In this document: positions 1 through 64,000 of the stretch, piece by piece
Layout: every line of letters begins with the position of its first letter
How positions within the stretch are numbered: position 1 is the first letter of the stretch
NCBI GenBank assembly: GCA_036960405.1
Contig: JBALWS010000005.1
Coordinates: forward strand, 10,137-74,136
DNA from: Halopseudomonas sp.
GTDB taxonomy: Bacteria; Pseudomonadota; Gammaproteobacteria; Pseudomonadales; Balneatricaceae
Reading direction: 5' to 3'
Length of the DNA: 64,000 nucleotides
The notes under the pieces: generated by a model
The model's database searches: none
The model's input: only the letters and a program-made list of their open reading frames with translations
Told to the model about the DNA's origin: nothing
Made by a program: the position numbers and the translations under genes

Positions 1-1
1 C

Positions 2-1063
2 GCACTGGTCGGTATGGCAACCAAGTACGCAGAGGCTGTACTGGCGGTCAAATACCGCGAAGTCGACGAAAATGGCAACCATGTCGGCGGACCGATGTAC
101 TACATCAAGAACGGCCTGGGTAAGAAATGGGCCTGGATGGGGACCCTGTTTGCGGTCTTCGGAACCATCGCCGGATTCGGTATCGGCAACACGGTTCAGT
201 CCAACTCGGTAGCTAACGTGATCGAAGCCAACTTTGGTGTACCGATGTGGGTTACCGGAATCGTGCTGATGGTATTGACCGGCGCAGTACTGATCGGTGG
301 TATCAAGCGGATCGGTAACGTAGCGGGCATGCTGGTTCCGTTTATGGCGATAGCCTATCTGGTTGCTGGCCTAATCGTTCTGGCGATCAACGCCGATGCC
401 ATCCCCGCCGCACTGAACCTGATCTTCACCCACGCCTTTACCGGTACCGCGGCCGAAGGTGGTTTTGCCGGAGCTGCGGTCTGGATGGCGATCCGCTTCG
501 GTGTCGCTCGGGGTGTATTCTCCAACGAGGCTGGTCTGGGTAGTGCGCCGATTGCACACGCCGCGGCACAGACCAAAGACCCCGTTAAACAGGGTCTGAT
601 CGCGATGTTGGGTACCTTTATCGACACCCTGATCATCTGCTCGATCACCGGTCTGGTAATCATCACCTCGGGTCTATGGACCAGCGGTGAATCGGGTGCG
701 GCACTGACCTCGGCTGCGTTTGCCGATGCTTTACCCGGCGTTGGTAACTATCTGGTAGCGATCTCCCTGGCGATCTTTGCCTTCACCACTATCCTGGGTT
801 GGAGTCTCTACGGTGAGCGTTGCGCTGAGTACCTGTTCGGCGTCAAGATCATCGTACCGTTTCGGGTCCTGTGGATCCTGGCAGTACCGGTCGGCACTAT
901 CGTTAGCCTCGACTTCGTCTGGTTACTGGCCGATACCCTCAACGCGATGATGGCAATCCCCAACCTGATTGCGCTGGCTCTGCTTAGCCCTGTGGTCTTC
1001 AAACTGACTCGCGAGTATTTCGAGCGACAGATGCAAGATAACGGAACACAAGCTCAGTCATAA
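2..1063 (+). CDS. Alanine/glycine:cation symporter (AlsT/AgcS family), 5'-truncated by window edge
   Basis: Frame is open from position 2; family motifs RGVFSNEAGLGSAPIAHAAA, FIDTLIICSITG, FAFTTILGWS, MAIPNLIAL; multiple hydrophobic segments. Confidence 0.93.
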   Translation, partial: ALVGMATKYAEAVLAVKYREVDENGNHVGGPMYYIKNGLGKKWAWMGTLFAVFGTIAGFGIGNTVQSNSVANVIEANFGVPMWVTGIVLMVLTGAVLIGGIKRIGNVAGMLVPFMAIAYLVAGLIVLAINADAIPAALNLIFTHAFTGTAAEGGFAGAAVWMAIRFGVARGVFSNEAGLGSAPIAHAAAQTKDPVKQGLIAMLGTFIDTLIICSITGLVIITSGLWTSGESGAALTSAAFADALPGVGNYLVAISLAIFAFTTILGWSLYGERCAEYLFGVKIIVPFRVLWILAVPVGTIVSLDFVWLLADTLNAMMAIPNLIALALLSPVVFKLTREYFERQMQDNGTQAQS

Positions 1064-1106
1064 CAGAACCTAACCTTCGGAGAGGAGAACACTCCTCTTC
1101 GTAGGG

Positions 1107-1147
1107 ATTTGTGAATAGATCATCGTTGCGGTGATCTATTCACAGAT
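1107..1147. other. Long intergenic stem-loop (about 19 bp stem including G-U pairs) upstream of gcvT
   Basis: ATTTGTGAATAGATCATCG-TTG-CGGTGATCTATTCACAGAT; a second hairpin GAGGAG-AACA-CTCCTC lies within 1078-1101. Confidence 0.75.
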
Positions 1148-1219
1148 TCCGCTACCCTAACAACACCCAAACAACCCGTACCGCACCCCTCCAGGCCTGC
1201 GGTCAGCAAGGAGAGAAAC

Positions 1220-2347
1220 ATGGCTTCATCAAACGCAACACTGGCCAAGACGCCCCTTTACGACCTGCACCTCGAACTAGGTGGCAAGATGGTCCCCTTC
1301 GCTGGCTATGAGATGCCGGTGCAATATCCACTCGGGGTCAAGAAAGAGCATATCCAGACCCGCGAAAGCGCGGGCTTGTTCGACGTTTCGCACATGGGCC
1401 AAGTACTGCTCAAGGGTGACAACGCCGCTGCAGCACTAGAGAAGCTGGTTCCGGTCGACATCATCGACCTGCCTGCGGGCAAGCAACGTTATGCCCTGTT
1501 CACCAACGATGCGGGCGGTATCATGGACGACCTGATGGTCAGCAACCTCGGCGACAAACTGTTTGTGGTGGTCAACGCCGCCTGCAAGGAACAGGACATC
1601 GCCCATATGCGCGCCAACCTCGGTAACGACGTTGAGATCGAAGTATTGGAAGACCGTGCGCTGCTGGCCCTGCAAGGCCCTAAGGCTGCCGAAGCGCTGG
1701 CTCGCATCCAGCCTGAAGTCGCCAGCATGGTATTTATGGATTCACGCGCGATCGTCATCGATGGCGTCGAATGCCTGATCGGCCGTGCCGGTTACACCGG
1801 TGAAGACGGCTACGAAATTTCTATCCCTGCCAGTGAAGCAGAGCGTATCGCCCGGTTATTACTGGCCCAACCCGAGATCGAGGCGATAGGCCTCGGTGCT
1901 CGCGACTCGTTGCGCCTAGAATCGGGGCTGTGCCTCTACGGTCATGATATCGACACCACTACCACCCCGGTTGAAGCAAGCCTGCTCTGGGCGATCAGCA
2001 AGATCCGTCGTACTGAAGGCGAGCGCCAAGGCGGCTTCCCCGGCGCCGACATTATCCTCGACCAGATCCAAACCAAGGCGGTCAACCGCAAGCGCGTTGG
2101 TCTGATCGGTCAAGGCAAAGCACCGATCCGTGAAGGCGCAGAGCTGGTCAACGCTGAAGGCGAGCCGGTCGGCATCGTCACCAGCGGCAGCTTCGGCCCC
2201 ACTATCGGCGTCCCGGTCGCAATGGGCTATGTAGCAATCGAATACGCCGCCCTCGATACCGAAGTGTTCGCTTTGGTTCGCGGCAAGCAACTACCGATGA
2301 ACGTCGCCAAAGCGCCGTTCGTTGAGCAACGCTACTACCGCGGTTAA
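1220..2347 (+). CDS. gcvT: Glycine cleavage system aminomethyltransferase T
   Basis: KTPLYDLH, FAGYEMPVQY, GLFDVSHMGQ, GYTGEDGYEI, GLGARDSLRLESGLCLYG, PFVEQRYYRG; SD AAGGAG upstream. Confidence 0.97.
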   Translation: MASSNATLAKTPLYDLHLELGGKMVPFAGYEMPVQYPLGVKKEHIQTRESAGLFDVSHMGQVLLKGDNAAAALEKLVPVDIIDLPAGKQRYALFTNDAGGIMDDLMVSNLGDKLFVVVNAACKEQDIAHMRANLGNDVEIEVLEDRALLALQGPKAAEALARIQPEVASMVFMDSRAIVIDGVECLIGRAGYTGEDGYEISIPASEAERIARLLLAQPEIEAIGLGARDSLRLESGLCLYGHDIDTTTTPVEASLLWAISKIRRTEGERQGGFPGADIILDQIQTKAVNRKRVGLIGQGKAPIREGAELVNAEGEPVGIVTSGSFGPTIGVPVAMGYVAIEYAALDTEVFALVRGKQLPMNVAKAPFVEQRYYRG

Positions 2348-2392
2348 CCAGCCCAGGATTAACCCCAAGCCGTTGTCGCAACCCTGTTGTTT

Positions 2393-2446
2393 AGGTACAA
2401 ACCCCGAGTGAGCTTTCCTAGAAAATAATCGCTCGGGACTGTACCT
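2393..2446. other. Long imperfect stem-loop in gcvT-lipA spacer
   Basis: AGGTACA...TGTACCT outer stem, CCCGAGTGA/TCGCTCGGG middle stem, TTTC/GAAA inner stem. Confidence 0.65.
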
Positions 2447-2477
2447 CTGCAGCTTATACCGATCCATGGAGAACCTT

Positions 2478-3431
2478 ATGCAACTGATCGAAACGGTCGA
2501 ATTGAGCCAGCTCAAAGGCGAGTCGAAGATGGCCCGATTGAAGCAAAAGCCAGACCCACAACGGCCAAGGTTGCGTAAACCCGACTGGATTCGTATCGAC
2601 GCCCACAGCAACGCCAATGTCGCTGCGGTCAAAGCAGAGCTGCGTGAGAAGAAGCTACACACCGTCTGCGAGCAGGCATCGTGTCCTAACCTGGGCGAAT
2701 GTTTCAGCAAGAAAACCGCCACCTTTATGGTGATGGGCGCCATCTGTACTCGCCGCTGCCCGTTCTGCGATGTCGCCCACGGTAAGCCAATGGCACTGGA
2801 TCCTAACGAGCCGTTGGAGATGTCGCGTACCATTCGCAGCCTGGGATTAAAGTATGCGGTGATCACCTCGGTCGACCGCGATGACTTGCGCGACGGCGGT
2901 GCAGCCCATTTCTCCGCCTGCGTCAGCGAGACCCGCAAGCGCAACCCCGACACCCGGATCGAGATCCTGGTACCCGATTTTCGCGGCAAGATAGAGCAGG
3001 CGCTCGACGCGCTGGCCACCGACCTGCCCGACGTACTCAACCACAACCTCGAAACGGTTCCTCGCCTGTACGACAAGTGCCGCCCCGGTGCCGACTACCA
3101 ATGGTCGCTGGATCTGCTCAAACGTTACAAACAAAACCACCCGCAGGTGGTCACTAAGTCAGGGCTGATGGTCGGACTGGGCGAGTCCATCGTCGAGATT
3201 GTGGAGGTGATGCAGGATCTGCGCGCTCATAATGTGGAGATGATCACCATCGGTCAGTACCTGCAACCCAGCCGCCACCACTTGGCTGTCGAGCGTTACG
3301 TCACCCCCGAGGAGTTTGCCGAGCTGGAAAGCATCGGCTACGACCTGGGATTCGACAACGTCGCGGCGGGCCCGATGGTGCGCTCCTCCTATCACGCCGA
3401 TCGTCAGGCCGACGGCTACGAAGTTCGCTAG
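2478..3431 (+). CDS. lipA: Lipoyl synthase (radical SAM)
   Basis: [12 protein letters not shown] (CX4CX5C), CTRRCPFC (CX3CX2C), [17 protein letters not shown]-terminal RSSY; start moved to 2478 because GGAG SD precedes this ATG. Confidence 0.97.
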
Positions 3432-3449
3432 ATAAAGGAGGCGACAATC

Positions 3450-3998
3450 GTGAAAAAGCACGCCGAAGCTAGCCGCTCATCGCCACTGGTTTACCTCAAC
3501 CTGGCATCGATGGCCGACGGAACTCAGCTGCGGGAAGACCCACTAATCTCTTCGCTGACACTGCAGCATCAACCCGACGACTGCCGCCTGCTGATCGCGC
3601 TGGGCGAAGTCAGCGGCAGTGATCGCCCGATCAGCCCCAAGCGGATGACACGGCTGAGCGAAGTGTTAATTGTTTGGCTGGATGAACGTGAATGGTTGGT
3701 TCTGCCTCATACCCGTTACGGTCACGATCTGGAGCAAGCGCTGGAAAACAGCTTCGGTGACAGCCTTAGCCTTGACCTGATACCCGACGGTACTTTTCAG
3801 GCCGAGCTGTCGGATGACGCGAGGAAACAGCTAAAAGCGGCTCAAAATCACCCGCTCAATGGCAGTCAAGAGCCGAATATTCAACAGCTTGATAGCGTCT
3901 GCATCCGCCCCTGGACGCGAATGATCGCCTACGATTTGCTACTCACTCGTGCAGACAAGGCACGACTCGAAGAGTGGCTGGCACCGCTGCAGTATTAG
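3450..3998 (+). CDS. Hypothetical protein resembling a divergent sarcosine oxidase gamma subunit (SoxG-like)
   Basis: SD AAGGAGG; IVWLDEREWLVL resembles VLWLGPDEWLLV and YDLLLTRADKARLEEWL resembles the SoxG C-terminus; CDS likely, function tentative. Confidence 0.55.
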   Translation: MKKHAEASRSSPLVYLNLASMADGTQLREDPLISSLTLQHQPDDCRLLIALGEVSGSDRPISPKRMTRLSEVLIVWLDEREWLVLPHTRYGHDLEQALENSFGDSLSLDLIPDGTFQAELSDDARKQLKAAQNHPLNGSQEPNIQQLDSVCIRPWTRMIAYDLLLTRADKARLEEWLAPLQY

Positions 3999-4021
3999 CA
4001 CCGCGAAAACGAGTGCGCGGT

Positions 4022-4366
4022 TTACTCCTGTAGCTCCTCAATTCCACCGCCGTTAACCACCTGACTATAGCCCGCCGCCATCAGCGCCTCTTTGGCGATA
4101 CCCGCACGTCCGCCACTGAGGCAGTAGAGCACTACTGGTCGGTCTTTACGCACTTCTAAATGTTGCAGTTGGGCAACAATTTGCCGGTACGGAATATGAA
4201 CCGAGTTGGCCAGGTGGGCTTCGGCGTATTCCTGAGTGGTCCGAACATCGATCACCAACGCTCCCGCAGCGACCATCTGTTTGGCGGCCTTATCTTGATC
4301 AGAGGCGAGGGACAGATGGCTCAAGCTCAGAGCCAGCAACAAAGTGATAACAGAGAAAATTTTCAT
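4022..4366 (-). CDS. Exported single-domain rhodanese (PspE-like)
   Basis: Signal peptide; ALVIDVRTTQEYAEAHL; active-site loop VVLYCLSGGRA. Confidence 0.88.
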   Translation of the reverse strand: MKIFSVITLLLALSLSHLSLASDQDKAAKQMVAAGALVIDVRTTQEYAEAHLANSVHIPYRQIVAQLQHLEVRKDRPVVLYCLSGGRAGIAKEALMAAGYSQVVNGGGIEELQE

Positions 4367-4393
4367 GACGTGCCCTCAAAAAACTACCGACTA

Positions 4394-5152
4394 TTATTGT
4401 CCCGCTATAATCTTGTCGATCACTCCTTCCTGCCGTAGTTCATTAATGATGCCATTAATAGCAGGAATCAATTTTCTAGCGTCAGTTTTGTTAGAAAAAC
4501 CGATAAAAAAGGGCTTTTCATATAAGCTCTGAGAAGAAGCCCTCGCCAAGTTTTGCAGCCCTAGCTCTTCCAAAAACGCTCTGCCCACAACCTCATTGGT
4601 CGCGACCAGATCTATTCTATCTAAAGCCAGCAACCGGAAGCAGTCCCTATCGGCATCCATCTTCTGTAGCTTCAATGCTACACCTTTAGCAATCTGTTCA
4701 TCAAAGGTATCAGCGATACTAAAAGAGTCCTGAACCGCGATACGGTATTGAGTCAGATCCTCAAAGGAATCCCAAGAAACTCCCTCAGGGAAAGACGCAG
4801 TTTTGTAAAAGAAGACCGTTCGCGCTTGAAATAAAGGCGCGGAAAACGTCATATATTCTTCACGTTTTGGTGTTTTAAACAGCAACGGAATGCCATCGTA
4901 GGTCCCCGCTTCGACGCCATGCAATGCTCGTCGCCAAGGGGTTAAAACGATTTCAGCCTCGGCCCCTTCAATCCGATCAAAAATCTGCTGAATCAACTCA
5001 ACCGCAATGCCAGCAGTGGCTTTGGAACCGTCTGCGGCTTCACCCAATACGTAGGGAGGCCAGGGGTCATTGGCCAAGACCACCCTATCCTGGGCAGACA
5101 CCAGTGAGGAGGACAGGACGAACAGTAGTAACGTAACGAATAGTCGGGGCAT
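4394..5152 (-). CDS. Periplasmic substrate-binding protein (family 3 / PBPb-like), orphan
   Basis: Signal peptide; LANDPWPPYV, GIAVEL, PWRRAL, REEYMTFSAP, LLALDRIDL. Confidence 0.85.
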   Translation of the reverse strand: MPRLFVTLLLFVLSSSLVSAQDRVVLANDPWPPYVLGEAADGSKATAGIAVELIQQIFDRIEGAEAEIVLTPWRRALHGVEAGTYDGIPLLFKTPKREEYMTFSAPLFQARTVFFYKTASFPEGVSWDSFEDLTQYRIAVQDSFSIADTFDEQIAKGVALKLQKMDADRDCFRLLALDRIDLVATNEVVGRAFLEELGLQNLARASSQSLYEKPFFIGFSNKTDARKLIPAINGIINELRQEGVIDKIIAGQ

Positions 5153-5221
5153 CTCTTCATCCTAGTACGGCTTGGTTAACAGAGCCTTTTAGCCCAAATT
5201 ACCTTCGGCCGCAGCTTTGGG

Positions 5222-5560
5222 CTAAGCCTCCGTTTTCTCTGCAAAATAAGTCGTTATCCATAGACACAGCTGCGACACGGTCAGTTGCTCAAACGCCAAA
5301 TCGGTAAACTCCGCAGCCGGCGCCTGATCACGAAAACCAAACTGATAGGACACCTCACCCGGCTTATCATCGTTTAGCAACAAGGTGATGCGCTTGCCCG
5401 TTTTAATACAATCGATGGTCATCACATCGACAGGAAAGCCCGAATCGCGCAGATTGCGACTCACCCCAACGATCGGGTCGATGCCCCTAACATTCGCCTG
5501 CACCTCGGCCTGCGCGGCGGCTGCAATATCGGACAGGGCGTAGATGTTCTGAGTGGTCAC
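5222..5560 (-). CDS. Hypothetical protein
   Basis: 112 aa ORF co-oriented with neighbours, fills the gap, plausible globular composition. Confidence 0.7.
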   Translation of the reverse strand: MTTQNIYALSDIAAAAQAEVQANVRGIDPIVGVSRNLRDSGFPVDVMTIDCIKTGKRITLLLNDDKPGEVSYQFGFRDQAPAAEFTDLAFEQLTVSQLCLWITTYFAEKTEA

Positions 5561-5633
5561 AACGAATAGTCCTTAGTTAACAGTAGTTTCGACGAAGCAA
5601 GATAAACATTCTGCGACTGATACATGCAAACGG

Positions 5634-6380
5634 CTATTTACCGCCAGCCAAGTCGATAAAAGAGCCGGTGATATATGATGCCTCATCGCTTAACAGATAC
5701 GTAATCGCCGATGCCACTTCGGCTGGCTGGCCACCACGTTTTAACGGTATCTGACTTTTCAGCCGGTTGATTCTATCGGGCTCACCGCCGTCAGCATGCA
5801 TATCGGTATGGATAAAACCCGGGCGCACCCCATTAACCCGAATCCCCTGCTCGGCCACTTCAAGCGATAGCCCTGTCGTCAGCGTATCGATGGCGCCTTT
5901 GGATGCGGCATAATCGACGTACTCATTGGGTGAGCCCGATCGAGCCGCAACAGAGGATACATTGACGATTGCGCCACCCTTGCCGCCGTATTTTTTTGAC
6001 ATCCGCTGTATGGCTTCGCGGCAACATAAAAAAACACCGGTTACATTGGTCGCCAGCAAAGTATTAACACGCTCTGCAGTTAAGTGCTCGACCCGAGTTT
6101 GAGGAAATAAAATAGCGGCATTATTGACCAGCGCAGAGAGCGGCCCAAGCTGTTCATCGAGCTGATTAAACAAAGTCACCACATCGCTCTCTTTCGAGAC
6201 ATCCGCTTTGACCGCTATAGCCTTTTGACCCAATTGATGAATCTTGGCAACGACTTGTAATGCCGCAGCTTGGTTTGATTTATAGTTTACGCAAACATCG
6301 TACCCTTTAGCGGCCAAATCGATTGCCGTTGCGGCGCCGATCCCCCTACTCGCTCCCGTCACCAATGCGACTTTCATCAC
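5634..6380 (-). CDS. SDR family oxidoreductase (YgfF-like)
   Basis: TGASRGIG, LVNNAA, catalytic YAASK, NGVRPG; SD GAGGAG. Confidence 0.93.
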   Translation of the reverse strand: MMKVALVTGASRGIGAATAIDLAAKGYDVCVNYKSNQAAALQVVAKIHQLGQKAIAVKADVSKESDVVTLFNQLDEQLGPLSALVNNAAILFPQTRVEHLTAERVNTLLATNVTGVFLCCREAIQRMSKKYGGKGGAIVNVSSVAARSGSPNEYVDYAASKGAIDTLTTGLSLEVAEQGIRVNGVRPGFIHTDMHADGGEPDRINRLKSQIPLKRGGQPAEVASAITYLLSDEASYITGSFIDLAGGK

Positions 6381-6535
6381 AGCTCCTCACTTAAACGCCC
6401 CATATATATCTCTAAGATCGTATGAATAGACCTATCGCCCTACACACCCATAATCGCCCCTCAGATTAACCCGAATTATGCATAATTTCGCCATAGATGA
6501 ATCAACTACCATAGCCGTCCATGCTATTTCACTAG

Positions 6536-6564
6536 CTGACGCCACGCCGCCAACCAGCTATGAT
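6536..6564 (+). promoter_or_regulatory. Candidate sigma70 promoter for ppnP operon
   Basis: CTGACG-17 bp-TATGAT, 40 bp upstream of ppnP start. Confidence 0.55.
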
Positions 6565-6604
6565 TAGCGCAATTTTTACGCTGATGCAGAGTTAAGGAAC
6601 CACC

Positions 6605-6916
6605 ATGTCCCAATTCGATAATGTCTCAATCGTTAAACAAGCCAACGCCTACTTTGACGGCAAGGTGACCAGCCGCGCGGTGCTGTTTGCCGACGGTAGC
6701 AAAAAGACGTTAGGGATCATGATGCCGGGCGAGTACGAGCTTGGTACCGAGCAGGCAGAGCTGATGGAGATTATGGCGGGCGACTTGGAGGTGTTACTAC
6801 CGGGCCAAACCGATTGGCAACATATCGTCGGCGGCCAAGAGTTTAACGTGCCTGCCAATGCTGTGTTCAGTCTACGAATTAAGCAGCTCACCGACTACTG
6901 CTGCTCTTACTTTTAA
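6605..6916 (+). CDS. ppnP: Pyrimidine/purine nucleoside phosphorylase (DUF1255)
   Basis: ANAYFDGKVTSR, KTLGIMMPGEY, ELMEI, FNVPAN, DYCCSYF. Confidence 0.93.
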   Translation: MSQFDNVSIVKQANAYFDGKVTSRAVLFADGSKKTLGIMMPGEYELGTEQAELMEIMAGDLEVLLPGQTDWQHIVGGQEFNVPANAVFSLRIKQLTDYCCSYF

Positions 6917-6942
6917 TCCGGATATCAACACGAGTCATCGTC

Positions 6943-7470
6943 ATGAGTTCTCTGAAAGATCAACTGCTCAACGCCGGGCTGGTTAATAAGAAGCAAGTTC
7001 AGCAGGCCAAGAAGCAAAAACATCAACAAAAGCAGAAGGGCCAAGTCACCGCCGACCAGGAAGCGCGTGCGCGAGCCGAACAAGCTAAGTCCGAGAAGAT
7101 CGAGCGCGATCGCGAACTCAACCGCCAACGCCAGGCAGCAGCGGAAGAGAAAGCGATCGTCGCCCAGATCCGTCAATTGATCGATACCAACCAGGTCCGC
7201 AGCGACGGCGGAGAAGTGGCGTACAACTTCACCGATGGCAGCAAAATCAAACGGCTGTACCTGACCGATCTGCTGATCCAGCAACTCAGCAAAGGCCTAC
7301 TAGCGATCGTCAAACAGGACGAAGCCTACACGCTGGTTCCCAATAAGGTTGCCGAGCGAATCGCCCAGCGTGATGAAAGCATCGTCCTGGTTCGCCATAC
7401 CCAGGCGGAAGAGACCGATGAAGACGACCCCTACGCGGATTACCAGATCCCTGACGATCTGATGTGGTAG
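6943..7470 (+). CDS. DUF2058 family protein (YaiL-like)
   Basis: SLKDQLLNAGLV, AQIRQLI, YNFTDG, C-terminal DDPYADYQIPDDLMW. Confidence 0.92.
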   Translation: MSSLKDQLLNAGLVNKKQVQQAKKQKHQQKQKGQVTADQEARARAEQAKSEKIERDRELNRQRQAAAEEKAIVAQIRQLIDTNQVRSDGGEVAYNFTDGSKIKRLYLTDLLIQQLSKGLLAIVKQDEAYTLVPNKVAERIAQRDESIVLVRHTQAEETDEDDPYADYQIPDDLMW

Positions 7471-7498
7471 TGAATACAGCTAGCCTGAGAGCCGAGTT

Positions 7499-7822
7499 AT
7501 GTACCTGACGCTGACCGACCTGGTTTTGTACTTCGCGCTGGCGATTGTCGCTTATATCTGGTGGCACGGACGCGGACTTAAGGACAGCGCCTTTCGCGTG
7601 GTGAAGCGTTACTGCGATGAACAAGACCTGCAACTGCTCGATGAAGGTCTGGTGCTGAACAAGGTACGGATTGGTCGGGGCGAAACGGGGATGCTATGCC
7701 TAAGGCGGCGCTATCGGTTTGAATTTTCGACCACTGGCGATGAACGCTATGTCGGCACCATCGATGTGCTGGGAACGCGGATCCAGTCGATCAAACTCGA
7801 CCCGCACCGAATGCCACACTAA
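7499..7822 (+). CDS. DUF3301 family protein
   Basis: N-terminal TM; YCDEQDLQLLD, RRYRFEFSTTGDERYVG. Confidence 0.85.
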   Translation: MYLTLTDLVLYFALAIVAYIWWHGRGLKDSAFRVVKRYCDEQDLQLLDEGLVLNKVRIGRGETGMLCLRRRYRFEFSTTGDERYVGTIDVLGTRIQSIKLDPHRMPH

Positions 7823-7898
7823 ACATCTGTTCCAAAAGCAGAGCCATCTGAACCGCGCAATGAGTAATTCGACTCGTTACGCGGTCGCCTGGTCAGGA

Positions 7899-8378
7899 TC
7901 AGTGATTACAACCTTCGCCATGAACATGGCCATGTTCCAGCTCGTCTTCGCTCGGCTCACGCACATCAACAACTTCCACTTTAAAGCTCAGCGCCTGGCC
8001 GGCTAACGGATGGTTACCGTCGACGGTGACATTGTCAGCATCCGCGGAGGTAACAACCACCGATACCGGGCCACCGGCGGTGCTGGCTTCGAAACGCATC
8101 CCTACATCGATCTGATCGACGCCGGCAAAGGCATCACGTGGAACGGTCTGGATCATCTCTTCCACTACCGGACCGTAGGCCTCTTCAGCAGCCACATTAA
8201 CGTCCAGCGCGTCGCCCTGCTTTTTACCCAGCAACTCTTTCTCGAGCCCGGGGATGAGGTTGCCATGACCATGCAGGTAGGCAAGCGGCTCGGTACCATC
8301 GGAACTATCTAGCACCTCTCCTTTGGCGTTTGTCAGGGTGTAGTGGATCAACGCCACTTTGTTATCAGAGATCTGCAT
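7899..8378 (-). CDS. slyD: FKBP-type peptidyl-prolyl isomerase SlyD
   Basis: MQISDNKVALIHYTL, YLHGHGNLIPGLE, DGNHPLAGQAL, short His tail HGHVHGEGCNH. Confidence 0.93.
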   Translation of the reverse strand: MQISDNKVALIHYTLTNAKGEVLDSSDGTEPLAYLHGHGNLIPGLEKELLGKKQGDALDVNVAAEEAYGPVVEEMIQTVPRDAFAGVDQIDVGMRFEASTAGGPVSVVVTSADADNVTVDGNHPLAGQALSFKVEVVDVREPSEDELEHGHVHGEGCNH

Positions 8379-8580
8379 ATCTCGGTCCAATTTCAGTGAA
8401 TGAGCCGACAGGGTAGCGGCTTTGAACGTTGCTGAAAAGCCGCAACGATCCCATTTATCCTGCCAACGCCTTCCGCCCGCCTAGCACCGCATCCCCACGC
8501 CACTACAGGCGACGTACTTTACCGCCACTCGGTCGTCACCGATTGCATCGGCTATAGGGGGCAAACTGAGCGGGCATGGT

Positions 8581-9507
8581 ATGATGCGTGTCATTCTGAG
8601 GATCTGCTGTATGCCTGCTCTGCTCTCCCCCTCTAACCGTATGTCAGCCAAGCGTCTGGACGTGTTCCAACAGCTAGGTTTGTTACCCTACCTGGAACAA
8701 CGCCAGCTATTGACGTTTTCCAAACTGCCGCTGCATTGCGAATGGTATCACCACAGCGACGACGCGCCCTGGGTGCTGTTTATTCCTGGCATCGGCACTT
8801 ATAGCGAACTCTATTGTGAAATGTTGGCAAAGATGTCGCAGCGGGGCTTCAACCTGCTCAGCATCGACCTGCCTGGCCACGGATACTCCGGCGGGCCCCG
8901 TGGCAGCTACCAGCTCGACACTCTGGTGACCCAGATCGGCGAGGTGATCGACCATATCGAACAAAGCTATTCAGGCCCGATCACGTTGTTCGGCTGCTCG
9001 ATTGGCTCGCGCATCGCCCTGGCCTTGGCCGAGAGTGATCCGCGCATCAAGGCGCTGATGTGTCACACCCTGCTGATAAACGAAGTACCTCCGGATATCT
9101 TCCATGGTATGGGCTGGCAGGCACTGTCGATGGGGCGTTGGATGATGCCGGGAATGGAGGCCGATTTCCGCACCTTTATCGATATCGACAACATCCTCGA
9201 GCACAATCCGATGGGCGAGTTTGCCCGCCAGGACACGCGGATTGTCTGGAACTACCCGATCGCGACTCTCGATAGCCTCTACAGCGCGTCAAGCCAGATT
9301 CTTGAAAAATCATTAGAGATACCGGCAGCCATTATTGTCGGCGAGCACGATGATGTACTGCCACCCTCGTATATCCGTAGATTGGTTGCCCAAAGCGCCC
9401 AGCCGTTTGATCTATTCGAGGTCTCAGACGCAGCCCATATGCTACCGTTTGATCAGGTAGACATTACCGTCGAGACCGTCTCTGAGTGGCTCAAAGAGGT
9501 TCTGTAG
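8581..9507 (+). CDS. Alpha/beta hydrolase (lysophospholipase-like); true start probably later (8611 or 8641)
   Basis: FIPGIG oxyanion region, DLPGHGYS, nucleophile elbow GCSIG, GEHDDV, AAHML. Confidence 0.85.
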   Translation: MMRVILRICCMPALLSPSNRMSAKRLDVFQQLGLLPYLEQRQLLTFSKLPLHCEWYHHSDDAPWVLFIPGIGTYSELYCEMLAKMSQRGFNLLSIDLPGHGYSGGPRGSYQLDTLVTQIGEVIDHIEQSYSGPITLFGCSIGSRIALALAESDPRIKALMCHTLLINEVPPDIFHGMGWQALSMGRWMMPGMEADFRTFIDIDNILEHNPMGEFARQDTRIVWNYPIATLDSLYSASSQILEKSLEIPAAIIVGEHDDVLPPSYIRRLVAQSAQPFDLFEVSDAAHMLPFDQVDITVETVSEWLKEVL

Positions 9508-9613
9508 GTCGGTAAATGTTGAAGCGGGTCGAGCAGCTCCGCTACTATACGGTTACTTTAAATGGGTGCAGCGACCAACACCCAACGATCTTCTCCATAA
9601 AGGATTGAGATAA

Positions 9614-10255
9614 ATGCATCGAGCGGCAGGATTAGTGTTAGCGGCGGTACTGATTACAGCCTGCGGCCCCTCTTACGAAGCCGAATACCACGCAGCCCAG
9701 AAGGAACTGGAAAGCGTCAAACAGCAACTGGCCGAAGCGCAAAGCAAACTCAGCGCTGCCGACCATGAGACCCGCAGCAAAATTTTCTCGTTGGCACGCC
9801 GTGCCAACACTCACCTCCGGGCTAAAAAACTAGACGCCAACCTGATCAGCAACATTCAGCAAGAGATGGCGCTGCTGGCAGCCAGCTACGCTCAGCTCAA
9901 CAGTAGCCATGATATTACCGCGCTCACCGCCCAGTTTTATACTGAGAAGCTGGACCTGATCCTGCAGCTCAATCGTCAGAAAAGTAGCGGTTACGACCGT
10001 CAATACAACGCCTGTCTATCCGACCTCGACAGCCGGGGCAAAAAGAACGAACTCAGTACCATGCTGTGCGAAGTCCAGGCAGATGCAGCCGCTCGTAAGC
10101 CTCGTTATCAATACATCGCCACCCTTGCCGCGACGTTGGCGATCAGCAAAGAACTACGCGCAGCCCGACAGGCTGACACAACACTCGAGCCCGCGCAGCT
10201 CGACAGCCTATTCAGTGAAGAGATGGCGAAACAGCGAGAGTTAGCATCAAAATAG
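9614..10255 (+). CDS. Hypothetical lipoprotein with coiled coil
   Basis: Lipobox LITA-C; heptad-rich segment; SD AAGGA. Confidence 0.75.
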   Translation: MHRAAGLVLAAVLITACGPSYEAEYHAAQKELESVKQQLAEAQSKLSAADHETRSKIFSLARRANTHLRAKKLDANLISNIQQEMALLAASYAQLNSSHDITALTAQFYTEKLDLILQLNRQKSSGYDRQYNACLSDLDSRGKKNELSTMLCEVQADAAARKPRYQYIATLAATLAISKELRAARQADTTLEPAQLDSLFSEEMAKQRELASK

Positions 10256-10260
10256 GCCTG

Positions 10261-10704
10261 CTACTCACTCTCTGGCGTTTTCTTTAATCTGCGCACGGCT
10301 ACAGTTAAACGCGAAATACACACCAGCTTTTGCTTCTCGTTACGAATTTTGATCTCCCACACCTGGCTGGTCACGCCAATAAACACCGGTTCCGCTCGAC
10401 CGGTGACGATGCCCGATGACACCGGCCATAGGTGGTTAGCGTTGATCTCCATCCCGACACAACTGAATCGCTGCCGATTAATACACGCATTGGCCGCATA
10501 GCTGCCAAGGGTTTCAGCCAATGCGACCGAGGCTCCGCCGTGAAGAATGCCGAAGGGTTGATGGGTCCTTTTATCCACCGGCATCGTCGCTTCCAGATAA
10601 TCATCGCCAATCTCGGTGAATGCTATCGCCAAGTGATCGACCAAGGTGTCACGGCACTCCAGCTGAATCGCATCGAGTGTCAGCGGGGTTTTCCAGATCG
10701 ACAT
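10261..10704 (-). CDS. Hotdog-fold thioesterase (YdiI/MenI-like)
   Basis: MPVDKRTHQPFGILHGGASVALAETLGS, GMEINANH, SRLTVAV. Confidence 0.93.
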   Translation of the reverse strand: MSIWKTPLTLDAIQLECRDTLVDHLAIAFTEIGDDYLEATMPVDKRTHQPFGILHGGASVALAETLGSYAANACINRQRFSCVGMEINANHLWPVSSGIVTGRAEPVFIGVTSQVWEIKIRNEKQKLVCISRLTVAVRRLKKTPESE

Positions 10705-10763
10705 CAAGCTCGCTCCATTTACTCAAAAATCAATCGTCTAGAGTAACGTAACTAAGCACCAAA

Positions 10764-12023
10764 GTGCGCACGACGGTTGCTATCGGCCATCCGCTTGATA
10801 AGCTAGACGCTTATCTTAGTGTCGTCTGGATTCGAGCTGTGCCTGAACGCCTACAACCGTTGCAATACCTGCTACTCCCGTTGATCATTCTTGGCGGGGT
10901 ATATGTTTACCTGCCGCAACTGCCACCGTTTTCATCACCCTGGGAAGAACTGCTGCCCTCGGTACCCTATCTGCTCGGCGGTTTAATCGCGCTGCTCGGG
11001 TGGCACTTCAATAGCGGCCGCAGCCTGCTGGCCTGCATTTTGATTTTGCTCACCAATCTCAGCCTGCGCCAGCCATTCGAGCCGCTGTACCAGCAAACCC
11101 TGCTTGTACTGTTGCCGTTAAACATGGCTCAGATCGCCTGGTACCGAGAGCGAGGGGTGCTCAGCCCGACAGCACTGGTAAGACTGGCCTGGATTGCAGC
11201 CCAGATAGCGGCGGTGACTGCGGCGATCCACTATCATCCAGAGCAATTGCTGCAAGGCCTTAACTTCCACCCGCAGCAGCTTCCTGAGCTACCACTGCCT
11301 TTCGTCGTCCTCAGTACTTTGGCAATTGCAGGGCTGGCGGTTCTAGCCCGACTACTCAGCCAGCAAGATCGATTTGATGCGTACCTACTGATCAGCGTGG
11401 TGGTTAGCTGTGGCCTGATTCTGTTGCCGATACCCCAGCGTGACTTGAGTTTGGTGATATCGGTATTGCTAGCGCTGTGGCTGTTCAGTCTGTTTCGACA
11501 CAGTCATAGCTTGGCTTACCTGGATGATCTGACCGGTCTGCCCGGTCGTCGGGCACTCAACGAACACCTCACACGTCTGGGAAAGCAGCACTGCTTAGCG
11601 ATGCTTGATGTCGACCATTTCAAAAAATTTAACGATAAACATGGCCACGATGTAGGCGACCAAGTACTGAAACTGGTTGCCTCAAAAATCGCCAAGGTAA
11701 GACAAGGTAAAGGTTACCGCTATGGCGGCGAGGAGTTCTGTGTGGTGTTTGCCGGGCGCAAGCTAGAGCAAACCTTGGAACCGCTAGAAGAGCTGCGCCA
11801 AGCAATCGAAGATGCCCGTCTGCAGTTACGCAGTGCCAAACGTCCCCAGAGCAATGATCAAGGTAAAAAACAGCGCGGGACTGCCGGTGCCAAGAGCAGC
11901 AGCGTATCAGTCACGATCAGCATCGGTATCGCCGAACACCAACCCAAGCAGAACACCCTAAAGGCTGCCGACAAAGCGCTCTATAAAGCTAAAGCTGCTG
12001 GTCGTAATAGAGTCTGTCACTGA
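10764..12023 (+). CDS. Membrane-bound diguanylate cyclase (start uncertain)
   Basis: Many TM helices; DDLTGLPGRR, DVDHFKKFNDKHGH, RYGGEEF, ADKALYKAKAAGRN; no RxxD I-site. Confidence 0.92.
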   Translation: MRTTVAIGHPLDKLDAYLSVVWIRAVPERLQPLQYLLLPLIILGGVYVYLPQLPPFSSPWEELLPSVPYLLGGLIALLGWHFNSGRSLLACILILLTNLSLRQPFEPLYQQTLLVLLPLNMAQIAWYRERGVLSPTALVRLAWIAAQIAAVTAAIHYHPEQLLQGLNFHPQQLPELPLPFVVLSTLAIAGLAVLARLLSQQDRFDAYLLISVVVSCGLILLPIPQRDLSLVISVLLALWLFSLFRHSHSLAYLDDLTGLPGRRALNEHLTRLGKQHCLAMLDVDHFKKFNDKHGHDVGDQVLKLVASKIAKVRQGKGYRYGGEEFCVVFAGRKLEQTLEPLEELRQAIEDARLQLRSAKRPQSNDQGKKQRGTAGAKSSSVSVTISIGIAEHQPKQNTLKAADKALYKAKAAGRNRVCH

Positions 12024-12127
12024 AAGGAACCAACGCAAGGAGGACTGATCAAGTATCAATTCAGCGGCGCTGATCATTAACCAATAATAAAGCGATAACG
12101 GCCCTAAGCCGACTTATCTACATCCCT

Positions 12128-12168
12128 AAAAAACAAAACCCCTCACCGGCAGAGCCGATGAGGGGTTT
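12128..12168 (-). terminator. Intrinsic terminator of phasin 2
   Basis: AAACCCCTCA...TGAGGGGTTT stem followed by a T-rich tract on the minus strand. Confidence 0.8.
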
Positions 12169-12188
12169 GGCAAAGAGAAGCTTAGTAA

Positions 12189-12557
12189 TTAAGCAGCTTT
12201 CTTACCAGATACCTTCTCAACTGCAGCTTCAACTTCAGCAGCAGTCTGCTTAGCAGAATCTTCGATTACTGCAGAGAAAGCTTCTTTAGCTTCGGTGAAC
12301 GCAGCAATGCTCTTCTCTGTAGTGTCGGTCATCTTGGCTTCCAGAGCCTTGAAGAACTTAACTTGCAGGTCCATAGCAGCTTTTGGATCTTGGCACTTAG
12401 ACAGAGCTTGGAACTGCTCAAGGCTGGCGTTAACAACGTCAGTCATAGTGTCTTTTTGAACGCCGGCCAGAGTTTCCAGGACCTTTTTGTTGGTCTCAAC
12501 CAGATCCATAACAGGCTTCATGCGAGTGTTCATATCTGCGAATAGATTATCGTACAT
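12189..12557 (-). CDS. phaP: Phasin family protein (PHA granule protein), copy 2
   Basis: Ala/Lys/Glu-rich amphipathic helical 122 aa protein; about two-thirds identical to 12801-13160 by manual alignment; start set at MYDNLF. Confidence 0.78.
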   Translation of the reverse strand: MYDNLFADMNTRMKPVMDLVETNKKVLETLAGVQKDTMTDVVNASLEQFQALSKCQDPKAAMDLQVKFFKALEAKMTDTTEKSIAAFTEAKEAFSAVIEDSAKQTAAEVEAAVEKVSGKKAA

Positions 12558-12639
12558 GGTCATTCCTCTAAGTGTGATAGGTAATATCGAAATCCAGGGT
12601 GGGCACACTACAAGGGTTTCCCAACTCGCCCAGCGACTG

Positions 12640-12650
12640 GTGCGCTGCAC
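12640..12650. promoter_or_regulatory. TGC-N3-GCA palindrome (PhaR-like box) in phasin 2 leader
   Basis: GTGC-GCT-GCAC; near-match half site at 12712-12725 upstream of the -35. Confidence 0.6.
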
Positions 12651-12674
12651 AACTTAGTGCCTACAATTGGGCCT

Positions 12675-12702
12675 ACTATAGCAGTGGCAAACCGACTGTC
12701 AA
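12675..12702 (-). promoter_or_regulatory. sigma70 promoter of phasin 2
   Basis: Minus strand TTGACA-16 bp-TATAGT; hexamers identical to the phasin 1 promoter. Confidence 0.78.
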
Positions 12703-12748
12703 TATCTTTTTCCGCACCGCACAAGAAGTTCTGACAGTTATTTCAAGC

Positions 12749-12782
12749 AAAAAAAATCCCCCGGACCTTAGGGCCAGGGGAT
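12749..12782 (-). terminator. Intrinsic terminator of phasin 1
   Basis: ATCCCC...GGGGAT stem followed by an 8-T run on the minus strand. Confidence 0.8.
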
Positions 12783-12800
12783 CTGTATTCGCGCTTTGGC

Positions 12801-13160
12801 TTACTTGCCAGTCGCTTTCTTAACCGCACCTTCGAATTCAGCAGAAACTTTCTTGCTGGCTTCTTCGACAGAAGATACGTAAGCGTCTTTGGCTTCGCTG
12901 ATCGCTGCGATGCTCTTTTCAGCAGTGTCGGTCATCTTCGCTTCCAGTGCCTTGTAGAAGTTGACCTGCAGCTCCATAGCAGCCTTAGGGTCTTGGCACT
13001 GAGAGACAGCCTTGAACTGCTCCAGGCTAGCGTTAACAACGTCGGTCATGGTCTCTTTCTGAACAGCAGCCAGAGTTTCCATCGCCTTTTTGTTAGTTTC
13101 AGCCAGCTCCAGCACAGGTTGCATGCGAGCTTTCATATCTTCCATAAATTTATCGTACAT
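12801..13160 (-). CDS. phaP: Phasin family protein, copy 1
   Basis: 119 aa paralogue of 12189-12557; same helical Ala/Lys-rich composition. Confidence 0.78.
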   Translation of the reverse strand: MYDKFMEDMKARMQPVLELAETNKKAMETLAAVQKETMTDVVNASLEQFKAVSQCQDPKAAMELQVNFYKALEAKMTDTAEKSIAAISEAKDAYVSSVEEASKKVSAEFEGAVKKATGK

Positions 13161-13191
13161 AACTATTCGCCTTTGCTAGATTAATTTTTAA

Positions 13192-13206
13192 TGCTGCGCT
13201 GCAGCA
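13192..13206. promoter_or_regulatory. PhaR-like palindrome near predicted transcription start of phasin 1
   Basis: TGCTGC-GCT-GCAGCA, contains CTGC-N3-GCAG. Confidence 0.65.
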
Positions 13207-13214
13207 ATGAAACA

Positions 13215-13243
13215 ACTATAGAGGCCTAAATAATAGCTGTCAA
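13215..13243 (-). promoter_or_regulatory. sigma70 promoter of phasin 1
   Basis: Minus strand TTGACA-17 bp-TATAGT. Confidence 0.85.
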
Positions 13244-13245
13244 AC

Positions 13246-13266
13246 ATTTTGTGCAGTGCACAAAAT
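13246..13266. promoter_or_regulatory. 21-bp palindrome (PhaR-like) abutting the -35 of phasin 1
   Basis: ATTTTGTGC-AGT-GCACAAAAT. Confidence 0.65.
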
Positions 13267-13275
13267 CACAACACC

Positions 13276-14199
13276 TCAGCTTGTTTCTTGCTCCTGCCCT
13301 GTTTCATAAAACAGTTCTACCGGGACATCCAGCTGGCTCCTCAACTGTATCGCCAACAGGTCCATCTCCGCATCACTCCAAGGCAATGCCGCGGCCTCAG
13401 TCGGCTGCCTCGCCAAGGTATAGGCCTGAATCTTTTTGAGCTGTACCCTAGCATCGAGTAGTCGTTTCACCAACGCCACATAGCCGGGATAACCGTCGGC
13501 AACATTGTTTTGCGCGCGCCAGTTAAAGAAGCAGGATTGAAACACCAGCGGATATTCACTACCAAACGCGACGATCTTGTCGGTCAAGCGCTCGAACGAC
13601 ACCGAGGTACGGTTGAGCTGCTGCAGCGATTGGGCATCCCAATAATCAAGCTTGCACCAGACTTCACCATTGGCCTGATAAAAAGATGACCAAAGCGGAG
13701 CCAAGTCTTTACGGTCGAGCCCGGTAGCATTGGTGAAAAGCACCAACTTAACCGACTCCGCTAGCTCAAATTCGGCCTTCAGCTCGACCAACAACCGCAA
13801 CACCTGCGGCAATATCCGCACGGTGGTCGGCTCACCATCGCCTGCCAAACCTATATCTCTGAGCGGATAACCCCGATAGCCTTCGGCTGAGATGGAACCC
13901 AACCAATGGCGCAGTTCCTGCTCAAGCTGGACCAACGACGGTTCTACAACGGCCTGATCATCAGTGCGCTCAACCTGGCAGTAAACACAGTCAAAGTTAC
14001 AACGTTTATCCGGATTAAGGTTGATACCCAGCGACAACCCACCCGAACGGCGTGATACCACCGGGTAAACCAAACGGTCAAACTCGCTGAGCCGACTATG
14101 GTTGTCATAGCTCAGGGTAATTTTGGCTTCAAGACTGAGCCCCGGTTCAAGACTACCTTCCAGTTCAAGGCTGTCTTTCACTTCAATCCGATCACTCAT
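13276..14199 (-). CDS. Radical SAM protein of unknown function (COG0731-like)
   Basis: VYPVVSRRSGGLSLGINL followed by CNFDCVYC (CX3CX2C); GDGEPT; LFTNAT; ATGA overlap with pdxJ. Confidence 0.88.
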   Translation of the reverse strand: MSDRIEVKDSLELEGSLEPGLSLEAKITLSYDNHSRLSEFDRLVYPVVSRRSGGLSLGINLNPDKRCNFDCVYCQVERTDDQAVVEPSLVQLEQELRHWLGSISAEGYRGYPLRDIGLAGDGEPTTVRILPQVLRLLVELKAEFELAESVKLVLFTNATGLDRKDLAPLWSSFYQANGEVWCKLDYWDAQSLQQLNRTSVSFERLTDKIVAFGSEYPLVFQSCFFNWRAQNNVADGYPGYVALVKRLLDARVQLKKIQAYTLARQPTEAAALPWSDAEMDLLAIQLRSQLDVPVELFYETGQEQETS

Positions 14200-14972
14200 C
14201 GATCAGCGGCTATCCCAGCCTTAACCAAAATTGTTTTATAGGCTGCCACCGCATCGCCCAGTCCCATCATCAACGCATCGGCGATCAGCGCATGGCCGAT
14301 CGACACTTCAACCAAGCCAGGAATTGTGGCGAGCAAGCCAAGGTTCTCCAGGTTCAGATCATGGCCGGCATTCACCTCGAGCCCGGCAGCTTGCGCACGT
14401 TCTGCCGCTCCCATAAACAGCTCTAACTGCGCCTGCTGCTGATCGGTTCCATAAGCATCGGCATAGGATTCGGTATAGAGCTCAACTCGATCTGCGCCCA
14501 GCGCTGCAGCCAATTCGATATCATCGGAGTCAGCATTCATAAACAAGCTGACTCGAATCCCTCGCGCTTTGAGTTCGTCGATGACCGGCTTAAGTTGCTG
14601 ACCATCTTTTTGCAGATCCCAGCCGTGATCGGATGTCAGTTGGTCCTGCGAATCGGGCACCAACGTACATTGCGCAGGACGAACTTTGCGCACCAACTCC
14701 AAAAAACCCGGGTAGTCGCCGATAGCCCCTTCAAATGGGTTGCCCTCAATATTAAATTCCACCTCCAACATCGCGGCCAATTCATAAACATCAGCGGGAC
14801 GAATATGACGTAGATCGGGGCGCGGGTGGACCGTAATACCATCGGCGCCGTTGGCAATCGCCACTCGGGCCGCTTCGGTAACACTCGGTACACCCGACAA
14901 ACGAGAGTTGCGCATCAACGCAATTTTATTGAGGTTAACGCTTAAAGATGTAGCGGTATTCTGGGTTGGCAT
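14196..14972 (-). CDS. pdxJ: Pyridoxine 5'-phosphate synthase (NK/HD variant clade)
   Basis: LSVNLNKIALMRNSR, GITVHPRPDLRHI, NIEGNP, CTLVPD, RVSLF, ADRVELYT, NAGHDL, VSIGHALI; SD GAGGTG before 14972. Confidence 0.93.
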   Translation of the reverse strand: MPTQNTATSLSVNLNKIALMRNSRLSGVPSVTEAARVAIANGADGITVHPRPDLRHIRPADVYELAAMLEVEFNIEGNPFEGAIGDYPGFLELVRKVRPAQCTLVPDSQDQLTSDHGWDLQKDGQQLKPVIDELKARGIRVSLFMNADSDDIELAAALGADRVELYTESYADAYGTDQQQAQLELFMGAAERAQAAGLEVNAGHDLNLENLGLLATIPGLVEVSIGHALIADALMMGLGDAVAAYKTILVKAGIAADR

Positions 14973-15119
14973 AGGGGGCTCACCTCTTAAATTTACAGTC
15001 TGGATCGTACTGTCCGGCGACATAATTATTAATCGCTATTGTAGGAGTTTTACTACCAATGATCACCTGCTGAACCATTCAATTGTTGATTTAGACCCAC
15101 TCAAACATACGGTAGCGTA

Positions 15120-15148
15120 TTGACAAAATACCCCAATCAAACTAGGAT
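15120..15148 (+). promoter_or_regulatory. sigma70 promoter of isovaleryl-CoA dehydrogenase
   Basis: TTGACA-17 bp-TAGGAT, 44 bp upstream of ATG. Confidence 0.78.
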
Positions 15149-15192
15149 GATTAAAAGAATACCACTCCACTCATTCATCAGGGGTAACACCA

Positions 15193-16359
15193 ATGATTTC
15201 CAGCTACAAAGGCTTCAATTTTGACCTTGGCGAAACCAACGACATGCTGCGCGATCAGATAAACGCCTTTGCCGCCGCAGAGATCGCCCCCCGTGCAGAA
15301 CAGATCGACATAGACAACGAATTCCCGAATGACTTATGGCGCAAGTTTGGCGACATGGGGCTGCTAGGTATCACCGTTCCCGAGGAGTTCGGCGGTGTCG
15401 GGATGGGTTACCTGGCTCATATCATCGCGATGCAGGAGATCAGCCGCGCGTCCGCTTCAGTCGGTCTCTCCTACGGTGCGCACTCAAATCTGTGTGTTAA
15501 CCAGATCAACCGCAACGGCAGCACCGAGCAGAAGCAAAAATACCTGCCTAAGTTGCTCAGTGGTGAGCACGTTGGAGCGCTGGCGATGTCCGAGCCCAAT
15601 GCCGGTTCCGATGTGGTCAGCATGAAGTTGAACGCTCGTGATAACGGTGACCACTACCTGCTCAACGGTAACAAGATGTGGATCACCAACGGTCCCGACG
15701 CCAGCACCTACGTGATCTATGCCAAGACCGATATCAGCAAAGGTCCTCACGGTATCACCGCCTTTATCGTCGAACGCGATGCGCCCGGATTCTCACGCCA
15801 CCAGAAACTCGACAAGCTAGGCATGCGCGGCTCCAACACCTGTGAGCTGGTGTTCCAAGATTGCGTGGTGCCGAAAGAGAATATCCTTGGCCAGCTCAAC
15901 GGTGGCGTCAAAGTCCTGATGAGCGGTTTGGATTATGAACGCGCCGTACTGTCTGGCGGCCCGCTGGGGATCATGGACGCCTGTATGGACCTGGCGGTAC
16001 CTTACATTCGCGATCGTCAACAGTTCGGCAAGGCAATTGGTGAATTCCAGCTGGTACAGGGCAAAATGGCCGATATGTACACCGGCATGAACGCGGCTAA
16101 GTCTTACGTCTATTCGGTAGCACGTGCCTGTGATCGCGGTGAAACCAGCCGTAAAGATGCAGCAGGCGTGATCCTCTATACCGCCGAGCTAGCGACCAAG
16201 ATGGCCCTGGATACCATCCAGCTTCTGGGCGGCAACGGTTATATCAACGAATTCGCCAGCGGCCGCCTGCTGCGCGATGCCAAGCTGTACGAAATCGGTG
16301 CGGGTACCTCGGAGATCCGCCGGATGCTGATCGGCCGCGAGCTATTCATCGGCAACTAA
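15193..16359 (+). CDS. ivd: Isovaleryl-CoA dehydrogenase
   Basis: [60 protein letters not shown]. Confidence 0.95.
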
Positions 16360-16372
16360 GCAACTCCACAAC

Positions 16373-16402
16373 AAAAAGGGCAGCCAAGATCTGCCCTTCT
16401 TT
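16373..16402. terminator. Bidirectional intrinsic terminator between ivd and the cyclase
   Basis: AAGGGCAG-7 nt-CTGCCCTT flanked by A and T tracts. Confidence 0.75.
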
Positions 16403-16434
16403 GTGCCCCAACGTCTCCTGTTAGCGGATAACCG

Positions 16435-17496
16435 CTAGTAGTGCTGGCGACACTCCTCTTCAAGAAAGTACAGATTCATCGTTCCAAATCCTTTTACTTC
16501 GGTCTCGCCTCTTTCACTGCAGACAAAACCATCTTTGATCAGCTCGAAGGTTGCCTCATTAAGAGTGATCCGCATCGGTTCCGACAGACTTTCCATCCTG
16601 GCCGCCAGGTTAACCCCCGGACCGAATAGATCGTAGACGTACTTTTGAATACCTACCAGCGAGCCGATCACGGTACCGGTATTCATCCCGATACGGCAGC
16701 GCCACTGGGTCGGGTGGGCGGCGTTGCGCTTCTCAAGATAGCGCCGCATCCTTAACGCCACCTTGGCGATATTAGCGGTGTGCTCGGTGCTTTCCTGCGG
16801 CACCCCTGAAACCGCCATATAGGCATCACCGATGGTGCGTATCCGCTCGCAACCAAACATCTCGACGATACGGTCGAAGGCAGAAAAGATATCATTGAGC
16901 TCAGACACCAGCGCGCTGGCATCCTGCGAGATCGTCATCTCGGTAAAACGGACAAAATCGAGCATCAGTATCGATGCATTTTCAAACTTCTGCGGGGTCG
17001 TGGTGCCGAAGTCTTTAAGTTCTTCGTAGACCTGCTTGGGCATTACGTTTAGCAACAATCGCTCGACCCGGTCCTTCTCTTTCTCCAACTCCTTGGCATT
17101 TTTCTCCGCCATCCTCGAATAGGAGTCCAGCATGTACTGGCCCTCCTTTTCTTTGGAGATATCCCGGCCCTCTACCAAGATTCGGCTAGCCCCATCGATC
17201 TCCACCGTACGTAACTCGATCCGTACCGGAATCGTCCGCCCTTTAACTGCAGTTTCCGATTCAAAGCTATACCGTCCACGATCGCGAATACGTTGAGTAG
17301 CTTTCTCAGCATCCAAGGATATCAATCGCTGCGGCAACCGCTCCTGTCCTTCATCGAGCAGCGGAAACCAGTCGAAGAAACAGGCGTTCTCAAACAGTAA
17401 CGCCCAGCTATCGAGTTCCACCAGCGCTACCGCGTGACCGATATGCTGCAGCAGTTGTTTGGTATCGATCGATTCATCCATAGTCGTCGCCATCAA
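16435..17496 (-). CDS. Class III adenylate/guanylate cyclase with N-terminal PAS-like domain and coiled coil
   Basis: ILMLDFVRFT (metal Asp), RTIGDAYM, YDLFGPGVNLAARMES; helix LEKEKDRVERLLLNVMP before the catalytic domain. Confidence 0.92.
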   Translation of the reverse strand: MMATTMDESIDTKQLLQHIGHAVALVELDSWALLFENACFFDWFPLLDEGQERLPQRLISLDAEKATQRIRDRGRYSFESETAVKGRTIPVRIELRTVEIDGASRILVEGRDISKEKEGQYMLDSYSRMAEKNAKELEKEKDRVERLLLNVMPKQVYEELKDFGTTTPQKFENASILMLDFVRFTEMTISQDASALVSELNDIFSAFDRIVEMFGCERIRTIGDAYMAVSGVPQESTEHTANIAKVALRMRRYLEKRNAAHPTQWRCRIGMNTGTVIGSLVGIQKYVYDLFGPGVNLAARMESLSEPMRITLNEATFELIKDGFVCSERGETEVKGFGTMNLYFLEEECRQHY

Positions 17497-17855
17497 GGCT
17501 TGGTTACGATAAAACGCTTGCGGCCAGCCACCTCGCGGATGATCAAAGAGATGTCGCCCTCCTCAAGCTCAAAGTCTTCTAGGGTGAATCTCAACAACTT
17601 CACCACCTCTTCAAAAGAAGCCTCGTCGATATCAAGGCGTGCGTGCACCCGCTCAAGCGCCTCATTGGAGAAACTGGCCGGCCCTCCCATGATCGAAGCA
17701 ATAAACTTAGTCTGGTGATCGATCTGGCGGCGCATATCCACCCCTTCAAAATAGGGATTGAGGCGCTCTGACTCGAGCACTTCGCCGTAAAAAGCCGACA
17801 CAATGCGGCTGACGGTTGCGAACCCACCGTATTTATCGAATAAGGCTTTATGCAT
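17493..17855 (-). CDS. Group I (N) truncated 2/2 haemoglobin
   Basis: LFDKYGG, IVSAFY (B9-B10 FY), LNPYF, HQTKFI, MGGP, proximal His in VHARL; GGAGG SD before MHKAL; 4-bp overlap with the cyclase. Confidence 0.9.
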   Translation of the reverse strand: MHKALFDKYGGFATVSRIVSAFYGEVLESERLNPYFEGVDMRRQIDHQTKFIASIMGGPASFSNEALERVHARLDIDEASFEEVVKLLRFTLEDFELEEGDISLIIREVAGRKRFIVTKP

Positions 17856-17992
17856 GCCCCCTCCGGGCCATCGGCTAAACAAACAGATAAGAAACTCAGG
17901 CGACAAACGCGCAGCTTGGAGGCTGTATTTAAATCGAACCAAGCCTGAAACCGTTCACTAGCAGATAGCAGTTACGCGGATATAAAGCCATC

Positions 17993-18034
17993 GCCAACCG
18001 CCAACCGCCAACCGCCAACCGCCAACCGCCAACC
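17993..18034. repeat. Perfect heptamer tandem repeat (GCCAACC)x6
   Basis: Six exact copies read directly, intergenic. Confidence 0.97.
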
Positions 18035-18126
18035 GGTCATCATTAAATACCAACGAAATCAGTCTGGATAATTACAGTCGCTACTTCAGATTAGCTCAAA
18101 TATGGCGCATCGTCCGCCACAAAGAA

Positions 18127-18196
18127 GGGTTGATTGGTCAGACGGCTATGGCTAAATCAGCCATTGGAAGAGTTTAACGCCAGCGACAATCAACCC
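18127..18196. repeat. 70-bp element with 10-bp terminal inverted repeats and inner hairpin
   Basis: GGGTTGATTG...CAATCAACCC; inner ATGGCT-AAATC-AGCCAT at 18148-18164. Confidence 0.6.
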
Positions 18197-18261
18197 AAGA
18201 CAGAGGCCGCAAGCCAACAACAGCTTGAATATCAGGATACGTTTTGAGTTCATTGATAGGC

Positions 18262-18813
18262 TCAGCGAATCAACAGAGCAGCACAGAGCTGGCGCAGCTG
18301 GGCTTCGTCGGCAAGCTCCGCCGAAGAGGTGTTAAGTAGGCTACTACCGAAAATATAGCTATAGAACAGATAGGCACGGGCGTAGGCATCTTCTTCGGAA
18401 TCTGACAGCGGGCGATAGAGACTGGCTACCGAGATTAAACGCTGCTCATCAACCTGCGACACTACAGCAGCGGCCGCCGGATCACTACGCGCCCAATCCC
18501 GCACCGCTAACTCGATCGCATTACCTCGAGGGTTGGAGCGGTCCATATACAAGCGCAGCAACTCTTTGAGAATTTCATGCGCCGACTCATCACCGGCAAC
18601 CTGGCGCTGAATGGTCTGAATCCGCCCTTCTCGCCAAGACTCTAACAGCTGTTCCAACAACGCTGGCCGATTTTTAAAATGCCAATAGAAACTGCCTTTG
18701 GTGACCTTGAGTCGCTTGGCCAGCACCTCGACTTTAACACTGGCAACGCCCCCCTCTGCCAATGCAGACATCGCTTCGTGAACCCAGGCTTCGCGCTTGA
18801 GTTTTGAATTCAT
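18262..18813 (-). CDS. TetR/AcrR family transcriptional regulator
   Basis: VKVEVLAKRLKVTKGSFYWHFKNR HTH; ELAVRDWAR. Confidence 0.93.
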   Translation of the reverse strand: MNSKLKREAWVHEAMSALAEGGVASVKVEVLAKRLKVTKGSFYWHFKNRPALLEQLLESWREGRIQTIQRQVAGDESAHEILKELLRLYMDRSNPRGNAIELAVRDWARSDPAAAAVVSQVDEQRLISVASLYRPLSDSEEDAYARAYLFYSYIFGSSLLNTSSAELADEAQLRQLCAALLIR

Positions 18814-19021
18814 CTTGATCCCTGCCAACTACAACGCTTCAACACCAATCAGCTTAGCGCCAACCTTGAGCGCTAATCATACTGGCAGACCTCTCCCCTC
18901 GCCAGCCAAATAGCGGCCCAGCCACTCCTGTGGGTAGCGCTGAAAGTTATCAGGTAAGACGAAAGCACGGTGACTAGGCGGCAGAATGGTGCATTTTGCC
19001 GCCCAGGCCGAGAAACAGGTT

Positions 19022-19507
19022 TCAGCCCTTGGCAGACAACGACAGCGAACGCCCTACCCCCTCTGGAATAGACAAGCTTTGATGCTGACGGGCCATTGTT
19101 TGCAATCGCCTTAAGGCATTGTCGGGAAACGGACAGCTATGACCTGTCTGCAGATCGACATGGACCATGATGATCTCATTGGTAGCGGCCAAAAAGCCTT
19201 CGTCGGTATTGAACATCTGATGAAAGATGCGCACTTTCTTGGCATCAAACTCAAGCAATTGAGTGGTGCAGTTGATCCGCGCGCCTTCCTTCAATTCGCG
19301 TTTGTAGGTGACATTCATATCCACCACAAACATCGACTGTTGGGAGTCGCGGGTATATTCAGGGCCAAGCCCCAGGTTGGAATTAAACACATCGGTGGCC
19401 TGATCAAAGGCCAGCACATAGTAAGCGACATTCATATGGCCGTTAAAATCGATCCAGTCCGGTTGCACACAGGACTGGTAGCCACAAAAAGGGACACGAG
19501 CATCCAT
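19022..19507 (-). CDS. Thioesterase (4HBT-like)
   Basis: VQPDWIDFNGHMNVAYY, YKREL, FLAATNE. Confidence 0.88.
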   Translation of the reverse strand: MDARVPFCGYQSCVQPDWIDFNGHMNVAYYVLAFDQATDVFNSNLGLGPEYTRDSQQSMFVVDMNVTYKRELKEGARINCTTQLLEFDAKKVRIFHQMFNTDEGFLAATNEIIMVHVDLQTGHSCPFPDNALRRLQTMARQHQSLSIPEGVGRSLSLSAKG

Positions 19508-19680
19508 CTCAGTTCTCCATTTTTATTTTTATTGGAGTAGATTGAGAACCCACAAATAGGCCCTGATGCACCGAAAGGCAAGTTCAGGCACTTATTCAGT
19601 GATTCTCTTTTGGCCACTAAGAATACGAATTAATCTGCCCAGGGGCTAATGAATAATATTGAAGAAAACCACGATAAACA

Positions 19681-20601
19681 TTATTTATGCTGCAACTGCA
19701 CAAGCTCTGCACGCAGCACGGTCATTGCATCTAACACCCGACGGGCGTTGACAGGGCCCAAGCGCAGCATTTGTTTATGCACGGCGGATAACTGCTCCAG
19801 TTCAGGGTCAGCAAAGGTATACATCACCGAGGGTTGGGCCAGAGCCAACGCTCGAGAAGACACCGGGCTTTGCAACAGATGGTCGAGTGCCAGTAACACT
19901 CGGTCATGAAACGCCTTGCGAGGATAGCCGAGCTCGGCATACGCCTGCTGCATCTGCGGATAGTAATGCCGGTACAACTCTATCCATTGGCGGCTGTCGA
20001 TCGCGCTAAGCAGCTCGACATAGGTGTTATAACGACTGTAGTTGTAACCATCCAGCCAGGTCTGCGGGCCCTTTTCAGAGGCTCGAAACCGATCGTTCAT
20101 CGGCAACAACAGACTATGTTTACGCGGGATACTGCCGCTGGCCATATTGTCGATGGTCACGACCAACTTACGAATCAGCTCTTCATCGACTAGCCAATTA
20201 AGCAGCTGCTGGGTTGGGTCAAGCTGCGCCAACGCGCTACGAAACGGGCTATCACTGCTATTTAAATTGGCCTCGGGCTCCGTGGCTGTAGCCGACAGCG
20301 TAGCGGGTTCTCGGTTTAGCACCTGTTCGGGACGCAGTGATTCTGTCGTGGGTGCTATCGGCTCAACCGCCGCAGGACTCGCCACCGCCGACGACGACAG
20401 TGCTGGCGCTATCGATTCGGTAATGACCGGCGTTCGCTGTAGTGGAGAGGAAGAAGGTGGTAGTGGCGGTGATGAAAATTCAAAAGGTTGATCGTTAAGC
20501 AGCAGGTAACCCACACCGGCCAGTAACAACAATGCCACGACAACCAGCAATAGCTGCACCAAAGCAATACCGCGAACCGCCAGTTTCGAACACTGTGGCA
20601 T
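19681..20601 (-). CDS. DUF3014 family protein
   Basis: N-terminal TM, Pro/Ser-rich linker; LIRKLVVTIDN, YSRYNTYV, QQAYAELGYP, YTFADPELEQLSAVHKQMLRLGP. Confidence 0.88.
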   Translation of the reverse strand: MPQCSKLAVRGIALVQLLLVVVALLLLAGVGYLLLNDQPFEFSSPPLPPSSSPLQRTPVITESIAPALSSSAVASPAAVEPIAPTTESLRPEQVLNREPATLSATATEPEANLNSSDSPFRSALAQLDPTQQLLNWLVDEELIRKLVVTIDNMASGSIPRKHSLLLPMNDRFRASEKGPQTWLDGYNYSRYNTYVELLSAIDSRQWIELYRHYYPQMQQAYAELGYPRKAFHDRVLLALDHLLQSPVSSRALALAQPSVMYTFADPELEQLSAVHKQMLRLGPVNARRVLDAMTVLRAELVQLQHK

Positions 20602-20770
20602 AGTGAAATCCCCTTCTTATTATCTGCACAGCATAGCCGAGCCTTGTTACTGCGACCACAAAAGCGAGTATCGGTTCAGGGTCTATTTTGAAAAAGAAGA
20701 GTAGGAAAAGGTAATCTTTTTATAAAGATAAGTAACATTGAGCGAGAGAATTGCACAACAGGCTGTGCAA

Positions 20771-20800
20771 GCAAGGGGGCTTATTCGCAAGCCCCCTTGC
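20771..20800. terminator. Hairpin downstream of scoB
   Basis: GCAAGGGGGCTT-6 nt-AAGCCCCCTTGC perfect 12-bp stem; weak U tract. Confidence 0.65.
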
Positions 20801-20824
20801 ATACCCGCAACGGTTTAGATCGGC

Positions 20825-21481
20825 TTAAAATTCCATCTCAGGAACGTGATCTGGCACCACCAGCTCACCGGCCGTCTTAGCGATAATCTCTTCGACAGAG
20901 ACCCCCGGAGCGCGCTCCAGCAGGTGGAACTTACCCTCTTTAATCTCGATAAAGGCTAGATCGGTGAGCACCTTCTTGATACAAGCAGCGCCGGTCAACG
21001 GTAGGCTGCACTTCGACAGCAGTTTGGACTCTCCGTGCTTGCTGGCGTGGGTCATGGTAACGATGATGTTATCCGCACCGGCAACCAGGTCCATCGCGCC
21101 GCCCATGCCTTTGATTAGCTTTCCGGGGATCAGATAAGAAGCGATATTTCCTTCGACATCGACCTCAAATGCACCCAGTACAGTCAGGTCGACATGGCCG
21201 CCACGGATCATGGCGAATGACTCGGCCGAGGAGAAGATCGAGGCACCGGTAGCGGCCGTAACCGTTTGCTTGCCGGCATTGATCATATCGGCATCGATGG
21301 TTTCTTCGGTAGGAAAAGGCCCCATCCCCAGCAAACCATTCTCGGATTGCAGCATCACTTCGATCCCCTCGGGGATGTAGTTGGCCACCAATGTTGGGAT
21401 ACCGATACCCAGGTTTACGTAGAAACCATCTTGCAGTTCACGCGCCACACGCTGGGCCAGTTGTTCACGATTTAAAGCCAT
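20825..21481 (-). CDS. scoB: 3-oxoacid CoA-transferase subunit B
   Basis: VNLGIGIPT, catalytic LQSENG, KGMGGAMDLV, LTDLA. Confidence 0.95.
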   Translation of the reverse strand: MALNREQLAQRVARELQDGFYVNLGIGIPTLVANYIPEGIEVMLQSENGLLGMGPFPTEETIDADMINAGKQTVTAATGASIFSSAESFAMIRGGHVDLTVLGAFEVDVEGNIASYLIPGKLIKGMGGAMDLVAGADNIIVTMTHASKHGESKLLSKCSLPLTGAACIKKVLTDLAFIEIKEGKFHLLERAPGVSVEEIIAKTAGELVVPDHVPEMEF

Positions 21482-21484
21482 GTT

Positions 21485-22195
21485 TTAACCCTCCCCTTCG
21501 CTGCGCACGGTGCGCTGTTCGATACGTTTTTCAAACGTACCCTGGATCAATCGATCAACGTAGATCCCCGGCGTGTGAACATGAGCCGGATCCAGTTCGC
21601 CCGGTTCAACGATCTCTTCGACCTCCATCACCGTGATTTTGCCCGCGGTGGCGGCCATCGGGTTAAAGTTCATCGCGGTGTGGCGATAGATAGCGTTGCC
21701 ATAGCGATCGGCTTTCCAAGCTTTAACGATGGCGAAGTCGCCCTTGATCGACTCTTCCAAAATATACTGGCGACCGCCAAACTCCTTCACCTCTTTACCT
21801 TCACCCACTTCGGTACCGTATCCGGTCGCGGTGTAGAACGCGGGAATACCAGCACCTGCGGCGCGCATCTTCTCAGCCAGGGTCCCCTGAGGCGTCAGTT
21901 CCACCTCCAATCGGCCATCGAGCAACTGCTCCATGAAGAGTTGGTTTTCACCGACGTAGGAAGAGACCATCTTTTTGATCTGCTGGTCTTCGAGCAAAAT
22001 CCCCAAACCAAAACCGTCAACACCGGCGTTATTGGAGACGACTGTCAGATCTTTGGTGCCTTTACGTTTGATCTCGCCGATCAAGTTCTCAGGGATACCG
22101 CAAAGGCCAAAGCCACCGGCAATAATGGTCATGCCATCTTCGAGGCCGGCCATCGCCTCTTCGTAACTGTTTACCACCTTGTCAAAACCGGACAT
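21485..22195 (-). CDS. scoA: 3-oxoacid CoA-transferase subunit A
   Basis: [32 protein letters not shown]. Confidence 0.95.
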
Positions 22196-22395
22196 CGGGG
22201 TGCTCCTTTTGTTTTTGTACTGAAACGATCGAATTCGGCTAGCAGAGTTGTTAAAAGCGTCAGCGCTTGGCTGAACTCAGCGCGGCTTAGCCTTAGTCAG
22301 GGATCCAGCATCGATCAATTACCATCATTTAACAAATTTAAATAAACAAACAATTGATTTAATAAATTTATGGAAGAGCGCAACTCACCAGCCCG

Positions 22396-24234
22396 TTAGC
22401 TGTCGACGGTCGCTTCGGCCAACGCCTGCTTCGGATTTTTGGGATAGTAACGCTCGGGTAAACGGTCGATATGACTAAAGAAGCGCGTGTCCTTGTACGG
22501 CATCTTCATAAAACCCGCGACCCCCAGTCCCTTAATCTGCGGTACCGCATCCAGAATCTGTTGCAAACAGCTAACGAATTCGGACTCCTGAGCAGGGTTC
22601 AGCAGCTTGAAGTGACTATGAATCTTGAGGTGGCGTTCGAGACTCTCGAAAATGATCAAACCGGTATGGTGCAACTGATTAAGCTGTTTGATGGTAGCGA
22701 TAATCGCTTCCGGTAGTTCCAGGTTCTCCTCGGGGTCACGACCGTCTTCAAAGTAAGAGTGCAGCCGACTCTGGTCTTCCAGGTCCGGCACCGCCGCCAC
22801 CTCGTAGGGAATATGCTGCTTGGAGTCAGCAACAAACGGCAGTACAGCGCTAGTTCGTTCGATATGCAGCGTGCAGCGCGCGTCGAACAGGCAGCTTTTG
22901 AAGATACCTTGCCGATACACCGAGCGCGCCAGATTGACCAGATTGTTGACCGTCGCGACAAAGGCTTCACGCTGATCGGGGTTGTACAGGTTAAGGCTCG
23001 AGTCTATATAGACCCCGTCTGTTTCCCAACGTACCGCCAGCCCGCCCACCACCGGAAACTTAGCCAGACGGCTGACGGCGGCCAGAAAAGCTTTTTCGGT
23101 CTCCCCCATACCTTGAAGGAAGTTTTTGTAATAACGATCAAACTGGACATCATCAATATCCAGATCAGGGCTCTCGACCCCCTCCTCTTTCAGGAACGCT
23201 TTACGCGAACTGTACACCACCGAATCCATGGTCCGTGCAGGCAGCACCCATACCGGAACCAGCTGCACCAGTGGAGGCTGCGGCAGGTCGATCAGCATCA
23301 GTCGATTGATACCGGCCATGTTGCGTAACCAGTAATCCCCCGCCTGCTGGCGCACCACAGGGTCGGCATCGAGCAACCGTTCCAATACCCGCGCCAGTTC
23401 CTGCGGCAGCCCCAGCGAGGTGGGAGGAATCGCATGATGACCGAAGCGGCTCGATTGACCCGAGGCCAAGGCATAAAGGGTTCCGGCTGCGCCCTGCTCG
23501 TCAAAGCGCGGCGTCGAGAGTCCTCCGTTGAGCTGTTCATCGCCAATAAAATACACATCGCCTAATCGGGCGTTGCTGTGCTGCAAATCATCCGACATCA
23601 ACTCCATCACATTGGCGCTCACGTGCTGTTGGTTTTGATCCAATTGAGCAAACACCGCCGAGCCCCAGTCGATCAGGCCAATCTTTTCAGTTGTCGGATC
23701 AAAGACAATATTGGAGGGTTTGATATCGCCGTGAACCAGCGGCCGCTGTGACTGCACCGAAGCACCACGCAACGCGACCAGAATATCGGCTAGCTGGGCG
23801 GCGATATGCACCACTAATCGCGGCGACAACGGCCCACACTGTAACGCTAGCTGCTCCAGATCCAGCCCCGGCACCCGCTCCATCACCATAATGGCTTGGC
23901 GACGAATCCGCTGGAACTCGATCAATTTGGGTACCAGCGGGTGATCGACCTGAGACAGCAAAAAAGCCTCTTCCTCAAGCCGGTCCTGAACATGCTGCGG
24001 TAACGTAATACGGGAAAACTTAAACACCAATTGGCGTCCCTGACGGTCAACCCCGCCAAAGACAAAACCAAATGCCCCCTTGCCGATCATCTCAATATCT
24101 CGATAACCCAGCTGTTCGAGCTGCTCCTGACACAGGCTGAACCAGTTCTTGAGCTTGCGCGCATCATCCTGGCTGAGCAGGTAGATAGACTGCTCTTCGG
24201 GAATATAGAACTGCTGTAGATCGGGTTTATCCAT
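22396..24234 (-). CDS. Hanks-type (Ser/Thr) protein kinase with unknown C-terminal domain
   Basis: GKGAFGFV, LVFK, alphaC Glu in RLEEEA, HGDIKPSN, DWG; no TM; start 24234 or 24243. Confidence 0.88.
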   Translation of the reverse strand: MDKPDLQQFYIPEEQSIYLLSQDDARKLKNWFSLCQEQLEQLGYRDIEMIGKGAFGFVFGGVDRQGRQLVFKFSRITLPQHVQDRLEEEAFLLSQVDHPLVPKLIEFQRIRRQAIMVMERVPGLDLEQLALQCGPLSPRLVVHIAAQLADILVALRGASVQSQRPLVHGDIKPSNIVFDPTTEKIGLIDWGSAVFAQLDQNQQHVSANVMELMSDDLQHSNARLGDVYFIGDEQLNGGLSTPRFDEQGAAGTLYALASGQSSRFGHHAIPPTSLGLPQELARVLERLLDADPVVRQQAGDYWLRNMAGINRLMLIDLPQPPLVQLVPVWVLPARTMDSVVYSSRKAFLKEEGVESPDLDIDDVQFDRYYKNFLQGMGETEKAFLAAVSRLAKFPVVGGLAVRWETDGVYIDSSLNLYNPDQREAFVATVNNLVNLARSVYRQGIFKSCLFDARCTLHIERTSAVLPFVADSKQHIPYEVAAVPDLEDQSRLHSYFEDGRDPEENLELPEAIIATIKQLNQLHHTGLIIFESLERHLKIHSHFKLLNPAQESEFVSCLQQILDAVPQIKGLGVAGFMKMPYKDTRFFSHIDRLPERYYPKNPKQALAEATVDS

Positions 24235-24251
24235 AGACACCATCAGAAACG

Positions 24252-24277
24252 ATAAATAAAAGGGGAGCAAGCTCCCC
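24252..24277 (-). terminator. Intrinsic terminator between bkd operon and kinase
   Basis: Minus strand GGGGAG-CTTG-CTCCCC followed by TTTTATTTAT. Confidence 0.7.
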
Positions 24278-24347
24278 CTCTGCTACATCCATCTCATAGC
24301 TGAAATAAGCGCGTCAGGGTTAGGCAAAAATGAACCAAAGAGCGGAG

Positions 24348-24362
24348 TTTACATATTGTAAA
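24348..24362. promoter_or_regulatory. Palindrome TTTACA-N3-TGTAAA upstream of kinase
   Basis: TTTACA-TAT-TGTAAA; same core as 28315-28337. Confidence 0.55.
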
Positions 24363-24410
24363 TGAGCATCTTGAGTTCGTTTTTAACGACGCCGTGACGT
24401 GCTTAGGCAG

Positions 24411-26015
24411 CTATGACAGGTCGAGCAGCATCGCCGCCGGATCTTCCAGATACGACTGCCACAAGGCACTGAAACGGGCGATGGTGCCGCCGTCAATGAT
24501 ACGGTGATCGCCCGACCAGCTGATATTCATCAGCGAACGCGCCACCACCTCACCGGCGTCATTGAAGCGCGGTAGGGTCTGGGTTTTACCCAGCGCCACG
24601 ATCGCCACCTCGGGAGGATTCACCACAGGGGAGGCGTAAGTCCCCCCCAGCGCACCGATATTGGAGATACTGATCGTGCCACCCTGCAAGTCGACGGGAC
24701 TAACCCGACCCGAACGCGCCGCCTCGGCAAGTCGGCTGACCTCTTGGGCGATCTCAAGAATGCTTAGTGTTTCTACCTTCTTGATATTAGGTACCATCAA
24801 GCCAAGCTTGGAGTCGACCGCCATGCCGATATTACAATGCGGCTGGTAGTGGATCTCGGTGCAATCGGCATTCACCTGACTGTTAAGGATCGGATACTGC
24901 TGTACCGCCAGCGCCAATGCTTTCATGATGAACGGCATCAGCGTCAGGCGAATCCCTTGCTTTTCGGCTTTAAGTTTCAGCTCGGCACGCAGCGCCAGCA
25001 GCACGGTAACATCAACCTCGTCACCGAAAGTGAAGTGCGGAATGGTCGATGCTGACAGCGTCATCTGTTTGGCCATCGCCGCCTTAATGCCGCGAATCGG
25101 CTCGATCCGAATCTCGCTGGGAGCAGAACTCGAGGTAACAGGCGCTGAAACCGTAACAGGCTCGATCGCTGCCACTGTTTGGCTGCCGCCCTGTTGGAAA
25201 CGAACGATATCTTCCTTCAACACCCGACCGTTCTTACCGCTACCCGATACCTGGCTGATATCGAGTTCAAACTCGCGAGCGATACGACGTACCGCCGGAC
25301 TGGCCAGCGCTTTACCACTGCGCACACCATTTACCGGTGCTTCAGCAAGCGCACTTTGCTGCACGTTAGAAGCCACAGACGCAGCAGCCCTAGTCGTTTC
25401 AACGACAGTTGCTTCGGCAGGAGCAAGGTCATCGCCATCTGAATCGGCAATCAACGCAAACAACGGTCCATGAACCTTGGCCGACTCGCCTTGGGCGAAG
25501 TAGAGTTTGGTCACTACACCGGCTTTGGGGGCAGGGATCTGCACCATCGCCTTATCGGTCATCACATCAACGACCGGCTGGTCCTCTTCGATACGATCGC
25601 CTTCAGCAATTAGCCACTCCACCACCTCGCACTCAACAATACCCTCACCGATATCCGGCAAGATAAAGTCTTCGCTAGCAGTGCCTGCGATCTGCGGCTT
25701 GCCTACAGTCGCTGTTTCTGTAGCTGCAACATTTTCAACCGCTGCCGTTTGTGCACTTGGAGGTTGAGCCGTGTCACCGCCCAAATTCACCTCGAACAGC
25801 GGTTGGTGAACCTTGGCACTCTCGCCCTGCTGATAATAAAGCCGCGTCACCTGTCCGGTGAAAGGTGCTGAGATCTGCACCAGCGCCTTGTCGGTCATCA
25901 CATCCGCGACCGGCTGATCCTCTTCGATCTGATCACCGACTGCGATCAACCATTCGACCAGCTCGCACTCGACGATGCCTTCACCGATATCCGGCAGAAT
26001 AAAATCTTTGTTCAT
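24411..26015 (-). CDS. bkdB: Branched-chain keto-acid dehydrogenase E2 (two lipoyl domains)
   Basis: Two LPDIGEGIVECE...TDKA lipoyl domains; ALASPAVRR E3/E1-binding domain; catalytic DHRIIDG. Confidence 0.94.
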   Translation of the reverse strand: MNKDFILPDIGEGIVECELVEWLIAVGDQIEEDQPVADVMTDKALVQISAPFTGQVTRLYYQQGESAKVHQPLFEVNLGGDTAQPPSAQTAAVENVAATETATVGKPQIAGTASEDFILPDIGEGIVECEVVEWLIAEGDRIEEDQPVVDVMTDKAMVQIPAPKAGVVTKLYFAQGESAKVHGPLFALIADSDGDDLAPAEATVVETTRAAASVASNVQQSALAEAPVNGVRSGKALASPAVRRIAREFELDISQVSGSGKNGRVLKEDIVRFQQGGSQTVAAIEPVTVSAPVTSSSAPSEIRIEPIRGIKAAMAKQMTLSASTIPHFTFGDEVDVTVLLALRAELKLKAEKQGIRLTLMPFIMKALALAVQQYPILNSQVNADCTEIHYQPHCNIGMAVDSKLGLMVPNIKKVETLSILEIAQEVSRLAEAARSGRVSPVDLQGGTISISNIGALGGTYASPVVNPPEVAIVALGKTQTLPRFNDAGEVVARSLMNISWSGDHRIIDGGTIARFSALWQSYLEDPAAMLLDLS

Positions 26016-26026
26016 CGTCCCCACCC

Positions 26027-27004
26027 TCAAAAGTTCACGCTGGTTTTAATCGCTTCAAATATCTTCCACTGGTCAGGGATGTACTCCTTCTCCAGTGCCA
26101 GCGGATAGGGCACATCAAGCCCGGCCACTCGCGCTGTCGGCGATTCAAGGTGGAGGAAACATTGCTCTTGAATAGTGGTCGCGATCTCGCCAGCAAAACC
26201 ACCGGTCAGCGGCGCTTCGTGACTGATCAGCAAACGGCCGGTTTTTTGAACCGACTCGGCGACGGTTTCGACATCCCACGGCAACAGTGTCCGCAGGTCG
26301 ATCAGCTCGCAGGAGATCCCCTCTTTGTCGGCCAGTTCCGCCGCCAACTCGAGATATTCCATCTGCGCACCCCAGGCCAGCAGAGTAATGTCGCTGCCTT
26401 CGCGCACCACTTCGGCCTTGCCTAACGGTAGCTGGTAATCCTCTTCGGGGACTTCGCCAACCGAGGCGCGGTAGATCCGTTTCGGTTCGAAGAAGATGAC
26501 CGGGTTATCGTCACGAATCGATGCCAGCAGCAAGCCTTTAGCCTGGTGCGGATTACGCGGCACCACCACTTTCAAACCGGGAGTCTGGGTAAAGTAAGCT
26601 TCGGGCGATTGCGAGTGGTAGTGACCACCGGCGATACCACCGCCATAAGGTGTACGTATCGTCAGCCCACCGACATCGAACAGGTTACCCGAGCGGTAAC
26701 GGAACTTGGCCGCTTCGTTAACAATCTGATCGAACGCCGGAAAGATATAGTCGGCGAACTGGATCTCGGCCACGGCCACCGAGCCTTGCGAGGCTAAACC
26801 GTTGGCAAAACCGATAATCCCCTGTTCCACCAGCGGCGTATTAAAACAACGTTCACGGCCAAACTTTTCCTGCAGATGGCTGGTGGCGCGGAACACACCG
26901 CCGAAGACACCAACATCCTCGCCAAAACAGACCACCCGCGGGTTGGATTCCATCGCGATATCCAGCGCATTGTTGACCGCTTGCAATAGGTTCATCTTAG
27001 TCAT
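26027..27004 (-). CDS. bkdA2: Branched-chain keto-acid dehydrogenase E1 beta
   Basis: [39 protein letters not shown]. Confidence 0.95.
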
Positions 27005-28196
27005 GCTTCACCCCCTCGGACTTGTCGAGTTGCGCGGCGCTATTGGGGTAAGCGTCGGGGTAGCGACGGATATGTTCTTTGAGCTGCTGCATTTGGATCT
27101 GTAGGTGCGGCGGCGGAGTATCGTAGACATCGGTAATCATCTCATTGATGTCTGGCACAGCCACTTTTTCGGCTCTCTTCATCGCCGCCATCACTGCCTG
27201 GCGCTCGGTCTCGAATAGCTGCTTATCTTGCTCTTCGCTCCACCAATCCTGCTGCAATAGCCAGTTTTTCATCCGCAACAACGGATCCCGGTCACGCCAC
27301 TTAGCTTCCTCTTCTTTACTCCGGTAACCCGAAGGATCATCCGAAGAGGAGTGCGCCGCCAACCGATAGCTCATCGCTTCGATCAGCACCGGTTCATTCT
27401 GTTCAACCGCAATCTTGCGCGCCTGACGGGTCGCTTCGAGCACAGCCAGAATATCGTTGCCGTCGACACGGATGGTATGCATGCCGTAGCCCAGTCCACG
27501 CGGAGCGATACCGTCACCGGCAAATTGTTCGCTCGAAGGAGTGGAGATGGCATAACCGTTGTTTCGGCACAAAAAGATCGCCGGAACTTTGAGTACCGAA
27601 GCCATATTCAAGGCAGCATGAAAGTCACCTTCTGAGGCGGCACCTTCGCCAAACACCGCGACGGTGCAATGCCCTTCTCCGGCCAGCTTCTGGCCGTAGG
27701 CATAACCGGTCGCCTGCGGCAGCTGGGTCGCCAAGGGTGAAGAGATGGTCATGTAATGCAGTTTGGCCGAACCGTAGTGGATCGGCATCTGCCGGCCCTT
27801 ACCGTAATCCAGCGCATTGCTGAATAGCTGGTTCATGAATTCATCGAGGGTAAAGCCCCGATAGACCAGCGCGCCCTGCTCGCGATACTGGGCCATGATC
27901 ATATCCTGATCATCCAGTGCGGCAGCAAAGCCTACGGTGGTGGCTTCCTCGCCAGTCGACTGCATGTAGAAACTCAGCCTGCCCTGGCGCTGCGAGGCGA
28001 GGCCACGCTCGTCCAGTGCACGCGTTCTCACCATGCTGGAATAGATACGAAGCGCCAGTGGCTGATCAATATCAGGCGACTGGGCGTTCTTATAAAGGCT
28101 ACCGTCCTGCTTCAACACCTTGTAGGTGGGAATTTGCAGTGCGTCGCCGCGGATAAACTGGGGCTTATGGATAGCCCGGTTAGTCGGTGTGCTCAT
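26997..28196 (-). CDS. bkdA1: Branched-chain keto-acid dehydrogenase E1 alpha
   Basis: [20 protein letters not shown] motif [10 protein letters not shown]...[13 protein letters not shown]. Confidence 0.95.
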
Positions 28197-28314
28197 ACCG
28201 TCCTCTTTGTTGTTGTAATCGAGGCTTTCAATTGTTTACAGCGACTGGGTAAGCCACTGTCTCTAACTATAGCCCCCAGCTGGGTAAGCTCGAGGGAGCC
28301 GGTATTTTTAAACT

Positions 28315-28337
28315 AAACTTTACATGCTGTAAAGTTT
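28315..28337. promoter_or_regulatory. 23-bp palindrome upstream of bkdA1
   Basis: AAACTTTACA-TGC-TGTAAAGTTT. Confidence 0.65.
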
Positions 28338-28543
28338 TTTCAACGAAAGGCAGTTCAACCCCCACTTAAAGCAAACAATAAAATGGCAAAAAATCATCAA
28401 CAAAGGCTGCAGTTTCAGCTAGATATAAGAAGATCGAGCGATGCAGATAAAAAAGCCACTGCACCAACTAGGAATAGAGGCTCGTTTAGAAATAGCCTAA
28501 GTAGCCTGATGGCTTCGCTAACTAAAACAATTTGGTGACGGGT

Positions 28544-29215
28544 CTAAAACGGACAGGGACAAACACCTTCGATCCGCTCGCCGCTGACAGGATGGTCAAA
28601 CTCAATCGATGTCGCATGCAGCATTAACCGCTTGGCCATAAAATACGCCTCGTCGCTGGCATACAGATCACAGCCCAAGATCGGATGGCCGATCTCACGG
28701 CTATGAATACGCAGTTGATGGGTCCGACCCGATAGCGGCTGAAACTGCACCCGTGTTGCCAACGGTTCTGCAATGCGTTCGATAACCCGATAGTTAGACC
28801 GCGCCTGTTTACCGGTCTCGTAGCAGATCTTTTGTAAGGGGAAATTGGGACGATCTTTGGCTATCGGCAAGTCGATACTGCCGCAGTTATCGCTCAGGTG
28901 GCCGTGTAACAACGCGGTGTAGGTTTTGTTTACGCTGCGGTCCTGAAACTGTTTGGTCAGGATAGCATTGGTCGGCTTATTCAACGCCACGATCAAGATA
29001 CCCGAGGTACCAAAATCCAACCGGTGGACCATCGTTGCGGTCGAAAAATCTTGCACTAAGCGGAAGTGAACCGAATCTTTATTGAGCGGATGCTTGCCCG
29101 ACAGACTCAACAAGCCACTGGGTTTATTGATCAGTAACAGCTCGTCATCTTGATACAGAATTTCGATCTGCTGGTCACAGAACGGGACGATAAAGGGGTC
29201 GGCTTGCGGTTGCAT
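28544..29215 (-). CDS. RluA family RNA pseudouridine synthase
   Basis: INKPSGLLS, VHRLDFGTSG (catalytic Asp), GRTHQLRIH, GHPILGCDLY, RLMLHA; start set at MQPQADP. Confidence 0.93.
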   Translation of the reverse strand: MQPQADPFIVPFCDQQIEILYQDDELLLINKPSGLLSLSGKHPLNKDSVHFRLVQDFSTATMVHRLDFGTSGILIVALNKPTNAILTKQFQDRSVNKTYTALLHGHLSDNCGSIDLPIAKDRPNFPLQKICYETGKQARSNYRVIERIAEPLATRVQFQPLSGRTHQLRIHSREIGHPILGCDLYASDEAYFMAKRLMLHATSIEFDHPVSGERIEGVCPCPF

Positions 29216-29276
29216 AGAGGTATATGGCCCGGAGACACTAACTGGGGTAAATTTTCGGAGCCTATCTTCAGCTAAA

Positions 29277-29972
29277 TCAGCGGCAACGACAATAGCGGCG
29301 TTCGGGTCGACCAACCGTGCCGTAGCTGATGTGCGCCTCGAGTTCCCGGGTGCTGATCATATACTCCAGGTAACGCCGAGCCGTAGTTCGACTGGCACCG
29401 ATGATGCCCCCTACCTCCTCCGCACTCAGGGGGCTCGATTGCTCGGCAAAGACACTACGAATCTTATCCAGCGTCAGTCCATCGATCCCTTTAGGCAGTC
29501 GATCCGGCTGACTAGCCTCGCCGCCAGGCTGCTGTGTTCTGGGCAACAGGGTATCGACATCGGTCTGGATCAACGACTCGAGTTGGCGGAGCTTGTTCAA
29601 GTGTTCGGCATAGTTATGCAGTGCACTTTGCAGACGTTCGAATACCAACGGCTTAAGAATGTAATCAAACACGCCGCCACGCAGCGCTTCACGCAGGGTT
29701 TCCACCTCGGTCGCCGCAGTAACCAGAATCACATCGGTACGGCTGTTCTGGGCCCGTAGGCGGCGTAGCAGATCTAGCCCGGTACCGGTCGGAAACTGGA
29801 TATCCAACAGCAGCAACTCGGGTTCGAGCACTTCGACCAAGTCCTGCGCCTCCTCCAAACCGTGCGCTACGCCGACCAGCTCCACACCCTCGATCCGTTC
29901 GAGAAAGCGTTTCTGAATCTCGGCGATGCGCACATCATCTTCTGCCACGACTACACGAATCGGTTCACTCAT
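29277..29972 (-). CDS. CitB/DpiA-family response regulator
   Basis: VAEDD, LLDIQFP, ILVTAA, DYILKP, C-terminal SRTTARRYLEY...YGTVGRPER. Confidence 0.93.
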   Translation of the reverse strand: MSEPIRVVVAEDDVRIAEIQKRFLERIEGVELVGVAHGLEEAQDLVEVLEPELLLLDIQFPTGTGLDLLRRLRAQNSRTDVILVTAATEVETLREALRGGVFDYILKPLVFERLQSALHNYAEHLNKLRQLESLIQTDVDTLLPRTQQPGGEASQPDRLPKGIDGLTLDKIRSVFAEQSSPLSAEEVGGIIGASRTTARRYLEYMISTRELEAHISYGTVGRPERRYCRCR

Positions 29973-29984
29973 CAGTACCCTACC

Positions 29985-31625
29985 CTAGTTATTCGACTCA
30001 ACAGCAACCGGTTTATCTGTTAGTAGCTTAGGGATATAAACAATAAAACGCGCGCCACCCTGATCGCCTGGCTCGACATCCACCGAGCCCCCGAGTCGCT
30101 GCAACAGGCTACGCACCAGGTGCAGCCCCAGCCCATGCCCCTGTTCTGCCTTACTGGTCACCCCTTTCTCGAAGATTCGTTGCTGCTCAGCTTTGGCAAC
30201 ACCCGCGCCTTGGTCTTCGATCTCAAAGATCAGATCATCGCCCAGATCGGTCATGGTCAAGCTGACCTCCCCTTGCGGGCCGGTATGTTTTAGCGTGGCT
30301 TCAAGCGCATTATCGATCAGGTTACCCAAGATACTGACTAGCTGCTCGCGCGGCAGCCGTTCGGGGAGCTCAACCATGCGACTATCGGGATCGATCAGCA
30401 ATGTCAGCCCCATTTCACGCGCACGATTGTATTTTCCGAGCAGGCACCCCGCCAAGATTGGATCGGGCACCGCCTCAAGCAATAGCTCAATCAACTGCTG
30501 GTGACGCTCGGTCTCTTGGCCGATCAAACTCAGCGCTTCATCGTTGGCACCGATCTGGATCAACCCGGCGATCGTATGCAGCTTGTTTGAGTACTCATGC
30601 GCCTGGCTACGCAAACTGTCAGCATATTGCTGGATTCGGGTCAGTTTTCGACTCACCAGATCCAGTTCATTTTTGCGCCGAAAGCTCGACACTACTCCAG
30701 TTATTTTATCCCCCTGTTTCAGCGGTAAACGGTTCACCACCAGATTGTAATCGTGCAGCCATACCTCCTGGTCAAACTGGGGTTGGCCGGTTTTGAGCAC
30801 CTCTAGCATGCCACTATCGGGTAGCACGTCTAGCAGTGCACTCCCGGTCAATTGGATATCGGGGGATAGTCCCAGAGTATCAATGGCGGTCCGGTTGAAG
30901 GTGGTAATTCGGCCGTCAGCATTGATCGCTATAATCCCCTCCCGAACCGACTCCAAGGTGGCGTTACGCTCTTCGAACAGCCGCCCAATCTGCTCTGGCT
31001 CCAGGCCAAAAATCGCTTTCTTGAAATGACTTGCAAACCACAGCGCCGTCAGCACACTGATCCCAAAGGCCGCTGCAATGACCAACAACAGCGTCATCCG
31101 ATAGCGATCGATGATCTGATCGACCCGATCCAGCATCAGCCCGACCGACACGATCCCAATCACCTGCTCGTCACTGACATCAAACACCGGTGCCTTACCC
31201 CGGACCGTGGCGCCGAGACTTCCGATAGCGGTTTGAACGTAAGGCTTACCGTACAGCAAGGCAGGTTCATTAAAGTCGCCGTCATCGTCGTGCATCGGTT
31301 TCCCGATCCGTGCAACGGTTGGATGCGCTAGCCGCACCCCAAGTTTGTCACCGATCACGACAAAGCGCGCCTGGGTTTTATCCGCTAAAGCCAAACTCAA
31401 CGGCTGCAAAAAAACAGAATCACGGCGTTCGACAGCAGCGATAATTTCCGGCATCGCAGCGATCGTCTTGGCTACATGCAAGGCACGTTGGGCCATCTGT
31501 TCATTGAGCGAGTGGCCTAGAAATTTCAGCGCAAACAGCCCAACCAGCCCCGTCTGCAGCAAGGCCATCAGCCCCAAAATCAACACCATTCTGGGCTTGA
31601 GCTTCAAACGACGAAGAGAGATCAC
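29985..31625 (-). CDS. CitA/DpiB-family sensor histidine kinase
   Basis: Two TMs with Cache-type periplasmic domain (RLAHP), PAS, H-box QAHEYSNKLH, GNLIDNA, EDQGAG, GHGLGL. Confidence 0.93.
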   Translation of the reverse strand: MISLRRLKLKPRMVLILGLMALLQTGLVGLFALKFLGHSLNEQMAQRALHVAKTIAAMPEIIAAVERRDSVFLQPLSLALADKTQARFVVIGDKLGVRLAHPTVARIGKPMHDDDGDFNEPALLYGKPYVQTAIGSLGATVRGKAPVFDVSDEQVIGIVSVGLMLDRVDQIIDRYRMTLLLVIAAAFGISVLTALWFASHFKKAIFGLEPEQIGRLFEERNATLESVREGIIAINADGRITTFNRTAIDTLGLSPDIQLTGSALLDVLPDSGMLEVLKTGQPQFDQEVWLHDYNLVVNRLPLKQGDKITGVVSSFRRKNELDLVSRKLTRIQQYADSLRSQAHEYSNKLHTIAGLIQIGANDEALSLIGQETERHQQLIELLLEAVPDPILAGCLLGKYNRAREMGLTLLIDPDSRMVELPERLPREQLVSILGNLIDNALEATLKHTGPQGEVSLTMTDLGDDLIFEIEDQGAGVAKAEQQRIFEKGVTSKAEQGHGLGLHLVRSLLQRLGGSVDVEPGDQGGARFIVYIPKLLTDKPVAVESNN

Positions 31626-31847
31626 CGCCTCGGCTTCCGTTTAATCATCCACATCATGACCTCTAAGTATTGGCACCGGTTGTTCCATCATAGTACCGAA
31701 TCCGGCTCGGCCACTTCCGTGAACAGTATGAACAAAATGATTTTTATGGAATAAAAACCCTTTAGATTCATAATCTTCAATAAACCACCGCTGCAAACTA
31801 AGGTAATACCCAGTGCAACCCAATACAACAACAATGAGGTTACAACC

Positions 31848-32837
31848 ATGCTATCCCAGCTTATTGCCCGCAAGCGCAGCTCGCTACTTGCCGCCACCTT
31901 TGCCACCTGCCTGACGGCCGGTGCATCCCTCAATGCGATGGCGGTAGAATCCGTACACTTCCTGATCCCCGGCGGTGCCGGTGGTGGTTGGGACGGCACT
32001 GCACGCGGCACCGGTGAAGCCCTGTCCAAATCAGGCCTGATCAGCAAAGTATCATACGAGAACATGTCCGGTGGCGGCGGCGGTAAAGCGATCGCCCACC
32101 TGATCGAAACTGCCGGTCAGAAGAAAGATACGTTGATGGTCAACTCGACCCCAATCGTGATCCGCTCGCTAACCAAGGTATTCCCACAGTCGTTCCGCGA
32201 CCTAACCCCAATCGCCGCGACTATCGGTGATTACGGTGCATTCGTAGTCAAAAACGACTCCAAGTACACCGATTTCAAACAGGTGGTTGCCGATTATAAA
32301 AAGGACAACAAGTCGGTCAAGATCGCCGGCGGTTCAGCACGCGGTAGCATGGACCACCTGGTTGCTGCGATGGCGTTCAAGGCCGCCGGTGGCGAACCCA
32401 CCAAGGTTCGCTACGTCGCCTACGATGCTGGTGGTAAAGCGATGGCCGGTCTGCTGTCGGGCGAAACTCAACTGCTGTCGACCGGATTCAGCGAAGCGCT
32501 AGCACTGGCCGAAGCCGGTGAAGTTCGGATTCTGGTGATGACCGGTGAAGAGCGCTCTGCCGCAGCACCCGAAGTCCCTACGTTGAAAGAGCTGGGTTAC
32601 GATACCACCTTCGTCAACTGGCGCGGATTTTTCGCTGCACCCGGCGTGTCTGACAGCGAAGCACAAGCCTACGCCGACATGCTGGAGAAGATGTACGCCA
32701 CGTCAGAGTGGGCTACCGTACGCGACCGCAACGGCTGGTCCGAGATCTTCAAGCCACGCGACCAGTTTGTCGCCTTCCTGGAGCAGCAGGAGCAGATCGT
32801 CGGCGACCTGATGCGCGAACTCGGCTTTCTCAAGTAA
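31848..32837 (+). CDS. tctC: Tripartite tricarboxylate transporter substrate-binding protein
   Basis: PGGAGGGWDGTAR, ENMSGGGG, GGSARGSMDHL, NWRGFFAAPG. Confidence 0.93.
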   Translation: MLSQLIARKRSSLLAATFATCLTAGASLNAMAVESVHFLIPGGAGGGWDGTARGTGEALSKSGLISKVSYENMSGGGGGKAIAHLIETAGQKKDTLMVNSTPIVIRSLTKVFPQSFRDLTPIAATIGDYGAFVVKNDSKYTDFKQVVADYKKDNKSVKIAGGSARGSMDHLVAAMAFKAAGGEPTKVRYVAYDAGGKAMAGLLSGETQLLSTGFSEALALAEAGEVRILVMTGEERSAAAPEVPTLKELGYDTTFVNWRGFFAAPGVSDSEAQAYADMLEKMYATSEWATVRDRNGWSEIFKPRDQFVAFLEQQEQIVGDLMRELGFLK

Positions 32838-32971
32838 GCCGCCAACAGTTCCATTCCCCCAAAGGAGTCAGGCCGGTTGGCAAGGTTCCTTTCTGATCCA
32901 ACACAGGCTTTGCTAGGCGCTCATGCATAGCAACAAGCTATGACGTTTCTCAGCACTTCATAGGTGAACGC

Positions 32972-33445
32972 ATGACCATCACCAAGAACCACATCGGCGG
33001 GCTGATATTTTTATGTCTGTCTATCGCCTACGGTTACTACGGCCAGCAGATCCCGCTGCTGCCCGGCGACGAATTCGAGGCATTTCACGCCCGTTCGCTA
33101 CCCACAACGCTAGCTGTTCTCGGCACCCTGCTATCGATCGCCTTGTTGGTGACCTCGCGCTTCGACCCCAAGCAGAAATTGCGGCTTGAAGGCTATGACT
33201 TCGCGCTGGTCGCCAAACTACTGGTCTTAGTGATGCTGTTTGCCGTCGCGCTGGAGTGGGTCGGATTTCTGGTTGCCACCATATTCTTCCTGATCGGCGG
33301 TTACTGGCTGCTGGGCGTGCGCAGTATCAAGATGCTGCTGGTCGCCTCGATCCCGTTTGCCATATTCCTGTGGTTCGCCTTGTCGCAACTGCTCGATGTT
33401 TACCTGGCACCGGGCAAATTATTCAGCGCTGTTTTCGGAGGTTAA
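32972..33445 (+). CDS. tctB: Tripartite tricarboxylate transporter small subunit
   Basis: Four TM helices between tctC and tctA; LEWVGFLVAT. Confidence 0.9.
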   Translation: MTITKNHIGGLIFLCLSIAYGYYGQQIPLLPGDEFEAFHARSLPTTLAVLGTLLSIALLVTSRFDPKQKLRLEGYDFALVAKLLVLVMLFAVALEWVGFLVATIFFLIGGYWLLGVRSIKMLLVASIPFAIFLWFALSQLLDVYLAPGKLFSAVFGG

Positions 33446-33534
33446 GGCTATGCGGAACTGTATTTCAAACAACAGCTGGAACGGCCTTGCCACGATAGTG
33501 ATAACTTTTAATCCGATGATGCGAGGTTAACGAC

Positions 33535-35076
33535 ATGTGGGACGGAATTTGGACGGGGCTCGCCACTGCGGTGATGCCCTTTAACTTAATGATGGTGGTA
33601 GTCGGCTGTTTCGCCGGTACCTTCATCGGCATGCTGCCCGGACTCGGGCCAATCTCAGCCGTGGCGCTGATGATCCCGATCACCTACGGCCTCGACCCTT
33701 CGTCGGGCATCATCCTGATGGCTGGTGTTTATTACGGCGCAGTCTTCGGTGGCTCTACCTCATCGATCCTGATCAACGCCCCCGGTTGCGCCAGTACTGT
33801 GGTAACCGCGTTTGACGGCTATCCGCTGGCACAGCAAAAGCAAGCTGGCAAAGCGTTGGCGTTGGCGGCTTACTCGTCATTTACCGGCGGCACTATCGGC
33901 GCCATCATCCTGCTATTCGCCGCCCCGGCTTTAGCGTCGGTATCGCTCAGCTTCCAATCCAGTGATTACTTCGCGCTGATGGTAATGGGTCTGACCGCGG
34001 TGGCAGCGTTCTCCGGCAAGGGCCAAGTGATCAAGGCGCTGATGATGACCGTATTCGGGCTGATGATCGCCACCGTCGGCGTCGATGTCATGTCGGGTAC
34101 GCCGCGCTTTACCTTCGGGGCGGTCGATCTGATCGACGGCGTCAGTTTCCTGTTACTCGCAATGGCGACCTTCGCTCTGGCCGAGGTGGTGATGACCGTG
34201 CTCAACGGTCAGCACAAACAGAAAGAGGTGGATATGGATATGGCCGCGCTCGGCAGCATGAAGCTGAGCAAGGAGGAGGTGAAACACGTCGCCCCCACCA
34301 TCGCCCGCTCGTCGGTATTCGGCTTTATCGTCGGTGTTTTACCCGGTGCTGGCGCCACCATCGCCTCGTTCCTGGCTTACGGATTGGAACGTAACCTGTC
34401 CTCAGCCAAAGAGAAACTCAAGTTCGGCAAGGGCGCTTTGCGCGGTCTGGCGGCGCCCGAGTCGGCCAACAACGCCGCCTCGACCGGCTCGTTCGTACCA
34501 CTACTGACTCTTGGTATTCCCGGCTCGGGCACCACCGCGATCATGCTCGGCGCACTGATCGCCTACGGTATCCAGCCCGGTCCACGGTTGTTTATCGACA
34601 ACCCAGATGTGTTTTGGTCGGTGATCATCTCGATGTATTTCGGCAACTTGGTACTGCTGATTTTGAACCTGCCGTTGATTCCGTATATCTCGCGCTTGTT
34701 GGCGATCCCCCGACCGATCCTGATTCCGCTGATCCTGTTCTTCTCGATCACCGGCGTCTATCTGGTCAGTTTTAACACCTTCGACATTCACATGATGGTG
34801 CTGATCACGGTGATCGCAATCTTCCTTAAACTGCTCGATTTCCCGATGGCACCGATGCTACTCGGCTTTATCCTCGGCGGCATCATGGAGAAGAACCTCA
34901 GCCGTGCGCTGACGATTTCCGATGGCAGCTTCGCCTTCCTGTGGGAACGGCCACTGACGCTGACGATCATGCTGATCACGATCTTTATGCTGCTGTTACC
35001 GCTGCTGGGTGTATTGAAGCGAAAGGTCTACCCGCCCAAAGGACCCGAGACTGCGGTTAATGAGGGAGAGGGGTAA
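33535..35076 (+). CDS. tctA: Tripartite tricarboxylate transporter large subunit
   Basis: [42 protein letters not shown]. Confidence 0.95.
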
Positions 35077-35096
35077 CCAATAGTTTGCTAGATGAT

Positions 35097-35115
35097 CCCC
35101 CGGCTATAGCCGGGG
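35097..35115 (+). terminator. Hairpin after tctA
   Basis: CCCCGGC-TATA-GCCGGGG. Confidence 0.55.
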
Positions 35116-35251
35116 TGATTGGTTTAACAAAGAAGGCTGCTAACCCTCTCGACCACCTCGCCCTGCAGAACATCTCAATCATAAGAAACACAAGCAGCTA
35201 CGCTACACTCAGCAAACATTCTTATTTCCAGCAAAACCTGAGAAGTACCGC

Positions 35252-35965
35252 ATGAGCACCGTAACCAACGCTGGCGCCCTGATTCGACAAGTCTTAGTAC
35301 GATTGACACTGTCGCTACTATTCATCAGCCACGCCGCCCACAGCGCCAGCTCGGATTTCGATCTGCTATTAACGACTGCTCTAACGCACGACCGAACCGC
35401 TCTGCAACAACACCTCGCCGATGGCAACAGCCTCGATCTGCATGACGCCAGAGGGCGTTCGCTGGTACTGCGGGTGACGATGAAAAACGATATGAAGGCA
35501 CTGCAGTTATTGATCGAACTCGGTGCCGATGTCGATTATTTCAACCCAGCTCTCGCTGCCGGCGTGATCGATCAGACCGCGTTTTTGTATGCGGGTGCCA
35601 AGGGGGTGAACCCGGCCTTACAACTACTGATCGACGCCGGTGCCCGTGCCGACATCTATAATTACTACGGTGGTACAGCACTGATCCCAGCGGCAGAAAA
35701 AGGTCATATTGCGACGGTCAAGCTGCTACTGGAAAAATCACAGGTCGATATCAACCATGTTAATAACCTGGGCTGGACCGCACTGATGGAAGCGGTACTG
35801 TTATCCGACGGAGGCCCACAGCACCAGCAAATTATCGCATTGCTGCTTGCACACGGAGCTGATCCCAACATCACCGATCTTGACGGAATTTCAGCCCTCC
35901 AACACGCCCAGAATAAAGGCTATCGAAAAATTGTGGAACTGCTGCAGCAGCAACAACAACACTGA
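35252..35965 (+). CDS. Ankyrin repeat protein (YahD-like) with putative signal peptide
   Basis: GRSLVL, QTAFLYAGAKG, GGTALIPAAEKGH, GWTALMEAV, GISALQHA repeats. Confidence 0.9.
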   Translation: MSTVTNAGALIRQVLVRLTLSLLFISHAAHSASSDFDLLLTTALTHDRTALQQHLADGNSLDLHDARGRSLVLRVTMKNDMKALQLLIELGADVDYFNPALAAGVIDQTAFLYAGAKGVNPALQLLIDAGARADIYNYYGGTALIPAAEKGHIATVKLLLEKSQVDINHVNNLGWTALMEAVLLSDGGPQHQQIIALLLAHGADPNITDLDGISALQHAQNKGYRKIVELLQQQQQH

Positions 35966-36358
35966 AACCTGTCGAGGCCGCGTACAACAGTCGTGCTAGC
36001 CACGAACTATCCGCAGTTGAAGGTCTGGCGCCAAGCCGATGGTGATACCCCGAACGCTTTGCCGAAGTGATGGGACTACCGACCTGCGAGCAACCGCAGT
36101 GGCTGACTCCGCACCGTACTACTGACGCAACAGATATCAGCAGCAATCGATTCCTACGGCAGTCCCGGCTGAGGTCTGCACCTGGCCACCTGCTATGTCA
36201 GTCGTCTGGATTCAATTGCACACGGGATAGCGATGATTCACAACATTGCACTCAACGCGCTCACGACCCGAGCTGGCGTTGATTTCAAGCAGCGAAGTGC
36301 ATTAAAAAAGCGGGAGGATTGAAACGCGAGAGAGGGCCGTAGCCCTCTATCATCATGA

Positions 36359-38344
36359 CTAGGCGGATTTAAAGGTGCTGGTGATACTGCTTAGGCTCGA
36401 TACCATCTGCGAGAGATCATCGCTTATCTGTTCGGACTCGATCACTCCCTGCTCGGTTTCAAGCAGCAGGGTCTCGATCTGATGCAGGCTGCTAGTAATT
36501 TGCTGGGCCGCGCTCTGCTGCTGACCTGTTCCCTGGGCGATCTGATCGTTGCCTTCGGATATCTGGATCACCAATGCGGTAATCTGCAGCAAAGCTTGGT
36601 GGACCGTCTCCGCGGCTTGACGCGACTCACCGCTACGCGACGACATCGCGGTGATACTATCCACCGCCTGCTGGGTACTGCTTGATAGCTGTGCAAGCTG
36701 TTTCTCGACTTGTTGAGTCGACCCCTGGGTCTTGGCCGCCAGGGCTCTAACCTCATCGGCGACCACTGCAAACCCTCGACCCTGCTCACCGGCACGCGCC
36801 GCTTCGATCGCGGCGTTAAGCGCCAGTAAATTAGTCTGCTCGGCGATATCGCCGATCACCGACAACACCTGATGGATCTGCTCGGCAGCGTTGTTAAGTT
36901 GAGACATTTTCTCGCTGGCTTGAACCGCAGACTCACTGACGAGATTGCTTGCCCGCAAGCTCGACTGCACCACAGGGGCGCAGTCATTGACCAAAGTACT
37001 GGCCTCATTGGCCGCTTGCTGGGTATGTTGCGCCGAGCCGGCCATCGATTCACTTTGCGATTCCAATTCGGTCAGCGCTTGCTGAATCTGACCAATACCT
37101 TGTTTCAATTGGCCGGTATTCTGATGATCTCGGCGGCTGCTTTCGGTCATATGCTGACCGGCACCATTCAACAACTCAACTTGCTGATCGACCTGGGCAA
37201 CCACCTGTTCGATATTGGCGGCAAAGCTATTGAAGTCTGCAGAGATCTGGCCCAACTCATCTTTACCGTCGGCCTGCAAACGCAACCGCAAATCACCTTT
37301 ACGGGAGATACCTCGCATCGCCTGGTACAGAGCAATAATACGCTTACCCAGCAGCTGCCGCGCCAGCATGCCTAATACTACTAACATGCCGACCATCACC
37401 AACATCAGGCTCAGTATTCGCTGCTGCACCGAGCCCAACACATCCTGGCGCTGGATTTGGGCTTGCTCGGTCTGGCTACCGACCTGTTTGGACTGTTCAT
37501 CGACCTGTTGTAACTGAGCAGAGATCTGTTGCTGCCGTGCCACCAGTGATTGGCCTTGAGTGGTTATCTCGGCAACCCCCGCCAGCGCGGTGTTGGCATG
37601 CGCCGCCGCAGGGCCTTGCACCTTGGCCATCAGCAAGCCGATACGATCCGTTTGCAACCCCTGATAGCGCTCTAGCCGAAGGCCGATACGGTGATCGGTC
37701 AGGTCGTACTTAATATAAGCTTTACGCAACCCCTTCACCGCACTTGCCAAAGAGCGATCAAAGCGCTTGAGTTTATCCTGCGCAGCTTGATCCAGACCGG
37801 CCAAGGCGATGATCGAGTCAAGCTTGCGAGCGCCCTGCTGCTGGGCCTGCTCTAGCTCTTTGAGCAGGTAATCGATCTTGAGTTTGTCGTTAAATACGCG
37901 TAGTTGCTTGTTCACCTCATCGGGCGTCAAGCCCTGTTTATCCAGGGTCTGACGTTGTTTATCCGATTGCGGTTTGACCGCGACTGGCAGTGCTGGATCC
38001 AGCACCCCCTCACTCAGAGTCTCGGCTAATTGCTTCTCATGCGAAGCAAATGCCATCACTTCGTTAAGAAGCCGAAAGCCTTTGCTTTCCAGAGCATTGA
38101 TCGCTTGCTCGTAGGCGGTTCCCAATTCGGTGTAGCGATGCAGCAGCTGCTGGGTTTCAGCGATCGATTCGCTACGCTGCTGTTCCAAGCCAGCACGCTG
38201 CTGGGCCAATTCAATATCATGTTTGATCAACACCTCAAGCGAGGCATTGGCCTGAAAGATCAACCACCCAAAAATCAGCAAGACCGATAACACCAGCGTG
38301 GCAATTAGTATCCCCAAGCGCTTGAGTCCAAGATCCTTCAACAT
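36359..38344 (-). CDS. Methyl-accepting chemotaxis protein
   Basis: Two TMs, HAMP (GKDELG), signalling hairpin [34 protein letters not shown]. Confidence 0.96.
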
Positions 38345-38600
38345 GACGTCAACTCCATAAATGACATGCCGACGATACTAACAGCTTCGATGGTAGCTAC
38401 AACCGCCTTCTCCAATATTCGTATGTGCTTATATTGATTAGAAAAACTGATAATAAAACTGTGGTATTTTTTCCGATACGCTAGGCTATTGAAGTGGCGA
38501 TAAAAACAGCGATTCATCGGCTCGGTCTATTCCTATAACACGCACTTGATGAGCCGTAATCACCCATAATTAATGTCACAAAATGTTGTAGACAGACTCT

Positions 38601-40157
38601 TTGACAGCACAGGATCATGCCCACATGCAGGATACCCCTCCCCTCGCATCACGTACTCTCGAAGGCAGCGGCGAACTCGATAACCTTTCGACCCAATATG
38701 CGGCGATTGATCTGGGGTCGAACAGCTTTCATCTGATCGTCGCCCGGCTGGTACAGGACGAGTTGCAACCGATCGATAGGATGGGAGAAAAGGTGCAGCT
38801 AGCAGCAGGACTCGATCCACACCACCAGCTGAGCGAGCAAGCCCAGGCGCGCGGCATGGCCTGCCTGGAACGATTGGCCCAGCGCATTGCCGGCATCCCC
38901 CGCGAACAGGTCCGCATCGTAGGCACCAACACCCTGCGCGCCGCCTACAACCGGATGGCGTTTATCGAACCCGCTGAAGCGCTGCTGGAGTGCCCAGTCG
39001 AGATCATCTCCGGCAGAGAAGAGGCACGGCTGGTCTATCTAGGTGTAGCTCACTCGCAAGCCGACGATGTCGATAGACGCCTGGTGATCGATATTGGTGG
39101 CGGCAGCACCGAGCTGATCATCGGCGAACGCTTTTCACCGATCGAACTCGAAAGCCTGCACATGGGCTGCGTCTCCTACACCCAGCGTTACTTCGCCAAC
39201 GGCAAACTCACCCCAAAAAACTTCAAAAAAGCGATCAACGCTGCCCAGCTCGAACTGCTGAGCATCCGTAAACGTTACCGTAAGATCGGCTGGCAGGACG
39301 CGATCGGCTCTTCGGGCACTGCCAAAGCGCTGCTGCGATTGTGCCAATTCGACCCAACCGGACCGCAGCATCTATCCCTGCTCAATCTGTACAAGTTAAA
39401 AGAGATATTGCTCGAATTTGGCAGTGTCGAGGCGATTGAGTTCGAGCAGCTCAAACCCGAGCGCGCTCGCGTGCTACCCGGCGGGCTAGCCATCTTGATT
39501 GCGGTGTTCGAATCGCTGCAGATCGATACCCTGCGCTTCTCCGACGGAGCACTGCGCGAAGGCTTGCTGTACGACATGGTCGGCCGTCGCCAGCACGAAG
39601 ATGTGCGCGAGCGGACCATCAATGCATTAATGCAGCGTTATCACATCGATACCGAACACGCCGAATCGGTCGAGCAAACCGCCTTGGCATGCCTCGAGCA
39701 AACGCCGTTTTCCAGCGACAAATACCGCCACCTGATCAGCTGGGCAGCGCGCCTGCACGAGATCGGTTTATCGATCTCGCATAGCCAGTTCCAAAAGCAT
39801 GGCGCCTATCTTGTCGAACACTCCGATCTGATGGGTTTCAGCCAAAGCGAACAGTTACAGTTGGCGCTGCTGGTTCGCGGTCACCGGCGAAAACTGCCGC
39901 TAGTCGAGTTGGAAGCGTTCAGACCGATGCGGCGTCAGGTATTGCTGGCGTTGTGCATGGTGCTGCGATTGGCGGTGCTGCTCAACCAAAGCCGCTTGGC
40001 CGAGCAGGTACCGCAGTTGAAACTCCAATACAAAGAGGAGCAACTCAAATTGATATTTCCGATCGCTTGGCTCGACGATCATCCACTGACGCTAACCAAA
40101 CTAGAACAAGAGGCCGAGTATCTTGACGCGGTCGATTACAGGCTGAAGTTCAAATAG
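38601..40157 (+). CDS. ppx: Exopolyphosphatase Ppx/GppA
   Basis: AIDLGSNSFH, VGTNTLR, ISGREEARL, DIGGGSTE, ALREGLLY, HD-like LHEIG. Confidence 0.95.
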   Translation: MTAQDHAHMQDTPPLASRTLEGSGELDNLSTQYAAIDLGSNSFHLIVARLVQDELQPIDRMGEKVQLAAGLDPHHQLSEQAQARGMACLERLAQRIAGIPREQVRIVGTNTLRAAYNRMAFIEPAEALLECPVEIISGREEARLVYLGVAHSQADDVDRRLVIDIGGGSTELIIGERFSPIELESLHMGCVSYTQRYFANGKLTPKNFKKAINAAQLELLSIRKRYRKIGWQDAIGSSGTAKALLRLCQFDPTGPQHLSLLNLYKLKEILLEFGSVEAIEFEQLKPERARVLPGGLAILIAVFESLQIDTLRFSDGALREGLLYDMVGRRQHEDVRERTINALMQRYHIDTEHAESVEQTALACLEQTPFSSDKYRHLISWAARLHEIGLSISHSQFQKHGAYLVEHSDLMGFSQSEQLQLALLVRGHRRKLPLVELEAFRPMRRQVLLALCMVLRLAVLLNQSRLAEQVPQLKLQYKEEQLKLIFPIAWLDDHPLTLTKLEQEAEYLDAVDYRLKFK

Positions 40158-40173
40158 CCTTTAACCGCTGCTT

Positions 40174-40455
40174 TTATCCGCTATTCTTGAGCCAAAACAC
40201 CACCACCGAGGTGGTCTCTTCAAAGCGCTCGATATGCGCTGCATTTGCCGGCACATGGAACCAATCGCCTTTGCGGTATGCACGCTCTTCACCTTCAACC
40301 GTCAACAACAAGCAACCTTCGGTGATGGTGCCGTAATTGGTTGTATCGTGGGTATGTTCGGCAACTGTACAGGGCTCGCGGGTGCCAAAACTGACATCGC
40401 AATGATCAGTTTCAACTTTGGCAAGTTTGCGAATCTCTTCGGGGAGGTGTGCCAT
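40174..40455 (-). CDS. Cupin domain protein
   Basis: EHTH...EG and PANAAH metal-binding motifs; co-oriented with nor genes, 30 bp gap. Confidence 0.82.
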   Translation of the reverse strand: MAHLPEEIRKLAKVETDHCDVSFGTREPCTVAEHTHDTTNYGTITEGCLLLTVEGEERAYRKGDWFHVPANAAHIERFEETTSVVVFWLKNSG

Positions 40456-40485
40456 TAATCTACTTCTCGTTAAGGTTAAAAAATA

Positions 40486-40803
40486 TCACAACGTAGTCAA
40501 ACGCCGCAGTGGTTCGGGAAATATCAACGCCAACGCGATCAGCACCGGCAATACGTAAAAGTAAGCCAGCATCATGCCACGGATCAACGGCGGCGCGTGG
40601 CGCAGCCCCATCAAGCGATCAACCACCAACTGGCCTTTAATCGCGACCACCAGGCAGACCACGATCACGACCCCTGCGGTCGGGTCGATCGATTCGGCGA
40701 TCAGTGCCGAGCCCAGAGTCAGTACGATCAATACCATCCAGGCGCGTCGCAGCAACTTATCACCCATTACACTGTTTTCATCGTTCATAACGTCTTGATC
40801 CAT
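40486..40803 (-). CDS. norF: NorF/NirP-like small membrane protein (cytochrome oxidase subunit IV family)
   Basis: Three hydrophobic helices, AIKGQLVVDRLMGLR; follows norE. Confidence 0.8.
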   Translation of the reverse strand: MDQDVMNDENSVMGDKLLRRAWMVLIVLTLGSALIAESIDPTAGVVIVVCLVVAIKGQLVVDRLMGLRHAPPLIRGMMLAYFYVLPVLIALALIFPEPLRRLTTL

Positions 40804-40810
40804 AACTGCG

Positions 40811-41434
40811 CTACCTCATCACGTACAGCAGAGGGAAGATGATGATCCAAACCAGATCGATCATATGCCAGTAACAGGCGGCGCCTTCGAGCCCTTCGTG
40901 TTCGGCCGGGGTGAAGTGGCCCCAATAGGTCCGCAACCCGGCCCAGCCGATCGCGCACATCCCCACCAACACATGCAGCAAGTGGTTAAAGGTCAGGTAG
41001 TAATACAGGCTATAAAACGCATCGGTACGGACATCGAGCCCGGAGGCGTGATTCCACTGGTACTCCCAGGCTTTGACGGCGCAATACCCGAGGCCACATC
41101 CGATGGTCGCACCGAGCCAGCGTAGGCAACGGTTAACCTGCCCGATCCGTATCGCCGCCATCGATCGGGCGACGCAATAACTGCTGCTGATCAGCAGCAA
41201 CGTATTGATCACACCCGCCCAGGTATTGAGTTTGGTCGGTCCCTCGGCGAACAGCTCCGGGTTATGGCTACGCACCACCAGAAACACCAGAAAGAACAGC
41301 GCGAACTCGGAAACTTCGGCCCAGATCAGAATCCACACCGCAATGTTTGCCGGGGACTGCTTGGCCGCAGACTGACTGGCGAGGGAGCCACCCAGCTCAG
41401 GCTCGCTAGTAATAGCAGCGGGACTATCAGCCAT
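40811..41434 (-). CDS. norE: NorE/NirO (cytochrome c oxidase subunit III-like)
   Basis: WILIWAEVSEF, NTLLLISSS, KAWEY, HLLHV, YWHMIDLVW. Confidence 0.88.
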   Translation of the reverse strand: MADSPAAITSEPELGGSLASQSAAKQSPANIAVWILIWAEVSEFALFFLVFLVVRSHNPELFAEGPTKLNTWAGVINTLLLISSSYCVARSMAAIRIGQVNRCLRWLGATIGCGLGYCAVKAWEYQWNHASGLDVRTDAFYSLYYYLTFNHLLHVLVGMCAIGWAGLRTYWGHFTPAEHEGLEGAACYWHMIDLVWIIIFPLLYVMR

Positions 41435-42213
41435 TAAAAGTGACCTTGAATCAAACGATCGATCGCCGCAAGGGTCTCGCTATCGTCGGTTAGCGGCTGC
41501 GCCATACAGACCTGGCAGGCTTCAACAGCGGGCAGGCCCGAGCGGATCATCAACGCGGTGTAGATCAGCAACCGGGTCGAGGCAGCCTCTTCCAGATCGT
41601 GGTCCTTGAGGCGGCGTAGATCATTGGCCAGCGTCACCAACTGCTGTACCGTCTGCTTATCGAGCCCCGATTCCTGACAGACGATCACCACCTCCTGTTC
41701 AGGTGATGGGTATTCGAAACTCAACGCCACGAAGCGCTGCCGGGTGCTGGGCTTCAAGCCCTTCATCAGATTTTGATAGCCGGGGTTGTAAGAGATCACC
41801 AACATGAAATCGGGGTGCGCTTTGATCAGCTCGCCAGTACGTTCGATCGGTAATAGCCGGCGATGATCCGACAGCGGATGCAGCACCACTGTAGTATCCT
41901 TGCGCGCTTCCACCACCTCATCGAGATAACAGATGCCGCCTTCGCGTACCGCCCGCGTCAACGGGCCATCCTGCCAATACGTGCCGTCTGCGCCGATTAG
42001 ATGGCGCCCAACCAGATCGGCGGCGGTTAGATCATCGTGGCAGGCGATGGTATGCACCGAGCGGCCCAATTGTTCGGCCATATGTTCGACAAAACGGGTC
42101 TTACCGCAGCCGGTAGGACCTTTTATCAGCACCGGTAAGCAATTGGCTGCCGCCGCCTTAAATATTTCAATCTCGCGCCCTTGTGGCAGGTAATGGTTTT
42201 CGGTGGACATCAT
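41434..42213 (-). CDS. norQ: NorQ/NirQ MoxR-type AAA+ ATPase
   Basis: GPTGCGKT, CHDDLTAADLVGR, YLDEVVEAR, SYNPGYQ, STRLL. Confidence 0.95.
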   Translation of the reverse strand: MMSTENHYLPQGREIEIFKAAAANCLPVLIKGPTGCGKTRFVEHMAEQLGRSVHTIACHDDLTAADLVGRHLIGADGTYWQDGPLTRAVREGGICYLDEVVEARKDTTVVLHPLSDHRRLLPIERTGELIKAHPDFMLVISYNPGYQNLMKGLKPSTRQRFVALSFEYPSPEQEVVIVCQESGLDKQTVQQLVTLANDLRRLKDHDLEEAASTRLLIYTALMIRSGLPAVEACQVCMAQPLTDDSETLAAIDRLIQGHF

Positions 42214-42237
42214 AGGTTCCTCGATACAAGCAGCGGG

Positions 42238-44064
42238 TTATGCACTCGTGCCAGTCAGATTGAGATAGAGTCGGGGCAGCAGCACCGGCAGTCGAGCCAG
42301 GTCACTGATGACGGCAAAGCCTTGATCACCAAACAGATACGGCAGGTAGTCGTTACCCTGTTCATCGATGGTGACGCAGAACGGCTGCAGTCCAGCCTGC
42401 TTGGCCTCCAGCACCGCCCGGCGGGTATCTTCGACACCATAGCGCCCTTCGTAGCGATCGATATCGTTAGGTTTGCCGTCCGACAGGATTAACAGCAACC
42501 GCTGCTGCGCCTTTTGCTGCTGCAAGATCGCGGTGGATTGACGAATAGCCGCGCCCATGCGGGTATAAAAGCCCGGCTTAACCGCCAGGATGCGACCCCG
42601 GGCTTCATCGCCGTAGGGTTCGTTAAAGTTTTTCAGCAGCTGGTAGCGTACCTGCTTGTTTTTGACCGACGAGAAACCGTAGATCGCGAACGGATCCCGG
42701 GTGCCCGATAACGCCTCGGCAAACAGCAGCATCGAATCGCGAATCAGGTCGATCACCCGTTGATTGCCGTTGATCCCCGCATCGGTCGACATCGACAAGT
42801 CGGCCAACAACAGACAGGCCAGGTCACGATGTGGCTGGTTGCGATCCAGATAGAAATCCTGCGAGGTCTGGTTTTGTGATGGCTGGGTTTTAAAATCCAT
42901 CCAGGCGTCCAGATCGATCTCGTCCCCTTGCGGCTGCCGTTTTTGGATTCGCAACTCGGGGCGCAACATACTAAAGCGGTTTTTCAGCGCCCGGGCTTGC
43001 GCTCGCAGCGATTCGGGTACCGCGGCGGGTAACGCGTCATCGGCCAGCATTGGCTGCAACAAGCAGTAATCTTCGATCAACGCCTGCTTGCGATAATCCC
43101 ATTCCGGCAACAAAATCCCCTCGCCAACCGGCAGATCATCGTGTTGTGGCGAGGGCAGATCCATATCGAATTTTATCCCTGACGACCCCGCCCGGCGCTG
43201 CTGCGACAGGCTGATAATATCCAGATCTTCGGCAACGCCATTCAGGTCCTGATCCAGGTCCTCCTCCTGGGGCCGATCCAACGATACTTTCTCGGTCCAG
43301 CTGAACAGGCATTCCAATTTGAACACCAGCAGGCCGTCGGTCTCTTTACTGTCATCGATACGTTCGGCCTGCTTGCGGCTGCCTGGCAGGGTTTCGCTGG
43401 CCTTATTGCCATCGCCCTGATCATCCAGATCATCCTCGGAAGCCACGCCCAACAGCTGTAACGGGGCCGGATAGATCCACAGCAGTACCGGCAAGGGATC
43501 GCCCTTGGCACGGGGCAGAAAGGCAACACTGCCTGGGTCGCGAATCGCCTGCTGTATCGCAGCTTCTCGCTCGCGCTCGGCGCCTTTGAGGCTCTCTAAT
43601 AGGGGGCGGGTGATCAGTGTTGCGGCGGCCAGTCGATGGTAACCTTCGGCCAAGCCCGGGCGCTTTTTCAACAGCGCCAGCGTGGCCTGTTGATTATCTA
43701 TGAACCAATGGCGAACAGTAGGTTGTTGAGCCGCCATCGCAGTCAACCAGAAATACAGCGATTCGTTCAGCTGAGGATCGTCAAAACAGGCCAGCGACAG
43801 TGGTAACCGCAGACTGCGTTCGTCCTGCCAACACACAGGGAAGCGACGATGACTACCCGCCACCCGCTGCGCTAGCTTGCGTCGGGTGCTAAAACTGCGT
43901 GGCTCAGCTCCCTCTACGCTCTTTCCTGGCTCCCCTCCCAACGCACGGAAATAGGTCGCCAACTGCGTTTGTAGACCGACCAACTCGACCCGCGCCTCGA
44001 CAAAATCGGTCCGACTCTGGCGGGTAATCAGCTTGTGCCAAATTTCACCAACAAACTCTTCCAT
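42238..44064 (-). CDS. norD: NorD VWA-domain activation protein
   Basis: MEEFVGEIWHKLIT, LPEWDY, MIDAS DLSMS, PGFYTRMGAAIR, SDGKPND. Confidence 0.95.
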   Translation of the reverse strand: MEEFVGEIWHKLITRQSRTDFVEARVELVGLQTQLATYFRALGGEPGKSVEGAEPRSFSTRRKLAQRVAGSHRRFPVCWQDERSLRLPLSLACFDDPQLNESLYFWLTAMAAQQPTVRHWFIDNQQATLALLKKRPGLAEGYHRLAAATLITRPLLESLKGAEREREAAIQQAIRDPGSVAFLPRAKGDPLPVLLWIYPAPLQLLGVASEDDLDDQGDGNKASETLPGSRKQAERIDDSKETDGLLVFKLECLFSWTEKVSLDRPQEEDLDQDLNGVAEDLDIISLSQQRRAGSSGIKFDMDLPSPQHDDLPVGEGILLPEWDYRKQALIEDYCLLQPMLADDALPAAVPESLRAQARALKNRFSMLRPELRIQKRQPQGDEIDLDAWMDFKTQPSQNQTSQDFYLDRNQPHRDLACLLLADLSMSTDAGINGNQRVIDLIRDSMLLFAEALSGTRDPFAIYGFSSVKNKQVRYQLLKNFNEPYGDEARGRILAVKPGFYTRMGAAIRQSTAILQQQKAQQRLLLILSDGKPNDIDRYEGRYGVEDTRRAVLEAKQAGLQPFCVTIDEQGNDYLPYLFGDQGFAVISDLARLPVLLPRLYLNLTGTSA

Positions 44065-44100
44065 CGCTGCCTCACTTGATATTCGATGCGATGCCGATCA

Positions 44101-44198
44101 GCTCTGCACACTCAACTGCTTTTGTTCAGCAGATTATTAACAGTGTGCAGAGCGGATAGGACCACGAGGTTGATAAAGAGGGGCCGCGAACGGCCCCT
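44101..44198. other. Two stem-loops in the norB-norD spacer
   Basis: AGGGGCCG-CGAA-CGGCCCCT (44179-44198) and GCTCTGCACACT...AGTGTGCAGAGC (44101-44153). Confidence 0.7.
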
Positions 44199-44210
44199 TG
44201 CGATCAGTGC

Positions 44211-46087
<1,877 letters not shown>

Positions 46088-46098
<11 letters not shown>

Positions 46099-46162
46099 GA
46101 GGATCGCCTCCCGCGGTAATCACCGCAACCGACCCTGAAGGCCACATAAGTAACTGCTGCAT
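46088..46162 (-). CDS. Candidate 24-aa upstream ORF overlapping the norC start
   Basis: GAAGGAG-7 nt-ATG; MQQLLMWPSGSVAVITAGGDPHGR*; stop 11 nt inside norC in another frame. Confidence 0.4.
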
Positions 46163-46209
46163 AATTAGGCTCCTTCGCCTGAATAAATAATTGTTATCGA
46201 CTTAGGTAT

Positions 46210-46226
46210 TACAATGTTCGTGCCAA
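46210..46226 (-). promoter_or_regulatory. sigma54 promoter for norC operon
   Basis: TTGGCACGAACATTGTA vs consensus YTGGCACGRNNNTTGCW (one change at -12, C to T). Confidence 0.75.
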
Positions 46227-46230
46227 CAAT

Positions 46231-46243
46231 TAAAGCATTGTTT
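46231..46243 (-). promoter_or_regulatory. Candidate IHF site
   Basis: AAACAA-TGCT-TTA vs WATCAA-N4-TTR (1 mismatch), AT-rich, between enhancer and sigma54 promoter. Confidence 0.45.
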
Positions 46244-46263
46244 TAAATGGCTTTATTTATAAC

Positions 46264-46280
46264 GTTGTAATATTGACAAC
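46264..46280. promoter_or_regulatory. NorR binding site (GT-N7-AC); further degenerate copies at about 46290-46306
   Basis: GTT-GTAATATTGAC-AAC. Confidence 0.7.
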
Positions 46281-46318
46281 CGAGAGTATGATGTCATTAC
46301 GATAACACGGATATCAAA

Positions 46319-47893
46319 ATGACAACGCGCACCTTCTTCGATACGCTGACGTCTATCGTCACCGACCTGTCACGCGACCTGCCTGCCGAACAGCGTTACC
46401 GCAACTTGCTAGAAGCGCTGCTAAAACTGTATCCCTGCGATGCGGCGGCGCTGCTCAAACTCGAAGGCAAGCAGCTGCGACCGCTGGCATTCGAAGGCCT
46501 CAGCCTCGACACCCTCGGTCGCCGCTTCGAGGTAACGGAGCACCCGCGGCTGGCCAAGCTGCTGCACTCGCGTGAACCGATTCGATTCGAAGCCAGTTCG
46601 CCGCTACCCGACCCTTACGATGGCCTGGTCGCCAACCAAGACATGCAGCTGCACGTACACGACTGTATGGGCGCGTCGCTGTATATCGACGATCTGCCCT
46701 GGGGCGTACTGACACTGGATGCGATAGACCCCGGCACCTTCGACCCGATCGACCCGGTCGAGCTGCGCACCTTTATCAGCCTCACCGAAGCCACGGTCAA
46801 AGCGGCCGACCGGATGGATGCGTTGGCCGCCAAGGCCGAGCGGCAACAGTTGGTCGCGCGCACCCTGATGGATGAAAAAGATGCCGAGTCGGAGATGATC
46901 GGTACCAGCACGGTGATGGAAAAACTGAAGCAGGAGGTCTCGATCGTTGCTCAATCGCACCTGTCGGTGCTGGTCCAAGGCGAAACCGGGGTTGGTAAGG
47001 AACTGGTGGCCCGGCAGATTCACTACCAGTCACAACGCAGCCAAAATCCGTTAGTGCAGATCAACTGTGCCGCGTTACCGGAAAACCTGGCCGAGAGCGA
47101 ACTGTTCGGCCACGTTAAAGGGGCGTTTTCCGGCGCAGGAACCGATCGGGCCGGTAAGTTTGAGATCGCCGACGGCGGCACCCTGTTTCTGGATGAGATA
47201 GGCGAACTACCGCTCAGCATCCAAGCCAAGCTACTGCGCGCGCTGCAAAGCGGCGAGATTCAACGCGTGGGGCGTGACCAGCCGCTACAGGTAGATGTCC
47301 GCATCGTTGCCGCCACCAACCGCGACCTGCAACAGGAGGTCAACGCCGGACGCTTCCGCGCCGACCTGTACCACCGCCTGAGCGTCTACCCGCTGCTCGT
47401 TCCGCCACTGCGAGAGCGCCAGCAAGATGTGCTGCAACTGGCAGGCTACCTGCTCGAGGTAGACCAACGACGGCTCGGCGCGCAGGGCTTACGCTTGTCC
47501 GAAGATGCCAAGTTAATCCTGCTCAGTTATCCCTGGCCCGGCAACGTTCGCGAGCTCGGTCACCTGCTCAGCCGCGCTGCGCTGAAAGCGATCACCAGTC
47601 AAGGCCGCGACAGCCGCACCATCATCATCGCCGCCAGCCATCTGGGGTTGGACGCGAGTGATTGGAATGAGATAACGCTCGATAAGCCCAGTGGCGCGGC
47701 CGTGCTGGCGCCCGCTACCAGCATGGCTCAAGAAGTCAGCCTGAAACAGGCAACCGAACAGTTTCAGCGCCAATTGATCGAGGCAGTATTGACCCAACAC
47801 CAAGGCAATCAAGCGGCCGCAGCACGGCAACTAGGGATACACCGCAGCAATTTTTACCGGCTACTGCAGCGTTACCAGATCCAGCCAAAGTGA
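46319..47893 (+). CDS. norR: NO-responsive sigma54-dependent activator NorR
   Basis: GAF with [23 protein letters not shown] (Fe-site residues); AAA+ [23 protein letters not shown]; C-terminal HTH. Confidence 0.95.
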
Positions 47894-48067
47894 AAAACAA
47901 CAGACTTAGTCGCGTGTTATAGAAGAAACGAAAAAATCCAACCCTCGACAAACACATGACTCAAATCAACGACCGCTTATACCCTAGGACTTCTAAGTCT
48001 TTTACCTATAGCTCCATTCAGTTGAGCTGATTAACCTATCATCACTAGCTTTAGTTTCATGCGTTAG

Positions 48068-49888
48068 ATGTTGTGCAACGGAGGCGGCATGGTTAGGCTC
48101 ATCTCCAAATCAGATTTCCCCATAGAACGGTCGATACGCCAGATAATTCTACCGCTGGTGATACTGATCACCGCTGTCGCAGCATCCATCCTCGCTATCG
48201 TTTACTACAGCATCGAGAAAGCCGACGTCGAGGCCAAGCTCTCATCCGAAAAACACGTTAGCGATATACTGAGGGACAAACGCAATCAGCTCGCCACTCT
48301 AGCTAAAGACTATGGCTATTGGGACGACACCATAAGAAACGCCTTTTACACTCAAGACTCTGACTGGATTTATCGCAATTTAGGCCGCTACCTAACCGAT
48401 ACGTTTTATATTTCCGAACTGCTCATTGTTGACGAGCAAAACCAGCCGGTTTTATCACTGCAGGATGGTGAACCGCTTGGCCAGCAGAACAGACTAGATA
48501 TCGAAGGAGGCCTGAGCGAACTGGTCGAGCTGGCTCGACAATCGGGTCCGATACCGGTTCCGGTGTCCACAATGCTGCTGGTCGATGGCCTGCCGGCGTT
48601 GGTCGGCGCATCGGTGCTGGCGGCTGAACAGCCAGGTTCGGTAGAGCTGCCAACGCCGCGCCCGGTCCTTATTCTGGCCAAACGCTTCGATCAGTTACGG
48701 CTCTCGCAACTATCCGAAAGCTTTGGTTTAGCAGAGCTACAACTAAAACAGCAAGAGAGCGCTCAAGTCCTAGAGAATCCTGCATCTATCGAAATACACG
48801 CATTGGATCAACGTTTACTCGGCAACCTCATTTGGCAGCCCAGTCAACCCGGTGCGCTCGTTCTCGGTTTTATCAAGACACCGTTGATCATCACGCTAGC
48901 GTTAATCGCGCTGCTGAGCATCCTGATCTTCAGCGTTTTTTTGCAATCGACCCGGCGGCTGGCCGACACCCATAAGATGATGTCCAGGCTGTCCAGTGCG
49001 ATCGAGCAAACCAACAGTGCGGTCCTAATTGGTAATCGCTCAGGCACTCTGGAATACGCTAATTCAGAATTTTTCAAGCTGTTCCAGCCCGCCGCTGACA
49101 ACACTCCGGTCAGCAAAATATCGGCCCTGCTGCCTGCGGAAAAGTTTCCCCGGTTGTATCGGGCGCTGATGTCAGCGCTCAACGAACAAGCCAGCTGGGC
49201 GGGAGAGTTTGAGCACCTGACCGCGCAGGGAACCGCACGGTGGATACACGCGACCATAACGCCAATCAAAGAGGGCGAGCGCTGCTCCCACGTCGTTTGC
49301 GTTGCCACCGATATTAGCGAAATGAAGCAAGCTTTTGACGAAATGGCTCACCTCGCCTCGCACGATGCGCTGACAGGGCTGGTCAATCGACGTCTTTTTA
49401 GCGAACTACTCGAGCAAGCGATGCACCTATCCAAACGCGATGGCAGCCACTACGCCTTGCTCTATCTCGACCTCGATCGATTTAAGCAGATCAACGATAC
49501 CTGGGGACACACGGCAGGCGACCAGCTACTCACCACCGTCGCGACACGGCTCAAAGAAAATGTACGGGAATCGGATGTAATTGCCCGGATCGGCGGCGAC
49601 GAATTCGTTGTCCTACTGCACAACATCGACAACCGCTCACACGTCGAGCAAACCACCATCGGCATCCTGAGGCACTTGACCCAGCCGATAGAGATTGGCG
49701 GCCACCCGGTTAACATCAGCGCCAGTGCCGGTATCGCGCTAATTCCTAAGGACGGCCTTGATCCGCACGTGATCACCAAGCGCGCCGACCTGGCGCTGTA
49801 TCAGAGTAAAAGACATGGCGGCAATGCCTACCACTTTTTCCGGGAAGATATGGAACAAAACCCGTTAACCGATGACTATCAGATCTAG
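48068..49888 (+). CDS. Diguanylate cyclase, CHASE4-PAS-GGDEF
   Basis: KDYGYWDD (CHASE4-like), PAS ending ATDIS, HDALTGL, RESD I-site, GGDEF. Confidence 0.92.
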   Translation: MLCNGGGMVRLISKSDFPIERSIRQIILPLVILITAVAASILAIVYYSIEKADVEAKLSSEKHVSDILRDKRNQLATLAKDYGYWDDTIRNAFYTQDSDWIYRNLGRYLTDTFYISELLIVDEQNQPVLSLQDGEPLGQQNRLDIEGGLSELVELARQSGPIPVPVSTMLLVDGLPALVGASVLAAEQPGSVELPTPRPVLILAKRFDQLRLSQLSESFGLAELQLKQQESAQVLENPASIEIHALDQRLLGNLIWQPSQPGALVLGFIKTPLIITLALIALLSILIFSVFLQSTRRLADTHKMMSRLSSAIEQTNSAVLIGNRSGTLEYANSEFFKLFQPAADNTPVSKISALLPAEKFPRLYRALMSALNEQASWAGEFEHLTAQGTARWIHATITPIKEGERCSHVVCVATDISEMKQAFDEMAHLASHDALTGLVNRRLFSELLEQAMHLSKRDGSHYALLYLDLDRFKQINDTWGHTAGDQLLTTVATRLKENVRESDVIARIGGDEFVVLLHNIDNRSHVEQTTIGILRHLTQPIEIGGHPVNISASAGIALIPKDGLDPHVITKRADLALYQSKRHGGNAYHFFREDMEQNPLTDDYQI

Positions 49889-49916
49889 GAAACCGGCCAA
49901 CAAGCCCTCGGGCAGA

Positions 49917-52199
49917 TCAGTAACCAAACTTTGATAACAAACCGTACTGAGCATTAATCGGCTCTTCGCCCTCTGCCCGCAACACTCTGCGATACGAGCC
50001 ATCGGTAAGCAGGTCCCAGGCCTGGGTATTATCCTGCAGATACAGATCCAGATCTTTAAGCGCCCGTTGCGCTTGCTTGGCGTTCAGCAGCGGAAAACAG
50101 GTTTCAACCCGGTTGAGCATATTACGCTCCATGAAGTCGGCGCTGGAACAGTAAACCTGCGGATCGCCGTCATTGAGAAACCAGTAAGTACGGCTGTGTT
50201 CAAGAAACCTGCCGATAATCGAGCGCACCCGGATCGTCTCCGACACCCCTTTTACGCTCGGTCGCAGACAACACATCCCCCGCACAATCAGATCAATCTC
50301 GACCCCGGCTTGCGAAGCCTTGTATAGGGCTTTAATCAATCGAGGTTCGGTCAAACCATTCACCTTAATAATGATCCGGGCGCTCTTTCCCTCCTTGGCA
50401 TTGCGGGCCTCGTTGGCGATCATCTCAATCAGCGTCTTGTGCAGTGTGAACGGCGCATTCAGCAACCGTTTCAAGCGCAGAATCTTGCCCATTCCGGTGA
50501 GCTGCTGAAACATCTTCTGAACATCCCCACCGACTTCGGGGTTGCAGGTCAGCAAGCTGTAATCGGTATAGATGCGAGCATTGCCCGAATGATAGTTGCC
50601 GGTACCCAGGTGAACATAGTTAACAAACCGGCCCTCTTCGCGGCGCACAATCAATGCCATCTTAGCGTGAGTTTTGTACCCCACCACGCCGTATACCACC
50701 AACGCGCCGGCCTCCTGCAAACGGCTGGCTAAGGCCAGGTTATTGGCCTCATCGAAACGCGCCCGCAACTCAATGACCGCGGTGACCTCTTTGCCATTAC
50801 GCGCGGCATCCACCAAGGCGGTGACAATTTCAGAATCGGCACCGGTACGGTACAGTGTTTGTCGAATCGACAGCACCTTCGGATCACTGGCAGCCAGACG
50901 CAGCAGATCTAATACCGGGGTAAAGGACTCAAAAGGATGATGCAACAGCACATCACCTTGCTTAAGAGCTTCAAACAGGTTGCCATTTGAGCGCAAACGT
51001 TTGGGTAAACCCGGGCTGAACGGGGCATATTTCAATTCGGGATGATCGATCAACTCGATCATGCTCATCATCCGGGTTAAGTTGACCGGACCGGGGACCA
51101 GATACAGCTCGTCAACGGTCAGGTTGTACTGCGTTAACAGGAACTTAACCAAGGGTTCGGGGCACTTTTCGGTGACCTCCAACCGCACCGCATCGCCATA
51201 ATGGCGACTGTGCAGCTCCCCCTTAAGGGTCAAGGCCAGATCTTCGACCTCATTTTGATCAAAATCCAGATCCGCATTACGGGTCAACCGAAACTGGTAG
51301 GACCCCTGAACCGTCATGCCCGGAAACAACTCGTCGGCAAACTCATGAATAATCGATGACAAAAACACAAGATTATCGCCATCGTCAGGGCAGACTTCCT
51401 CAGGCATCCGAATCACCCGCGGCAACGAACGCGGGGCAGGAATAATCGCCATCCCGCTGTCTCGGCCAAAGGCATCTTTGCCATCGAGTTGAACAATAAA
51501 ATTGAGACTCTTGTTGACTAGCCGTGGAAACGGATGCGATGGATCGAGCCCCAGCGGGCTAATCACCGGCTGAATATGATCCTGAAAATAGCCTTTGATC
51601 CACGCGCGCTGCGGCGGCGTCCATTCTTGGCGGCGCAGGAAAAAAATACGGTTGTCGTTAAGCGCGGGAAACAACACCTCGTTGAGAATTTTATACTGCC
51701 GAGTAACCAGCTCGTGACAGCGCGAACACAACTCTTGCAACACCTCTTTGGGGTGCATGCTATCCGCGCCAGATTGTTCACGCCCAAACTGAACTTGATG
51801 ACGCAACTCGGCCACCCGGATCTCAAAAAACTCATCCAGATTGCTAGAAAAGATCAGCAGGAACATCAGCCGTTCCATCAAAGGGTGGCTCTCATCCAAT
51901 GACTGATCGAGCACCCGGCTATTGAACTCAAGATGACTCAGATGGCGGTTAATGTAGTATTGGCTATCGTTAAGATCCGGCGTATCAGCCGCTAGCGGCA
52001 CTACCGAAGGCACCACCTCCAACTCGATACTGGCAACCACCTCCTCAGCAGTGGAATGAGATTGAGGTTCTACTGCTTCAGACTCTACGGATTGAGGGCC
52101 TGCGGTTTGAGGACCTGCGGATTGAACGCTGGCTTGATCCGTATTGGCTACTGCCAACTCTGCGCCTGCTACAACGTCTTCCGAATTCGCTACCGTCAT
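49917..52199 (-). CDS. ppk1: Polyphosphate kinase 1
   Basis: YINRHLSHLEFNSRVL, SSNLDEFFEIRV, SHPFP, LLHHPFESF, YKTHAK, GRFLEH; extra acidic N-terminal extension. Confidence 0.97.
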   Translation of the reverse strand: MTVANSEDVVAGAELAVANTDQASVQSAGPQTAGPQSVESEAVEPQSHSTAEEVVASIELEVVPSVVPLAADTPDLNDSQYYINRHLSHLEFNSRVLDQSLDESHPLMERLMFLLIFSSNLDEFFEIRVAELRHQVQFGREQSGADSMHPKEVLQELCSRCHELVTRQYKILNEVLFPALNDNRIFFLRRQEWTPPQRAWIKGYFQDHIQPVISPLGLDPSHPFPRLVNKSLNFIVQLDGKDAFGRDSGMAIIPAPRSLPRVIRMPEEVCPDDGDNLVFLSSIIHEFADELFPGMTVQGSYQFRLTRNADLDFDQNEVEDLALTLKGELHSRHYGDAVRLEVTEKCPEPLVKFLLTQYNLTVDELYLVPGPVNLTRMMSMIELIDHPELKYAPFSPGLPKRLRSNGNLFEALKQGDVLLHHPFESFTPVLDLLRLAASDPKVLSIRQTLYRTGADSEIVTALVDAARNGKEVTAVIELRARFDEANNLALASRLQEAGALVVYGVVGYKTHAKMALIVRREEGRFVNYVHLGTGNYHSGNARIYTDYSLLTCNPEVGGDVQKMFQQLTGMGKILRLKRLLNAPFTLHKTLIEMIANEARNAKEGKSARIIIKVNGLTEPRLIKALYKASQAGVEIDLIVRGMCCLRPSVKGVSETIRVRSIIGRFLEHSRTYWFLNDGDPQVYCSSADFMERNMLNRVETCFPLLNAKQAQRALKDLDLYLQDNTQAWDLLTDGSYRRVLRAEGEEPINAQYGLLSKFGY

Positions 52200-52282
52200 G
52201 CCCGTATCCTCCACTGTTTTCACGACCCCACTCCAGCCTACCACCCTTAAGTTACAAATAGATAACTAGCATCAACTGCTGA

Positions 52283-53167
52283 TCAATAATCAACACCACT
52301 GACATAGTTACCGACTAGATTGCCGACCTGTAACTGCCGATATCGAAGCAGAGCGTCCTGCAACACCGTCTGCTCAGCCTGGTTCATATTTGGGGGCTTC
52401 AGAGCGGGCAGCCACTGCAGCAGGTTATCCAGATCATGAATATCACCCAGCTTCGCTGCCAACTTCTTAAACTGGAGTTGCTCAGTACAAGGGACACTCA
52501 ATCCAATCGACGCCAGCATCTGACCTTGGTAATAGCGCACTTTCACTCGCTTACGCCAATAATGGAATACCGCTGCCTGCTGCTGCGCAAGGGCTATTTT
52601 GGCCGCCCGTTGCTGGCGCTCGTCACTGCCCCCCAACGCCTGTTCCAACCCAAAATCCGAAGGCCATTGCAGCGGCAGCATTAACGCCGCTTGCTGAGCC
52701 AGCAAATCTAGCAATCGTAGCTTGTCTGGTTGCTCAATCGTCAATGGCAAGCGCTCCAACCAGCAACCCAATCGCAACAGTGACGGGATCGCCGCGGCCA
52801 GTTCTCCCCCCTGCCAGCGACTGGCCAGCGAATAACAGAGCAGTGGCAGCACCTGCGCATCCCGCGTTTCCGATAACAGACCCGATAGCTGCCGCAACTG
52901 TTGATTTGCCTGAACCGCCAATGGCTTAAAGTCGGTCTGCCGCCAGAGTCGCCACCAGGCCCGCAACCGTTTACTCAGTACCCGAACATCGTGCACCGGC
53001 TCCGTTTCCAACCAGCCATCGCTACTCAGCAACCTTCCGATCTCATCCTGGCAGGCTGTTGCCAAACCTAACAACGACTCCGGCTCTATTTCCAACGGGA
53101 CGGCTTGCGACGGTTTGGCTGGCACCACAAAGACACCCTCTGAGGTCATAACGACTACGCTTAACAA
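52283..53167 (-). CDS. CHAD domain (polyphosphate-binding) protein; start uncertain
   Basis: VHDVRVLSKRLRA, ETRDAQV, FHYWRKRVK, LGDIHDL. Confidence 0.85.
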   Translation of the reverse strand: MLSVVVMTSEGVFVVPAKPSQAVPLEIEPESLLGLATACQDEIGRLLSSDGWLETEPVHDVRVLSKRLRAWWRLWRQTDFKPLAVQANQQLRQLSGLLSETRDAQVLPLLCYSLASRWQGGELAAAIPSLLRLGCWLERLPLTIEQPDKLRLLDLLAQQAALMLPLQWPSDFGLEQALGGSDERQQRAAKIALAQQQAAVFHYWRKRVKVRYYQGQMLASIGLSVPCTEQLQFKKLAAKLGDIHDLDNLLQWLPALKPPNMNQAEQTVLQDALLRYRQLQVGNLVGNYVSGVDY

Positions 53168-53193
53168 CAGGTTCAGCCATCAACGACACGGCC

Positions 53194-53691
53194 ATGAAAC
53201 GACTGATCTTAATCCGCCACGCTAAATCCAGCTGGAAGCAACCGCAGCTCAGCGACCACGAGCGTCCGCTGAACAAACGGGGTAAACGAAGTATAGAACT
53301 GATGCGACAGCATCTGGCAAAGCAACCTCCCAAGTTAGAGATGCTATACAGCAGCAGCGCTACGCGAGCACTAACGACTGCCGTCGGGCTTGCCGACGCT
53401 GTATCGATTGATGGCCAAGTAGAAATTGCCGATACGCTGTATGATTTCGATTGGCAGCCGATATGGCGATTTCTTAGCCATCAGCCCGATGCGCTATGCA
53501 GCCTGGCATTGGTCGGGCACAACCCAGCATTGCAACAGCTTTACCAACAAATAACCCTGGAAACGCTCGACCACCTGCCTACCTGCGGCCTGCTTGAATT
53601 AGAGCTTGAGATAGAGAGCTGGGATCAACTCGCTGCTGGCTGCGGACAATTGAGTCAATCTATATTCCCGAAACAACTGCTCGACAGGTAA
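53194..53691 (+). CDS. sixA: SixA-like histidine phosphatase
   Basis: LIRHAKS, DHERPLNKRG, SSATRA, VGHNP, PTCG. Confidence 0.88.
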   Translation: MKRLILIRHAKSSWKQPQLSDHERPLNKRGKRSIELMRQHLAKQPPKLEMLYSSSATRALTTAVGLADAVSIDGQVEIADTLYDFDWQPIWRFLSHQPDALCSLALVGHNPALQQLYQQITLETLDHLPTCGLLELELEIESWDQLAAGCGQLSQSIFPKQLLDR

Positions 53692-53696
53692 AGAGG

Positions 53697-53975
53697 CTAT
53701 TCGCTATCCGTCGGCTTTCGCTCTCCCGCATCGGTCTGGGCCTGCCTTAGCAGCGCGATCCCTTTTTTACGCTGCGAATGCACCAAGTCAATCTTCAACT
53801 GCAACTTGTCTCGGCGGGCACTGTTTTGCTCCCGCTCAAGCTCGGCCAGCATTTTTTTCTCTTTCAGACGAAGCTGTTCCAGCACCTCGTTGAGCGACTG
53901 CTGGGTCTGCTGGTTGTTGCGAATATCAGCATCAAACATGGCTCGAATTCGATTGATTAGTTTTTTGGTTTTCAC
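53697..53975 (-). CDS. Small basic coiled-coil hypothetical protein
   Basis: 92 aa, GGAGG SD, 4-bp overlap with Na/Pi cotransporter stop. Confidence 0.75.
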   Translation of the reverse strand: MKTKKLINRIRAMFDADIRNNQQTQQSLNEVLEQLRLKEKKMLAELEREQNSARRDKLQLKIDLVHSQRKKGIALLRQAQTDAGERKPTDSE

Positions 53976-55792
53976 ATCACCCTCCGAGCCTGTTCGGCAG
54001 CGCCAAGTACTTCATTAAGTTCCGCATCGTCTAACGAGAGCTCCCGCTCTACCGAGCTGCGTTTGCGCTCGCCTTGGGTAAATAGCGTCGTTGCCATCGC
54101 TAGCAAACTGTCATGAATATCAGCAACGTAGCTCGAATCATTGATCAAAGAACTCCCCATCTGCGGCGTGATATGCCCTTCACGTATCAACTGATAAAAA
54201 CGCAGGTTCTGCTTCTGATCCCACTCCAACTGCTCCAGCTTGATCTCATCCAATACCAGCAATGAGCTCTCTTCGGGGTCTTGACTTCGAATCTGCTCCA
54301 GTTGACGTAGCAGCTCCGCTACCCGAATACGCAACTGGTTGTATTCACGCCGAATGTGGTAATTATCAGACAACAGATAACGCAGCATGTTCTTCTGCAG
54401 ATGTTTACAGGCCTTTACGGCCTCAACGATATGGGTATTGGCGTCGCGCAGCCAATGCAGGGTGCCTGACTGCTGCTCCTTCCAGGTAAAGGCGGCATCG
54501 CTGATAAACGCAATAATGGCGCTAAACAAACTCTTAATGCGCCGCTGGTACAGATCGTCGATATTGACCTGGGGGATCTTGTTTTGGGCATTCAACGGCT
54601 TTTCTAGGTCAACATCGGCCAGCACCTGCCCCTTACTCATTCCCAAACCGCTAATAATAATATCGCGAGCGTTGTCGTAAACCCGGTTGGTTTCCTGGCG
54701 CACCGCCTCGACAGCGGTATCAGGAAACTGAACCGCCGAAGGTACGATATACTGCGGCTGTTCGATTTCGACAATTTCATCCTTAATCAACCGTTCCAAC
54801 AACACCACCATCTTACCGATCAATGGCAGCATCAGCGCCACCCCCAGCAGATTGAAGATGGTGTGGAAAACCGCCAGTTTAAGGGTGTAATTGTCACTAT
54901 CGATGCCCAGCCATAGGCTAAGCCAATCGACTGTTTGAACCAACGGGCTGATCAGCGCAATCGCCACCACCCCGGTAGTGACATTAAAGATAAGGTGCGC
55001 GCCGGCCAAACGACGCCCCTGCGCGTTGGAGCCCATCGCTCCGATAATGGCGGTAATTGTGGTACCAACATTGGCGCCGATCGCCAACGCCAACGCATTT
55101 TCGTAACTGATCTGCCCCGATGACAGGGCGGTAATAATCAACACCAAGGTGGCGTGGCTCGATTGCATCACCACCGTCGCCAAGGTACCAATCGCAGCAT
55201 AAAGAAACAGGCCAGGGTAACCGGGTACCGCGTAGGCCGCCAAATCGAAGCTATCTTTGAAAGCCTCAAAGCCCTCTTTCATGTAGTGAATGCCGAGGAA
55301 CAGAAATCCTAACCCAGCCAGAACGTAGCCGATCCCTTTAAGGTGCGAAGCCTTCTGAAACAGCAAGATCACCCCGAACACCAGCATCGGCATCGCGTAA
55401 GCGGACAGTTTTACCTTGAGACCGAAGCCCGCCACCAGCCAAGCACCGGTTGTGGTGCCAAGGTTGGCGCCAAAGATGATACCGATACCTTCGCTCAACC
55501 CGAGCAGACCGGCACTCATAAAGGAGATAGTGATAACCGATACCAATGAGCTGGACTGCATCAGGGTGGTGGTCAAGACACCAAACCCGACACTTTTCCA
55601 GAGTCGGTCGGTGGAGCGTTTAAGCACCTTCTCAAGTACCCCGCCGGAGAAAGCGCGAAACCCCTCCTCCAACGACAACATGCCAAACAGAAACACCGCG
55701 ACCCCGGCGGAGATCGCTTTAAAATCAGGGCTGATCCAAAAGCCGTAAGCCAGCAATATAAAAATAGAAGGTAACAACGCTTTACGTAGCAT
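53972..55792 (-). CDS. Na/Pi cotransporter family protein with PhoU-like C-terminal domain
   Basis: Two QSS repeats (MQSSS, MQSSH), GANLGTT and GANVGTT, FHTIFN; helical C-terminus. Confidence 0.93.
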   Translation of the reverse strand: MLRKALLPSIFILLAYGFWISPDFKAISAGVAVFLFGMLSLEEGFRAFSGGVLEKVLKRSTDRLWKSVGFGVLTTTLMQSSSLVSVITISFMSAGLLGLSEGIGIIFGANLGTTTGAWLVAGFGLKVKLSAYAMPMLVFGVILLFQKASHLKGIGYVLAGLGFLFLGIHYMKEGFEAFKDSFDLAAYAVPGYPGLFLYAAIGTLATVVMQSSHATLVLIITALSSGQISYENALALAIGANVGTTITAIIGAMGSNAQGRRLAGAHLIFNVTTGVVAIALISPLVQTVDWLSLWLGIDSDNYTLKLAVFHTIFNLLGVALMLPLIGKMVVLLERLIKDEIVEIEQPQYIVPSAVQFPDTAVEAVRQETNRVYDNARDIIISGLGMSKGQVLADVDLEKPLNAQNKIPQVNIDDLYQRRIKSLFSAIIAFISDAAFTWKEQQSGTLHWLRDANTHIVEAVKACKHLQKNMLRYLLSDNYHIRREYNQLRIRVAELLRQLEQIRSQDPEESSLLVLDEIKLEQLEWDQKQNLRFYQLIREGHITPQMGSSLINDSSYVADIHDSLLAMATTLFTQGERKRSSVERELSLDDAELNEVLGAAEQARRVM

Positions 55793-55921
55793 ACAGAGCG
55801 GCCCGGTTTCTCTTAGCAAGTATTATCAAGGTGTGTATATCACTACAGCCTGTAATGATAGATAGGTAGTTATGCGTCAAAAAAGCCTATAAATGCAAGC
55901 CCACTGCGATAAAATGGCGCA

Positions 55922-56176
55922 ATGAAACAGCTATTACTTATATTTATCCGCGGCTACCAGTGGCTAATCAGCCCGCTGTTAGGCAGCAATTGTCGTTATT
56001 ACCCCACCTGCTCGAGCTACTGCATCGAGGCGATTGAAATCCATGGTCCCGTGCGCGGACTCTACTTGGGCACCCGCCGCTTGTTACGCTGCCATCCGTT
56101 TACCCAAGGAGGAATCGATCTGGTACCGGAAAAAGCGTGCAACTGTACAAAAATCGATAAAAAACAAGATATTTAG
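55922..56176 (+). CDS. yidD: Membrane protein insertion efficiency factor
   Basis: [38 protein letters not shown]. Confidence 0.93.
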
Positions 56177-56241
56177 CTTTTTCCATTGACCCGAGCAAGA
56201 CCGCTGTCTATATCATGTAGAGTCATCTATAAGGTTGTTGC

Positions 56242-58422
56242 ATGTTCACACCCAGCGCTGTTATCACCGCCATCGTTCTGTATATGGCACTCCTGTTCAT
56301 CATTGCCCTGTTAGTCGAACGCAATAACAGCACCCGCGTGCGCCCGCATACCCCGGGACTGGTTTACGCACTCTCTATAACCGTTTACTGCACCTCTTGG
56401 ACCTTCTATGGCAGCGTCGAATTTGCCGCAGAATCGGGATTGCTGTTCTTTGCCATCTACATTGGAGCCATCATCGCTATCCTGACCTGGTGGACGGTGT
56501 TACGGCGTATGGTGCGAATCAAAGAGGCTTACCACATCACCAGTATCGCCGACTTTATTTCGGCACGTTATAACCGCTCCCAACTGGTCGCCGCGCTGGT
56601 TACCCTGATCGCCTTGATCGGTATCGTGCCTTACACCGCGCTACAGCTTAAAGCGGTCACCCGATCTTTCACCGTGCTAACGGCATCGGAAGCCAGCAGC
56701 GATATCAGCCAACTAACCGGGATCCTGGTTCCGGTGGTGATGGTCGCCTTCACCATCCTATTCGGTGCCCGTAAACTCGACTCTACCGAGCGGCACTTGG
56801 GGGTCATGTCGGTATTGGCTGTTCAGGGAATCGTTAAGCTGGTGGCATTTCTCGCGGTAGGGCTGTTTGTGACTTACGGCATGTATGACGGCTTGGGTGA
56901 TGTGTTTGAACGGATCCATTTCGCGGGGTTGTCCCATCTGGTCAACATCCAGATTCCAGAAGGGTCGAGCATGCTGCACTGGTTCACGCTGGTCGTACTC
57001 GGCGCCGTGTCGATTCAATGCCTACCGCGCCAGTTTCACGCCACCGTTGTAGAAAACGCCACCGAACGCCATATTGTTCCGGCGATGTGGATCGTGCCCA
57101 GCTACCTAATTTTGATCGGCATCTTTGTTATACCTATAGCCGCGGCGGGCTTACTGACAGGGCTGCCGCTAACAAACGCCGATACCTTCATCCTATTACT
57201 ACCGCAACAAGCCGGTGCAGACTGGCTCTCTATGACCGCATTTATCGGTGGATTTTCAGCCGCAACCGGAATGATCATCTTAAGCGCGATGACGCTATCC
57301 ACCATGGCCACCAACCATCTTTTGATGGCTATCATCGAACGGATTAAAGCGCTCAATTTTCTGCGCAGCTATCTGCTGCAATGTCGCTGGGTGATGATCG
57401 GGCTGATTATCGCTAGCGGCTACTGGTTCTCCGTCACCTTCAGCGATAGCTACATGCTGGTCGCGATGGGAATGATCTCCTTCGTCGCCGTGTTCCAGTT
57501 CGCGCCGGTGATGTTTGGCGGCCTGTTTTGGCAACGTGGTAACCGGGTCGGCGCGATCGCTGGCCTCAGCGCCGGTTTTATCCTCTGGTTCTACACGCTG
57601 GTGCTGCCCGCCTTTAGCGGACATGGATTGCCCCAAGAACTACTAACCCAGGGACCGTGGAATATCACCTGGCTACGACCACAACAGCTGTTCGGCTTAG
57701 ACGGACTCTCTCCGGTCAGTCACAGTACGTTTTGGTCGTTGGTCTTTAACCTGGGTTTTTACTTGCTGGGTTCGATGCTGCACCAACCCACCAAAGAGGA
57801 ACGAACTCACCGCAAGGAGTTTATGAATGCGCTGATCTCGGGCAGCACCCGACACCACGGTCGCGCCACCGGGCTGGATGCCTATATCTCCTACGATGAC
57901 AAAATTGATGAAGCCACCCGCTTATTACAAGGCTACTTACCCGAAGTAAAAGCGGAGTCGATTGTTCAGCAGATCACCGAAGAGCTGCACATCGATAGCA
58001 ATGAGTATTTGACCATCATCGAGCTGCTGGAATTTCATCGTATGCTCGAACACGCGCTATCGGGCGCAATCGGCAGCGCCAGCGCCCACCAAGCGGTTGA
58101 GAAAACCATCCACTACAGCGACCGGGAAACCCGTGATCTGCAAGCGATGTACAGCCACATCCAAACCGAACTGCTGAGCCAGCCTATCTCCAACGCGCCC
58201 TATTCTCCGATCAGCAGTCCCAACGATAACGGGCTGTCATTTATCGAAAATCTGCAAAGCCAGATCGATCAACTGAAACAATCGGCAGCGACCCAGCAAC
58301 AGGCGCTGGACAAACTGCAGCTACGGCTAGAAAAAAGTGATGAGAAGCTGTTTGAGCAACGGGTAGTGAATCAAAAGCAGCTACAAGAACTCGAAGAGCT
58401 AAAACAGCAGCTCAAAGGATAA
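56242..58422 (+). CDS. SLC5 (sodium:solute symporter)-STAC protein, CrbS/CbrA-like input module with no kinase domain
   Basis: YALSITVYCTSWTFYGSV, SIADFISARY, LPRQFH, GGFSAATGM, QFAP; STAC-like LEHALSGAIGSASA; ends in coiled coil. Confidence 0.85.
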   Translation: MFTPSAVITAIVLYMALLFIIALLVERNNSTRVRPHTPGLVYALSITVYCTSWTFYGSVEFAAESGLLFFAIYIGAIIAILTWWTVLRRMVRIKEAYHITSIADFISARYNRSQLVAALVTLIALIGIVPYTALQLKAVTRSFTVLTASEASSDISQLTGILVPVVMVAFTILFGARKLDSTERHLGVMSVLAVQGIVKLVAFLAVGLFVTYGMYDGLGDVFERIHFAGLSHLVNIQIPEGSSMLHWFTLVVLGAVSIQCLPRQFHATVVENATERHIVPAMWIVPSYLILIGIFVIPIAAAGLLTGLPLTNADTFILLLPQQAGADWLSMTAFIGGFSAATGMIILSAMTLSTMATNHLLMAIIERIKALNFLRSYLLQCRWVMIGLIIASGYWFSVTFSDSYMLVAMGMISFVAVFQFAPVMFGGLFWQRGNRVGAIAGLSAGFILWFYTLVLPAFSGHGLPQELLTQGPWNITWLRPQQLFGLDGLSPVSHSTFWSLVFNLGFYLLGSMLHQPTKEERTHRKEFMNALISGSTRHHGRATGLDAYISYDDKIDEATRLLQGYLPEVKAESIVQQITEELHIDSNEYLTIIELLEFHRMLEHALSGAIGSASAHQAVEKTIHYSDRETRDLQAMYSHIQTELLSQPISNAPYSPISSPNDNGLSFIENLQSQIDQLKQSAATQQQALDKLQLRLEKSDEKLFEQRVVNQKQLQELEELKQQLKG

Positions 58423-58425
58423 CCA

Positions 58426-58665
58426 TCAATCCAGATCATGATGTGCGCCATCACAAAACGGCGCGTCCTCGGTCTGTTTACACAAGCAGAATTTCAGCTG
58501 CTGCTTGCGCTCGACAGTAAACGCTAACGGGGTCAAGCCGGTACCTTTATGCGAACCATCACAAAACGGTTGCTGTTTTGAACGCCCGCAGCGGCAGTAA
58601 TAATACTCTCCCGCTTCCAGCTCAAGCCACACGGGTTTGCGCCCTGCTATCACAACCTCTGCCAT
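58426..58665 (-). CDS. Tandem CDGSH iron-sulfur protein (MiNT/CISD3-like)
   Basis: CRCGRSKQQPFCDGSH and CLCKQTEDAPFCDGAH; start set at MAEVV (79 aa). Confidence 0.93.
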   Translation of the reverse strand: MAEVVIAGRKPVWLELEAGEYYYCRCGRSKQQPFCDGSHKGTGLTPLAFTVERKQQLKFCLCKQTEDAPFCDGAHHDLD

Positions 58666-58723
58666 CACCCTCTCCCACCGACCTGATTGCAAAACAGTGT
58701 AGACACTATCCGCCAATACTGTT

Positions 58724-59458
58724 TTATCGCGACGAGTTGGCGAGGCGGTCAATATAGCGCTGTAAGTTTTCGACTCGCTCATCACTGCTGGGATGAGTTG
58801 CCAATATGCCGAGCCCTCTATCGGTCGATAAACGTTGAAGTTGCTGCTGAAAACGCACAGCACCTTGTGGATCGAAGCCAACCCGAACCATTAACTCGAT
58901 GCCATATTGATCGGCCTCACGCTCCTGATCACGGCTATAGCCGGCCTTAATCATCTCGTTACCCGCCAGCACAACCAAACTGCTCAACGGTAAAATAAGA
59001 TCGGCCACCGTGCCCAGCAACTCCGCAGTAGTGTCTTGATCCGCAATGCTCTGACGATGATTGTCGGACAGCTGGTCCAACTCGATGTGGCCAATTTCAT
59101 GGGCCAACACAAAAGCCATTGCCGCCTGGTCGTAGCCGACCATATCGATCAAACCGACGTTCAAACGAACCCGTGCCACACCGTTCTTGTCAACGCTAGC
59201 AAACGCATTGGGGTTCGGATCCGCTACGATATCCAGCGGCAGATGGCTGCCACTAGCCTGTTGCAGACGTAGATAACTTGCACGAATCTGCCGATCCAGG
59301 TCGGCAGGAATCGAGGCTTTGTGCTGCTGCCAGACCACCACTCCACTCGACTGCACCGGCGGATGGACCGGTGTGGCACTACAGCCGATCAACGCCACGA
59401 GCCAGAATCCCAGTATCCACCGAGACACCTCTGACTTTCCAAAATCTAAACTCATCAC
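58724..59458 (-). CDS. M48 family metallopeptidase, lipoprotein
   Basis: Lipobox LIG-C; PNAFA, HEIGH, EREAD, THP. Confidence 0.9.
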   Translation of the reverse strand: MMSLDFGKSEVSRWILGFWLVALIGCSATPVHPPVQSSGVVVWQQHKASIPADLDRQIRASYLRLQQASGSHLPLDIVADPNPNAFASVDKNGVARVRLNVGLIDMVGYDQAAMAFVLAHEIGHIELDQLSDNHRQSIADQDTTAELLGTVADLILPLSSLVVLAGNEMIKAGYSRDQEREADQYGIELMVRVGFDPQGAVRFQQQLQRLSTDRGLGILATHPSSDERVENLQRYIDRLANSSR

Positions 59459-59584
59459 CTCAAATCTCTCACAAGGGCGCTATAACGTCTTGAAATAACT
59501 ATATCTCATAATAAGCTAATCCCCAGTGTGTGTTATGGATATAATCAACCGACAATAACTGAACTCAGCCACAGGACCTTGAGC

Positions 59585-60553
59585 ATGAGCGCAATTTTTT
59601 CTGACAACTCCCTCTCTATCGGCAACACCCCACTGATCAAGATCAACCACCTTGGCAACGCCAATATCTGGGCCAAGATCGAGAGCCGAAACCCGGCCAA
59701 TTCAGTCAAGTGTCGAATCGGCGCCAGCATGATCTGGGACGCCGAAAAATCGGGCAAACTCAAACCGGGTATGACCATCGTTGAACCCACCAGCGGAAAT
59801 ACCGGTATCGCGCTCTGTTTCGTCGCCGCAGCGCGAGGCTACAAAATGATTCTTACCATGCCGGCTACCATGAGCATCGAGCGCCGCAAAGTGATGAAGG
59901 CGCTGGGGGCGGAGATCGTCCTGACCGAAGGCCCTAAAGGGATGAAGGGGGCCATCGATAAAGCGCAAGAGATCGTCGATAACGATCCGGCCAACCACTT
60001 CCTACCGCAGCAATTTGAAAACCCAGCCAACCCACTGATCCACGAGCAGACCACCGGCCCTGAGATTTGGCAAGATACCGATGGTCAAATCGATGTGCTG
60101 ATTTCCGGTGTCGGCACCGGCGGTACGATCTCGGGCGTCTCGCGTTACATCAAACAGCAGCAAGGCAAGGCGATCACTTCGGTTGCCGTAGAGCCGGTCG
60201 ATTCGCCCGTCATCAGCCAGCAGCTTAGCGGTCAACCGCTGCAGCCCTCACCCCACAAGATCCAAGGTATTGGCGCCGGTTTTATCCCTAAGAATCTCGA
60301 TCTGTCCATCGTTGATCAAGTCGAGCAGGTCAGCAACGATGACGCGATCGATTTTGCTCGCCGGCTGATGCGTGAAGAGGGTATTCTGGCTGGCATATCC
60401 AGCGGTGCGGCCATGGCTGCGGCGGTTCGAGTATCGCAACAGCCCGAGCACCAAGGCAAAAACATTGTCGTGATCCTGCCCGATTCCGGCGAACGCTACC
60501 TCTCAACCGCCCTGTTCGAAGGGGTTTTCAGCGAAAATGAGTCGGTGCAATAA
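59585..60553 (+). CDS. cysK: Cysteine synthase A
   Basis: IGNTPL, PLP Lys in [39 protein letters not shown]. Confidence 0.96.
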
Positions 60554-60597
60554 TCCCGCTACTGGTTCGTTGGTTAACGCCAACGTCTGACCCTCTC

Positions 60598-60622
60598 CAC
60601 AAGCCGCCAACGGCGGCTTGTG
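60598..60622 (+). terminator. Hairpin after cysK
   Basis: CACAAGCCGCC-AAC-GGCGGCTTGTG. Confidence 0.7.
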
Positions 60623-60753
60623 TTCCGCATCGTAACAACAACCCGACTCATCACTCAATAACTGACCTGCATCAACTATTTACCGACCGGGTTCGGATAA
60701 ACTAAATCATTCTCAAATCTGGGAAGTACTGCGTTTAAGCCGAGATCGTTACT

Positions 60754-62649
60754 ATGAGTTTTCCCATCAAAATCGCCGCCATCTACACCCTGTTTTCGGT
60801 CCTCTGGATCACCCTTTCCGATCAACTCATCGAAACGCTGTTTGCAGCCAGCATTGCGGATATCCTGCCGCACAAAGGCTGGGCTTTTATGTTCTTCTCC
60901 AGCGTGCTAATCCTGGTATTGCTAAGCCGTGAACTGAAGCACCGTAACCTACAAGAAGCCAAACTCGAAAGCAGCCGTAAACACCTGACTAACTTGTCGC
61001 AGGCGATGGCCCAGAGCCCGGTCTCGATCATAATCACCGATATCAGCGGCGATATTGAGTATGTAAACCAGGCCTTTGAGAAAATCACCGGCTATAGCCA
61101 TGATGAAGTCGTGGGGCAAAACCCGCGCATTCTGCGCTCCAGCAAAACCCCGACTACGACCTACCAAGAGCTATGGGACACCCTTGCCAGCGGCGAATCC
61201 TGGGAAGGCGAGCTGATGAATCAGCGCAAAGATAAAAGCTCATATTGGATTCAAGCAGGTATTTCGCCGGTAAGAGACGATGACGGTGAGATCACCCACT
61301 TCCTCGCTATCCAAGAAGATATCACGCTACGTAAAGCGCAAGAGCGGCAGATAAAACATCAAGCCAACTACGATAACCTGACCGAGTTGCCCAACCGCTT
61401 CTTGGCGATGGATCGAATGAGCCAAGCAATAAACTCGGCCATTCGCCATGACCAAACCGTGATCGTGATGTTTATCGATCTGGATAATTTCAGACAGATC
61501 AACACCACCCTTGGCCAAGAGATTGGTGACCAATTAATCTCACGCGCAGCCTCAAGAATTCGAGAAACCGTACGCCAGACCGACACCGTGGCCCGCTATG
61601 GCGGCGACGAGTTCCTGGTGATCCTAAGCGATCTAGACAGCACCGACGATGCCAGCCGCGTAGCAGAAAAAGTGCTAACCATGCTGGCCAAGCCGTTCAA
61701 CGTTGATGGCAACGAGCTCACCATCACAGCCAGTATAGGCATATCGCTGTTCCCCGACGATGGCCAAGACCCCTACGAGCTACTTCGCCAAGCCGATTCG
61801 GCCATGTTTGGTGCCAAAGACGACGGCGGCAATCGTTACGAATTCTATTCCGCCACTCTCAACAGTGCTTCAATCGAGCGGATGCAGATCGAACAAAAGC
61901 TCCGCCAAGCGTTAGAAAACAACGAATTCAGCTTGCAATACCAGCCACTTATCGATGTGAAAAGCGGCAAAATAACCTCTGTCGAAGCGCTATTGCGCTG
62001 GGACAACCCCGACCTGGGCAGCATCGCTCCCGGCCAGTTTATTCCACTCGCCGAAGCGACAGGATTGATCGTACCGATTGGCGAATGGGTGGTTCGCTCT
62101 GCCCTCGCCCAGTTCAAAGCGTGGCGTGATGCAGGCCTGTGCGACATTACCCTGGCGCTTAACGTATCACCACGACAGTTCGACAGCCCCAGTCTGACCC
62201 GCACTATTGGTCAGACGCTCGAACAGCTTGATCTACCTGCCAGCCAACTCGAACTGGATATCACTGAGAAGCTGCTCACTCACAACTCCAGTGATACGGC
62301 CAAATACCTGCAACAGCTGCACACGATGGGTGTTTGTATCACGTTGGACAATTTTGGTACCGGCGAGTCTTCACTCAACCGCTTGAAACACTTCCCTCTG
62401 ACCACTCTCAAAATTGATCGGACGGTCATCACCGAAATTCTGACACAACCCCAAAGCCAAGCACTGGTTAAAGCAATCTTAATCATGACCGAGGGGCTGG
62501 GGTTAACTACTATTGCCGAAGGGGTTGAGACCGAAGAGCAATTGGAGTTCTTACGCCAGCAAGGGCTCAGCATCGCCCAAGGCTTTCACTACTCTTCGCC
62601 ACTCTCGCCTGCTGAATTCGAAACGTTTTATCACACGCGAAACAAGTAG
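60754..62649 (+). CDS. Membrane-anchored PAS-GGDEF-EAL protein
   Basis: Two TMs, PAS, YDNLTELPNR, GGDEF, VEALLRW, EGVE; substitutions in EAL motifs. Confidence 0.93.
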   Translation: MSFPIKIAAIYTLFSVLWITLSDQLIETLFAASIADILPHKGWAFMFFSSVLILVLLSRELKHRNLQEAKLESSRKHLTNLSQAMAQSPVSIIITDISGDIEYVNQAFEKITGYSHDEVVGQNPRILRSSKTPTTTYQELWDTLASGESWEGELMNQRKDKSSYWIQAGISPVRDDDGEITHFLAIQEDITLRKAQERQIKHQANYDNLTELPNRFLAMDRMSQAINSAIRHDQTVIVMFIDLDNFRQINTTLGQEIGDQLISRAASRIRETVRQTDTVARYGGDEFLVILSDLDSTDDASRVAEKVLTMLAKPFNVDGNELTITASIGISLFPDDGQDPYELLRQADSAMFGAKDDGGNRYEFYSATLNSASIERMQIEQKLRQALENNEFSLQYQPLIDVKSGKITSVEALLRWDNPDLGSIAPGQFIPLAEATGLIVPIGEWVVRSALAQFKAWRDAGLCDITLALNVSPRQFDSPSLTRTIGQTLEQLDLPASQLELDITEKLLTHNSSDTAKYLQQLHTMGVCITLDNFGTGESSLNRLKHFPLTTLKIDRTVITEILTQPQSQALVKAILIMTEGLGLTTIAEGVETEEQLEFLRQQGLSIAQGFHYSSPLSPAEFETFYHTRNK

Positions 62650-62754
62650 AGCATCTATAACGGGCCAACCACGGGGCTACACCTAGCCCCTCGTTACCGA
62701 ATATAATTGTTTATCACCGACTCTACTTAGCCATCACAATCAGGGATAGTTATT

Positions 62755-63522
62755 ATGATGGAACTGCTAACACTATTATTGATAAGCGCGCTTGCAGCAG
62801 GCTGCGGTTATCTAGGCGGGCGCTGGTACGCAGCCTACAAACAGGCCAAGCTTCAAGCCAGGCTGGAAAGCGACACCGCAAACTTCCTGGCCATGCTGGA
62901 AGAGCGCAATCAAGATTACGTTAATCAAAAGCAGCAAATCGACAAAGCCCGCGTTCAAAGCAATGACACACAGCTCGAACTCAATCGCGCTCTAGTCAAC
63001 ATCGAACAGGAACAAGAAACCAATAGTCAACTGCAGCTACAGATCGACGAGTTCAACGAGAAACAACTGCGAATGCGCGAGCGTTACAGTGAAATGGAGA
63101 CAGAGCGCGCCCTGTACCGTGACGCCAAGTTAACCTTGGAAGCTGAAGCGAAGAAATCACAGGAACGTGACCGCGATCTCAGCACCCGCAACGAGCGGCT
63201 GGAAGAGAGATTTAACAGCACCCTGATCGACAAAACTCGCCTGCAAACCGACATGGTAGCCAAAGAGCGCGAACTGCAAGATCTGCGCAAACGCTTGATC
63301 AAGCAAGAAGACCTGAACGAATCTGCCGAGCTAACGCTGGCCCAGATGCGCAGTAAACGCGAAGAGATGACCCAACAACTGGCTCATGCCGAAGGGCAAC
63401 TATCGGTCATCACCAAGCTGAAACAAACGCTAAAAGCGCCGCAGCAGCAAGCGGAGCAACAACAAAGTCAGCAACAACTCAAACAAGATTTTATCGAGCT
63501 GACGGATAAGCTCTCAGGGTAA
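62755..63522 (+). CDS. Membrane-anchored long coiled-coil protein
   Basis: N-terminal TM then about 220 aa of Q/E/L/K heptads. Confidence 0.75.
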   Translation: MMELLTLLLISALAAGCGYLGGRWYAAYKQAKLQARLESDTANFLAMLEERNQDYVNQKQQIDKARVQSNDTQLELNRALVNIEQEQETNSQLQLQIDEFNEKQLRMRERYSEMETERALYRDAKLTLEAEAKKSQERDRDLSTRNERLEERFNSTLIDKTRLQTDMVAKERELQDLRKRLIKQEDLNESAELTLAQMRSKREEMTQQLAHAEGQLSVITKLKQTLKAPQQQAEQQQSQQQLKQDFIELTDKLSG

Positions 63523-63546
63523 ACAGTCACCGACGGCGCTATCCTA

Positions 63547-63573
63547 GATGGGGAGTCAGTATGACTCCCCATC
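63547..63573. terminator. Perfect 12-bp hairpin after the coiled-coil gene
   Basis: GATGGGGAGTCA-GTA-TGACTCCCCATC. Confidence 0.7.
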
Positions 63574-63635
63574 ACAACAAAGCACCACCCGCACCGTCGT
63601 GATGACACCACTCCAGCCCTTCTCATCGAGCTACT

Positions 63636-64000
63636 ATGGATATCACCACCTACCTCAATGCGATCACGGCGCTGTTCGTAATCATCGATCCGATCGGCGC
63701 TGCGCTGATTTTTCACTCGCTGGTACCGATCAGCGATACCCGGCACCGAGTACTGATGGCGCTCAAAGCGGTACTGATATCGACGCTATTGCTGGTAATC
63801 TTCGGTAACTATGGCGAGCCTCTGCTGGGCAAGCTTGGCATCAGCATCGACGCGCTGAGGATTTCAGGAGGGTTGCTGCTGTTTTATACCGCCTTCAACA
63901 TGATCACCCGCGATATCGAATACAGCCAATCCACCGAACGCAAAGATATTTCGGTGTTTCCGATGTCGATCCCGATGCTCGCAGGACCGGGTTCGCTAAC
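63636..64000 (+). CDS. MarC family protein, 3'-truncated by window edge (absent from ORF track)
   Basis: My translation: MDITTYLNAITALFVIIDPIG...GISIDALRISGGLLLF...ISVFPMSIPMLAGPGS. Confidence 0.9.
   Translation, partial: MDITTYLNAITALFVIIDPIGAALIFHSLVPISDTRHRVLMALKAVLISTLLLVIFGNYGEPLLGKLGISIDALRISGGLLLFYTAFNMITRDIEYSQSTERKDISVFPMSIPMLAGPGSL

What the first reader, a model, noticed from the sequence alone, without database searches (positions are those of the whole stretch)
13276..14972. pdxJ translationally coupled to an uncharacterised radical SAM enzyme
Seen: ATGA overlap; PdxJ of the VNLNK/GHD type with catalytic-type His/Glu/His positions retained; radical SAM with CX3CX2C and an SRRSGGLSLGINL lead-in. 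Established: gammaproteobacterial pdxJ usually sits in rnc-era-recO-pdxJ and the DXP-dependent B6 pathway needs no radical SAM enzyme. Inference: a relocated or second pdxJ forming a two-gene pathway for a modified B6 vitamer or an alternative precursor supply; chance adjacency is possible.
Basis: partly seen in the sequence, partly recalled or inferred. Interest (0 to 1): 0.6.

Follow-up and report, generated by a model that had tools for sequence, protein, structure and literature searches.

The report
Sole pdxJ coupled to orphan radical-SAM gene
In this marine Motiliproteus genome the only vitamin-B6 synthase gene (pdxJ) overlaps by four bases with an uncharacterised radical SAM enzyme gene; the pairing holds across the genus but nowhere else, so it is most likely an ordinary mixed operon and not a new B6 pathway.

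Summary
On the minus strand, pdxJ (14196-14972) and a 307-aa radical SAM gene (13276-14199) share an ATGA overlap.

pdxJ is the genome's only copy. It is a divergent 'type-2' PNP synthase with a solved close relative (PDB 6W6A). It has replaced the canonical copy: the rnc-era-recO-acpS locus lacks pdxJ here, while sister genera keep it there. pdxA and a pdxB-type gene are present and pdxS was not found, so the standard DXP-dependent route looks complete.

The two genes abut (-4 to +5 nt) in 18 of 18 Motiliproteus species genomes that hold both, and in 3 Motiliproteus-like metagenome contigs. No pdxJ lies within 5-6 kb of the radical SAM gene in 150 loci from other lineages. One Motiliproteus species and five other families carry type-2 pdxJ without the radical SAM gene.

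Elsewhere the radical SAM family has different tight neighbours in each lineage:
- Verrucomicrobiota: a divergent PLP decarboxylase.
- Holophagae: a PGA_cap protein.
- Planctomycetota: a ~90-aa protein.
- SAR324-like contigs: a TlpA-like redoxin and TatA/B.

Its function is unknown. It has one Fe-S cluster motif and a generic radical SAM fold.

Verdict: a relocated housekeeping pdxJ in a genus-specific mixed operon. A PLP-related role for the radical SAM enzyme is a minority possibility. Earlier scan notes had flagged this radical SAM family on other DNA.

The parts
14196..14972 (-). pdxJ, pyridoxine 5'-phosphate synthase. Divergent 'type-2' (VNLNK) subtype and the only copy in the genome.
13276..14199 (-). 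Uncharacterised radical SAM enzyme, 307 aa, with a single CX3CX2C cluster motif. Residues 1-19 are modelled with low confidence.
14196..14199 (-). ATGA stop/start overlap between pdxJ and the radical SAM gene.
   Evidence: the junction is conserved at -4 to +5 nt in 18 species genomes
13978..14001 (-). Codons for C67-x3-C71-x2-C74, the [4Fe-4S]/SAM motif. These are the only invariant cysteines in the family alignment.
14981..14986 (-). GAGGTG Shine-Dalgarno sequence, 7 nt upstream of the pdxJ ATG at 14972.
   Evidence: read from the sequence
15038..15066 (-). Putative pdxJ promoter: weak -35 GTGATC (15066-15061), 17-nt spacer, -10 TACAAT (15043-15038). The TACAAT and the G-TGAT core are invariant in 7 Motiliproteus species. 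The assignment is an inference; the consensus scan did not list it.
   Evidence: alignment
13215..13243 (-). Strong promoter-like site (TTGACA-17-TATAGT) for the downstream phasin gene. It marks the likely 3' limit of the pdxJ-radical SAM unit.

Best explanation
This is a two-gene transcription unit, pdxJ then a radical SAM gene. It probably runs from a conserved promoter-like site about 65 nt upstream of pdxJ. The second gene is translationally coupled through the ATGA overlap.

pdxJ is the cell's only PNP synthase. It is a type-2 enzyme that displaced the canonical copy from the rnc-era-recO-pdxJ-acpS operon in the Motiliproteus lineage. It works with the ordinary pdxA/pdxB route.

The radical SAM gene belongs to a widespread, uncharacterised family of about 290 aa with a single [4Fe-4S] cluster. 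The family occurs in Planctomycetota, Holophagae, some Verrucomicrobiota, SAR324-like bacteria and a few Gammaproteobacteria. It has no fixed genomic partner.

Its position behind pdxJ is a genus-specific arrangement. It compares with pdxJ-acpS in E. coli, where a B6 gene shares an operon with a gene of unrelated function. It is not a dedicated B6 pathway.

Shown: gene identities, the overlap, genus-wide synteny, absence of the pairing elsewhere, and the displacement of the canonical pdxJ. Inferred: co-transcription, translational coupling, and the lack of a functional link.
For: 1. Identity and copy number. There is one pdxJ in the genome. NF003626 scores 334 bits. A solved type-2 homologue, 6W6A, matches at E=1e-75.
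2. Complete standard route. pdxA is present, a pdxB-type DUF3410 gene is present, and pdxS was not found.
3. Displacement. recO-acpS carries no pdxJ in this genome. Sister genera and other families have type-1 pdxJ (36-42% identity) between recO and acpS.
4. Type-2 pdxJ does not need the radical SAM gene. At 45-64% identity it lies in other families behind YciI/IspA or cyclophilin/SH3 genes. Species G004 of the same genus has it without the radical SAM gene.
5. The pair abuts in 18 of 18 Motiliproteus genomes that hold both.
6. The pairing is absent elsewhere. 0 of 73 non-Motiliproteus genome loci have pdxJ within 6 kb. 0 of 77 non-Motiliproteus metagenome loci have it within 5 kb. In rSAM+ Planctomycetota and Acidobacteriota, pdxJ lies 8.5 kb to more than 1 Mb away.
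7. Immediate neighbours of the radical SAM gene differ by lineage.
8. pdxJ's persistent synteny with unrelated genes (era, recO, acpS) is documented and called enigmatic in PMC10582724.
Against: - The junction has stayed within -4 to +5 nt over a genus-level divergence (radical SAM protein down to 54% identity). This suggests selection for co-expression.
- Two other lineages put a PLP-dependent enzyme directly next to the radical SAM gene: a Verrucomicrobial decarboxylase in 6 loci and a class-V aminotransferase in one Gemmatales locus.
- 48 of 49 rSAM+ Planctomycetota and Acidobacteriota genomes carry pdxJ, against 198 of 253 rSAM- genomes (naive Fisher p=2e-4). This is not corrected for phylogeny.
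- The function of the radical SAM enzyme is untested.
Confidence: 0.7

Rival explanations
1. The radical SAM family is functionally tied to PLP. It might use PLP as a cofactor, as lysine 2,3-aminomutase does. It might work in series with PLP-dependent enzymes on an amino-acid-like substrate. Or it might modify or repair a B6 vitamer. Under this reading, coupling to the only pdxJ in Motiliproteus reflects that link.
For: - The junction is conserved across the genus.
- In Verrucomicrobiota the radical SAM gene overlaps or abuts (-18 to +17 nt) a divergent Orn/DAP-type PLP decarboxylase. This enzyme is not housekeeping lysA: TIGR01048 scores 97 bits against a cut-off of 298.
- One Gemmatales locus has a class-V aminotransferase 19 nt downstream.
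- 48 of 49 rSAM+ genomes in two phyla hold pdxJ.
- K183 is an invariant Lys in the family alignment.
Against: - PLP-related neighbours appear in only 3 lineages. Other lineages have PGA_cap, a ~90-aa protein, TlpA/TatA, or diverse single genes.
- The decarboxylase orthologue was not found in Motiliproteus, Botrimarina, Geothrix or O. beijerinckii.
- A paralogous radical SAM group shows the same pdxJ co-occurrence in Planctomycetota (18 of 19). This points to a phylogenetic confound.
- No lysine-aminomutase models match.
- One rSAM+ Acidobacteriota genome had no pdxJ hit, although its assembly is fragmented.
Confidence: 0.17
2. The radical SAM enzyme supplies an alternative precursor to the type-2 PdxJ, such as a replacement for DXP or for 3-amino-1-hydroxyacetone phosphate. 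The two genes would then form a self-contained pathway.
For: Only the adjacency and the ATGA coupling.
Against: - pdxA and a pdxB-type gene are present.
- Type-2 PdxJ is found without the radical SAM gene in G004 and in five other families.
- The radical SAM family is found far from pdxJ in every other lineage.
- Type-2 PdxJ keeps the catalytic positions aligned to E. coli.
Confidence: 0.04
3. The radical SAM enzyme is a protein- or RNA-modifying housekeeping enzyme, for example an activase acting on a loop of a small protein. The ~90-aa protein that precedes it in Planctomycetota would then be its substrate or partner. In Motiliproteus it would simply use the pdxJ promoter. This refines the best explanation and is not exclusive of it.
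For: - The best structural match is the pyruvate formate-lyase activating enzyme: Z 16.9, 223 of 245 residues, rmsd 3.3.
- A conserved ~90-aa protein with an invariant Gly-containing loop lies 20-200 nt upstream in 18 loci.
- The neighbours elsewhere are varied and look housekeeping.
Against: - Many radical SAM structures tie within 1-2 Z units (viperin, SuiB, NifB, TYW1), so the fold gives no specificity.
- The small protein was not found in Motiliproteus or in four other rSAM+ genomes.
Confidence: 0.09

Closest known systems
E. coli rnc-era-recO-pdxJ-acpS complex operon (pdxJ co-transcribed with the unrelated acpS)
   Same: A housekeeping pdxJ is followed tightly on the same strand by a gene with no known role in B6 synthesis. 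Sister genera of Motiliproteus still have this arrangement. The synteny is described as persistent but unexplained in PMC10582724.
   Different: Here pdxJ has left that operon. The downstream gene is a radical SAM enzyme instead of acpS, and recO now overlaps acpS directly.
Type-2 pyridoxine 5'-phosphate synthase (NCBIfam NF003626; solved structure PDB 6W6A)
   Same: NF003626 scores 334 bits, above its cut-off. 6W6A matches at 257 bits over residues 7-248. Both share the VN(L/V)NK motif and NAGHDL.
   Different: It is only 36-42% identical to the E. coli-type enzyme of its own taxonomic family. E. coli D11/H12 are N/K here. Activity was not tested here.
TYW1 / COG0731 ('wyosine synthetase', the label IMG gives to homologues)
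   Same: Radical SAM core of about 290 aa, an N-terminal H-x-R motif, and a structural match to archaeal TYW1 2Z2U (Z 14.8).
   Different: There is no Wyosine_form domain hit. Only three cysteines are invariant, so there is no sign of the auxiliary cluster. Bacteria are not known to make wyosine (own knowledge). The label is most likely an over-annotation.
Small single-cluster radical SAM enzymes: PflA activase, viperin, MoaA
   Same: Same partial TIM-barrel fold: PflAE Z 16.9, viperin Z 16.3 and Foldseek E 1e-8. There are weak sequence hits to MoaA and viperin models.
   Different: All family models score far below their cut-offs: MoaA 23.7 against 284, prokaryotic viperin 17.2 against 180, pVip 15.6 bits. 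The family-specific invariant block YPVxSRRxxGxSxGxNxN is not part of those families.
Lysine 2,3-aminomutase / EpmB (radical SAM enzymes that use PLP)
   Same: A conceptual precedent for a radical SAM-PLP link. Structural similarity is generic (2A5H, Z 14.2).
   Different: No match to aminomutase family models. PLP binding is untested.

Membership tests
PdxJ (pyridoxine 5'-phosphate synthase) | Matches the curated family models above their cut-offs | tested here: met
   PF03740 287.9 bits (cut-off 24.5); NF003626 334.1 (222); TIGR00559 237.4 (192.75)..
PdxJ (pyridoxine 5'-phosphate synthase) | Catalytic and phosphate-binding positions of E. coli PdxJ (R20, H45, R47, H52, E72, E153, H193-G194, G215-H216; list from own knowledge of the E. 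coli structures) | tested here: met
   Aligned residues R24, H49, R51, H56, E76, E164, H204-(G203) and G226-H227 are invariant in A6. E. coli D11/H12 are N15/K16, as in the solved type-2 enzyme 6W6A.
PdxJ (pyridoxine 5'-phosphate synthase) | Enzymatic condensation of DXP with 3-amino-1-hydroxyacetone phosphate | not testable with these tools
   Needs an assay or E. coli delta-pdxJ complementation.
Radical SAM superfamily | CX3CX2C motif binding a [4Fe-4S] cluster | tested here: met
   C67, C71 and C74 are invariant in 25 diverse homologues.
Radical SAM superfamily | Partial (beta/alpha)6 TIM-barrel core with a GGE-like SAM-binding motif | tested here: met
   AF2 model pLDDT 88.7. Z 16.9 to PflAE, with more than 60 chains at Z >= 8. 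G120-D121-G122-E123-P124 are invariant. The Pfam PF04055 score itself is below its cut-off (19.8 against 29.5).
TYW1 (tRNA 4-demethylwyosine synthase, COG0731) | C-terminal Wyosine_form domain, plus auxiliary-cluster cysteines and a catalytic Lys in the N-terminal region | tested here: not met
   No Pfam hit other than Radical_SAM. Only three invariant Cys.
Viperin / prokaryotic pVip | Match to viperin family models above their cut-offs | tested here: not met
   NF038283 17.2 bits against 180. PADLOC pVip 15.6 bits, E 0.002. Structural similarity is generic.
MoaA (GTP 3',8-cyclase) | Match to TIGR02666 above its cut-off, and C-terminal auxiliary-cluster cysteines | tested here: not met
   23.7 bits against 284. 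No conserved C-terminal Cys.
Dedicated two-gene B6 module (pdxJ + radical SAM) | The pairing recurs in independent lineages | tested here: not met
   The pair is found only in Motiliproteus (18 genomes, 3 metagenome contigs). 0 of 150 other loci have it.
Dedicated two-gene B6 module (pdxJ + radical SAM) | Type-2 pdxJ depends on the presence of the radical SAM gene | tested here: not met
   G004 (same genus, 95% complete) and G025, G026, G027, G030 and G037 have type-2 pdxJ. No radical SAM homologue was found in them with this query.

The most novel reading that the evidence does not exclude
This orphan radical SAM family is a PLP-linked enzyme: PLP-dependent, acting on a B6 vitamer, or feeding a PLP-dependent partner. 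It would have been recruited three times next to PLP genes: the sole pdxJ in Motiliproteus, a divergent Orn/DAP-type decarboxylase in Verrucomicrobiota, and a class-V aminotransferase in a Gemmatales genome. It would also be almost confined to genomes that use the PdxJ route.
Probability: 0.12. Interest if true: 0.65.

Novelty: new member of a known kind. Interest (0 to 1): 0.25.

Why it matters
If the ordinary reading holds, the value is in annotation.
- It records a clean case of xenologous displacement of pdxJ: a type-2 enzyme at a new locus and an emptied recO-acpS slot.
- It warns against reading function into a tight overlap that is confined to one genus.
- It shows that the IMG label 'wyosine synthetase' on this bacterial radical SAM family is unsupported.

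The radical SAM family is widespread. It is in about a quarter of sampled Planctomycetota, a tenth of sampled Acidobacteriota, and in SAR324-like and some marine Gammaproteobacteria. It is strongly conserved and has no assigned function. Its lineage-specific partners (PLP decarboxylase, PGA_cap, a ~90-aa protein, TlpA/TatA) give starting points for finding its substrate. A PLP link, if real, would add a new radical SAM chemistry to B6 metabolism.

Tried and rejected
- Second pdxJ copy: rejected. There is one hit in the genome.
- Missing pdxA or pdxB: rejected.
- Fused forms of the radical SAM protein (539 aa or longer): none scored. This is weak evidence.
- Sequence and profile search of the PDB: only marginal MoaA hits.
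- Foldseek and VIA-align: generic radical SAM fold with many near-ties and no specific family.
- ESM Atlas: only the protein's own unnamed or 'wyosine'-labelled clusters.
- PADLOC: viperin models at noise level.
- Rfam, 12000-16500: nothing credible, so no riboswitch upstream of pdxJ.
- Terminator scan: no convincing terminator after the radical SAM gene.
- Orthologues in Motiliproteus of the Verrucomicrobial decarboxylase and of the Planctomycetal ~90-aa protein: none found.
- Verrucomicrobiota-level co-occurrence: only 4 of 121 sampled genomes hold the family, too few to test.
- Literature: no paper links pdxJ with a radical SAM enzyme, and no paper in the library combines COG0731 with radical SAM.
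- Public sequencing runs: none was listed for this stretch, so co-transcription could not be examined.
- Complex prediction for PdxJ with the radical SAM protein: no verdict.
Neighbourhoods of the closest SAR324-like homologues came from a metagenome scan instead.
Full report
**Observation**

Both genes lie on the minus strand. pdxJ runs 14972->14196 (258 aa). The radical SAM gene runs 14199->13276 (307 aa). The + strand reads TCAT at 14196-14199, so the pdxJ TGA stop overlaps the radical SAM ATG as ATGA.

- A GAGGTG Shine-Dalgarno sequence lies 7 nt before the pdxJ ATG at 14972. It favours this start over the upstream ATG at 15023.
- pdxJ scores 287.9 bits on PF03740 and 334 bits on NF003626 (cut-off 222).
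- The second protein carries CNFDCVYC at residues 67-74, preceded by SRRSGGLSLGINL. It scores only 19.8 bits on PF04055 and reaches no NCBIfam cut-off.

**What pdxJ is**

The assembly (94% complete, a Motiliproteus by the names attached to its closest protein and locus matches) has a single pdxJ. It also has pdxA on another contig and a pdxB-type gene with the DUF3410 domain. No pdxS was found. This pdxJ is therefore the housekeeping PNP synthase of an apparently complete DXP-dependent route.

It is not the usual gammaproteobacterial type.
- It is 36-42% identical to the PdxJ of the other genera in its own family.
- It is 45-64% identical to the PdxJ of several other families in the order.
- A solved enzyme of the same subtype exists (PDB 6W6A, E=1e-75). 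E. coli PdxJ aligns at E=7e-44.
- The positions aligned with E. coli R20, H45, R47, H52, E72, E153 and H193 are retained and are invariant in an alignment of 27 sequences. E. coli D11/H12 are N/K in this subtype.

The canonical site is empty. On contig C141 the order is lepA-lepB-(126 aa)-rnc-era-recO-acpS-(PALP enzyme)-relA, with recO and acpS overlapping by 4 nt. In sister genera and other families the type-1 pdxJ still sits between recO and acpS. The type-2 pdxJ of other families lies elsewhere, as the last gene behind YciI/IspA-like or cyclophilin/SH3 genes.

The simplest history is that a type-2 pdxJ at a new locus replaced the canonical gene. 'Relocated' is right. 'Second copy' is wrong.

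**How far the pairing extends**

The radical SAM gene was found in 17 of 19 other Motiliproteus species genomes. It was found in none of 21 genomes from other genera of the family and order.

- In all 18 genomes holding both genes (this one included), the radical SAM start abuts the pdxJ stop: a 4-nt overlap, a 1-nt overlap, or a gap of 1-5 nt. PdxJ ranges over 75-89% identity and the radical SAM protein over 54-82%.
- Species G004 has the type-2 pdxJ (70% identity) between DUF3014 and GGDEF genes, with no radical SAM gene.
- G001 showed neither gene.

Outside the genus:
- A genome-collection scan returned 80 loci. Seven are Motiliproteus-type and carry the pair. The other 73 come from Oceanospirillum beijerinckii, Oleiphilus, Planctomycetota, Verrucomicrobiota, Holophagae and Nitrospirota. 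None has pdxJ within 6 kb.
- A metagenome scan seeded with the closer SAR324-like homologues returned 80 more loci. Three have the pair, with radical SAM 60-79% and PdxJ 76-88% identical to the window, so they belong to the Motiliproteus lineage. The other 77 do not have it.

The adjacency therefore traces to a single evolutionary event.

**What the radical SAM protein is**

Homologues number in the thousands and are about 285-300 aa long.

- Sequence: an alignment of 25 sequences spanning 37-74% identity has 33 invariant columns. These include H34, R36, the block Y45-P-V-x-S49-R-R-x-x-G-x-S-x-G-x-N-x-N62, C67/C71/C74, G120-D-G-E-P124, W181-x-K183-x-D185, Q221, and Y260/R264. There are no further invariant cysteines.
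- Structure: the AF2 model is confident (pLDDT 88.7). It matches only the generic radical SAM barrel. PflA activase scores Z 16.9. Viperin, SuiB, NifB, TYW1, MoaA and many others fall within a few Z units.
- Family models: MoaA, viperin, twitch-domain and Tes models all score far below their cut-offs.
- Labelling: IMG labels homologues 'wyosine synthetase'. There is no Wyosine_form domain and no sign of an auxiliary cluster, so TYW1 membership fails.
- Fusions: no fused forms were found.

**Neighbourhoods elsewhere**

Immediate same-strand neighbours differ by lineage.

| Lineage | Tight neighbour | Loci |
|---|---|---|
| Verrucomicrobiota | Divergent Orn/DAP-type PLP decarboxylase downstream, overlapping or abutting (lysA model 97 bits against cut-off 298) | 5 genome + 1 metagenome |
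| Holophagae | PGA_cap protein downstream | 4 |
| Planctomycetota | Conserved ~90-aa protein of no known family, between ilvC and the radical SAM gene | 5 + 13 |
| SAR324-like contigs | 468-aa protein, then radical SAM, then TlpA-like redoxin, then TatA/B | 2 |
| One Gemmatales locus | Class-V aminotransferase, 19 nt downstream | 1 |

The remaining neighbours are single, unrelated genes such as polyprenyl synthase, ribonucleotide reductase, malic enzyme and glycosyltransferases. The decarboxylase and the ~90-aa protein have no detectable orthologue in Motiliproteus. Earlier scan notes had flagged the decarboxylase pair, the ilvC-small ORF pair and the TlpA/TatA cluster on other DNA. I reproduced each on independent loci.

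**Co-occurrence**

| Phylum sample | rSAM+ with pdxJ | rSAM- with pdxJ |
|---|---|---|
| Planctomycetota (151 genomes) | 35 of 35 | 90 of 116 |
| Acidobacteriota (151 genomes) | 13 of 14 | 108 of 137 |

- rSAM+ in Planctomycetota means a strong orthologue, 190 bits or more.
- The one Acidobacteriota exception is a fragmented assembly.
- The rSAM- Acidobacteriota count includes the unpublished genome G363. No other claim rests on it.
- Naive Fisher tests give p=5e-4 for Planctomycetota, 0.19 for Acidobacteriota, and 2e-4 pooled.
- These genomes are related, so the tests overstate the association.
- A weaker-scoring paralogous radical SAM group in the same Planctomycetota sample shows nearly the same pattern (18 of 19 with pdxJ). 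This points to clade structure and not to function.
- In every one of these genomes the two genes are far apart, from 8.5 kb to more than 1 Mb.

**Operon anatomy**

- Upstream of pdxJ, seven Motiliproteus species share an invariant TACAAT (15043-15038, minus strand). A conserved G-TGAT core lies 17 nt further upstream. This is a plausible promoter, although the consensus scan did not list it.
- Downstream of the radical SAM stop, a strong TTGACA-17-TATAGT site at 13243-13215 serves the first phasin gene.
- No Rfam element lies in the region.
- The unit is most likely pdxJ plus the radical SAM gene, with possible read-through into the phasin gene.

**Conclusion**

The best-supported reading (about 0.7) is a genus-specific mixed operon. 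A displaced housekeeping pdxJ is translationally coupled to a member of an orphan radical SAM family, and that enzyme's role is not dedicated to B6 synthesis. This parallels the documented, unexplained synteny of pdxJ with era, recO and acpS (PMC10582724).

A PLP-related function for the radical SAM family stays open at roughly 0.1-0.2. The reasons are the Verrucomicrobial decarboxylase pairing, the aminotransferase neighbour and the uncorrected co-occurrence. An alternative-precursor pathway is unlikely, at under 0.05.

Noticed in passing
window 15107-15125 (+): A palindrome, ATACG-N4-CGTAT, runs straight into the TTGACA -35 of the divergent isovaleryl-CoA dehydrogenase gene (15193-16359). 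The 20-nt block is nearly invariant in seven Motiliproteus species. It may be the operator of a liu/ivd regulator.
   Followed up: partly
G000 contig C141 (locus L126: 4086-5206): recO and acpS overlap by 4 nt with no pdxJ between them. This is the emptied canonical pdxJ slot. Sister genera keep rnc-era-recO-pdxJ-acpS.
   Followed up: yes
L046:6043-8146; also L033, L050, L054, L070, L166: In Verrucomicrobiota the orthologous radical SAM gene overlaps or abuts a divergent Orn/DAP-type PLP decarboxylase. It keeps the S-x-K-T-Q-P lysine and scores far below the lysA cut-off. This is a conserved two-gene unit of unknown function.
   Followed up: partly
L025:5666-5977, L031:5701-5979 and 16 further loci (alignment A5): A conserved ~90-aa protein of no Pfam or NCBIfam family (PGDRIEV...VKVG...RRRHGLHFRRN...DGELTTVT.DEF) sits between ilvC and the radical SAM gene in Planctomycetota. 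It is a possible partner or substrate.
   Followed up: partly
L134:3434-6865 and L138:3461-6964: In SAR324-like metagenome contigs the radical SAM gene lies between a 468-aa protein with no Pfam match and a TlpA-like redoxin followed by TatA/B. All are on one strand with short gaps.
   Followed up: partly
window 12189-13266 (-): Two tandem phasin genes (PF09361), each with its own TTGACA/TATAGT promoter-like site. The pdxJ-radical SAM-phasin-phasin order is conserved across Motiliproteus loci.
   Followed up: no
G011 (locus L012: 1513-2412): The radical SAM match in this Motiliproteus species comes in two pieces (query residues 21-231 and 229-305) within one 334-aa open frame. This suggests an insertion of about 16 residues and not a break.
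   Followed up: no

Follow-up and report, generated by a model that had tools for sequence, protein, structure and literature searches.

A gene for a truncated haemoglobin that lies directly upstream of a cyclase gene and overlaps it raises the question of what a small haem protein might do beside a signalling enzyme. Truncated haemoglobins are widespread, but apart from the detoxification of NO in a few species little is clear about their physiological roles. We analysed such a gene pair from Halopseudomonas sp. within a window of 64,000 nucleotides, the whole stretch of DNA under analysis. The original prediction for this locus held that the globin is a trans-acting sensor that controls the cyclase in the manner of animal soluble guanylate cyclase (sGC), a reading that our sequence comparisons support. 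We consider it fairly probable that the two genes encode a two-protein haem-based sensor, in which the truncated haemoglobin would signal in trans to a PAS receiver domain dedicated to it.

The following features of the locus were identified (window coordinates):

17864..17857, minus strand: Shine-Dalgarno-like GGAGGGGG, seen in the sequence itself; one nucleotide, a C, separates it from the globin ATG
17855..17493, minus strand: gene for a group I (N-type) truncated haemoglobin of 120 aa (ORF, Pfam and solved-structure matches)
17491..17495, minus strand: TGATG stop/start overlap leading from globin to cyclase (sequence; recurs in distant orthologues)
17493..16435, minus strand: gene for a PAS / signalling-helix / class IIIa nucleotidyl cyclase, 352 aa plus stop (ORF, Pfam, solved-structure matches, AlphaFold model, Foldseek)
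17463..17161, minus strand: N-terminal PAS-fold domain, residues 11-111 (AlphaFold, Foldseek, conservation)
17157..17014, minus strand: predicted long signalling helix or coiled coil with a cyclase-transducer-like segment, residues 113-160, ...YMLDSYS...ERLLLNVMPKQVYEELK (model, weak Pfam HNOBA match)
16992..16456, minus strand: class III cyclase catalytic domain, residues 168-346 (Pfam Guanylate_cyc, alignment to AC9 C1/C2, family conservation)

Gene junction and regulatory surroundings

The closest relative (L001) carries a similar GGAGG ahead of the same globin ATG. Two start codons are available to the cyclase: a TTG at position 17496, which would give the 4-bp overlap proposed originally, and the next codon, an ATG at 17493, which shares 1 nt with the globin stop. 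The TGATG junction also occurs in the distant orthologues L012, L046, L063 and L021, which have no TTG at this place, and ATG 17493 is therefore the likelier start; the 4-bp overlap holds only with the TTG. Use of either codon implies that globin and cyclase are translationally coupled. In all 78 loci compared, the junction between the globin and its partner is an overlap or a gap shorter than about 120 nt.

No FNR/CRP-type box (TTGAT-N4-ATCAA, up to two mismatches) was found upstream of the globin gene, at positions 17856-18261. A scan of positions 16200-18400 returned no sigma-70 promoter-like site, and the terminator-like matches in the same interval were all located inside coding sequence, at chance frequency. 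The genes around the pair in the window are housekeeping genes.

The globin is a group I truncated haemoglobin

The globin matched Pfam Bac_globin with an E value of 4e-16 (59.7 bits; cutoff 21). Its top matches among solved structures were 3aq5, 2ksc and 1dlw, all group 1 truncated haemoglobins (E about 5e-12), and the first 20 matches (E up to about 3e-6) were group 1 truncated haemoglobins, cyanoglobins, HbN or algal THBs. Chains of group II (HbO-type) first appeared at E about 5e-6, mixed with more group 1 entries. The profile, the nearest structures, the Gly-Gly motifs and the pocket residues thus all identify the protein as a group I (N-type) truncated haemoglobin; NCBIfam holds no family for either the globin or the cyclase of the window.

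The haem pocket comprises F22 (B9), Y23 (B10), F36 (CD1), Q44 (E7), H47 (E10), Q48 (E11) and H71 (F8), and the Gly-Gly motifs lie at residues 10-11 (AB) and 57-58 (EF). The Phe-Tyr pair at B9-B10 and the proximal His of a group I globin, both of which had been noticed in the original prediction, are thereby borne out by Pfam, structures and residues. Among 95 globin orthologues F22-Y23, F36, Q48 and H71 are 96-100% conserved, and across 158 clade members the same holds at 97-100% for G10-G11, G57-G58, H71, Y23, F36 and Q48. In the alignment of 158 globins, conservation reaches 95% or more at G10, G11 and F12, Y23, F36, D46-H47-Q48-T49-K50-F51, G57-G58-P59 and H71; F36, H47, Q48, G58, P59 and H71 are strictly invariant. 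The globin motif can be written as [LQ][IM]DHQTKF. From its intact haem pocket the globin is predicted to bind haem b and diatomic ligands.

The protein resembles cyanobacterial GlbN (2ksc, 1rtx, 1s69; E 5e-12 for 2ksc), which is likewise a group I truncated haemoglobin with Tyr B10, Gln E11 and His E10, but differs from it in having no conserved His near the C-terminus for a covalent haem link. We know of no signalling partner or PAS-encoding neighbour of GlbN. In cyanobacterial GlbN the sixth ligand of the haem comes from position E10. The E10 His of Synechococcus GlbN has its aligned counterpart in H47 of the window globin, and the invariance of this His in the clade suggests a hexacoordinate switch. 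Hexacoordination has been documented in the truncated haemoglobins of Synechococcus and Synechocystis, and His or Lys at E10 is a potential coordinating residue (PMC4720485).

The partner combines a PAS domain, a signalling helix and a class III cyclase

Pfam PAS models stayed below their cutoffs on the cyclase protein of the window. When residues 11-111 were modelled alone with AlphaFold (pLDDT 88.3, pTM 0.78), PAS topology was obtained, consisting of a five-stranded antiparallel sheet with flanking helices (beta-beta-alpha-alpha-alpha-alpha-beta-beta-beta). All top 50 Foldseek matches to this isolated model were PAS or LOV domains (probability 1.00, TMq up to 0.69), and by sequence the domain matched multi-PAS proteins. 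As modelled, therefore, residues 11-111 are a PAS domain. Among 1.84 billion proteins, just 202 representatives matched it at E <= 1e-3. Residues A23, N36, F39 and R86 do not vary in the family, whichever of the output types described below is attached.

It has to be considered whether the PAS domain itself might be the true sensor, with its own small ligand or haem, while the globin delivers haem or buffers or converts the ligand, for example by producing nitrate from NO. Among the structural neighbours that Foldseek gave for the PAS model are FixL, EcDOS and DosP, which are haem-PAS sensors, and the invariant N36 and R86 are candidate contacts for an anionic ligand or a haem propionate. However, the haem-PAS matches share 12-21% identity with the model and reflect the generic PAS fold; no His or Cys is conserved across the family, nor is there a conserved Met able to ligate haem; and a LOV or flavin motif is absent, position 38 being Cys in the window and Arg in the family consensus. 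We regard this alternative as quite improbable. It may be noted against a sensory globin that the PAS domain may hold a ligand of its own, in a pocket that N36 and R86 could line.

In the full-length AlphaFold model the PAS domain is followed by helices at residues 113-150 and 153-160. Pfam HNOBA matched residues 102-160 weakly (18.4 bits; cutoff 23.4); in the relative L144 the same model reaches its cutoff, and P0015 and P0079 are among further members for which it is listed. The catalytic domain, at residues 168-346, gave a strong match to Pfam Guanylate_cyc (E 4e-49, 167 bits), and its closest relatives by sequence were AC9 (E 2e-51), 4p2f and 5o5k (both about 1e-40). The solved structures matched by sequence also included Rv1625c-type cyclases, GC-A and sGC. 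Alignment to AC9 C1/C2 assigned the metal-binding Asp to D179 and D223, the specificity residues to R219 and D288, and the transition-state residues to N295 and R299. The order of PAS-like domain, coiled coil and catalytic domain with both metal Asp and the Asn/Arg pair, as first read from the sequence, is thus recovered by AlphaFold, Foldseek and alignment.

All six catalytic residues are present in one chain, and the cyclase is therefore predicted to be a homodimer. The hexad of the window protein reads D-R-D-D-N-R, and a complete hexad is found in 106 of 140 full-length cyclase partners. The specificity residues, Lys/Arg219 and Asp288, predict cAMP rather than cGMP as the product. Position 219 is Lys in 71 and Arg in 35 members of the cyclase family; since it is Arg in the window, where a canonical adenylyl cyclase has Lys, the product is uncertain. 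About a quarter of the cyclase partners, mostly from Rhodobacterales, have lost the Asn/Arg transition-state pair, so that cyclic nucleotide synthesis is not the output everywhere.

The two genes are linked across at least eight phyla

Both genes were present in 189 of 193 related loci from public genomes, which correspond to 157 unique pairs (a pooled count made with a globin HMM built from alignment A3), and in all but one of these 189 loci, a che-type operon, the globin and PAS-partner genes were adjacent. Of the four remaining loci, three run into a contig end. In the fourth (P0329/L113), a contig of just 2.3 kb encodes a PAS-HisKA kinase preceded by a gene for a receiver domain, and that contig has no globin gene. 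The result was the same whichever gene was used as the anchor: in the cyclase-anchored set the globin was found immediately upstream on the same strand in 78 of 78 informative loci, in the globin-anchored set the downstream gene matched the PAS domain in 30 of 30, and a motif-anchored scan recovered a partner gene in 76 of 76 informative loci. Loci with the pairing span at least eight bacterial phyla, as do the 443 relatives that the motif scan found in species-representative genomes. In the flanking regions, the globin and PAS-partner genes are the sole conserved genes. The count of conserved pairs, which had been proposed as a check on the original prediction, thus shows the pairing to be universal, and not sporadic, in checkable relatives, and the globin/PAS-cyclase pairing is not due to chance.

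The globin is a separate open reading frame in all 157 unique pairs. No globin-PAS fusion was seen among the 120 best globin matches (115-159 aa) or the 150 best PAS-domain representatives, which is consistent with an obligately trans-acting globin. The carriers are mainly bacteria from marine, sediment and saline-lake environments, including the Roseobacter group; cultured ones include Marinobacterium lutimaris DSM 22012, M. mangrovicola, Roseovarius spp. and Urechidicola vernalis.

The PAS domain is constant and the output is interchangeable

The same globin and PAS cassette was found with several outputs other than a cyclase. These are SpoIIE/PP2C phosphatases (L107, with genes for RsbW-like and STAS proteins alongside; also L116 and L154), a LytS kinase with a LytTR regulator (L114; also L118 and L125) and HisKA kinases (L111 and L115). 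In L112, a globin of the same clade and the PAS domain occur with a CheA-like kinase. The constant partner of the globin is therefore the PAS domain and not the cyclase. Thus, the pairing that had been anticipated between globin and cyclase is conserved, but it is the PAS domain that persists while the cyclase is exchanged for PP2C, kinases or CheA. Since the PAS domain stays with the globin while the outputs vary, coupling is to the sensor domain, as in a sensor/receiver pair.

This distribution also bears on the possibility that the globin is simply a co-expressed enzyme that works, like mycobacterial trHbN, as an NO dioxygenase, peroxidase or O2 scavenger, and shapes local NO or O2 or protects the cell without regulating its partner. 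Among truncated haemoglobins N, those with Tyr B10 and Gln E11 are familiar above all as NO dioxygenases, and they bind O2 with very high affinity. Such properties are unusual for a reversible gas sensor and count against a sensory role. The distal pocket of our globin (Tyr B10, Gln E11, Leu/Gln E7) is that of an NO-dioxygenating trHbN, and group I truncated haemoglobins have mostly been described as detoxifiers of NO and reactive oxygen species (PMC4256840; PMC3820574), which speaks for an enzymatic role here as well. Yet a detoxifier would have no reason to keep one PAS domain across cyclases, PP2C, three kinase types, CheA and eight phyla. Moreover, no reductase partner is conserved in the flanks of the globin gene, and the clade-specific, invariant D-H-Q-T-K-F motif of the E helix is not required for NO dioxygenation. 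We therefore think it unlikely that the globin acts only as an enzyme, and retain the reading of the pair as a two-protein sensor.

A gene for a cNMP_binding protein adjoins the pair in 17 of 80 loci, either of Crp-type or, directly upstream in the same operon, a cNMP_binding-HATPase. A tblastn search with the Crp-type regulators and cNMP-binding kinases that adjoin the pair in other loci found no cNMP receptor in the window. The proximity of cNMP-binding proteins in some loci, together with weak PADLOC matches to PycC (best 35 bits, E 1.7e-9), might suggest that the cyclase is part of an anti-phage system like Pycsar, to which the globin would be an unrelated or accessory neighbour. However, a PycC score of 35 bits, next to 167 bits for Pfam Guanylate_cyc, indicates general class III homology; the specificity residues are of purine type; the cNMP-binding proteins close to the pair belong to the Crp-type regulators and histidine kinases rather than to TM or TIR effectors; and the globin has no PADLOC match. 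A role in phage defence is hardly credible. A Pycsar defence system was rejected for this locus on the weak PycC homology, the lack of an effector in the window and the housekeeping neighbours.

Proposed mode of action

In the two-protein sensor that we favour, homology and gene order suggest the following course of events. The 120-aa truncated haemoglobin would bind haem b and report a diatomic gas, most likely O2 or NO, or the redox state of the haem. It would remain a separate polypeptide and dock directly on the N-terminal PAS domain that the cyclase dedicates to it. Depending on the ligand, the globin would change, probably in that the invariant distal His E10 leaves the iron and the E helix moves, as in cyanobacterial GlbN. 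This change would travel by way of the PAS domain and the signalling helix / transducer and so reach the class IIIa catalytic domain of the homodimer. Cyclic nucleotide synthesis would thereby be altered, the predicted product being cAMP, and in some lineages the signal may be read by a neighbouring Crp-type regulator or cNMP-binding kinase. From the same homology and gene order we infer haem binding, the contact, the direction of regulation, the identity of the ligand and the nucleotide made.

Comparison with known systems

Animal sGC is built of H-NOX, PAS, coiled coil and class III cyclase. The locus resembles it in presenting a putative haem sensor, a PAS domain, a long signalling helix and a class III catalytic domain in this order. 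The best Foldseek match of the full-length cyclase model was human sGC alpha (8hbf_A; E 4e-21), with 392 aligned columns over PAS, coiled coil and catalytic domain, so that the sGC-like build of the original prediction is backed by structure prediction. Unlike in sGC, however, the haem protein is a 2/2 globin on a separate polypeptide and not an H-NOX domain; the cyclase is a predicted homodimer with all catalytic residues in one chain and not an alpha/beta heterodimer; and the specificity residues are Arg/Lys and Asp, pointing to ATP, instead of the Glu and Cys that go with GTP. By sequence, the PAS domain of the window did not match the portion of HNOBA that represents the sGC PAS domain, and no Pfam match to H-NOX (HNOB) was obtained with the window cyclase, which begins with the PAS domain. 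The pair would therefore work like sGC, but it is not a member of the sGC family, as judged from the missing H-NOX and from Arg219/Asp288.

In bacteria, stand-alone H-NOX and NosP proteins control histidine kinases or diguanylate cyclases that are encoded in the same operon. The globin is comparable to these in that the gene for a small haem protein lies directly upstream of varied signalling enzymes, in its presumed action in trans and in being rarely or never fused to its partner. The likeness is confined to operon logic: the globin has the truncated-globin fold (Bac_globin) and not an H-NOX or FIST-type one, its partner always carries one dedicated PAS domain, and the outputs include class III cyclases and PP2C.

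In globin-coupled sensors a 3/3 sensor globin related to protoglobin is fused in cis, at the N-terminus, to MCP, kinase, diguanylate cyclase or adenylate cyclase outputs. The present system shares with such proteins (HemAT, DosC/YddV, AfGcHK, Leishmania HemAC-Lm) a globin-fold haem domain associated with signalling outputs, but its globin is of the T family, group I, and always a separate protein; against Pfam Protoglobin it scored 13.2 bits (cutoff 25).

As for the catalytic domain, the same hexad is found in class IIIa cyclases of the Rv1625c/Cya type and in mammalian adenylyl cyclases, and Foldseek placed the model close to this group as well (7yz9, TMt 0.90). In contrast to these enzymes, the window cyclase is predicted to be soluble and PAS-regulated and has no membrane anchor, and Arg replaces the specificity Lys of canonical adenylyl cyclases.

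Implications

No description of a globin-PAS/cyclase pairing was found in the searchable full-text literature, which leaves most subscription journals outside its scope; within that literature, the original statement that no system with this pairing had been characterised holds. The Legionella trHbN described in PMC4256840 is unrelated to the pairing, truncated haemoglobins are mentioned in passing, with no such pairing, in PMC1592074 and PMC8717448, and the truncated haemoglobin of Roseobacter denitrificans (PMC4319818) is of group II and falls outside the clade of the window globin.

On balance, we are inclined to place the locus in a widespread class of stand-alone truncated haemoglobin signalling proteins, which would dock onto a PAS domain to control cyclases, PP2C partner-switching phosphatases, histidine kinases and CheA, with displacement of His E10 as the switch. 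Such a class would be a third family of trans-acting haem-based gas or redox sensors beside H-NOX and NosP, and would provide the first clear signalling role for a group I truncated haemoglobin.

If this is true, a clade of truncated haemoglobins is wired to a signalling receiver, which would give these proteins a defined sensory function and bacterial gas sensing a new haem-sensor family. The pair would also offer a simple, genetically tractable analogue of animal sGC that is soluble and homodimeric. With the haem module on a protein of its own, the transfer from haem to PAS, coiled coil and cyclase could be dissected by mixing the components. The interchangeable outputs, namely cAMP synthesis, a partner-switching phosphatase, two-component kinases and a chemotaxis kinase, suggest a portable sensor/receiver pair that may serve as a part in synthetic biology. 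For the carriers themselves, gradients of O2 and NO matter both to their behaviour and to nitrogen cycling.

Gene organization of the pair

The pair comprises two ORFs that fill positions 17855 to 16435, and a tandem repeat lies upstream of it:

17992–18035, plus strand (GTTGGCG on the gene strand): perfect heptanucleotide tandem repeat, 6.3 copies of CGCCAAC
17855 (ATG), minus strand: globin ORF, 120 aa
17493 (ATG, the likelier start), minus strand: cyclase ORF, 352 aa

ATG 17855 is the best reading of the globin start, since it is preceded by the Shine-Dalgarno sequence GGAGGGGG with a spacer of 1 nt (a single C) and its position is shared by the orthologues. The two genes overlap at the sequence TGATG, where the globin stop codon runs into the cyclase start. 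The original prediction gave this overlap as 4 bp; the overlap itself holds, but that length requires the TTG which the ORF lister chooses one codon before ATG 17493. The ATG is the likelier cyclase start, judging from the recurrence of the TGATG junction in distant orthologues lacking that TTG.

The CGCCAAC repeat is located ∼140–180 nt upstream of the globin ATG. The closest relative, locus L001 (90–93% identical proteins), has just one or two copies at the matching place. The copy number thus varies between close strains, and the repeat may be a variable element of the promoter region.

The globin

The globin matches Bac_globin (Pfam, E 4e-16), and its closest solved structures (E about 5e-12), Tetrahymena 3aq5, Synechococcus GlbN 2ksc and Paramecium 1dlw, belong without exception to the group 1 truncated haemoglobins. 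The predicted F22-Y23 (B9–B10) and proximal H71 (F8) are present, together with two Gly-Gly motifs, F36 (CD1) and Q48 (E11). Among 158 globins, G10 G11 F12, Y23, F36, D46-H47-Q48-T49-K50-F51, G57-G58-P59 and H71 are at least 95% conserved, and F36, H47, Q48, G58, P59 and H71 do not vary at all; position E7 holds Leu or Gln in the orthologues. H47 occupies E10 and is aligned to the His at that position in cyanobacterial GlbN, a residue displaced by exogenous ligands in a process accompanied by a large E-helix rearrangement. Hexacoordination has been seen in Synechococcus and Synechocystis truncated haemoglobins, where a His or Lys in position E10 is named as potentially coordinating (PMC4720485).

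The cyclase

Domains of the second protein are as follows:

residues 11–111: PAS domain, canonical PAS topology (AlphaFold models)
residues 113–150: long signalling helix (AlphaFold model)
residues 168–346: class III cyclase catalytic domain (Pfam, E 4e-49)

The anticipated build of PAS-like domain, coiled coil and cyclase was confirmed by AlphaFold, by Foldseek and, for the catalytic domain, by Pfam. The isolated PAS domain (pLDDT 88.3, pTM 0.78) matched solely PAS/LOV domains in Foldseek, and the top match of the full-length model was human sGC alpha, aligned across PAS, coiled coil and catalytic domain. In sequence matches to solved structures, the catalytic domain was nearest to mammalian AC9 and Rv1625c-type class IIIa enzymes. 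Alignment to the C1 and C2 halves of AC9 placed the metal (D179, D223), specificity (R219, D288) and transition-state (N295, R299) pairs in a single chain; the metal Asp pair and the N/R pair had been expected, and the presence of all three pairs in one chain predicts a homodimer. D288 is ∼98% conserved among cyclase orthologues, and position 219 is Lys (71) or Arg (35, as in the window) among otherwise complete hexads, which favours ATP as the putative substrate. Similarity to Pycsar PycC amounted to general class III homology only, and this identity was rejected.

The post-PAS helix (YMLDSYS...ERLLLNVMPKQVYEELK) is highly conserved in the family and gave weak to borderline HNOBA matches in Pfam; these features would agree with a signalling helix that relays the signal to the catalytic dimer. 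Family alignments revealed no conserved His or Cys in the PAS domain, so that it probably does not bind haem on its own. A23, N36, F39 and R86, invariant in all output types, are candidates for contacting the globin or a bound group.

Conservation of the pair across genomes

The cyclase-anchored scan (one genome per species; 344 relatives, 80 loci kept) found a globin orthologue, 43–93% identical, directly upstream on the same strand in 78 loci; in the other two the contig end falls inside the cyclase gene. The two genes overlap or are separated by under about 120 nt in all of these loci. Downstream of the globin in all 30 globin-anchored loci lies a gene whose match to the cyclase begins at the N-terminal domain. 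Scanning with the clade motif [LQ][IM]DHQTKF (443 relatives) added 77 loci, 76 of them with a PAS-domain gene directly downstream of the globin and the last cut 124 nt past it. Pooled, both genes were present in 189 of 193 loci (157 unique pairs), so the pairing is not sporadic. Going by the titles of their sequence records, the carriers comprise, among others, Gamma- and Alphaproteobacteria, Chloroflexota, Actinomycetota, Gemmatimonadota, Bacteroidota, Planctomycetota, Spirochaetales and Nitrospinae; the window organism is near Motiliproteus (90–93% identical to a Motiliproteus MAG). No further conserved gene was found in the flanks across the loci compared.

A constant PAS partner with interchangeable outputs

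Only 202 cluster representatives among 1.84 billion proteins resemble the N-terminal 165 residues of the cyclase at E ≤ 1e-3. Full-length PAS matches carry class III cyclases, SpoIIE/PP2C phosphatases, HisKA-HATPase kinases (some with extra PAS, GAF or receiver domains), LytS-type kinases and CheA-like Hpt-HATPase kinases. Gene context was compared for six non-cyclase members: a Bac_globin gene lies directly upstream or heads the operon in five, and the sixth is on a 2.3-kb contig, too short to judge. The five, followed by a further PP2C locus, are:

L111: hybrid kinase
L115: GAF kinase
L114: LytS kinase with LytTR regulator
L116: PP2C phosphatase
L112, 205–4968: che-like operon of globin, soluble MCP, CheY, CheX and PAS-CheA
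L107 (Urechidicola vernalis), 1707–4045: RsbW-like kinase, STAS protein, globin and PAS-PP2C

The last of these is a complete partner-switching module. The 157 unique pairs comprise 142 cyclases, three PP2C, two LytS, three HisKA, one CheA and six truncated genes, and the globins of every output context form a single clade with a common signature. These comparisons identify the PAS domain as the constant partner of the globin, and a sensor/receiver pair with swappable outputs has the look of a signalling cassette. The main rival explanation, an enzymatic globin merely co-expressed with its partner, seems unlikely to us, as a purely enzymatic role is hard to reconcile with one PAS receiver being kept while the outputs change.

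Probable signal readers and operon variants

In 17 of the 80 cyclase-anchored loci, a neighbouring gene encodes a cNMP_binding protein. These are Crp-type regulators, convergent downstream of the pair, in Alphaproteobacteria and Marinobacterium zhoushanense, and, in Chloroflexota and Actinomycetota, cNMP_binding-HATPase kinases that share the operon, directly upstream of the globin and overlapping it. Examples are L043:5132–5842, L076:5048–5782, L003:6641–7279, L015:2114–3583 and L040:2151–3587. They probably read out what the cyclase makes; none was found beside the pair in the window.

In 37 loci, mostly from Rhodobacterales (Roseovarius, Roseobacter, Tropicimonas, Silicimonas), globin and PAS-cyclase are followed by a PAS-HisKA-HATPase kinase (L119–L143 and others, e.g. 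L119:4914–6401 and L124:3850–4905). Many cyclase domains there lack the Asn/Arg transition-state pair (e.g. FGPTVSEAVRY) and may be pseudo-cyclases handing the signal to the kinase.

Other features of the window

10764–12023, plus strand: predicted membrane protein with C-terminal GGDEF diguanylate cyclase domain
12189–13160, minus strand: two tandem phasin-like genes (Phasin_2)
22396–24270, minus strand: 624-aa protein with N-terminal Ser/Thr protein-kinase domain (residues about 56–215)

The GGDEF gene is 4.4 kb from the pair, a proximity not conserved in other genomes. The phasin-like products, closely similar over most of their length as judged by eye, look like a local duplication. The C-terminal ∼400 aa of the kinase-domain protein had no Pfam match. 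TTGAT-N4-ATCAA near-palindromes (≤2 mismatches) are ∼3 times commoner in the whole window than in dinucleotide-preserving shuffles (70 versus 24.7 ± 4.5); since many contain GATC, the excess may stem from tetranucleotide or codon bias and not from binding sites.

A probable haem sensor acting in trans

The pair would work in the order known from sGC, with the haem sensor acting through PAS and coiled coil on a class III cyclase, but it lies outside that family: H-NOX is absent, the specificity residues are not the Glu/Cys pair, and the enzyme is predicted to be a homodimer rather than a heterodimer. Its operon logic resembles that of stand-alone bacterial H-NOX and NosP, whereas the sensor fold differs; nor is it one of the globin-coupled sensors, in which 3/3 sensor globins are fused in cis. 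No NCBIfam family was found for either protein. The literature search, its coverage excluding most subscription journals, returned no description of a globin and PAS-cyclase pairing, which is suggestive only.

Gene structure, folds, conservation and linkage are observed; what lies beyond them we infer. Displacement of the invariant H47 from the haem iron by ligand, with E-helix rearrangement, would provide a natural switch, and the signal would pass from PAS through the signalling helix to the catalytic dimer. Sequence comparison, within its limits, supports the proposal of a trans-acting globin sensor controlling cyclic nucleotide synthesis, and the globin is probably a trans-acting haem sensor for its PAS partner. 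On the same comparisons, the sensor reading would extend beyond cyclases to a wider globin and PAS cassette.

Follow-up and report, generated by a model that had tools for sequence, protein, structure and literature searches.

A predicted Hanks-type kinase is encoded by the conserved fourth gene of a branched-chain 2-oxoacid dehydrogenase cassette in many marine Gammaproteobacteria

Gene order, spacers and the upstream dehydrogenase

The minus strand of the 64 kb window, by which we mean the whole stretch of DNA that was analysed, carries in succession the genes for the E1 alpha, E1 beta and E2 subunits of a branched-chain 2-oxoacid dehydrogenase (BCKDH), a kinase gene, and scoA and scoB. The E1 alpha subunit is encoded by bkdA1 (26997..28196, minus strand; 399 residues of mitochondrial type; PF00676, E 1e-93) and E1 beta by bkdA2 (26027..27004, minus strand; 325 residues; PF02779 and PF02780), and the E2 acyltransferase encoded by bkdB (24411..26030, minus strand; 539 residues) comprises two lipoyl domains, one E3-binding domain and one catalytic domain as assigned by Pfam (PF00364 twice, PF02817 and PF00198). 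Downstream of the kinase gene, an AT-rich spacer of ~200 nt is followed by scoA (21485-22195, minus strand) and scoB (20825-21481, minus strand). Gene calls and Pfam labels thus agree with the preliminary description, which had placed a co-oriented kinase after bkdA1-bkdA2-bkdB and before scoAB.

The kinase frame is open over positions 22396-24270 (minus strand). We rejected a start at TTG 24270, a codon that falls within a hairpin, in favour of ATG 24234 (MDKPDLQQFYIPEE), which agrees with the called product and with all orthologues and yields a protein of 612 residues. Its N-terminal part (residues 1-320; 23275..24234, minus strand) consists of a conserved extension and a Hanks-type domain at residues ~44-310 (Pkinase, E 1e-17), and residues 321-612 plus the stop codon (22396..23274, minus strand) make up an orphan domain that was modelled with a pLDDT of 82 and a pTM of 0.80.

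The spacer between the E2 and kinase genes is 176 nt long in the window and holds a terminator-like GC hairpin with a T-run (24258..24281, minus strand), which was located by a hairpin scan and in the sequence itself ~20 nt before the kinase ATG. Similar hairpins occur in the corresponding spacers of six other loci (L002, L003, L004, L005, L006 and L049), and the spacers gave no match to known RNA families. The aceA-aceK spacer of E. coli contains a hairpin and lowers AceK expression; by analogy, the hairpin would probably keep the kinase sub-stoichiometric here and in the nearest related genomes. A look for RNA-seq runs that might show co-transcription turned up three runs, all of DNA; a single one of them contains any of the stretch, with 15% of the sampled words. 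A window scan retrieved only two copies of the palindrome TTTACA-N3-TGTAAA (0.05 expected by chance), neither assigned to a strand: one lies downstream of E2 (24348..24362) and the other overlaps a promoter-like -35 hexamer upstream of bkdA1 (28319..28333). Degenerate palindromes of the form TTTAC-N5-GTAAA were found ~135-235 nt upstream of the E1 alpha gene in L001, L004 and L005, the one in L005 being looser.

Judged by their sequence relationships, the three upstream genes encode a mitochondrial-type (animal-like) BCKDH. Human BCKDHA is the best solved relative of E1 alpha (406 bits, E 1e-120), ahead of P. putida BkdA1 (226 bits), Geobacillus PDH (211 bits) and human PDH (126 bits); the locus combines E1 alpha and E1 beta with a lipoyl E2 bearing an E3-binding domain, and the nearest solved relatives are BCKDH and not PDH. 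E1 alpha retains, as its translation shows, a phosphorylation-type loop (residues 277-293; 27318..27368, minus strand) that aligns with the human BCKDHA loop YRIGHHSTSDDSSAYRS. The human site-1 phosphoserine corresponds to Ser283 in this alignment, and site 2 to Ser289. The retention of this mammalian serine loop had been pointed out before, together with the caution that it is not evidence on its own, and both statements hold: the loop hardly varies among the 71 copies scanned from related loci, but it is catalytic and also conserved in bacteria that lack this kinase, and therefore does not point to the target.

Conservation of the bkd-kinase cassette

The kinase gene is the conserved fourth gene of a bkdA1-bkdA2-bkdB-kinase cassette in many marine Gammaproteobacteria. 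Synteny of kinase orthologues with bkd genes had been set beforehand as the test of a link between kinase and BCKDH, with unrelated contexts expected if the link were wrong. The outcome favoured the link: of 78 informative loci, 73 have the kinase co-oriented with and downstream of the E1 alpha, E1 beta and E2 genes, directly after E2 in 64 loci and separated from it by an insert in 9 more; the spacer between E2 and kinase has a median of 20 nt in the directly adjacent loci and measures at most 30 nt in 38 loci. Linked loci come from Motiliproteus, Neptunomonas, Amphritea, Halomonas, Vreelandella, Billgrantia, Marinobacter, Halovibrio, Balneatrix, Neptunicella, Glaciecola and Aliiglaciecola, with Alteromonadaceae among them, and independent gene calls with Pfam labels revealed the identical order in Hahella, Aestuariirhabdus, Marinobacterium and Allohahella. 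The order is kept by the most divergent kinase found (36% identity in the C-terminal domain), and loci picked from the E1 alpha side alone likewise have the kinase downstream of the bkd genes. The kinase lies apart from the bkd genes in five loci, from Shewanella, Colwellia, Thalassotalea, Planctobacterium and a SAR324 metagenome-assembled genome. The scan of species genomes found a relative of the kinase in at least 450.

The linkage spans two orders, across which the surroundings of the cassette do not persist. Its outer flanks vary by genus, and the downstream neighbours of the kinase fall into 46 different clusters in 75 loci, the commonest accounting for 12%. As the outer flanks are not conserved, ancestry alone does not explain the linkage between bkd genes and kinase. 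Across the same genera, the kinase (67-88% identity) and E1 alpha (69-90%) diverge over comparable ranges. The cassette itself contains no gene for a phosphatase, an FHA protein or another signalling partner.

A link to the CoA-transferase ScoAB, which had been raised as another possible target, did not survive the comparison: only the window and two Motiliproteus loci (L003 and L004) have scoAB after the kinase, and it is missing from that position in the Motiliproteus loci L001, L005 and L049 and in every other genus. We consequently rejected this link and regard the adjacency of scoAB as incidental. In other genomes, the cassette is flanked by genes of branched-chain and acyl-CoA metabolism, which suits a role in this pathway: a gene for a MerR regulator and one for an acyl-CoA dehydrogenase follow the cassette in two Marinobacter loci (L011 and L014), and an acyl-CoA thioesterase gene follows the kinase in Alteromonadaceae, including the unlinked locus L073.

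Kinase domain and C-terminal domain

By its residues and fold, the protein is predicted to be a catalytically competent Ser/Thr protein kinase of the Hanks type, soluble and non-RD, its protein-kinase activity being what we infer from these features. The glycine-rich loop GKGAFG (residues 51-56), the beta-3 lysine K72, the helix-C glutamate E89, the catalytic loop H168-G-D170-I-K172-P-S-N175 and the D189-W-G191 motif (DWG where DFG is standard) are invariant in 31 sequences. The full catalytic loop reads LVHGDIKPSN in the translation, with Gly in place of Arg, which bears out the non-RD HGD assignment of the preliminary description; the invariant K172 of its D-x-K-x-x-N pattern is typical of protein Ser/Thr kinases. 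The APE-like glutamate E233 is at least 90% conserved, with motif variants GDE and GEE in which the functional residues are retained, and D245 of RFDEQGAAGTLYALASG is invariant and lies where helix 242-258 begins, which is helix F in the model. Given the 12-residue spacing between E233 and D245 and the position of helix F in the model, we assign GDVYFIGDE to the P+1/APE segment, and the earlier reading of an Asp at the usual P+1 Thr (GDVYF) therefore holds. A HMMER alignment to StkP places GDVYFIG on subdomain IX; we rejected this register on account of the same spacing and helix, and the GDVYFIGDE stretch lies where that alignment becomes ragged towards its end. The activation segment is long (~42 residues) and, like the P+1 Asp, atypical, so the substrate could be unusual.

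The predicted structure adopts a bilobal protein-kinase fold, for which Foldseek retrieved PknA, PknB, Stk1 and PknE (E ~1e-10 to 1e-12, target-normalised TM ~0.7). Pfam matches are limited to Pkinase, APH, PK_Tyr_Ser-Thr and ABC1, those to APH and ABC1 being weak and falling on the catalytic core. Hydropathy is as expected of a soluble protein: averaged over 19 residues, the Kyte-Doolittle score peaks at 1.6, on a helix of the kinase core. The best matches in sequence and fold, PknA, PknB and PknE of M. tuberculosis and Stk1 and StkP of Firmicutes, share the catalytic fold and motifs, whereas the kinase studied here lacks a transmembrane segment, PASTA domains and any other known sensor domain, and differs in its HGD loop, DWG motif, P+1 Asp, ~42-residue activation segment, unique C-terminal domain and fixed place in a metabolic operon. 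E. coli YegI is likewise a soluble (enterobacterial) kinase, of ~650 residues and with an uncharacterised C-terminal half, but adjoins the phosphatase PphC and not bkd genes; we rejected a relationship, since the best BLASTP E value is 0.49, hhalign gives the C-terminal domains a probability of 1.4%, and neither half shows detectable similarity.

The C-terminal domain (~290 residues) is predicted to fold as a beta hairpin followed by two alpha-beta-beta-alpha-beta-beta repeats, and hhalign detects an internal repeat over 79 columns (E 0.013). It had been described as an unknown domain of about 300 residues, and our searches uphold this: it has no sequence match in Pfam, NCBIfam or the PDB, and the fold search suggested at that time returned no match in the PDB (best E 0.13, TM ~0.1) or in BFVD (best E 0.046, TM ~0.15). 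We dismissed the weak top rows of the fold searches (PCNA/clamp, ChuS/HemS and HUH Rep proteins) as not meaningful. Among 1.84 billion representatives, the domain produced 48 matches, every one a member of the same kinase family or a fragment, and thus no other architecture bearing it; two of the matches (P0133 and P0125) look like corrupted translations. The domain is conserved to the same degree as the kinase domain, with C128, H137, H172, D177, D180, E183, H203, E210, K217, H219 and K257 invariant (domain numbering). With so many invariant His, Asp, Glu and Lys positions, it would also be compatible with catalysis, a role that lies outside a regulator model.

Proposed function and competing explanations

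The reading that we consider likeliest, at about even odds, is that the kinase is a dedicated post-translational regulator of the BCKDH encoded upstream. It would phosphorylate one BCKDH subunit and thereby reduce the flux through branched-chain amino-acid catabolism. Its foremost candidate site is Ser283 of the E1 alpha active-site loop, the residue hit by BCKDK in animals, and the C-terminal domain would anchor the kinase to the complex or act as a metabolite sensor (for branched keto acid, acyl-CoA or NADH, for example). A more specific version, which we advance tentatively, is that marine Gammaproteobacteria possess a BCKDH kinase of their own, of the Hanks type and convergent with BCKDK, that would phosphorylate Ser283 directly; its C-terminal domain would then have a new fold and either respond to branched keto acids or acyl-CoA or provide an opposing phosphatase, the latter making a single-polypeptide on/off switch like AceK.

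The likeness to BCKDK and the PDKs lies in the proposed role of a dedicated 2-oxoacid dehydrogenase kinase and in an animal-like E1 alpha that keeps both phosphosite serines. BCKDK and the PDKs are GHKL (histidine-kinase-like) ATPases with an N-terminal four-helix bundle, whereas the present kinase is Hanks-type and has no Pfam match to HATPase_c, BCDHK or BCDHK_Adom3, and any shared function would be convergent. AceK of E. coli is a soluble kinase-fold isocitrate dehydrogenase kinase/phosphatase with an extra regulatory domain, encoded by the last gene of a metabolic operon, and blocks an active-site serine of a dehydrogenase whose gene lies elsewhere in the genome. The present kinase resembles it in combining a soluble kinase fold with an extra domain, in its place at the end of a metabolic operon and in the hairpin of the upstream spacer; it has no match to the AceK family in Pfam or NCBIfam and no sequence relation to it. 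Control of BCKDH by phosphorylation is generally considered a feature of mitochondria, and to our knowledge only transcriptional control is known for bacterial bkd genes; in the literature that we searched, no publication links a bacterial kinase to BCKDH or describes this one. Bacteria with the cassette may switch BCKDH by phosphorylation as animals do, through an unrelated kinase. If the kinase does act on BCKDH, unrelated kinase superfamilies would have converged on the regulation of the same enzyme, a widespread orphan kinase family would gain a function, a new domain without structural relative would be defined, and a handle on branched-chain amino-acid and acyl-CoA flux would be available in Halomonas and Marinobacter, two genera with biotechnological uses. 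The hosts are cultivable and genetically tractable, making the hypothesis directly testable.

Operon membership indicates co-regulation and not a substrate, and it is possible, at perhaps one chance in a few, that the kinase is co-expressed with the bkd genes, with BCKDH induction as the input, yet targets something other than BCKDH. Its substrate could then belong to branched-chain or acyl-CoA metabolism, or be a transcription factor: a regulator of the LiuR or BkdR type, for instance, or the protein that recognises TTTACA-N3-TGTAAA. The five loci without adjacent bkd genes and the thioesterase gene that adjoins the Alteromonadaceae kinase even where bkd is unlinked (L073) are consistent with such a role. 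So is PknG of Actinobacteria, which two reports describe as a soluble kinase of the Hanks type; it adjusts a 2-oxoacid dehydrogenase to the amino-acid supply and does so by phosphorylating an intermediary, OdhI (PMC9769921, PMC8546545). PknG acts via this FHA protein, carries rubredoxin and TPR domains and is encoded in a glnX-glnH-pknG locus, whereas the present cassette has no FHA gene, its kinase has no TPR domain, and the kinase gene lies inside the dehydrogenase operon. Against other targets, the cassette is not accompanied by any regulator or FHA gene, its flanks vary by genus, and spacers of 3-30 nt to E2 across families typify subunits or dedicated modifiers.

The abundance of invariant His, Asp, Glu, Lys and Cys in a C-terminal domain conserved like the kinase domain, the weak APH and ABC1 matches to the catalytic core, and the location of the gene where P. 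putida has lpdV would also suit a protein that is mainly an accessory subunit, a bifunctional enzyme with a second, C-terminal activity (for example an AceK-like phosphatase or small-molecule handling) or a small-molecule kinase. We think this improbable: D-x-K-x-x-N, the glycine loop, the Lys-Glu pair and a complete C-lobe with the APE-like Glu and the helix-F Asp form a protein-kinase pattern, and Pfam, PDB sequence and PDB fold searches detected neither a phosphatase nor E3 as similar to the C-terminal domain. It is less plausible still that the kinase is functionally unrelated to BCKDH, a hitch-hiker such as a stress or anti-phage kinase that landed behind bkdB in an ancestor. A terminator-like hairpin does part it from E2 in this genome, and it gives generic matches to the defence kinase models PD-T4-6, Mad6 and PglW; these cover the shared kinase core only and stay far below family cut-offs, and we rejected a defence-system identity. 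A lead to a kinase of the Pseudomonas nasA-nirBD nitrate-assimilation genes gained no support, such a neighbourhood being absent from the loci examined. The kinase shows housekeeping-level conservation outside any mobile or defence-island context, and its linkage to the bkd genes survives across both orders despite the reshuffling of both flanks.

The bkdA1-bkdA2-bkdB-kinase unit

Six genes occupy 20.8-28.2 kb of the window in a single orientation on the minus strand: those encoding E1 alpha (26997-28196), E1 beta (26027-27004) and E2 (24411-26030, with two lipoyl domains) of BCKDH, the 612-aa kinase, scoA (21485-22195) and scoB (20825-21481). The kinase open frame extends from 24270 and the called product starts at the ATG at 24234 (MDKPDLQQFYIPEE), a start common to this product and every orthologue. 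The bkd-kinase cassette contains no E3 gene; in the P. putida operon, the place taken here by the kinase belongs to lpdV.

A scan at one genome per species yielded at least 450 relatives, of which the best 80 loci were retained, and linkage was tallied at the 78 loci with enough upstream DNA by tblastn with the window E1 alpha, E1 beta and E2 and by spacer measurement. The kinase directly follows E2 on the same strand at 64 of these 78 loci, with a spacer of 3-296 nt (median 20, at most 30 nt in 38). Nine loci retain the E1 alpha-E1 beta-E2-kinase order with an insert before the kinase: in six, all Alteromonadaceae, an RlmJ methyltransferase gene, in L010 a stretch of 7.6 kb, and in L027 and L017 inserts of other kinds. 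At the other five (Shewanella, Colwellia, Thalassotalea, Planctobacterium and a SAR324 MAG), the kinase lies elsewhere, among unrelated neighbors. The preliminary description had raised phospho-control of either BCKDH or the ScoAB CoA-transferase; the tally bears out the link to BCKDH, and the link to scoAB did not hold, as the window, L003 and L004 are the only places where these genes come after the kinase, and other Motiliproteus loci lack this arrangement.

Hahella and Aestuariirhabdus, examined with independent gene calls and Pfam labels, have this four-gene order too. So does the most divergent of the members found, with a C-terminal domain 36% identical, in which E2 ends 20 nt ahead of the kinase. 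Reciprocally, the 120 closest named E1 alpha homologues all come from genera in which the kinase was found, and Marinobacterium and Allohahella, picked by E1 alpha similarity alone, both carry E1 alpha-E1 beta-E2-kinase. The outer flanks are reshuffled around this order. Just 3' of the kinase, 75 loci show 46 different gene clusters, the most frequent making up 12%, and on the other side, 54 loci show 32 different clusters upstream of E1 alpha. Halomonas, for instance, has a glycine-betaine-type ABC transporter and Mla genes in these flanks, and Marinobacter has amine dehydrogenase, MCP, or MerR and acyl-CoA dehydrogenase genes. What is conserved is thus precisely bkdA1-bkdA2-bkdB-kinase, and these data show that the operon partnership of the kinase with a mitochondrial-type BCKDH is near-obligate. 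Across genera, the kinase is as well conserved (67-88% identity) as E1 alpha (69-90%), which shows that this new kinase family is strongly constrained.

Several loci have local peculiarities. The RlmJ-type rRNA methyltransferase gene (PF04378) between bkdB and the kinase is found in L069, L071, L074, L075, L077 and L078, at about 7000-8000 in each locus and at 2490-3500 in L077. In the same Alteromonadaceae, an acyl-CoA thioesterase II gene comes next after the kinase, and most of them also have a hexapeptide-transferase gene there; the kinase-thioesterase pair is kept in Planctobacterium (L073), whose kinase does not adjoin bkd. In L010 (Halomonas ramblicola, 360-8000), the interval of about 7.6 kb from the bkdB 3' end to the kinase holds four open frames by crude calls and looks like an insertion splitting the cassette. 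Directly after the kinase, Marinobacter L011 and L014 carry three genes (about 9850-13500), whose products are a regulator of the MerR family, an acyl-CoA dehydrogenase and a protein of ~580 aa. The arrangement resembles the liuR-ivd start of leucine catabolism and puts the cassette within a larger branched-chain catabolic cluster in these species. In the window, RluA-type pseudouridine synthase, response regulator and sensor histidine kinase genes lie 5' of the bkd promoter region in the bkd orientation (28544-31625); the latter two are kept elsewhere only in Motiliproteus L001 and L004.

A Hanks-type kinase with a family-specific C-terminal domain

The kinase motifs GKGAFG, VFKF (K72), the non-RD catalytic loop LVHGDIKPSN, DWG and GDVYFIGDE are all present, including those quoted in the preliminary description. 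Its placement of an Asp (Asp226) where the P+1 threonine usually lies also stands, because the position of E233, 12 residues ahead of D245 in RFDEQGAAGTLYALASG, and the modeling of this stretch as a long helix (242-258, helix F) place GDVYFIGDE as the P+1/APE segment. An alternative register for this stretch, from a HMMER alignment with StkP, lies only at the ragged end of that alignment and was rejected on the E233-D245 spacing and the helix-F position. No 19-residue window of the kinase is sufficiently hydrophobic for a membrane helix. Pfam matches Pkinase at residues 56-215 (E 1e-17), covering only the N-lobe and catalytic loop, and none of the curated NCBIfam models reaches its cut-off. 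The AlphaFold2 model, computed from 31 sequences (pLDDT 74.5, pTM 0.77), comprises a full bilobal kinase domain resembling PknA, PknB, Stk1 and PknE (target-normalized TM about 0.7), with low confidence for the activation segment (193-239).

The protein is a Hanks-type kinase, in agreement with every feature checkable from sequence or model, and comparison led us to reject GHKL kinase, AceK and YegI identities. The Lys of D-x-K-x-x-N sets protein Ser/Thr kinases apart from aminoglycoside- and choline-kinase-type enzymes. Since this Lys and all other catalytic residues are invariant in an alignment spanning 57-85% identity, the protein is very probably an active protein kinase rather than a pseudokinase. 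By function, BCKDK and the PDKs, PknG-OdhI and AceK come closest; BCKDK and the PDKs are GHKL kinases, whereas the window kinase is of the Hanks type. In a literature search with partial journal coverage, no publication linking a bacterial kinase to BCKDH came up.

Our analysis shows that the C-terminal domain (residues 321-612) is family-specific, with a predicted fold that is unmatched. Modeled separately from 29 sequences (pLDDT 82, pTM 0.80), it begins with a beta hairpin, after which come two alpha-beta-beta-alpha-beta-beta units. Their sequences also align with each other, in register across 79 columns (hhalign E 0.013; for example, FKSCLFDARCTLHIER with FMKMPYKDTRFFSHIDR). The domain had no match among PDB sequences (searched up to E 10), Pfam families, PDB folds (best E 0.13, TM about 0.1) or viral predicted structures. 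An exhaustive phmmer search of 1.84 billion representative proteins returned 48 hits only, all of them full-length members or fragments of the kinase's own family. Because many His, Asp, Glu, Lys and Cys residues are invariant, a ligand-binding or catalytic surface would fit the domain better than a passive spacer.

Two apparent relatives of the domain in the representative library, P0125 and P0133, are clearly corrupted translations and were rejected as new architectures, being source-data artefacts. P0125 resembles a copy of the domain altered in a consistent manner (R to W/C, P to L/F, A to V, T to I, H to Y), the pattern that C-to-T converted DNA would yield, and P0133 is low-complexity.

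The dehydrogenase and its possible control

Sequence comparison identifies the dehydrogenase as a mitochondrial-type BCKDH: the window E1 alpha matches human BCKDHA over its whole length with 406 bits (E 1e-120), versus 226 bits for P. putida BkdA1 and about 211 for Geobacillus PDH E1 alpha. As noted in the preliminary description, E1 alpha keeps the phosphorylation loop, which aligns with the human BCKDHA loop YRIGHHSTSDDSSAYRS and, with both animal phosphosites, is almost invariant in 71 E1 alpha copies from the related loci scanned. The caution voiced there that the loop serine is no evidence by itself was also justified. Because it is an active-site residue conserved also where the kinase is absent, it allows a phospho-control hypothesis and lends it no support. 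In many genera, E2 carries two lipoyl domains and is about 530-540 aa long; Vreelandella, some Marinobacter and Allohahella have a single-lipoyl E2 of about 420-450 aa. The kinase accompanies both forms, so its presence does not depend on how many lipoyl domains E2 has.

The most economical mechanism for the kinase-bkd partnership is direct phospho-regulation of BCKDH, to which we assign roughly an even chance. The kinase would directly phosphorylate the complex, Ser283 of E1 alpha being the leading candidate site, and the C-terminal domain would serve docking or sensing. The main rival, that the substrate is another protein of the same pathway or a regulator, appears distinctly less probable; it has a parallel in PknG, which is reported to act through OdhI on 2-oxoglutarate dehydrogenase (PMC9769921, PMC8546545). 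A third reading, a bifunctional or non-protein-kinase role, we consider improbable. That the kinase is a hitch-hiker bearing no relation to BCKDH seems very improbable, as the four-gene order is kept amid reshuffled flanks.

Expression signals around the cassette

The E2-kinase spacer of the window measures 176 nt and contains a textbook terminator-like hairpin and T-run (24258-24281) ending about 20 nt before the kinase ATG. Neptunomonas, Amphritea and other Motiliproteus loci have similar GC hairpins, of different sequence, between E2 and the kinase; the two genes almost touch in most loci of Halomonas and Marinobacter. Rfam matched no family in the 20-29 kb region of the window. The hairpin probably keeps kinase levels lower than those of the BCKDH complex; the E. 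coli aceA-aceK spacer offers a comparison.

The palindrome TTTACA-N3-TGTAAA is present in two copies in the 64-kb window, versus 0.05 expected, and is probably an operator for some regulator. The copy at 28319-28333 overlaps a promoter-like -35 hexamer 5' of bkdA1; that at 24348-24362 lies just after E2. Three other Motiliproteus loci have degenerate TTTAC-N5-GTAAA copies (L001:3849, L004:3883 and, in looser form, L005:3824), about 135-235 nt ahead of E1 alpha.
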